Origin: Nitrospirota bacterium
GTDB taxonomy: Bacteria > Nitrospirota > 9FT-COMBO-42-15 > HDB-SIOI813
Assembly (NCBI GenBank): GCA_023248365.1
Contig: JAHFER010000011.1
Location: 1 to 26,254, forward strand
DNA: 26,254 nt
Direction: 5' to 3'
The notes beneath the pieces were generated by a model. That model had not been told where the DNA came from and ran no database searches. It saw nothing but the letters and a program-made list of their open reading frames with translations. A program made the position numbers and the translations under genes. This document shows, piece after piece, positions 1 to 26,254 of this stretch. The first letter of the stretch is position 1. Each line of letters opens with the position of its first letter.

Positions 1-35
1 TCCTTAAAGGAAGCACAAAAAAAGTGTAACAGTTT

Positions 36-116
36 ACCGCAGAGGACGCAGAGAGCGGAGAGAGAATTTATTGATTATAAAGGATTTTCCTCCGTGTCCT
101 CCGCGCTCTCTGCGGT
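36..116. repeat. REP/MITE-like palindromic element built from 9-bp CGCAGAG-type units
   Basis: The left arm ACCGCAGAGGACGCAGAGAGCGGAGAG pairs imperfectly with the right arm CTCCGTGTCCTCCGCGCTCTCTGCGGT around an AT-rich spacer. The ends resemble those of the elements at 10326-10505 and 11957-12137. Confidence 0.75.
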
Positions 117-163
117 GAATTATTACAAAAACATTAAGTTCATTAGGTGTCGCCGTCAGGTGT

Positions 164-1306
164 TTACTTACCGAATTGAATTTCAATAGTAGTCATTAAT
201 GCATAGACGGGGTTATTTTGACCCCTTCCATACCTGGGCCAGGTAACTTCAGGCATCAACTCAAAAAAGAGCCAGGGCCTGTAAAAATTTCGCCGATACC
301 GTGAACCAATCCGGCTATTTTGAATGGCCCACTTAGGATGATTCACTCCCCACATACTGGTATCATAAGAAATTGCGCTCTTGTTTGACAATTGAGTGAT
401 AAGACTGATCCCGGTATTCCAGGTTATATTGTCTGTGTCCTCAGTATAGGTTGCGTAATTGCTCCAACGGAGGAGCCTAAAAGTGGTGATTTTTCGTTCA
501 AGATCGAGCTGCGACGTTTCAGTGAAATGTTCAACAGCCCTCTGTAGAACAGTTTCGGTAAAGCGTGTGAGGTAAACATCACCAAATGGCTTCGAGTACT
601 GGTATCGCACCCTGATGAAGGGATCGGGGGGTACATGGACTATGATACCGGTATCAATACTGACAAGTGAACGGAGCCAATTAAAAAAATCGACTCGTAC
701 CCCAAAGGTGGTTTTCCTGTTTCCTGTTGCCGGGTCAACTCCAGGATTGGCAGGCTGACCGGGCTGGGTAGTGAATTTGTCAGCATCAGATCCGGAAACG
801 ATAAAAAAACCTGTTTTTTTCAGCAACTTCTCCAAATGTGGCAGATCCCACCGGAGACTGAAATCGCGGATGGAATCTACATTCCCCCCCTCAGTCCACC
901 GGATGGAATCTCTCAGGCTGACGAAAAAACCTGGCCGGACGTTTTCCAACACGAGGGCTTCACCAAAAAAGTTATCAAACCACACCGCTGGTTCACAGAG
1001 GTTTTTATCCACAAAAACATGCGTCTGGTCCAGCCATGTCCCTCCGGCTGCCCCGGCAGATGAACATGAATTTATCTTCAGCTGAGCCTTCTCGGGTTTT
1101 GCGGTTTTTGCCTCAGGTTGAGGTATTGAGCTGGTTTTACTTTCGTGCTGTTCACCTGTAGTTGAAGATGAGTTCTGAAGGGTATTAGTTTCCGTACTCT
1201 CTACCGGGTTATCTGTTGTAGCCGGATTTTTTACCGGCGTCCCAGGTGTTTGAGCGCTTGCACCCTGAAAACCGGCCAGGAGCAAAACGAGCAGGTAGAA
1301 TACCAT
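164..1306 (-). CDS. Exported protein, probable outer-membrane beta-barrel with a low-complexity N-terminal linker
   Basis: 380-aa ORF with a Sec signal (MVFYLLVLLLAGFQGASA) and a Pro/Thr/Ser/Glu-rich linker. The rest shows alternating amphipathic strand patterns and ends with a near-terminal Phe (IEIQFGK). Family not identified. Confidence 0.6.
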   Translation of the reverse strand: MVFYLLVLLLAGFQGASAQTPGTPVKNPATTDNPVESTETNTLQNSSSTTGEQHESKTSSIPQPEAKTAKPEKAQLKINSCSSAGAAGGTWLDQTHVFVDKNLCEPAVWFDNFFGEALVLENVRPGFFVSLRDSIRWTEGGNVDSIRDFSLRWDLPHLEKLLKKTGFFIVSGSDADKFTTQPGQPANPGVDPATGNRKTTFGVRVDFFNWLRSLVSIDTGIIVHVPPDPFIRVRYQYSKPFGDVYLTRFTETVLQRAVEHFTETSQLDLERKITTFRLLRWSNYATYTEDTDNITWNTGISLITQLSNKSAISYDTSMWGVNHPKWAIQNSRIGSRYRRNFYRPWLFFELMPEVTWPRYGRGQNNPVYALMTTIEIQFGK

Positions 1307-1870
1307 TAATGTGAAATAGCTTAAATATCCCGTAACAATTACTATGCAATGTTTAGTTCTTATATAAGCTCCCGGATTATTATAAAATGGTATGAAGATA
1401 TCATTTTATAATAGCATAAATGAAGAGGAGGATGAAGCATGAACAGTTGCGTCCCAGGTTACACATAAACCTTGTTCTGCTATTTTATCCCCAGAAAAGC
1501 AAATGCCTGGCACTATTACTTATACATTTCATAAGGTAGTAGAATAGGCTATACCTACATCTAAATAAAAAATAATTACAGGAAATTATAATTCCGTATA
1601 GACCACCAGGATACTTTCTTTCTGTATATAATATATACACTGATTATTATTTATACGGTTTCTTAAAAATAGTCTGACCCTTTACAGTACTTTTTTTAGC
1701 ACGATTTTATCATATTCTCAGTTTGAGTGATTCCTGAACTGCATTTTTTCTGATAGAGGGGATAATAGGTTGTATATTTGTTATAGTATGGGGGCGGGAA
1801 CCCCTGCCTGTTGAGGAGTCAGCAATTGCCTAACTAACGTGTGGAATTTTACGAATTACTCAATGCACTA

Positions 1871-1886
1871 TGGTATAAAGTTTGCA
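1871..1886 (+). promoter_or_regulatory. sigma54 (-24/-12) promoter
   Basis: TGGTATAAAGTTTGCA matches TGGYAYR-N4-TTGCW exactly, with GG-N10-GC spacing. It lies 46 bp upstream of the ATG at 1933, which has a GGAGG SD at 1921-1925. Confidence 0.7.
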
Positions 1887-1932
1887 TAATAATCTTCGAG
1901 CTTTAGAAATTACACATAATGGAGGTTAAGAA

Positions 1933-3378
1933 ATGGAGAAAATGAGCTTGAGTCGTTTGTCTAAGATTGCAACCATCACCTTAGGAAATTTGGTGGTCGG
2001 TATTGGGCTACTGAGCCTGACAGCCACAGATGTATACGCTAAGCCTAAATGTACCATTACAGGTACCCCTGGGAACGATGTTATACACGGCACCCCTGGA
2101 AATGACGTGATTTGTGCAGGGGATGGAGATGATATCGTGTATGGAGAAGGAGGAAATGACATCATCTATGGAGGCAATGGTAATGATACGCTTTATGGAG
2201 GAGATGGTAACGATAAACTCTTTGGCGAGAATGGCATTGATACTCTTTTCGGAGATGCTGGTGATGACAGGCTTTCCGGCGGGAACGGTGATGACCAGCT
2301 AAGCGGCGGGCTTGGCAATGATACCCTGTATGGCGATGCTGGTAACGATTCGCTATTTGGAGAAGATGGTAATGATGCGCTTTCCGGTGGAAGCGGTGAT
2401 GACCAGCTAAGCGGCGGGCTTGGTAATGATACCCTAAAGGGCGATGCTGGTAACGATACACTATCAGGCGATGATGGTGACGATATTCTTTCAGGCGGAG
2501 CTGGTAATGACCACCTAAGCGGCGGGCTTGGTAATGATACCCTGAGGGGCGATGCTGGTAATGATATTCTATCTGGAGATGATGGGGACGATAAGCTTTC
2601 CGGCGGAGCTGGAAATGACCAGATAAATGGCGGGCCAGGCAATGATACCCTGTCGGGTGATGCTGGTAATGATGCTCTATTTGGTGATGATGGTGACGAT
2701 AAGCTTTCCGGCGGGAGTGGAAATGATCAGCTAAGCGGCGGGCTTGGTAATGATACCCTAAAGGGCGATGCTGGTAACGATACACTATCAGGCGATGATG
2801 GTGACGATATCCTCTCCGGCGGAGCTGGAAATGACCAGGAAAATGGCGGGCCTGGCAATGATACCCTTTCGGGCGACGGTGGTAACGATACCTTATCCGG
2901 CGATGATGGTAACGATACCCTTTCCGGCGGGAGTGGTTCAGACCAGCTTAACGGTGGGATGGGGACAGATACGATCTCTTATGAAAACTGTCTATCGGCT
3001 GTAACCGTAGATCTGTCCACCAACAGTGCCAAAGGCGGTTGCGGATCTGACCTCCTCACCGATGATGAAGATGTTATTGGCAGCCAGTATAATGATATGT
3101 TGACAGGTAATGAAGGCACTAATGTTATAGCTGGTCTTGGTGGAAACGATACCATAAACGGTGGTGCTGGCGATGATAACCTTATAGGAGGTGACGGTGA
3201 TGACAACTTGTACGGTGGGATAGGATCGGACACTATAGATGGTGGAGCCGGTGATGACTTACTTGACGGGGGTCAAGATAATGATACTGATTATTTGACC
3301 GGTGGTACGGGTAATGATCATTCCTCAGGAACTACAGGTCAGGATGCCTTAGAAACTGACATAGAATTAGAAGATTAA
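1933..3378 (+). CDS. RTX/hemolysin-type Ca2+-binding nonapeptide repeat protein with an N-terminal signal peptide
   Basis: Dozens of GGxGxDxLx repeats, a DTISY...VTVDL...[13 protein letters not shown] module, a signal peptide ending VYA, and a good SD. Confidence 0.9.
2278..2925 (+). repeat. Six tandem 108-bp (36-aa, 4 x nonapeptide) super-repeats inside the RTX gene
   Basis: Units start at 2278, 2386, 2494, 2602, 2710 and 2818. An 83-bp stretch is identical at 2404-2486 and 2728-2810. Confidence 0.9.
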
Positions 3379-3421
3379 TAAGATTTGAGTCTTACATTGT
3401 TTGTCGTAAGTTTTTTTATCT

Positions 3422-3453
3422 GGTTCCCAGGCCCTGCCTGGGAACCTTTTTTT
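3422..3453 (+). terminator. Rho-independent terminator of the RTX gene
   Basis: Perfect 10-bp stem GGTTCCCAGG-ccctg-CCTGGGAACC followed by T7. Confidence 0.9.
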
Positions 3454-3587
3454 ATAACTATTCCCCCCTGTAAATCCTCTGACACAAATATGCTGACACA
3501 ATTTTTACTTGGTTCGTCTCTACCGTAGTTCTTTAATGATTTGATCCCTTTGATTATTCGGATGTATATTCTTTCATGAAAATCTTT

Positions 3588-4139
3588 TCACCGGCCATCG
3601 TTCAACATTTCCCTCGCCTTATCAAAGGCATCACTTGCCTCCTTGTCCCGTCCCATTCGTTCGTAAATCTTGCCTAAGGTATCGTAGTAGTATCCCAAAT
3701 GGTAAGGATTGGCTGAAATGGCCTCTTTTGCCAGTTTTTCTGCCTCCTCAGTTTTACCAGTGGACAGATACAGCATGGCCATGTTGTTCAATAGATCTCC
3801 GTTTTTTGGGTCGAGCTTTAGCGCCTTTTTATAATACCTGCCGGCCTTCTTGTATTCGCCCTTTTGCAGATGGCTGTTTCCGATTGATATCAGGGCCTTG
3901 AGGTTTCCAGGGTCGTTATTTAACGCCTCCTCTGCCTCCTTTATGGCCAGGTCATATTCACCCTTTTCTTCGTATATAGATGCCAGGTCTGCATGTTCTT
4001 TTGCGCTTAAAGGGTCTTTAGCTATTACTATCCTGGACATGATGCTGCAGCCAGAAAGGATAGTGCATAGTGAAGCGTAAATAAAGAAAAGTAAAAATAC
4101 CTTAAAATATGAGATGTGAGATGTAAGGTTAAACCTCAT
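3588..4139 (-). CDS. TPR-repeat lipoprotein
   Basis: TPR motifs (ALISIGNSHL..GEYKKAGRYYKKALKLDP; LLNNMAMLYL) and lipobox LSGC. The start was moved from 4199 to the ATG at 4139, which has an upstream AGGAG. Confidence 0.8.
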   Translation of the reverse strand: MRFNLTSHISYFKVFLLFFIYASLCTILSGCSIMSRIVIAKDPLSAKEHADLASIYEEKGEYDLAIKEAEEALNNDPGNLKALISIGNSHLQKGEYKKAGRYYKKALKLDPKNGDLLNNMAMLYLSTGKTEEAEKLAKEAISANPYHLGYYYDTLGKIYERMGRDKEASDAFDKAREMLNDGR

Positions 4140-4330
4140 AAATTCTGACTCCTGACTTCTTGTTGACAGAGCTATTGTCCAGTTTCTTCCTTGATTCATC
4201 GTATCCGACAGCTACTATGTAGTGTCTCCTCGGTACTATGGAGTTTCCTATATGATGGATGACAAGCTGTCAATAACAAGAATAATAGTAGAAAGACTTT
4301 ATGTAATGTGGAAAGCATAATTCAAATGGA

Positions 4331-4349
4331 GGCCCCGATGAACGGGGCC
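4331..4349. terminator. GC-rich hairpin just after the PA2779-family gene (terminator or mRNA stabiliser)
   Basis: GGCCCCG-atgaa-CGGGGCC, 8 bp beyond the stop codon. The U-tract on the minus strand is weak. Confidence 0.45.
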
Positions 4350-4357
4350 GTTTAAAA

Positions 4358-4759
4358 TTACTTAATAATAATCCTGTGATTGGTTAACTGCAAGAGGATA
4401 ACAAATAAGATAGCTATAACTAGGAGCGTTACTATAATCCCAAGACCACCGTCGCCGCCACCCTGCACCTGGTCAAGGTGTGAGGCTAACTGATGCAGGT
4501 CTGCATCGGAGAAGGTTGCGACCTTAATTTTGACCTCTTCCGGATTAAGTCCCAGGTCCATCAGTCTCTGTGATACAACCTTTGATTCCATGACACCTTG
4601 AACTCTGGCCATGTCAACCTGTCTTGACCCATTAGATGCCAGGTGAGAAGGTATAATGCCGGCGCTTCCAGCCCTTGGTACCGAGAATACGACCAGCATA
4701 GCAATGGCTACATACCACACAAGAGAATGGCTTAATAATGCCTTTCTTAATTTTTGCAT
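4358..4759 (-). CDS. PA2779-family protein
   Basis: Signal-like N-terminus, the motif RL.DLG..PEE....V...SD..L..LA..LDQ...GG.G, and a C-terminal TM helix. The ATG at 4759 follows an AAAGGAGG SD. Confidence 0.8.
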   Translation of the reverse strand: MQKLRKALLSHSLVWYVAIAMLVVFSVPRAGSAGIIPSHLASNGSRQVDMARVQGVMESKVVSQRLMDLGLNPEEVKIKVATFSDADLHQLASHLDQVQGGGDGGLGIIVTLLVIAILFVILLQLTNHRIIIK

Positions 4760-4862
4760 TAAAATCACCTCCTTTCAAATCAAATATGTTATTAGCTAAA
4801 GGCTTTTTGGATTAATATAGTTACAGATTTAAGATAAGAGCGTTAAATTTCCTCTCATGCTA

Positions 4863-6461
4863 TTATTTCGTAAAGTATTTCATAGTGAAATGCTGCTGAC
4901 CGATTGTAAGGATGTTGTTTACCATCCAATATAGCACCAATCCTGAAGGAAAGTTTAAGAAGAAGAATGTAAAGATTACAGGCATAATTAACATCATCTT
5001 TGCCTGAGTCGGATCAACTGTGGTAGGAGTCATCTTCTGCTGTACAAGCATGGTGATTCCCATAATGATTGGCATTACATAATACGGGTCCTTTGTCGAG
5101 AGGTCCTGTACCCATAGAAAGAAAGGGGACTGCCTTAATTCAATGGTATTGGCAAGCAGGTTGTATAGTCCCATGAATACTGGTAACTGTAATACCATTG
5201 GCAGGCATCCGCCAAGAGGATTAACCTTGTGGTTCTTGTAAAGCTCCATCATGGCCTTGTTCAGCTCTGCCCTGTTGTCTTTGTATTTCTTCTGAAGTTT
5301 TTGTATCTCAGGCTGAAGTTTCTGCATACCCTTCATAGACTTGAAACTCTTATATGTAAGGGGAGTAAAGACTACTCTTACTATCGCCGTAAGAAATATT
5401 ATAGCAATACCATAGTTATGAGTAATATTATAGAAGAATTGGAGAATGGAGAATAAACCCCTTGCCAGCCAGCTTATAGCTGATACCTCCCACACGATAA
5501 ACCATCCAAAGGATATGCTGTGGTCAAGTCCTACACCGAATGACTTTAATCGTTTATATTCCTTTGGCCCGGCATAGAGTATGAAAGATGATTGTTTTCC
5601 GCCAGGAACCTCAATCTCAGACTGTACATCCTTATCAGAGGTCTTTATGATAATTACCTTGTTTATTTTATCCTTTGGAATAAGGGCTGAGATAAAGTAC
5701 TTGTCCTGCACAGATGCCCATTTTATCTCTCCCTCATGATAAATCGGCCCGGTTATCTTTTTTATCTTGTCTCTTATTACCTTTGTGCCAACCATGGTAG
5801 AGGGGCCTACAAATCCAACTATACGTTCCTCTCCCCATTCGGATATGCCGAAGTTAGAACCTGTAGAAATTGTATAATTCCCGCCTGCATTTACAGGAAT
5901 TATATCTACATCTACATTGTAGGACTCATTATGAAATGTGAAGGTCTTCTTCAGGCCCTTGCCGCTTTTCGGGTCAACAAATGAAAAGCTTAGAGCAGCT
6001 TTTGGATTTTTGCTGTTAAGGGTTATGTCACCGCCGTCTATACTGAACAGCCCATTTTTAATAATGTTATTTAGCTCAGGGTCATTGAGCTTAACTGACA
6101 TTGGGAAAGCCCCGACCACCTTATTCCCGGGATCAAATAAAACTACTTTATTTTGTTTTTTTAAGTCGAGCCAGTATTTTTTTAATTCCCAGCGCTTTAT
6201 TACTCCGCCCCTGTTTGTGAAAACGGTTTTATAGAGATCCGTCTCAACAGTGATAGTCTTTTCTTCCCCGGCCATTTTACCGGATAGGGGTAAGGCTTCT
6301 GATTGTGAAACAGGTGTGGACTCTGCCGGATTCTGAACAGGTTGTACGGTTTGTTGGGTTTTTGGTGGTGATGGCGGTGTTGGCGCTAAATATTGATAGC
6401 CAATCAGTACAAGTACTGACAACACTATTGCTATTAAAACCCTTTTTTCCATGCCTTCCAT
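4863..6461 (-). CDS. yidC: Membrane protein insertase YidC
   Basis: N-terminal TM helix and periplasmic domain, YAGPKEY, NYGIAII.LT, NPLGGCLPMVLQLPVF, FPSGLVLYW. Context rpmH-rnpA-yidD-yidC. Confidence 0.97.
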   Translation of the reverse strand: MEGMEKRVLIAIVLSVLVLIGYQYLAPTPPSPPKTQQTVQPVQNPAESTPVSQSEALPLSGKMAGEEKTITVETDLYKTVFTNRGGVIKRWELKKYWLDLKKQNKVVLFDPGNKVVGAFPMSVKLNDPELNNIIKNGLFSIDGGDITLNSKNPKAALSFSFVDPKSGKGLKKTFTFHNESYNVDVDIIPVNAGGNYTISTGSNFGISEWGEERIVGFVGPSTMVGTKVIRDKIKKITGPIYHEGEIKWASVQDKYFISALIPKDKINKVIIIKTSDKDVQSEIEVPGGKQSSFILYAGPKEYKRLKSFGVGLDHSISFGWFIVWEVSAISWLARGLFSILQFFYNITHNYGIAIIFLTAIVRVVFTPLTYKSFKSMKGMQKLQPEIQKLQKKYKDNRAELNKAMMELYKNHKVNPLGGCLPMVLQLPVFMGLYNLLANTIELRQSPFFLWVQDLSTKDPYYVMPIIMGITMLVQQKMTPTTVDPTQAKMMLIMPVIFTFFFLNFPSGLVLYWMVNNILTIGQQHFTMKYFTK

Positions 6462-6470
6462 TGCTTAACT

Positions 6471-6686
6471 CTACCTTACCGGATCAAAACCGCCGGGATG
6501 AAAAGGATGACATCTTAGTAATCTGAAGATGACCTTACTCATACCTTTAATGGATCCATATTTTTGTATTGCGTCAATTGAATACTGAGAACAAGTGGGA
6601 TAAAACCTGCATGATGGCGGTTTTAAAATAGAGAAGCATTTCTGATATACAGAGATTAATAAAATCAAGAGTTTTTTTAAAGGCAT
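6471..6686 (-). CDS. yidD: Membrane protein insertion efficiency factor YidD
   Basis: [10 protein letters not shown] and [13 protein letters not shown] motifs. Confidence 0.96.
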
Positions 6687-6688
6687 GT

Positions 6689-7024
6689 CTAAGCTCCCAG
6701 ATGCTTTATTAAGTTTCCAAAGGCTTCGTCTGCATCTTTAAATTTTATGCCCAGCATCCCGTCACGGGCTACGAGCACTATATCCATGCCCATACCTTTT
6801 ATATCGTCTCTCAATCTTATCACTTCTCTGATCAACCTCTTTACCCTGTTTCTTTTTACAGCATTGCCCAGCTTTTTACTTGCAGATATTCCGAACCGGC
6901 TGTACCCAAGATTGTTTTTAATATAATAAAGGACAAAAAAACGGTTGGACTTTCTACGCCCATTTTTGTAGATGAAACGGTACTCCCATCCCTTCCGGAT
7001 TTTATATTTTGAATTTTTCACCAA
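6689..7024 (-). CDS. rnpA: Ribonuclease P protein component
   Basis: [25 protein letters not shown] (RNR motif). The start is TTG 7024 or GTG 7021. Confidence 0.95.
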
Positions 7025-7053
7025 CTGACCATATTATAAAGCCCATAGGGAGC

Positions 7054-7188
7054 TTAAACTGTCAGCTTAGCCCGTCCTTTGGCCCTTCTTCTGGCAATGA
7101 TCTTCCTTCCGTTTTTAGTCCTCATCCTAAGCCTGAATCCGTGAGTCCTTTTCCTGCTAAGGTTATGCGGCCTGTATGTTACTGACAT
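7054..7188 (-). CDS. rpmH: 50S ribosomal protein L34 (below the ORF-track length cutoff)
   Basis: Manual translation [44 protein letters not shown], with SD AAAGGAGGAG at 7191-7200. Confidence 0.97.
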
Positions 7189-7214
7189 AACTCCTCCTTT
7201 GAATAAAGAAGGAA

Positions 7215-7242
7215 ATTATAACTTAATTAGTTGAAATGTCAA
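7215..7242 (-). promoter_or_regulatory. sigma70 promoter of the rpmH operon
   Basis: TTGACA (7242-7237), 16-bp spacer, TATAAT (7220-7215) on the minus strand. Confidence 0.8.
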
Positions 7243-7261
7243 CTAATTTCTATTTACTTAT

Positions 7262-7290
7262 TTGAAACGTGATTTAAATAAGTTTATAAT
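7262..7290 (+). promoter_or_regulatory. sigma70 promoter of putA
   Basis: TTGAAA (7262-7267), 17-bp spacer, TATAAT (7285-7290). Confidence 0.75.
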
Positions 7291-7299
7291 CTCTTAAAT

Positions 7300-10200
7300 A
7301 TGAATCAAGTTTTAGAGGACAGGATAAGAGAAATCGGGTATGAAATTTACACCCATGCAATGTTACATACACCTTCTGTCTTTGATAAAAAGCGCTGGGA
7401 GGGAAGGATATTGGAATGGGCTATGAAAGATGAATATTTTAAGACACAGCTTTTCAGATATGTTGATCTATTCCCCGCTTTAAAGAGTGATACATCAGTA
7501 ATAAGGTTATTCAAGGAATACTTTTCTGATTATACTGGAAATTTCTTTCAAATTTTGGTGGGGATTTTTAAGGCTGGTATACAGTACATACCTGAATCAG
7601 GATTAATGAGTAAGGCTGCGGCAAGGATAATAAGGTCAAACATAAAAATTATAGCCGGGCAGTTTATCGCGGGCAATAATCCTGATGAGGCACTTACTGT
7701 TATTGAACGTATGAGAAGTAATGAGACTGCCTTCAGCATGTATCTGCTTGGTGAGACTGTGGTAAGTGACAAAGAGGCGGATAATTATGTTGAAGGGTAT
7801 TTGAATCTTATAGATACGCTTTACCCTATAATAAACCGCTGGGCTCAAAATCCTCTTTTGGATATGGATGATAAAGGGACGATCCCCAAATTAAATATTT
7901 CGATAAAGGTCTCTTCACTCTATTCTCAGCTTGACCCGGTTGATTGGGAAGGTTCAATAGAAGGTGTTAAGAACAACTTCAGGCCTGTTTTCAGAAAGGC
8001 ATTACAACTCAGTGCTTTCGTGACGTTTGATATGGAACACTACTATTATAAGGACCTTTTGATTGCTATCTTCAAAAGCATCCTTGAAGAAGAGGAATTT
8101 AAAGACTATAACTTTGCAGGCATAGCCTTGCAGGCATATTTGAAAGATACAAAAGAAGACCTTAGATCTTTATTAAACTGGGCCAGAGAAAAGGGTAGGG
8201 TTATTACTATTCGCTTAGTGAAGGGGGCATACCGGGACTATGAGATAGTTATAAACAGGCAGAATGGGTGGCCTGTACCTGTATTTCTTAATAAAGGAGA
8301 GACAGACAATAATTTTGAAGAGCTTACCCGTATGCTAATGGAGAATACAGATATAGTACGGCCGGCGATTGCTACCCATAATATAAGAAGTATTGCTAAT
8401 ACTATAGCGCTAATTGGTGAGCTTGACCTTGATAAAAAAGCATTTGAATTTCAGATGCTGTATGGAATGGGAGAATCCTTAAGAGAGGTTGTGCAGAAGA
8501 TGGGATACAGGGTTCGAGTCTATACTCCTGTCGGAGAAATGATTCCGGGAATGGCCTATCTTGTAAGGAGGCTTCTTGAAAACACTTCCAATGAATCCTT
8601 TTTAAGGAAGTCATTTGCAGAAGGGAGTGCATTTGAAGATTTGATAAGCCCCCCTCACCAGATTGGAAAGGCGGGAGGGGGTAAGTGGGAGGGTGAGCCG
8701 GGATTCTGTAATGAACCCCTTACTGATTTTTCAAAAAAAGAAAACAGGGAAAAGATGACGGCTGCCATTGATAAGATTAGGAATGAATGTAACAAAGAAT
8801 ATCCCCTGCTTATTGGGGGAAAAGAGGTTTGGACTGATGATTCGATTATTTCTGTAAATCCTGCAAGACCTGGAGAGGTATTAGGTAAAGTATCATCTGC
8901 ATCAATAGAAGAAGCGGGCAGGGCAGTGGATCAGGCAAAAACGGCATGGAGAGCCTGGCGAAAGACATCTTCCAAAGAACGGGCATCATATCTTTTAAAG
9001 GTTGCTGAAATATTAAAGAGGGATAGATTTGATCTCGCTGCCCTTGAGGTGTTTGAGGTGGGGAAGACATGGAAAGAGGCAGATGCAGATGTTGCAGAGG
9101 CAATTGATTATATGAATTATTATGGGGCAGAGATGATACGGCTAAGCTCCAGGCGGCTTGGGGATTATCCCGGTGAGGTAAATGATTATGTATACAAGCC
9201 AAAAGGAATAGGAGTTGTAATATCTCCATGGAACTTTCCGTTAGCAATACCGGCAGGTATGGCAGCGGCCAGTATAGTTGCGGGCAATTGCGCAATCCTC
9301 AAACCATCAGGACTTTCTCCCGTAATTGGCTATAAGCTTGTTGAAATCTTCAAAGACTCTGGTCTTCCAAATGGTGTTTTTCAATTTCTTCCCGGTTCCG
9401 GCAGTGTTATTGGAGAATATATTGTAACTCATCCAGATGTGGATTTTATTGCTTTTACAGGTTCTAAAGAGATAGGTCTAAAAATAGTAGAGTTAGCCGC
9501 AAAGACCGCCCCGGAGCAGAGGAATATAAAAAAGGTTATTGCGGAACTGGGCGGCAAGAATGCAATTATTATTGATGGGACAGCAGATCTCGATGAAGCG
9601 GTAAAGGGTGTCCTTGAATCAGCGTTTGAATTTCAGGGACAAAAGTGTTCTGCATGTTCAAGGATAATTGTTATTGAAGATATTTATGAGGAATTTCTCG
9701 AAAGATTTAAGGATGCTTCCTCAAGTTTAAAGATTGGCCCTACTGACAGGCCAGGGAACTTCATGGGGCCTGTTATAGATAGGAATGCCTTTAAAAATAT
9801 TAAGGATTACATAGAGATAGGAAAAACAGAAGGGGTTCTTATTTTCCCAAATGTTCTCTTAGTAAAGCCAAACCTTATGCATCACCCCCCTTTAGAAAAG
9901 GGGGGCCAAGGGGGATTTGACAATAGATACTTTATAGGTCCCACAATCTTTACAGAAGTTTCTTCTGACGCACGAATTGCCCAGGAGGAGATTTTTGGAC
10001 CGGTTGTAGCCATGCTAAAGGCTTGTGATATTGATGATGCTATCAGGATTGCCAATTCAACTTCCTATGCCCTGACCGGAGGTATCTACTCCAGAAGTCC
10101 GGCAAATATAAGGAAGGCAAGAGAAGAGTTCAGGACTGGCAACCTTTACATAAATCGTTCAATAACAGGGGCGCTCGTGGGCAGACAGCCTTTTGGTGGA

Positions 10201-10314
10201 TCTGGCATGTCCGGGATAGGGTCAAAGGCAGGGGGGCCGGATTATTTATTACAGTTCATGAATCCAATTTGCATCAGTGAGAATACGTTGAGAAAGGGGT
10301 TTGTACCAAAATAA
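7300..10314 (+). CDS. putA: Bifunctional proline dehydrogenase / P5C dehydrogenase (short PutA, no DNA-binding domain)
   Basis: PRODH motifs RLVKGAY, ATHN, EFQMLYGM and AYLVRRLLEN. ALDH motifs SPWNFP, FTGS, AELGGKN, GQKCSACSR and EEIFGP. Length 1004 aa. Confidence 0.95.
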   Translation: MNQVLEDRIREIGYEIYTHAMLHTPSVFDKKRWEGRILEWAMKDEYFKTQLFRYVDLFPALKSDTSVIRLFKEYFSDYTGNFFQILVGIFKAGIQYIPESGLMSKAAARIIRSNIKIIAGQFIAGNNPDEALTVIERMRSNETAFSMYLLGETVVSDKEADNYVEGYLNLIDTLYPIINRWAQNPLLDMDDKGTIPKLNISIKVSSLYSQLDPVDWEGSIEGVKNNFRPVFRKALQLSAFVTFDMEHYYYKDLLIAIFKSILEEEEFKDYNFAGIALQAYLKDTKEDLRSLLNWAREKGRVITIRLVKGAYRDYEIVINRQNGWPVPVFLNKGETDNNFEELTRMLMENTDIVRPAIATHNIRSIANTIALIGELDLDKKAFEFQMLYGMGESLREVVQKMGYRVRVYTPVGEMIPGMAYLVRRLLENTSNESFLRKSFAEGSAFEDLISPPHQIGKAGGGKWEGEPGFCNEPLTDFSKKENREKMTAAIDKIRNECNKEYPLLIGGKEVWTDDSIISVNPARPGEVLGKVSSASIEEAGRAVDQAKTAWRAWRKTSSKERASYLLKVAEILKRDRFDLAALEVFEVGKTWKEADADVAEAIDYMNYYGAEMIRLSSRRLGDYPGEVNDYVYKPKGIGVVISPWNFPLAIPAGMAAASIVAGNCAILKPSGLSPVIGYKLVEIFKDSGLPNGVFQFLPGSGSVIGEYIVTHPDVDFIAFTGSKEIGLKIVELAAKTAPEQRNIKKVIAELGGKNAIIIDGTADLDEAVKGVLESAFEFQGQKCSACSRIIVIEDIYEEFLERFKDASSSLKIGPTDRPGNFMGPVIDRNAFKNIKDYIEIGKTEGVLIFPNVLLVKPNLMHHPPLEKGGQGGFDNRYFIGPTIFTEVSSDARIAQEEIFGPVVAMLKACDIDDAIRIANSTSYALTGGIYSRSPANIRKAREEFRTGNLYINRSITGALVGRQPFGGSGMSGIGSKAGGPDYLLQFMNPICISENTLRKGFVPK
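9881..9918. repeat. G/C-run palindromic element inserted in frame in putA
   Basis: CCCCCCTTT-aga-AAAGGGGGG (perfect 9-bp stem) followed by CCAAGGGGGATTT. It encodes HHPPLEKGGQGGF. Confidence 0.65.
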
Positions 10315-10315
10315 C

Positions 10316-10542
10316 AAGGCTATTTACCACAGAACACACAGAGAAAGATATTATAAATTAAAGAGAAACCTGTTTTCTCTGTGCACTCATTAATTGAATG
10401 AAATGCTTTTGATTAATCAACAAATTTAATACTTGAGAACACAGAGGACTACTTGAATTTACTATGTTTTTAGTTTTAAAATTTTTCCTCTGTGCGCTCT
10501 GTGGTTTTAGAATCGCTCAATTTGGGCACAAGGTAAGTTATG
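10316..10542 (+). repeat. 227-bp leader element, copy A, upstream of mnmE
   Basis: Terminal inverted repeats ACCACAGA-nnn-CACAGAG (10326-10343) and CTCTGTG-nn-CTCTGTGGT (10488-10505). About 80% identical by hand alignment to 11947-12173, up to the ATG. Confidence 0.9.
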
Positions 10543-11916
10543 GTTATCCAGGAAGAGACAATCTGTGCGATAGTTACTCCTCAGGGTATAGGAGGAATAA
10601 GCGTTATAAGGCTGAGTGGAAAAGATGCGATTGGTATCGCCTCCAGGCTTTTTCAAAAGAAGTCAGGTAAACCTATTATCAATGCCTCTACCCATACCCT
10701 TCATTACGGATTTATTGTGGACCCGGTTTCAGGGGAGAAAGTAGATGAAGTTATGGTGAGCATAATGAGATCACCGCATAGCTTTACATGTGAAGATGTT
10801 ATAGAGGTCAGTTGCCACGGCGGGGTTTTAATTTCTACAAAGGTTCTTGAGGCATTTATAAGAGAAGGGGCGAGACTTGGTGAACCTGGAGAGTTTACTA
10901 AAAGGGCCTTCTTAAACGGGAGGATTGACCTTGCCCAGGCAGAAGCGGTTATTGGTTTAATAAATGCTAAGACAGAAGCTGGAATGAAGTCTGCAATATG
11001 GCAGTTGGAAGGCAAATTATCTAAAGAAATCAATATGTTAAAAGATGAAGTGGTTGGAGTTATGACAGTTGTAGAGGCTTATATTGATTTTCCGGATGAT
11101 GATATTGATATTCCTGTTAATGACCTGACAGATCGTATTTCGATTGTCATTGGCAGGATTGAAAGGCTTATCGGAGGGTATTACAAAGGGAGGCCATTCA
11201 GGGAAGGGGTTTTAACCGCCATTGTGGGGCGGACAAATGTAGGAAAATCAAGTCTGCTTAATACCCTTATTGGAGAAGAACTGGCAATAGTAACACCTCA
11301 TCCCGGTACAACCAGAGATATTATAGACGGAATGGTGCATGTCTGCGGTATACCTCTCAGGCTTTTAGATACTGCTGGATTGCGTATAACAGAGGATGCG
11401 GTTGAAGAGGAAGGCATAAAGCGTATGTATAACTCCATTGATAAGGCTGAACTTATTTTACTTGTGCTTGATGTTAGTGAGCCGCTTACAGAGGATGATA
11501 AAAATATACTTGAACATATAAGAGAAAAGAAAAGGATTATTGTTGCTAATAAGGTTGATAAAGGAATTGTAATTGACAATGAACTTGTTGCGCAGGGCTG
11601 TCCGATAGTTCATACTTCTGTGCTTAACGGGGAGGGGATTGAGGAATTAAAAGGGATAATTAAACAGACTATAGCTGGAATGGGCGGGAAAGAGACAGAA
11701 GATGCTGCTGTTACAAAACTGCGTCATAAGATTGCACTTGAAGAGACAAAAAAAGAGTGTGAAATGTTTTTAGACACTTGTAACAAAGGGGTTCCGCTTG
11801 AAATTCAGGCCATCCATCTTCGCCGGGCAGTTGACTTCTTTGGTGAGATTACAGGCGTAGTTACTACAGATGATATTTTAAACAAGATATTTAGTGAATT
11901 TTGCATAGGCAAGTAA
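10540..11916 (+). CDS. mnmE: tRNA U34 modification GTPase MnmE
   Basis: GIGGISVIRLSG, SFTCEDVIEVSCHGG, GEFTKRAFLNGRIDL, GRTNVGKSS, GTTRD, DTAG, NKVD, and C-terminal FSEFCIGK. Confidence 0.98.
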   Translation: MVIQEETICAIVTPQGIGGISVIRLSGKDAIGIASRLFQKKSGKPIINASTHTLHYGFIVDPVSGEKVDEVMVSIMRSPHSFTCEDVIEVSCHGGVLISTKVLEAFIREGARLGEPGEFTKRAFLNGRIDLAQAEAVIGLINAKTEAGMKSAIWQLEGKLSKEINMLKDEVVGVMTVVEAYIDFPDDDIDIPVNDLTDRISIVIGRIERLIGGYYKGRPFREGVLTAIVGRTNVGKSSLLNTLIGEELAIVTPHPGTTRDIIDGMVHVCGIPLRLLDTAGLRITEDAVEEEGIKRMYNSIDKAELILLVLDVSEPLTEDDKNILEHIREKKRIIVANKVDKGIVIDNELVAQGCPIVHTSVLNGEGIEELKGIIKQTIAGMGGKETEDAAVTKLRHKIALEETKKECEMFLDTCNKGVPLEIQAIHLRRAVDFFGEITGVVTTDDILNKIFSEFCIGK

Positions 11917-11917
11917 A

Positions 11918-11933
11918 TGTTCCACGTGGAACA
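11918..11933. promoter_or_regulatory. parS centromere-like site 1
   Basis: Perfect palindrome TGTTCCACGTGGAACA matching the widespread parS consensus TGTTNCACGTGAAACA. It extends to a 24-bp palindrome at 11914-11937. Confidence 0.93.
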
Positions 11934-11946
11934 TTTAGAACCTAAA

Positions 11947-12173
11947 AAGGCGATTCACCACAGAGTACGCAGAGAAAGATATTATAAAGCAAACAAAAAA
12001 CTGCTTTTCTCTGTGTACTCATTAAGTGAATGAGATACGTTGCTTTAAACAACAAATTTAATACTTGAGCACGCAGAGAATTACTTGAGTTTTCTATGTT
12101 TTTAGTTTAATAATTTTTCCTCTGTGAACTCTGTGGTTTAGAAATCGCTAAACTTGGGTAGAAGGTTTATATG
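11947..12173 (+). repeat. 227-bp leader element, copy B, upstream of mnmG
   Basis: Inverted ends at 11957-11974 and 12120-12137. Colinear with copy A through the start codon. Confidence 0.9.
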
Positions 12174-14036
12174 TCAATATCAAGTTATGATGTAATAGTT
12201 GTTGGTGCCGGTCATGCCGGGTGTGAGGCTGCACTTGCGTCTGCAAGGATGGGATGCAAGACCCTTGTACTTACCTCCAATTTAGATAACATAGCCATGA
12301 TGTCCTGCAATCCAGCAATAGGGGGAATTGCAAAGGGTCATCTTGTCAGGGAGATAGATGCCCTTGGAGGTGAAATGGCAAAGGTTACAGACAGCACTGG
12401 AATACAGTTCCGTATGCTTAATACAAGCAAAGGCCCTGCTGTTCAGGCCATAAGGGCCCAGGTGGACAGAAATCATTATAAACGTGCTATGCGCTCTGTT
12501 CTTGAGGCACAGGATAACCTTAGTATAATTCAGGGTATGGCAGACAAACTCCTTATAAAAGAAGGGGTTGTAAGGGGCGTAAAGACCAATCTCGGGATTG
12601 AATATGAGGCGAAGGCTGTAATTCTTACAACCGGTACTTTTATGAGGGGATTAATTCATATTGGATTGAATAATTTTCCAGGAGGAAGGGCAGGGGATCT
12701 TCCATCATTAGGGCTGTCGGAAGATTTGGAACGGATTGGATTCAAATTAGGCAGGCTTAAAACCGGAACCCCCCCAAGACTAAATGCTAAGAGTATAGAT
12801 TTCAGCAATATGGCAGAGCAAAAGGGGGATGATCCTGTTATTCCTTTTTCATATACTACTGATAAGATTGAGAGGCCGCAGGTATCCTGTTATCTTACAT
12901 ATACATCTCCTGTAACTCATGAGATTATAAGGAAAAATCTTGATAAATCTCCTCTATACAGCGGGATTATAAAAGGGGTAGGGCCGCGGTACTGCCCTTC
13001 AATTGAAGATAAGGTAATGCGGTTTTCCCTGAAGGAGAAACATCAGGTATTTCTCGAACCAGAGGGGTTCGATACTGTAGAGATTTACGCAAATGGAATC
13101 TCTACAAGTCTGCCTGCAGATGTTCAGCTTGATATAGTCAGATCAATAAAAGGGCTTGAAAATGCAGAGATAATGCGGCCCGGATATGCCATTGAGTATG
13201 ATTTTGTTCCTCCGACACAACTAAAACCTACATTGGAAACTAAACTCATTACAGGTCTGTATAATGCCGGTCAGATTAATGGGACCTCCGGATATGAAGA
13301 AGCAGCAGCCCAGGGTATTATAGCAGGCATCAATGCGGCACTGAAGATTCAGGGGAGAGGGCCTTTTATCCTCGACAGGTCAGAGGCCTATATAGGTGTA
13401 CTAATTGATGATCTTATTACAAAAGGGACTCAGGAACCTTACAGGATGTTTACATCAAGAGCAGAGTACAGGCTTTTGCTTCGTCATGATAATGCTGATG
13501 CACGGCTTACTGAAAAAGGGTATAACATAGGCATGATTTCTCCTGAACATTATAAATTGTTCAAAGAAAAGAGGGGTGTTATTGATGGCGAGATAATGCG
13601 TCTCAGGAATTCAAGGGCAGGAAACAGGATATTTGTAAATGAAAAACTCAGAAGTATTAATACCGGAGAAATAATGGCGGATACAACTTTGGCCCAGTTA
13701 CTTCAGAGGCCGGAAATATTATATTATACCATTGAGAAAATATCACCTTCTGAACACCATCTTAACAGCGAAGTAAAAAAGTCTGTGGAAATAGAGGTAA
13801 AGTATGACGGATATATCAAACGCCAGTTGCAATCTATAGAAAGATTTAAGAATCTGGAAAATAAGCTCATCCCGGCTGATTTTGAGTATACTGGTACACC
13901 GGGTCTCTCAAGTGAAGTAGTAGAAAAACTTAACGCTATAAAACCGCTATCACTTGGGCAGGCCTCCCGTATCTCCGGAGTTACTCCGGCAGCAGTGTCT
14001 ATTATTGCCATTACCCTTGCAAAAAAAGCGAGATAG
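12171..14036 (+). CDS. mnmG: tRNA uridine-5-carboxymethylaminomethyl modification enzyme MnmG (GidA)
   Basis: GAGHAGCEAA, MSCNPAIGG.AKG.LVREIDALGG, GRLKTGTPPR, GPRYCPSIEDK, AGQINGTSGYEEAAAQG, EPYRMFTSRAEYRL. Confidence 0.98.
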   Translation: MSISSYDVIVVGAGHAGCEAALASARMGCKTLVLTSNLDNIAMMSCNPAIGGIAKGHLVREIDALGGEMAKVTDSTGIQFRMLNTSKGPAVQAIRAQVDRNHYKRAMRSVLEAQDNLSIIQGMADKLLIKEGVVRGVKTNLGIEYEAKAVILTTGTFMRGLIHIGLNNFPGGRAGDLPSLGLSEDLERIGFKLGRLKTGTPPRLNAKSIDFSNMAEQKGDDPVIPFSYTTDKIERPQVSCYLTYTSPVTHEIIRKNLDKSPLYSGIIKGVGPRYCPSIEDKVMRFSLKEKHQVFLEPEGFDTVEIYANGISTSLPADVQLDIVRSIKGLENAEIMRPGYAIEYDFVPPTQLKPTLETKLITGLYNAGQINGTSGYEEAAAQGIIAGINAALKIQGRGPFILDRSEAYIGVLIDDLITKGTQEPYRMFTSRAEYRLLLRHDNADARLTEKGYNIGMISPEHYKLFKEKRGVIDGEIMRLRNSRAGNRIFVNEKLRSINTGEIMADTTLAQLLQRPEILYYTIEKISPSEHHLNSEVKKSVEIEVKYDGYIKRQLQSIERFKNLENKLIPADFEYTGTPGLSSEVVEKLNAIKPLSLGQASRISGVTPAAVSIIAITLAKKAR

Positions 14037-14040
14037 GAAA

Positions 14041-14056
14041 TGTTCCACGTGGAACA
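14041..14056. promoter_or_regulatory. parS site 2
   Basis: TGTTCCACGTGGAACA, 4 bp after the mnmG stop codon. Confidence 0.93.
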
Positions 14057-14077
14057 TTAAGCATTCAGTTTGACAGA

Positions 14078-14117
14078 AAATAAAAAACCCTTATCAAATT
14101 AACACCTGATAAGGGTT
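14078..14117 (-). terminator. Rho-independent terminator for the small minus-strand ORF
   Basis: 11-bp stem AACCCTTATCA (14086-14096) / TGATAAGGGTT (14107-14117), followed on the minus strand by TTTTATTTT. Confidence 0.8.
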
Positions 14118-14127
14118 AGGATTAAGG

Positions 14128-14156
14128 TTGCATGAATACCTTGACTAATTTATAAT
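14128..14156 (+). promoter_or_regulatory. Candidate sigma70 promoter firing antisense into the small ORF
   Basis: TTGCAT (14128-14133), 17-bp spacer, TATAAT (14151-14156). Confidence 0.5.
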
Positions 14157-14245
14157 AAAATCTGTCCGCCGATTAACATACCTACTGCTAAAACCAGGGT
14201 AATTACAGCGTGGGCAATAAAAGCCTTTTTTTCATCTTTTTGCAT
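14150..14245 (-). CDS. 31-aa single-TM small protein (not in the ORF track)
   Basis: Manual translation MQKDEKKAFIAHAVITLVLAVGMLIGGQILL. Strong SD AAAGGAGGTGG upstream, an upstream TATAAT (14325-14320) and a downstream terminator. Confidence 0.7.
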   Translation of the reverse strand: MQKDEKKAFIAHAVITLVLAVGMLIGGQILL

Positions 14246-14396
14246 TATGTTTCCACCTCCTTTCATTTTCTTAATTTGAATATATTGTTTATTTTTATTT
14301 TCTTTATTCTTATGAGTTTATTATATTGATCCGGGATTAAAGGGAAATTAGAATGGGAAAATTAATCTTTATTCGTGACATTCGGTATTTTTCGAG

Positions 14397-14412
14397 TGTT
14401 ACACGTGGAACA
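14397..14412. promoter_or_regulatory. parS site 3
   Basis: TGTTACACGTGGAACA, 79 bp upstream of the parA start and near a TG-n-TACAAT extended -10 (14440-14448). Confidence 0.88.
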
Positions 14413-14491
14413 TAGTTGCTTCCCATTACCTATTGATTATGATACAATCTCTGAAATTATCTTTTTGTTAATAGTATAACTTATTGAATTT

Positions 14492-15268
14492 ATGGGAAAA
14501 ATCATTTCTATAACAAATCAGAAGGGTGGTGTAGGAAAGACCACTACGGCCATAAATATGGCCGCATCTCTTGCTGTTGCAGAGAAGTCTGTGCTTTTGA
14601 TTGATCTTGACCCTCAGGGTAATGCATCAAGCGGTTGCGGTATTGATAAAAACTCCCTAAGTGCATCAATATACCATGCCCTTACCGGTGAAAAGGATAT
14701 AAGGGATATTGTAGTGCCGACTGGGCTGAAATTTTTTAAACTTGTTCCTGCCAGCATAGATCTCATTGGCGCTGAGATAGAACTTATTGAAGCGGAGAAG
14801 CGGGAGTTTACCTTACAAAAGGCTATTGAGCCATTAAAAAAAGATTTCAATTATATTATTGTGGACTGTCCTCCTTCTCTTGGCTTACTTACAATAAATG
14901 CCCTTTCTGCTGCGGATTCTGTAATAATACCAGTGCAGTGTGAATTTTTTGCAATGGAGGGGTTGAGTCAGATAGTGAAGACCATTGATCTGGTACAGAA
15001 GTCTTTTAACAGGGAACTGATGATAGAAGGCATACTTCTCACCATGTTTGACAGCAGGAACAATTTGGCCCATCAGGTTTCTGAAGAGATTAGAGGGCAT
15101 TTTAAAGACATAGTATTTAAGAGTGTTATTCCAAGGAATGTAGCACTTGGGGAAGCGCCAAGTCATGGTAAACCAATAGTTTTGTATAACATCAATTCAA
15201 AAGGTGCACAGTCTTACCTGGAACTGGCCCTGGAGGTGATAAATAATGATAAAAAAGGCATTGGGTAG
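14492..15268 (+). CDS. parA: Chromosome partitioning ATPase ParA/Soj
   Basis: NQKGGVGKTTTAIN (deviant Walker A), IDLDPQGNAS, DCPPSLGLLTINAL, PVQCEFFAMEG, EAPSHGKP. Confidence 0.97.
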   Translation: MGKIISITNQKGGVGKTTTAINMAASLAVAEKSVLLIDLDPQGNASSGCGIDKNSLSASIYHALTGEKDIRDIVVPTGLKFFKLVPASIDLIGAEIELIEAEKREFTLQKAIEPLKKDFNYIIVDCPPSLGLLTINALSAADSVIIPVQCEFFAMEGLSQIVKTIDLVQKSFNRELMIEGILLTMFDSRNNLAHQVSEEIRGHFKDIVFKSVIPRNVALGEAPSHGKPIVLYNINSKGAQSYLELALEVINNDKKGIG

Positions 15269-16097
15269 GGGCTTAGGTACATTAATACCTCAAATGGACA
15301 CTGTTAAGGTTGAGGGTGTGCAATCTGTGTCTGAGATTGAAGTATCAAGGATAGTACCAAACAGATACCAGCCAAGGCACGTATTTGAAGATAAGAGCCT
15401 TGAAGAGTTGGCAGATTCAATAAAAAATCACGGAGTTATCCAGCCTGTGATTGTAAGACATCTTGATAATGGTTCATACGAACTTATTGCAGGTGAGCGG
15501 CGGTGGCGGGCCAGCCAGATTGCAGGGTTAAAAAAAATACCTGTTGTTGTTAAGGATATTAGTGATGAAAAATCTCTGGAAATTGCCCTGATAGAAAATC
15601 TTCAGAGAGAAAACCTTAACTCCATTGAAGCTGCACAGGGGTATCAGAGACTTCTAAATGAGTTTAATCTCACTCAGGAAGAGATAGCAGTAAGGGTTGG
15701 TAAGGATCGTTCTACTGTTGCGAATTATATGAGACTGCTGAGTCTTCCTGAGAAGGTAAGGGCTTATCTGTCAGGTTCAATACTTTCACCCGGACATGCC
15801 AAGGCTATACTTTCCATAACAGCTCACGGTGAGCAGGTAAAGTTTGCAGAGCATCTTGTGGCCAAAGGCGCTTCTGTCAGAGAGGCAGAGGCTTGGGTAA
15901 AGACCTGGGGTGTTCAGAAGAATAAAAAGAAGGTAATTGAAAAAAGAGACCCTTCATTTAGAGAGGTTGAAGAGAGGCTTCAGCGTATTCTTGGTACAAA
16001 GGTACGGATACATGAGGAAAAAAAAGGCGGAAAGATAGTGGTGGAATATTATACTCTGGATGATTTAAACAGAATACTGGAGTTAGTTGACAGGTAA
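15246..16097 (+). CDS. parB: Chromosome partitioning protein ParB/Spo0J
   Basis: KKALGRGLGTLI, PNRYQPR, GVIQPVIVR, LIAGERRWRA, IENLQRENL, HTH GKDRSTVANYMRLL. Confidence 0.97.
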   Translation: MIKKALGRGLGTLIPQMDTVKVEGVQSVSEIEVSRIVPNRYQPRHVFEDKSLEELADSIKNHGVIQPVIVRHLDNGSYELIAGERRWRASQIAGLKKIPVVVKDISDEKSLEIALIENLQRENLNSIEAAQGYQRLLNEFNLTQEEIAVRVGKDRSTVANYMRLLSLPEKVRAYLSGSILSPGHAKAILSITAHGEQVKFAEHLVAKGASVREAEAWVKTWGVQKNKKKVIEKRDPSFREVEERLQRILGTKVRIHEEKKGGKIVVEYYTLDDLNRILELVDR

Positions 16098-16103
16098 CGG
16101 AAG

Positions 16104-17195
16104 ATGTCAATGCCAGGGAAAAAGGTCTTAGTAGGAATGAGCGGCGGCATAGATAGTTCAGTAACCGCTATGCTTTTGGTTAAGCAAGGTTATGACGTTA
16201 CAGGTGCAACTCTAAAGATTTGGGAAGAAGGGGCCTATCTCGACGGAAAATGGCATGAGCGCTCCTGCTGTAAGATAGGGCTTGCAAAGTTTGCTGCGGA
16301 AAACTTAAAGATTCCTTATTTTGTGTGGGATGCCTATAAGGAATTCAGGCAAATAGTAGTTGATGACTTCTGTTCGGAATATATAAAGGGAAGGACGCCA
16401 AACCCATGTGTAAGATGTAATGAAAAGATTAAGTTTTCTCTCCTCCTTGAAAAGGCTGCCGGCATTGGTGTGGACTACGTTGCTACAGGCCATTATTCGC
16501 GTATAATCTATAATCCTGAAGATAAAAAATATCATCTTAAAAAGGGATTATACTCTGCAAAAGATCAAAGTTATTTTTTATACAGACTCTCGCAAGACCA
16601 ATTATCAAAAATTATGTTTCCACTTGGTGAATATAAAAAAGATGAGGTTTCTGAACTGGCAAAGACTCTTGACCTTCCTGTTGATGAGATCAAAGAGAGT
16701 CAGGAGGTATGCTTTGTTACAAGAGAGGGTTACCAGGAGTTCATCTCCAATTACCTTCCAGCTTCTGTAAATCCGGGAAGATTCGTTACAACTTCCGGAG
16801 ATGTATTAGGGGAACATAGAGGTATTGCCTTTTATACCGTTGGACAGCGAAGGGGGCTTGGCATAGCTGCTGGAGAACGGCTTTATGTAACACGCATTGA
16901 TACAACAAGGAATGAGGTAGTTCTGGGGACTGATGATGAATTATTGGCATCGGGACTTATAGCCGGTGATGTTCATACAATAAGCGGAAAACTATTTACA
17001 CAAAGCAGGGAGCTGCAAGCAAAAATAAGATACAGGAGTGAACCGGTAAAAGTATCTGTGGTCCCCTTTGAAGCCAGGCAGGTCAGAGTGCTCTTTGATA
17101 AACCCCAGCGGGCTGTTACTCCAGGACAGTCAATCGTGTTTTATGACGATGATGAGGTGATTGGAGGGGGAATTATTCAAGAAAGTAATGGGTAA
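16104..17195 (+). CDS. mnmA: tRNA-specific 2-thiouridylase MnmA
   Basis: GMSGGIDSS PP-loop, TPNPCVRCNEKIKF, ATGHY, KDQSYFL, ESQEVCF, YTVGQRRGLG, AVTPGQSIVFY. Confidence 0.96.
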   Translation: MSMPGKKVLVGMSGGIDSSVTAMLLVKQGYDVTGATLKIWEEGAYLDGKWHERSCCKIGLAKFAAENLKIPYFVWDAYKEFRQIVVDDFCSEYIKGRTPNPCVRCNEKIKFSLLLEKAAGIGVDYVATGHYSRIIYNPEDKKYHLKKGLYSAKDQSYFLYRLSQDQLSKIMFPLGEYKKDEVSELAKTLDLPVDEIKESQEVCFVTREGYQEFISNYLPASVNPGRFVTTSGDVLGEHRGIAFYTVGQRRGLGIAAGERLYVTRIDTTRNEVVLGTDDELLASGLIAGDVHTISGKLFTQSRELQAKIRYRSEPVKVSVVPFEARQVRVLFDKPQRAVTPGQSIVFYDDDEVIGGGIIQESNG

Positions 17196-17203
17196 CTGGA
17201 ATG

Positions 17204-17273
17204 AAAATACTAAATTCTAAACAATTTGTATTTTGAATTTGTTTAGGATTTAGAAATTAGAATTTAGGATTTT
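17204..17273. repeat. Heptamer-based inverted repeat between the convergent mnmA and pgk-like genes
   Basis: Right arm TTTAGGA TTTAGAA ATTAGAA TTTAGGA (17242-17269). The left arm TACTAAA TTCTAAA CAA is its imperfect reverse complement. Confidence 0.7.
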
Positions 17274-17297
17274 ACCGTGAAGATTTTTCGGATGAAT

Positions 17298-18812
17298 TCA
17301 CGGATGTTCTCTGCGGGCCAGTTGCTTTTTTATAACTGCTTTTCTAAGTTCTTCATACTGAAGGCCGTAGCCGCCTTCGAGTAGCTTTCTTGAACTCATA
17401 ATAAGTGAAATTGTAACAGGCGAGTCAAAGGCGGTCTCTAACAATGTGGACCCGCCTCCTGTTGATCGAAACCCCATATCGAGTTTTCTCCTGCTCGCCT
17501 CTTCATAGGAAGATGTTACAAAATTTGTACTGCCGCCGCCGATCTCTTTTACAGCATCCCTGTTTTTATCAATAGCATCAATCATCCTGTGTGTTCCCTC
17601 AACATACCTTTCATCATCTACACCGAGAGGACCATTCCAGACAATAGTCGCTGCCTTTTCTACTACACTTGTATAAAGCTCCTTTGTCTTATCACCAATA
17701 TCCACAATCTCATCATCGTCGTTCAGTTCATGTAATAGCACAGACTTTAAGATAGCCCCGTCCCTTTCAATTTCGTAGTCTACAGGAAGGATTAATCTTC
17801 TCCCCTGAAGAGGATTGGGGTCTTTAAACTGGAAGTCGTTATATAGTCTTAATAAACCCTGTGAAAGGTTTATCTCTTCTGCATTATACTGATAACCGCT
17901 TTCTGCAGCAGACTCAAAACCCTTGAGCCGCACTTCACGCAGCCCTCTAAGGTCTTTCTTAATCTCTCCGGGCAGCCCTCTAAGGTCTTCCTCTTTTAAC
18001 ATTGTCAACTGTGCATAAACAAAGGCATACATCAGATGACCGCCTACAAGTACGTAATCAACAAGCCTCTCTCCTATATGAAGATTTAAATCCGGGTTAA
18101 ACATATTGCTCCAGTGGGTTGTCTTTTCTGCTCTAAAGATTGTTCTCATAAGCTGGAGACTATCCTCGACCTTATCTCCACCTACGATTACAATGTAAGG
18201 TGAGCCAGGTTTTTTTATCTTCATGTGTGCCTCAATCTCATCAACAAGGAGGCTTCCTGCAAGTCCGGGAATGAATTCATGGATTCTGTTGGATGAGGTC
18301 TCTTTTCTGTGGGCTGTTCCAAATGAATTCTGAATGCTTAAATCTACAACAGAAGTCAAAGCCTTTGCCAGACTTTCCTCATTCTTTGTTTCATCTGTGT
18401 GAAATCTGATATTGTCGAGGAGGGGGATTGCCCCTCTTTTAAAAAGGTTCTTTAAATAAGCAGCATTAAATTGTTCTGGAGAAAAAGCACCTTTGTCAGG
18501 GTCAAACCTGATAATCTCTATCTCTTTTCCCAGGGCACTTGAGAGGGGAGGGCATACAGGGTCAAGTGTTAGTGACGGATCAAATCCCTTTGGTCTTCCA
18601 AAGTGCGTTACTAATAAAGGGATAACACCGGCGTTAATCAGTTCCCTGATAAATGGAGCGGCCATAAGTATTCTGAATGCGTCAGCCACATGCGGGTTAT
18701 TTCCACTATCATGGATAATAGGGACATTGAAGTCAGATTTTACAAGGGCAATCTTGCCTTCGAGTTCTCTTAAATAATCAGAGGCCTTTAAATAACCTAA
18801 TGCTCCGTCCAT
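17298..18812 (-). CDS. pgk: Divergent phosphoglycerate kinase-family protein (504 aa)
   Basis: SDFNVP, THFGRP, DNIRF, FGTAHR, WNGP and STGGG motifs. It has large insertions and altered nucleotide-site motifs, so the activity is uncertain. Confidence 0.75.
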   Translation of the reverse strand: MDGALGYLKASDYLRELEGKIALVKSDFNVPIIHDSGNNPHVADAFRILMAAPFIRELINAGVIPLLVTHFGRPKGFDPSLTLDPVCPPLSSALGKEIEIIRFDPDKGAFSPEQFNAAYLKNLFKRGAIPLLDNIRFHTDETKNEESLAKALTSVVDLSIQNSFGTAHRKETSSNRIHEFIPGLAGSLLVDEIEAHMKIKKPGSPYIVIVGGDKVEDSLQLMRTIFRAEKTTHWSNMFNPDLNLHIGERLVDYVLVGGHLMYAFVYAQLTMLKEEDLRGLPGEIKKDLRGLREVRLKGFESAAESGYQYNAEEINLSQGLLRLYNDFQFKDPNPLQGRRLILPVDYEIERDGAILKSVLLHELNDDDEIVDIGDKTKELYTSVVEKAATIVWNGPLGVDDERYVEGTHRMIDAIDKNRDAVKEIGGGSTNFVTSSYEEASRRKLDMGFRSTGGGSTLLETAFDSPVTISLIMSSRKLLEGGYGLQYEELRKAVIKKQLARREHP

Positions 18813-20006
18813 TTATCCCCCTTTAAGGATTCCTAATTGTTTACCTGCCGTCCTGAAAGTCTCCAGGGCAAAATCAAGATCTCCTCTGGTATGAGCCGCT
18901 GAAATCTGAACCCTTATTCGGGCTTTTCCCTTTGGAACTACAGGATAACTGAATCCTACCACATAAACACCTGACTCAAATAATCTTCTTGCCATTTCTG
19001 CCGCCAGTTTTTCTTCATAGAGCATAACAGGCACAATTGGATGCACGCCTTCTCTGATATTATAGCCCATTCCGCTGATCTCTCTCCTTAAGTATGCGGT
19101 ATTTTCCATGAGTTTATCCCTTAAACCTGCTGTCTTTTCTATGATACTTAGCGCTTCCAATACAGCCGCCGCTATCACAGGCGGGAGGGAATTTGAAAAT
19201 AGATATGGTCTTGATCTCTGCCGCAGCATGGAGATTATCTCCTTGTGACTGCTTGTAAATCCTCCTGAAGCACCCCCAAGTGCCTTACCAAGGGTACTTG
19301 TAATAATATCTACCTTTCCCATTACATTACAATATTCTGCAGACCCTCTTCCGGTTGGACCAAAAAAGCCTGTGGCATGAGAGTCATCAACCATTACAAG
19401 TGCATCATATTTCTCCGCCAGCGTACAAATATCTTTTAGAGGTGCTACATCCCCATCCATCGAAAATACACCATCCGTAGAAATAATTCTGAACCTTGCA
19501 CTGCCAGCCTCTTTTAAATTTTCTTCGAGATCATTCATGTCCATATGTTTGAATCTTAAACGTCCTGCCTTACATAATCTTATTCCATCAATTATAGAGG
19601 CATGGTTTAGTTCATCAGAAAGTACGGCGTCTCTTTCATCAAATAATGCCTCAAAGAAACCTGTGTTTGCGTCAAAGCAAGAGGTGTAAAGAATAGACTC
19701 TTCCATATTGAGAAATGAAGAAAGCCTTTTCTCCAGTTCTTTGTGTATTTCCTGTGTCCCGCAGATAAACCTCACAGAGGACATGCCGAATCCCCATTTT
19801 TCCAGTCCGGACTTTGCCGCCGCTATAATATCAGGATGGTTAGACAGGCCTAAGTAATTATTGGCACACATGTTGATGACTTGTTTGCCTTTAACGTTTA
19901 TATAAATACCCTGAGCGGAAGCAAGTAAACGCTCTTCTTTGTAAAGACCTGCCTCCTGAATACTTAGCAGCTCTTTAAGGAGATGTTCTTTAATAGATAA
20001 ATACAT
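18813..20006 (-). CDS. kbl: 2-amino-3-ketobutyrate CoA ligase (glycine C-acetyltransferase)
   Basis: [70 protein letters not shown]. Adjacent to tdh. Confidence 0.95.
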
Positions 20007-21067
20007 TATTCCAAATAAAGTACGACCTTAACCGCCTTTTTGGGCCTCTGCAGAAGCAGTTCAAATCCCTTTTCAAAATCATCAAAGGGTAGTTTGTGTG
20101 AAATGATTGGTGATATGTCAAGTCTGCCTGACTTAAGCAGGTTATGCATTCTGTACCAGGTATCAAATAAGATTCTACCATTTATTCCGTAGATAATAAT
20201 CCCCTTGAATATGATCTGATTTGTAATGTCAACGGTGACGGGGTTTGAGAAGAGCCCAAAGGCAGATAGTCTCCCCCCTTTTCTAAGCAAATTAAGCCCC
20301 TGTTCTAATCCCTTTGCACTTCCTGACATTTCGAGGACAACATCTACCCCTGTCCCCTCAGTTCTGCCCATTATTGAGGATTCAAGTCCTTCTTCATCCC
20401 CATGAAATACAGCATCTGCCCCCATTTTCTTTGCAACGTCGAGCCTCGGTTTATTATGTCCTATAAGGCCGATCCAGCTTGCACCGGAGGCTCTTGCAAC
20501 ACCAACAGAAAAAAGGCCAATAGGCCCGTCTCCAATAATCAGAACTGATTTTCCAGTGACAGGCTCAACGAGCGTACAGTATAAGGCATTTCCGAGAGGG
20601 TCCTGAACAGATGCAAACTCCGGAGGCATATTAATATCGTTTTTCCAGACCCCTCTTGCAGGCACAGAAACGTATTCTGCAAAGCAACCATTTATATCAA
20701 TGCCAAGAATCTTAAGATTACTGCATATATGCTGCTGGCCGATCCTGCATTGTAAGCAATGACCACAGAAAATATGGCTGTCAGCAGTGACATAGTCTCC
20801 CACAGAGAAGCCGCTTACGCCCTCTCCAACCTTTACAACATCTCCAGCAAATTCATGACCGGTTATTAGAGGAGTGGTTTTTATTCTGTTCTGAGCCCAG
20901 GAGTTCCACCTGTATATATGCAGGTCAGTGCCGCAGATCGAGGTTGTTCGTACTTTTATCAGTATCTCGCCATGTTTTTCAGAGGGGACTTCAACAGATG
21001 TCATTTCAAGACCTGAATGTGGACCGGTCTTTACTATGGCCTTCATCTTTTCAGGCAGTACTATCAT
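20006..21067 (-). CDS. tdh: L-threonine 3-dehydrogenase (Zn-dependent)
   Basis: [16 protein letters not shown].....C Zn cluster, DPLGNA, G.GPIG, LEMSG, GINGR. Confidence 0.93.
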
Positions 21068-23990
21068 TGGTTTTGAAATAATCGGTTATGAGATTTCTTA
21101 AGTCAGTTGCGGAAAAGGGCTTTCCGAAATAGTGTACCATGCTTTCCTTTAAGAATTTCTGTGTGTCCGGGTTTATTGAATCTCCTGTGGTAAATATGAT
21201 CTTTTTTATCAGTTCAGGTCTTGTATTTTCCAGTTTCCTGTAAAATTCTTTTCCATCCATATTAGGCATTCTTATATCGCTGATTATGAGGTCATACTCT
21301 TTATTTTTTATCTTATCCATAGCAATCCTTGCATCAGATGCTGTACAGGCATGATGTCCAATACTTTCAACTATAGCCTTTACAAGATCAAGTATTGTTT
21401 GCTCATCATCTACTACAAGAATGTTTTTCTTTCCCTTTATTTCAATTCCTGTGTCCAAAGTTTCTCTTAAATTATTTTTCGCCACATCTGACTGAGATAT
21501 AAGGGGTAATTCAATGACAAAAGTAGTGCCTTCTCCAGGCCTGCTTTTTACATAAATCTTTCCTTTATGTTCTTTAATAATCCCGTATGAAACACTCAAT
21601 CCGAGACCCGTTCCCTTACCAACCTCTCTTGTAGTAAAGAACGGGTCAAAAATCTTTTTGACGTTTGATTCAGAGATTCCGGGACCTGTATCTGTAAAGC
21701 TGGCCTTTATAACTTGTTCATTGAGTTCGGATTTGATGGTTAGCACGCCCTTTCCACCTTTTTCCCTCATAGCGAGGTGGGCGTTATTTACTATATTTAA
21801 AAAGACCTGCTGGATTGTGTATGGGTCTACCATTGTGTAGGGAAGATGGTTGTCCAGCTCAGTGATGACTGCAATGTTGTCTACAGTAAGCTGATAACTC
21901 TTGAGTTCTAATGTATGCATTACAATATCATTAATATTTACGTACTGTTTTTCAATCTTATGCTGCCTTGCAAAGCTTAGAAGATTTTCAATTATCTTTT
22001 TACATCTCAGGGCAGCATTATTAACCTTTCCAAGTTTTTCCTTCAGGCTATTGTCTCCGGAAGATTCAAGCAGAAGTTCACAATATCCTATTACTCCGGT
22101 GAGTGGATTGTTGAGTTCATGTGCCACGCCTGACAGTATTTCTCCGAGTGAGGAGAGTTTTTCAGCCTGAATGAGCTGCTCTTTCAGCATGGTCTCCTCT
22201 GTAACGTCCCTGATATATTCCACCCTGTGAAGCAATCTGCCGTTACTGTCACATACAGGAAACATGTATCTTTCCAACACCCTGTTATCATTTGTATGAA
22301 CACGATTTCTATGGGGTATAGGGGTTTTCCAGTTTGTTGCATTACATTCAGGTATTACTTTATCAAAACCGTATACCAGGTTGAATAACTTTTTTCCTAC
22401 TACCATTTCCTCAGTCAGGTTGAATGCCTCAAGAAAGGATTTATTAACCTCGAGGACAGTACAATCAGGGGCAAGGAGGAATATATAATCTTTGATACCA
22501 TTATAAATTATCTGAAGCTGATCACGTGTCCTCTTTAATTCTTCTTCCTCCTGCATTATCCGCATATTTGCATCAAACAGCTCATTTGATTTTTTCTCAA
22601 GCTCTTCATTCAGTATGGTTAGCTCCTCATTAGCTGACTGAAGCTCTTCTGCCTGGGATTGAGACTCTTCCAATGAGACCTCAAGCTCCTGATTGGTTGA
22701 TATTAATTTATCATTCAGGGCAGATAACTCATTAGTCTTTTGTCCCATTTCTGAAAGATGGACTTCTCGTTCTCTTGTAGTTTCCTTAATCTCTATGATC
22801 ATTTCATTAAAAGACCTTGAAAGTGTGGAGACCTCATCCCTTGAATCTTCTGAGGCTTCCAAAGGTATAACATCCATTTTCCCTGAGGCAGTCTCTCTTG
22901 CCCTCCCTGCAAGTACCTCAAGTGGACTTGTAATCTTCCTTGTTACATAAAATGCGGTTCCTCCGGCAAAAAGTATGCTAAGCCCGGTGATAAACAATAT
23001 ACTGATTCTGTTACTCTTGTGAAGGATTGTAAAGTTTGATTCCGGTACGCTTACAGACAGCGAACCGATTACCTTACCTTTATTATCTTTGATTGGGGAA
23101 TAGGCGCCAATGCGGTCAGAATTAAAAATAGAAATCAATCCTCTGTAACTCTTGCCGGCATTAATTACATTCATGACTTCAAGGGGCAGCTTAGTACCGA
23201 TGGCCCTTTCACCTGCTTCAGTTGTTCCTGTTGTAGCTATTCTTACACCGTTATTTGCTATCGTGGCCATGGCCCCGGGGATCTTTTGCATTATCGTATC
23301 AGGTACGAAGTTGTCTTTGTTTAAAATGTCTGCTGTAACAATTGCTCCTACAACTTTGTCCTGAGCGAAAACCGGCACAACCACTATTACTGATAGTGCT
23401 TTAGTTTCTATTGAATAACCTGGATTGTATTCGCCCTTCCGGTCATTTAATACAACAGGGATAGCAATCTCTTCAGTTAGCTTTTCATCCTCCTTGAGCA
23501 GCACTTCCCTCGGAATAACTTCTGTTGAGATAACAGTATCTCCGCTTGCCAGGGCCTTTTTTACTACACCGTTTACCTCAAAAATATCACCTGAGCTTTT
23601 GCTGTTTAACCGTGCTATAACCATGCCCTCTTTATCCACTATAGTCCAGATGTCAACGTAGGGCCTCTTAATTTTCCAATGGGACATTTTATTTCTCAGG
23701 AATTCCTTGTCCCTTCCCACTATAGCATTTTCTACAAGTTCAGCGGCCTGAAGCATACCGTATTTCATCTGGTCAGCCCGTACATAGTATTGGAGCCATG
23801 CGGCATCAAGGTTCCGTGAATTGGTATTCTCAATCTCCTGATGTACCTTTGTTGCAATAAGTCTTTCAGAGGATATCGCAAACAGTATCAATGGTATGAT
23901 TACAACAAGCAGGAAGGCTGCTGACAGCTTAGTTTTCAGAGAGGCATTCGTAATAATTTGTTTTATTCCCTTTGCAGGCATAAAGTTCAA
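21051..23990 (-). CDS. Membrane-bound hybrid sensor histidine kinase (TM-Cache-like-TM-HAMP-coiled coil-PAS-HisKA-HATPase-REC)
   Basis: H-box [11 protein letters not shown]-box [29 protein letters not shown], and receiver [22 protein letters not shown]. Confidence 0.93.
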
Positions 23991-23993
23991 TAC

Positions 23994-24851
23994 CTAAATC
24001 TTCTGGTATATCTTTTCCTTTCTAAAAACCTCTGCAAATCTGTTCCTTAATGCAGGCGGGATAACTTCACTTTTCCCAAGTATTAAGAAGCCGCCTTTAT
24101 CAAGGGCATACCAGAACTTCTCAATAACCTTTTCCTGCAGGTCCTTTTCAAAATAGATAAGCAGGTTCCTGCATATTGCAATATCTATATGGGATAGATG
24201 GATATTGGACACAATGTTGTGAATACCAAAGGTTACAAGATTTCTTATCTGGGATATAAGCTGATAACTATTATCAATAGATTTGAAGTAATGATTTTTA
24301 AAATAAAGAGATACATTTTGCAGAAAGGGTTCATTATAGACTCCTCTCCTCGCCAGTTCAATTGATATTTCATCAATGTCAGTGGCGAATATCTTAATAT
24401 TACAGGGAAATTCTCCTCCGGTATTCCCGTTTCCGTTATGACCGCAATAATATCTCTCTCTTTCATTTGCAAGTAACAGAGCAAGGGAGTATGGTTCCTC
24501 TCCTCTTGCACAGCCGCTGCTCCATACTCTAAGGGTGCTTTGGTTTTTTGATTTTAACCGTCCGGCTGTTTCAGGTATCACATATTTTTCTATTTTTTGG
24601 AAGACTTCAGGGTCACGGAAAAATTCGCTTACCTTTATCGTAATCTGATTAAACAGATAATGAAATTCCTTTGGTTCGGTATCAAGAAGGTTTATGTAGT
24701 GTTCATAAGGTAGTCTTGAGAAGGCAAGTCTTCTTTCAATGCACCGTCTAAGGCTTGATTTCCTGTATCTTCGGAAGTCCCACCCTCTTTGGCAGTACAT
24801 CTTATCAAGGATAATGTCTATGTGTTCTTCTGAGAGTGCAGGTTCAGCCAT
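23994..24851 (-). CDS. cheR: CheR-family protein-glutamate O-methyltransferase (stand-alone)
   Basis: VSEFFRD, RVWSSGCARGEEPYS, FATDID, DIAICRNLLIYF, GGFLILGKSE. The start was reassigned to the ATG at 24851, which has a purine-rich SD. Confidence 0.9.
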   Translation of the reverse strand: MAEPALSEEHIDIILDKMYCQRGWDFRRYRKSSLRRCIERRLAFSRLPYEHYINLLDTEPKEFHYLFNQITIKVSEFFRDPEVFQKIEKYVIPETAGRLKSKNQSTLRVWSSGCARGEEPYSLALLLANERERYYCGHNGNGNTGGEFPCNIKIFATDIDEISIELARRGVYNEPFLQNVSLYFKNHYFKSIDNSYQLISQIRNLVTFGIHNIVSNIHLSHIDIAICRNLLIYFEKDLQEKVIEKFWYALDKGGFLILGKSEVIPPALRNRFAEVFRKEKIYQKI

Positions 24852-24893
24852 TGTTTCCCCTTTCCCCTCTTTTCTACCGAATAAAGAGTAGCC

Positions 24894-24923
24894 ATAATAA
24901 CAGAGTATTTGCAGAGAGGTCAA
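24894..24923 (-). promoter_or_regulatory. Candidate sigma70 promoter of the cheR-HK-tdh-kbl-pgk run
   Basis: TTGACC (24923-24918), 18-bp spacer, TATTAT (24899-24894) preceded by an extended -10 TG. Confidence 0.55.
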
Positions 24924-24957
24924 TAAAAATAATTCAACTCAAATGCCACCATTAAAT

Positions 24958-24986
24958 TTGACTTTCATTTTAGAGGCGAGTAAGCT
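24958..24986 (+). promoter_or_regulatory. Candidate sigma70 promoter of the DUF948-YtxH pair
   Basis: TTGACT, 17-bp spacer, TAAGCT. A GGAG SD follows at 25001. Confidence 0.5.
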
Positions 24987-25013
24987 AAAAATATAATTAT
25001 GGAGCGATAACTT

Positions 25014-25346
25014 ATGATAGTAGAAGTATCTGTAGCTGTTATAGCCGCATGTTTCGTGTTGATAGTTTTCAGGTTGTACACGTTGAGTATGCGGGTAGAG
25101 GAGACAATTAAACGGGTGGAAGAGTTTTTGTTGAGAATGGAAACAGATATAAGGCCTGTATTATATGATGCAAGAGATGTGATGAATGATATGAAGGGAT
25201 TAGTTGAAACAGCGAAACAGAGCACAAAACAGGTTGATTACATAATAGAAGAAGTGGCAAGTCCTGTCCGGAAAGTTGGGATATTCCTTAAGGCATTACG
25301 GGCAGGGTTAAACGCATTGTTAAAAAAAAGGGAAGGAGGTGAGTGA
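25014..25346 (+). CDS. DUF948 (YoxC-like) membrane-anchored coiled-coil protein
   Basis: N-terminal TM helix followed by amphipathic helices, in the typical pairing upstream of a YtxH gene. Confidence 0.7.
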   Translation: MIVEVSVAVIAACFVLIVFRLYTLSMRVEETIKRVEEFLLRMETDIRPVLYDARDVMNDMKGLVETAKQSTKQVDYIIEEVASPVRKVGIFLKALRAGLNALLKKREGGE

Positions 25347-25347
25347 T

Positions 25348-25692
25348 ATGTGTGATCATGGAAAAGGTGAAAGTCTGGTATTCTTAATGGTAGGAGGGCT
25401 TATTGGCGCCGGGATTGCTTTATTGTATGCACCTAAAGCAGGAAAAGAGACAAGAGATGATATACGCAGAATTGCCTCAAAAGGGGCAGAGAAGTTTATG
25501 ACAGAAAAAGATGCCATACAAAAAAGACTCTCTGAGCTTATGCACGAGATAAGCAGCAGGACAGAAGAACTTGTCCGTGGGGGAGTGCAGCTTGCTGAAG
25601 ATAAAAAGCGTGAAATCCTTGCAGCCATTCAGGCGGCAAAGAAGGCATATGATGAAGAGACACGCAAGCTTGAGGCTGAGAGGGAATCTTAA
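25348..25692 (+). CDS. YtxH-domain protein
   Basis: FLMVGGLIGAGIALLYAPKAGKETRDDI signature. The ATG at 25348 is 8 bp after AAGGAGG; the ORF track uses GTG 25339. Confidence 0.85.
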   Translation: MCDHGKGESLVFLMVGGLIGAGIALLYAPKAGKETRDDIRRIASKGAEKFMTEKDAIQKRLSELMHEISSRTEELVRGGVQLAEDKKREILAAIQAAKKAYDEETRKLEAERES

Positions 25693-25723
25693 GGCTTCAC
25701 TAAATCAGACACTAAATTAAACA

Positions 25724-25751
25724 GGGGACAGGTTGAATTTCGCCTGTCTCC
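25724..25751. terminator. Hairpin between convergent genes
   Basis: GGGGACAGG-N10-CCTGTCTCC with one G-U pair and weak U-tracts. Confidence 0.45.
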
Positions 25752-25774
25752 CAATTGAATTGGTTAATAGAAAC

Positions 25775-26254
25775 CTATGGTAGATGGAGCAACATGGAGA
25801 CGACCTCCATCCTGGTATTTACGCAGAGTTTTGTCATTATACTCTTGAGATGGTCTTTAACTGTATATTCACATATATGAAGGCGTTGGGAAATTTCTTT
25901 ATTTGAAAGGCCTTCTAAAAGCAAGCCTACAATTTCCACTTCCCGATGAGTCAAACCATATACCCTTCGGACATAGTCAAAATCAATCATCTTTCTATTT
26001 TGGGAGATCTGTTCGATCAACACCAGAATGTGTTGACTATGGTTGCTGCTGCTAAGGAGAAAGGATCGAAAATAATAGTCTCCATTATCCGTAGAGATGT
26101 GAGGAAGCGAATCATCAGAACGTGGTGAAAGATTCCCTCCCTGGACTCCATTAAGTATTTCCCTTAACTTTTCATTGAATTCAGAAGGAATTATAGATGA
26201 GATAAAATCCCGCGCATTATTGTTAAAGTAAATGACCTCTCCTTCAAGGTTCAT
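25775..26254 (-). CDS. LuxR-family HTH transcriptional regulator, 5' end probably beyond the window
   Basis: LTHREVEIVGLLLEGLSNKEISQRLHICEYTVKDHLKSIMTKL. The ORF runs to the window edge. Confidence 0.85.
   Translation of the reverse strand: MNLEGEVIYFNNNARDFISSIIPSEFNEKLREILNGVQGGNLSPRSDDSLPHISTDNGDYYFRSFLLSSSNHSQHILVLIEQISQNRKMIDFDYVRRVYGLTHREVEIVGLLLEGLSNKEISQRLHICEYTVKDHLKSIMTKLCVNTRMEVVSMLLHLP

Follow-up and report, generated by a model that had tools for sequence, protein, structure and literature searches.

A stand-alone CheR-type methyltransferase and the hybrid sensor histidine kinase encoded directly after it in a Nitrospirota bacterium probably constitute a two-gene "methyl-accepting coiled-coil" (MAC) unit, in which the CheR would methylate a Glu-Glu heptad ladder of the kinase itself. 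We assign this reading a probability of about two in three; the computed tests of it all came out in its favour and they support it. The pairing is of a kind already described, belonging to the MAC class of Wuichet and Zhulin (2010) as two citing papers outline it, and it has a precedent in the RsbK-RsbM system. Its local twists are the lack of a dedicated CheB, the location of the ladder between the HAMP and PAS domains, and the conserved linkage to tdh-kbl.

The window, that is, the whole stretch of DNA analysed (26,254 nucleotides), carries the following features, all on the minus strand.

23994..24851, minus strand: cheR, a stand-alone CheR-type protein-glutamate methyltransferase of 285 aa from the ATG at 24851, the likely start
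21051..23990, minus strand: hybrid sensor histidine kinase of 979 aa (translation, Pfam architecture, spacing)
23016..23870, minus strand: Cache-type extracytoplasmic sensor of the kinase, about aa 41-325 (Pfam sCache_3_3 E 4e-21, dCache_3 E 3e-7)
22785..22946, minus strand: HAMP domain, aa 349-402 (Pfam E 9e-7)
22539..22748, minus strand: Glu-Glu heptad ladder, a candidate methyl-accepting coiled coil, aa 415-484 (heptad print-out, shuffles)
22566-22691, minus strand: ladder core QELEVSL...NELFDAN, aa 434-475 (heptad print-out)
22194..22514, minus strand: PAS domain after the ladder, aa 493-599 (Pfam PAS_9 E 4e-9, PAS_4 E 1e-7)
21501..22148, minus strand: kinase core, HisKA aa 615-676 with H-box and HATPase_c aa 722-830 (Pfam)
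21087..21422, minus strand: C-terminal receiver domain (REC), aa 857-968 (Pfam Response_reg E 1.3e-22)
20006-21067, minus strand: tdh-like zinc dehydrogenase (Pfam)
18813-20006, minus strand: kbl-like aminotransferase (Pfam)
17298-18812, minus strand: PGK-like protein (Pfam)

The longest open reading frame for cheR extends over 23994-24923, and its TAG stop codon (23994-23996) is followed after 3 nt by the TTG of the kinase at 23990, which agrees with the sequence-only reading that cheR lies 3 bp upstream of a membrane hybrid kinase. An ATG is found 9 nt further into the kinase gene than this TTG. Pfam matches give the kinase the domain order Cache-HAMP-ladder-PAS-HisKA-HATPase-REC, and the Cache region is flanked by two hydrophobic segments. 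Downstream, the tdh-like, kbl-like and PGK-like genes form the same tight run (17298..21067, minus strand) and are linked to the kinase by synteny only. The absence of MCP, CheA, CheW and CheB from the neighbourhood was also borne out: none of these domains, including CheB_methylest, was found on the contig carrying the window, and all are present elsewhere in the genome, where MCP, CheW/CheA and CheB domains occur on contigs C238, C291, C260 and C175. Matches to MCPsignal (PF00015) are confined to C238 and C291, with none in the window or in the Pfam list of the kinase.

A seven-residue ladder had been proposed at about 22575-22735; the core maps close to this, to 22566-22691, and the register continues from aa 415 to 484. 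Position a is mostly occupied by Asn, position d by Leu, and positions b and c by Glu-Glu, and the autocorrelation of Glu and Gln within the ladder peaks at lags 7 and 14. Only two in 20,000 shuffles of the segment, which is itself already rich in Glu, matched the ladder score. Tandem Repeats Finder detected no tandem repeat at the DNA level beneath the ladder, and a recent repeat expansion was rejected as its origin because there is no 21-nt DNA repeat. Among orthologues 25 of the 42 core positions are invariant, with a mean conservation of 0.89. Although the kinases of the two families in which the pair occurs (f1 and f2, see below) are only about 40% identical overall, the ladder core is kept, and at the domain level no segment of the kinase is better conserved, the core being on a par with the catalytic boxes; the most conserved stretch of the whole orthologue alignment is the H-box window. 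When the ladder detector was applied to the 3,055 open reading frames of the window's genome, it returned only the kinase and the methylation helix of one MCP.

The methylation consensus of chemoreceptors, attributed to Alexander and Zhulin in 2007, reportedly reads [ASTG][ASTG]xx[EQ][EQ]xx[ASTG][ASTG]. Strict matches to it occur two times and once in the MCPs encoded by the genome and nowhere in the kinase, which carries one half-site, EELQSA at aa 448. The best candidate methylation site is the pair E448-E449 within this half-site. As in the methylation helices of Tar and Tsr, [EQ][EQ] pairs are spaced by heptads on a coiled coil and small residues lie two positions further on, such that EELQSA in the kinase may be compared with EELSAS in one of the genome's own MCPs. 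Unlike those chemoreceptors, the kinase lacks the MCPsignal domain, the strict ten-residue consensus and coupling to CheW/CheA, and its ladder would pair as two parallel helices, in contrast to the antiparallel four-helix bundle of chemoreceptors.

The pairing recurs in other genomes. It was found in two families, f1 and f2, of one phylum, probably the Nitrospirota, and wherever genomic context exists cheR lies directly upstream of the ladder kinase, in seven f1 genomes besides that of the window and in five f2 genomes. For three loci (L035-L037) the adjacent kinases were missed by the detector, as their stop-to-stop reading frames overlap cheR, and they were confirmed by eye. A conserved neighbourhood of cheR and ladder kinase with no MCP or CheW nearby, as envisaged from the sequence of the single locus, exists in both families. 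A profile search in 401 sampled genomes of the phylum recovered the full ladder-PAS module in f1 and f2 only; hundreds of further matches covering only PAS-HisKA (query about 45-195) were judged to be generic kinases and were excluded from the count of ladder proteins. Downstream of the kinase, four f1 loci (L030, L033, L037 and L270) carry two open reading frames of tdh and kbl size, the first of these being confirmed as tdh by tblastn in genome G003 only. In f2 the tdh-kbl run is not kept and a CNNM/CorC gene lies upstream of cheR.

Genomes G007 and G009, which are 98-99% complete and share a genus with the carriers G004 and G010, have neither cheR nor the kinase. In G003 both genes are broken: aa 108-202 are missing from cheR, and the kinase has a frameshift as well as a loss of aa 200-652, whereas tdh, which comes next, is undamaged. 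The two genes have been lost, or have decayed, together and not with the chemotaxis genes. There is, moreover, no CheB dedicated to the pair; in the 99% complete genome G004 the single CheB is located in the chemotaxis cluster.

Two pattern scans for the ladder motif across 185,579 species genomes each yielded at least 600 matching stretches, more than 440 of which in each scan were confirmed as relatives, distributed over many phyla. The scans gave at least 157 ladder loci, and among the matches listed CheR is fused or adjacent in 150 of 157: it is fused in 148, of which 131 also carry CheB, and adjacent in two, while for the other seven a contig end makes the context of CheR non-evaluable. 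Among the matches listed, therefore, no ladder locus with complete context is without CheR, and the EELQS[AT]NE ladder does not occur there separately from a fused or adjacent CheR. The statement of the sequence-only reading that CheB-CheR fusion proteins contain EELQSxNEEL coils was confirmed as well. These 157 loci are not independent events, since most belong to one fusion family, and the association of ladder and CheR is partly inherited by descent.

Several known systems can be compared with the pair. MAC2, introduced by Wuichet and Zhulin (2010), comprises methyl-accepting coiled-coil proteins with a separate CheR/CheB according to two citing papers, and its profile HMMs reportedly exist only in MiST 3.0. 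As far as it is defined in those papers, the present locus shares with it a histidine kinase carrying a Glu-rich heptad coiled coil together with HisKA and HATPase in the same protein, a CheR of non-chemotaxis lineage encoded beside the kinase, and a locus free of CheA, CheW and MCP, and differs from it in having no CheB associated with the pair.

The CheB-CheR fusion proteins, MAC1, which we take to correspond to the KEGG K13924 type, show the layout CheB-CheR_N-CheR-PAS-ladder-PAS_10-.... Their ladder is homologous to that of the kinase, with E33/E34/Q36, E40/E41/L42 and N46/E47/E48 invariant in a joint alignment; a PAS domain likewise follows the ladder, and their CheR is the nearest lineage to that of the window. 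They differ in that the window's CheR is a separate protein without a CheB domain and the kinase has a membrane Cache sensor and HAMP at its N-terminus. Moreover, the Glu-Glu pair is kept in only about three to four heptads here, compared with six to ten in the fusions.

In vitro, RsbM, an orphan CheR-type enzyme of B. cereus, transfers methyl label from 14C-SAM to the hybrid kinase RsbK (PMC4574943). There too, the hybrid kinase is a membrane protein, has its receiver at the C-terminus and lies beside an orphan CheR-type methyltransferase with no cognate esterase. RsbK is organised as CHASE3-HAMP-GAF-S-helix-HK with the methylated helix directly before the kinase core (PMC4574943), whereas the window's kinase, Cache-HAMP-ladder-PAS-HK, has no GAF domain and leaves about 130 residues between the end of its ladder and the H-box. 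According to the part of PMC4951495 available, the cfcABCDE cluster of Pseudomonas putida similarly couples a multisensor hybrid kinase, CfcA, to CheR-type adaptation enzymes, a CheR/CheB pair, that play no part in chemotaxis, but it includes CheB and a CHASE3/GAF kinase, unlike the present locus, and no methylation of CfcA is reported there.

Prediction of the CheR-kinase complex, which had been suggested as a check, gave a score of 0.46 against 0.02 for the best of three controls. Of 78 solved complexes, 51 reach the mark for such scores, as do 2 of 108 mismatched pairs; at 0.60 or under, only 5 of the 78 solved complexes do, and all four passing mismatches (of 180) fall there. Passes in the range of 0.46 are wrong more often than not, except where the pairing was already probable. 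In the model, ladder residues 423-448 lie against the basic helix of CheR_N (R54, R60) and against CheR residues 253-257, within the NLLIYF stretch of its methyltransferase domain. The prediction weakly favours the pairing and on its own is not evidence of binding.

One might suppose that the CheR is an ordinary chemotaxis methyltransferase serving MCPs encoded elsewhere, and that its adjacency to the kinase is incidental. It is the sole CheR found in the assembly, and the genome encodes two MCPs, CheA, two CheW and CheB. However, the assembly is 78% complete, and contig C175 is the tail of a chemotaxis cluster, cut at cheB, where relatives carry a separate CheR within a cheR-RR-cheY-cheW-cheA-cheB-cheW-MCP cluster. 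The genome lacks a cluster CheR because the contig breaks there, and an argument for an MCP role from its being the only CheR in the genome was rejected for this reason. Genome G001, of the same genus and 100% complete, has an 83% orthologue of the window's CheR alongside two further CheRs that belong to chemotaxis clusters; a fusion protein with a CheB domain occurs in it as well. Moreover, although the product matches Pfam CheR (PF01739) at E 1.3e-48 over profile positions 2-190 of 195, with a weak CheR_N match, it scores 94.6 bits on the NCBIfam CheR equivalog against a cut-off of 435. The CheR tree shows a 99/99 split which separates it from all 22 CheRs of chemotaxis clusters, and the grouping with canonical MCP-associated enzymes that would have spoken against kinase methylation was not found. 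On its own side are ten kinase-paired CheRs forming one clade (90/92), seven CheB-CheR-ladder fusions and a few others, two of which (L041 and L060) also adjoin ladder kinases; for L058 and L067, on the same side, the ladder detector found no ladder protein nearby. With the gene also being lost along with the kinase and not with the chemotaxis genes, a chemotaxis role is quite improbable.

It is unlikely, though a less distant prospect, that the ladder is a structural signalling helix or docking element, inherited with cheR from a CheB-CheR fusion ancestor, while the CheR acts elsewhere, either at a different position in the kinase or on a different protein. The ladder and PAS of the kinase align with the ladder and PAS_10 module of the fusions, and co-inheritance alone could therefore account for the linkage; absence of the strict MCP methylation consensus points the same way. 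Against this, the solvent-exposed Glu pairs at b and c stay invariant between families whose kinases otherwise differ so much, and a mere linker would not be so tightly conserved. In the modelled interface the ladder faces the NLLIYF stretch of CheR, and the methylated element of RsbK is the equivalent signalling helix. Decay could also be envisaged, the pair being a remnant that no longer serves a function in this organism. It is broken in G003 and absent from G007 and G009, and only one of three conserved cysteines survives in the PAS domain of the window's kinase. Nevertheless, both reading frames are intact, the SAM-binding motif, H-box, G-boxes and receiver Asp region are present, and the ladder core departs from the family consensus at two or three positions only, none of them invariant, which leaves a decaying remnant very improbable.

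If the CheR methylates the kinase, as we favour, it would use SAM to modify surface-exposed Glu residues in the dimeric coiled coil, E449 being the first candidate and E442 the next. This coil would be the helix that joins the Cache sensor and HAMP, on the input side, to the PAS domain and kinase core and relays the signal from the former to the latter. Its heptads mostly have Asn at a and carry Glu-Glu at b and c, a composition that should make it marginally stable; neutralisation of the charges would then alter how it packs, which would set the gain or baseline of kinase output. The sequence-only reading had allowed for adaptation, which is doubtful since no dedicated demethylating CheB accompanies the pair; for the same reason, methylation would probably act as a slow set-point or licensing modification, by analogy with RsbK-RsbM of B. 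cereus, and not in fast, chemotaxis-like adaptation. Further, and speculatively, the pair could be a MAC variant lacking CheB, with methylation of the HAMP-to-PAS coil, either one-way or reversed slowly, setting the sensitivity of a Cache sensor, possibly of amino acids, that governs tdh-kbl; we consider this version unlikely.

MAC-type kinases are very widespread, occurring in many phyla, and none of them has been characterised, according to a 2022 statement. If kinase methylation is correct, the separate-enzyme form should be handier than the fusions of more than 1000 aa, as it offers a small enzyme (285 aa), a well-defined substrate helix and assays free of interference from an esterase. 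It would also illustrate how modules of enzyme and substrate split and recombine with new sensor domains. Should the tie to tdh-kbl hold, a chemotaxis-derived covalent memory would be connected to the control of a metabolic operon, that of threonine catabolism, in the Nitrospirota. More generally, if CheR methylates the ladder, covalent tuning in the style of chemotaxis extends to ordinary two-component sensors.

Within the window, cheR ends in a TAG that is followed, after 3 nt, by the TTG of the kinase ORF, with an alternative ATG 9 nt further in. Together with the Pfam layout, this bears out the arrangement proposed in the sequence-only reading, with cheR directly 5' of a membrane hybrid kinase at a 3-nt gap. 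The cheR product matches the complete CheR SAM-binding domain (PF01739, E 1.3e-48) and, weakly, CheR_N; the kinase carries an N-terminal hydrophobic segment, a Cache-type sensor and a second hydrophobic segment. The features, from ORF reading and Pfam matches, are:

23994–24923, minus: cheR, longest ORF; probable start ATG at 24851, giving 285 aa
21051–23990, minus: hybrid histidine kinase, 979 aa
kinase, between the hydrophobic segments: Cache-type sensor (sCache_3_3, E 4e-21; dCache_3)
kinase aa 349–402: HAMP
kinase, between HAMP and PAS: about 90 residues matched by no Pfam profile, the ladder
kinase aa 493–599 (22194–22514, minus): PAS
kinase aa 615–676: HisKA
kinase aa 722–830: HATPase_c
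kinase aa 857–968: receiver
17298–21067, minus: tdh-like, kbl-like and PGK-like genes after the kinase, frames overlapping or nearly abutting

The Glu-Glu ladder, with its 7-residue spacing between HAMP and PAS, was upheld by a 70-residue print-out in sevens beginning at kinase residue 415, by shuffles of the already Glu-rich segment, of which 2 in 20,000 matched its score, and by E/Q autocorrelation, with maxima at lags 7 and 14. The six heptads described earlier correspond to aa 434–475 (22566–22691) and the register continues over 415–484 (22539–22748). In nearly all heptads one core position is Leu, the other is mostly Asn, and the Glu-Glu pair follows Asn at positions b and c, which, given this register, would be solvent-exposed. 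No DNA-level tandem repeat was found beneath the ladder, and a crude ladder detector applied to the 3,055 ORFs of the window genome matched only the kinase and the methylation helix of an MCP on contig C238. The likeness to chemoreceptors is real yet partial, since the kinase carries only one half-site, EELQSA at E448-E449, and did not match the ten-residue methylation consensus reportedly defined by Alexander and Zhulin in 2007, whereas strict sites, such as ASASEELSAS, occur in the genome's own MCPs. By this comparison, E449 would be the best candidate methyl acceptor, followed by E442.

Orthologues of cheR show 55–83% identity to the window copy in its own family, f1, and about 40–45% in f2, a second family of the phylum, and each is followed by a 960–1040-aa kinase with a conserved 32-residue ladder sequence. 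Searching 401 phylum genomes with a ladder-PAS profile gave full-length matches in 7 of 10 f1 genomes, all 6 f2 genomes and no others, the other matches covering the PAS-HisKA part only. Two extra f2 genomes (G044, G051) also carry cheR directly upstream of the kinase, and two further copies are interrupted by contig ends. The expected conserved neighbourhood, cheR upstream of a ladder kinase, is thus present in both families. Within genus g4, G004 and G010 carry both genes, neither was found in G007 (98% complete), and in G009 (99% complete) the kinase was not found and cheR was detected only as a 45-residue matching fragment. In G003 (L038, G003:C7; 95% complete) cheR lacks aa 108–202, and the kinase, frameshifted near aa 72, is missing aa 200–652; tdh, the next gene, is intact and 77% identical. 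This joint retention, absence and decay indicates that the two genes behave as a single unit. Across the kinase orthologues, no domain-level segment is better conserved than the ladder core (mean 0.89; 25/42 positions invariant), and a 21-residue ladder window ranks alongside the H-box and G2-box. The orthologues also keep three PAS cysteines (KKC...GC....EC; alignment columns 105–125), a pattern suggestive of a metal or redox site; in the window PAS the first two are replaced by Leu and Phe, and the last Cys alone remains.

It could be argued that cheR is simply the chemotaxis CheR of the cell, given that the window assembly (1.89 Mb, 342 contigs, rated 78% complete) yields two MCPs, CheA, two CheW, one CheB and a single CheR, that of the window. 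This argument does not stand, as the chemotaxis cluster is broken at a contig end. The cluster order cheR-RR-cheY-cheW-like-cheA-cheB-cheW-ORF-MCP is common to four relatives (G001, G004, G006 and G007), and contig C175 of the window genome carries cheB, cheW and the next ORF with 76%, 87% and 71% identity to their counterparts in G001, which is of the same genus and 100% complete. C175 ends within cheB, which puts cheA to cheR in a gap of the assembly. Five CheR homologues occur in G001: an 83% orthologue of the window cheR, two within chemotaxis clusters, one CheB-CheR fusion and one more. Moreover, the window CheR scores 94.6 bits against a cut-off of 435 for the NCBIfam CheR equivalog. In a tree of 45 CheR domains from the phylum (IQ-TREE), a split supported 99/99 places 10 kinase-paired CheRs (a single clade, 90/92) and 7 from CheB-CheR fusions (100/99) opposite all 22 CheRs whose genes lie no more than 6 kb from CheA, CheW, CheB or MCP genes, thereby separating the paired enzymes from the canonical MCP-associated CheRs with which they might have grouped. 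The CheRs of L041, L042, L058, L060 and L067 also lie on the kinase-paired side. Those of L041 and L060 adjoin kinases with Glu-pair heptad helices (PilJ-HAMP-GAF-helix-HisKA and GAF-helix-HisKA), layouts reminiscent of the Bacillus cereus kinase RsbK; for L058 (G030:C21) and L067 (G016:C138), neither che genes nor, with the ladder detector, a ladder protein were found within 6 kb.

Coils of the EELQSxNEEL type do occur in CheB-CheR fusions, as had been stated: their Pfam layout is CheB_methylest-CheR_N-CheR-PAS-ladder-PAS_10, and a joint alignment with the window ladder has invariant columns at EE.Q, EEL and NEE. Two pattern scans of one genome per species (185,579 species; EELQS[TA]NE, EEL[QE][SK]x[NT][EN]EL, EEL[QE]SANE and LNE[ED]L[ED]KK) each gave more than 440 confirmed matches, the best 80 of each yielding 157 distinct loci from many phyla, which were searched with CheR and CheB HMMs built from sequences of the present analysis. 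Among these best matches, CheR is fused to the ladder in 148/157 loci, with CheB in the same reading frame in 131 of the 148 (most others end at a contig end or adjoin a CheB ORF), and is adjacent in 2/157, while 7/157 end at a contig end. No ladder in complete context lacked CheR among the 157, which argues against such ladders being common without a neighbouring cheR, although a single fusion family accounts for most of these loci, which are, therefore, not independent events. In G001, L040 (G001:C53:2883-5957) encodes a 1025-aa CheB-CheR-ladder-PAS_10-PAS protein without a kinase domain, with a 596-aa ORF after it; no similar fusion was found in the incomplete window assembly.

A model of CheR with two copies of kinase residues 396–500 scored 0.46, against 0.02 for the best of three controls, in a range (0.60 or below) where the mark was reached by 5/78 solved complexes and by all 4 passing mismatches (of 180); overall, 51/78 solved complexes and 2/108 mismatched pairs reached it. 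The predicted interface comprises kinase residues 423–448, including E435, E437, E441, E442 and E448, and R54, S56, S57 and R60 of the basic CheR_N helix RRYRKSSLRR, with additional contacts to N253-Y257 and S285-P290 in the methyltransferase domain; this face recognises receptor methylation helices in Salmonella CheR. The prediction weakly suggests that CheR binds the ladder.

In f1, tdh, kbl and a PGK-like gene come after the pair, their frames overlapping or nearly abutting. The kinase stop overlaps or abuts the tdh-like gene; other f1 genomes likewise have tdh/kbl-size ORFs 3' of the kinase, as does a second kinase copy in G010 (L270). In f2 no such ORFs follow the kinase, and a CNNM/CorC transporter gene precedes cheR. 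This gene order in f1 hints at a possible connection of the sensor with threonine or glycine metabolism. Upstream of cheR, a minus-strand frame running off the window end (25775–26254) encodes a C-terminal GerE/LuxR helix-turn-helix, probably that of a response regulator, through which the kinase could act; it belongs to a different operon, and two plus-strand genes, DUF948 (25014–25346) and YtxH (25339–25692), lie between. Elsewhere, 1933–3378 (plus) encodes a 481-aa protein made up almost throughout of RTX calcium-binding nonapeptide repeats, with 14 matched stretches, in a region where GC (0.51) and GC skew are raised; 4863–17195 carries yidC, PutA (7300–10314), mnmE, mnmG, parA, parB and mnmA, a set typical near replication origins, and the GC skew changes sign near 17000.

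The linkage, conservation and phylogeny of the pair are observed. For methyl transfer, its sites and its effect on the kinase, we infer that, most likely, the neighbouring CheR methylates ladder glutamates, which would alter how the marginally stable coiled coil, with its Asn core, packs and thereby set kinase output. Methylation would be more a set-point than fast adaptation because no dedicated esterase is present; no CheB accompanies the pair, and the single CheB of G004 (99% complete) lies within the chemotaxis cluster. Comparable systems are known. The hybrid kinase RsbK of B. cereus is methylated on its signalling helix by RsbM, a CheR-type enzyme, as detected with 14C-SAM; RsbM is described as 'an orphan methyltransferase' that has no cognate esterase, and deletion of the only CheB had no effect (PMC4574943). 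In Pseudomonas putida, the gene cluster of the kinase CfcA includes a CheR/CheB pair with no role in chemotaxis (PMC4951495). A 2022 preprint describes methyl-accepting coiled coils (MAC) that either incorporate CheB and CheR domains (MAC1) or are associated with them (MAC2). Local to the window pair are an enzyme encoded by a separate gene with no CheB alongside, a ladder placed between HAMP and PAS and not, as in RsbK, next to the kinase core, input from a Cache sensor and, in f1, the tdh, kbl and PGK-like genes that come after it. Judged from sequence, the pair is a genuine and well-conserved member of this already known kind, represented by MAC and RsbK-RsbM.
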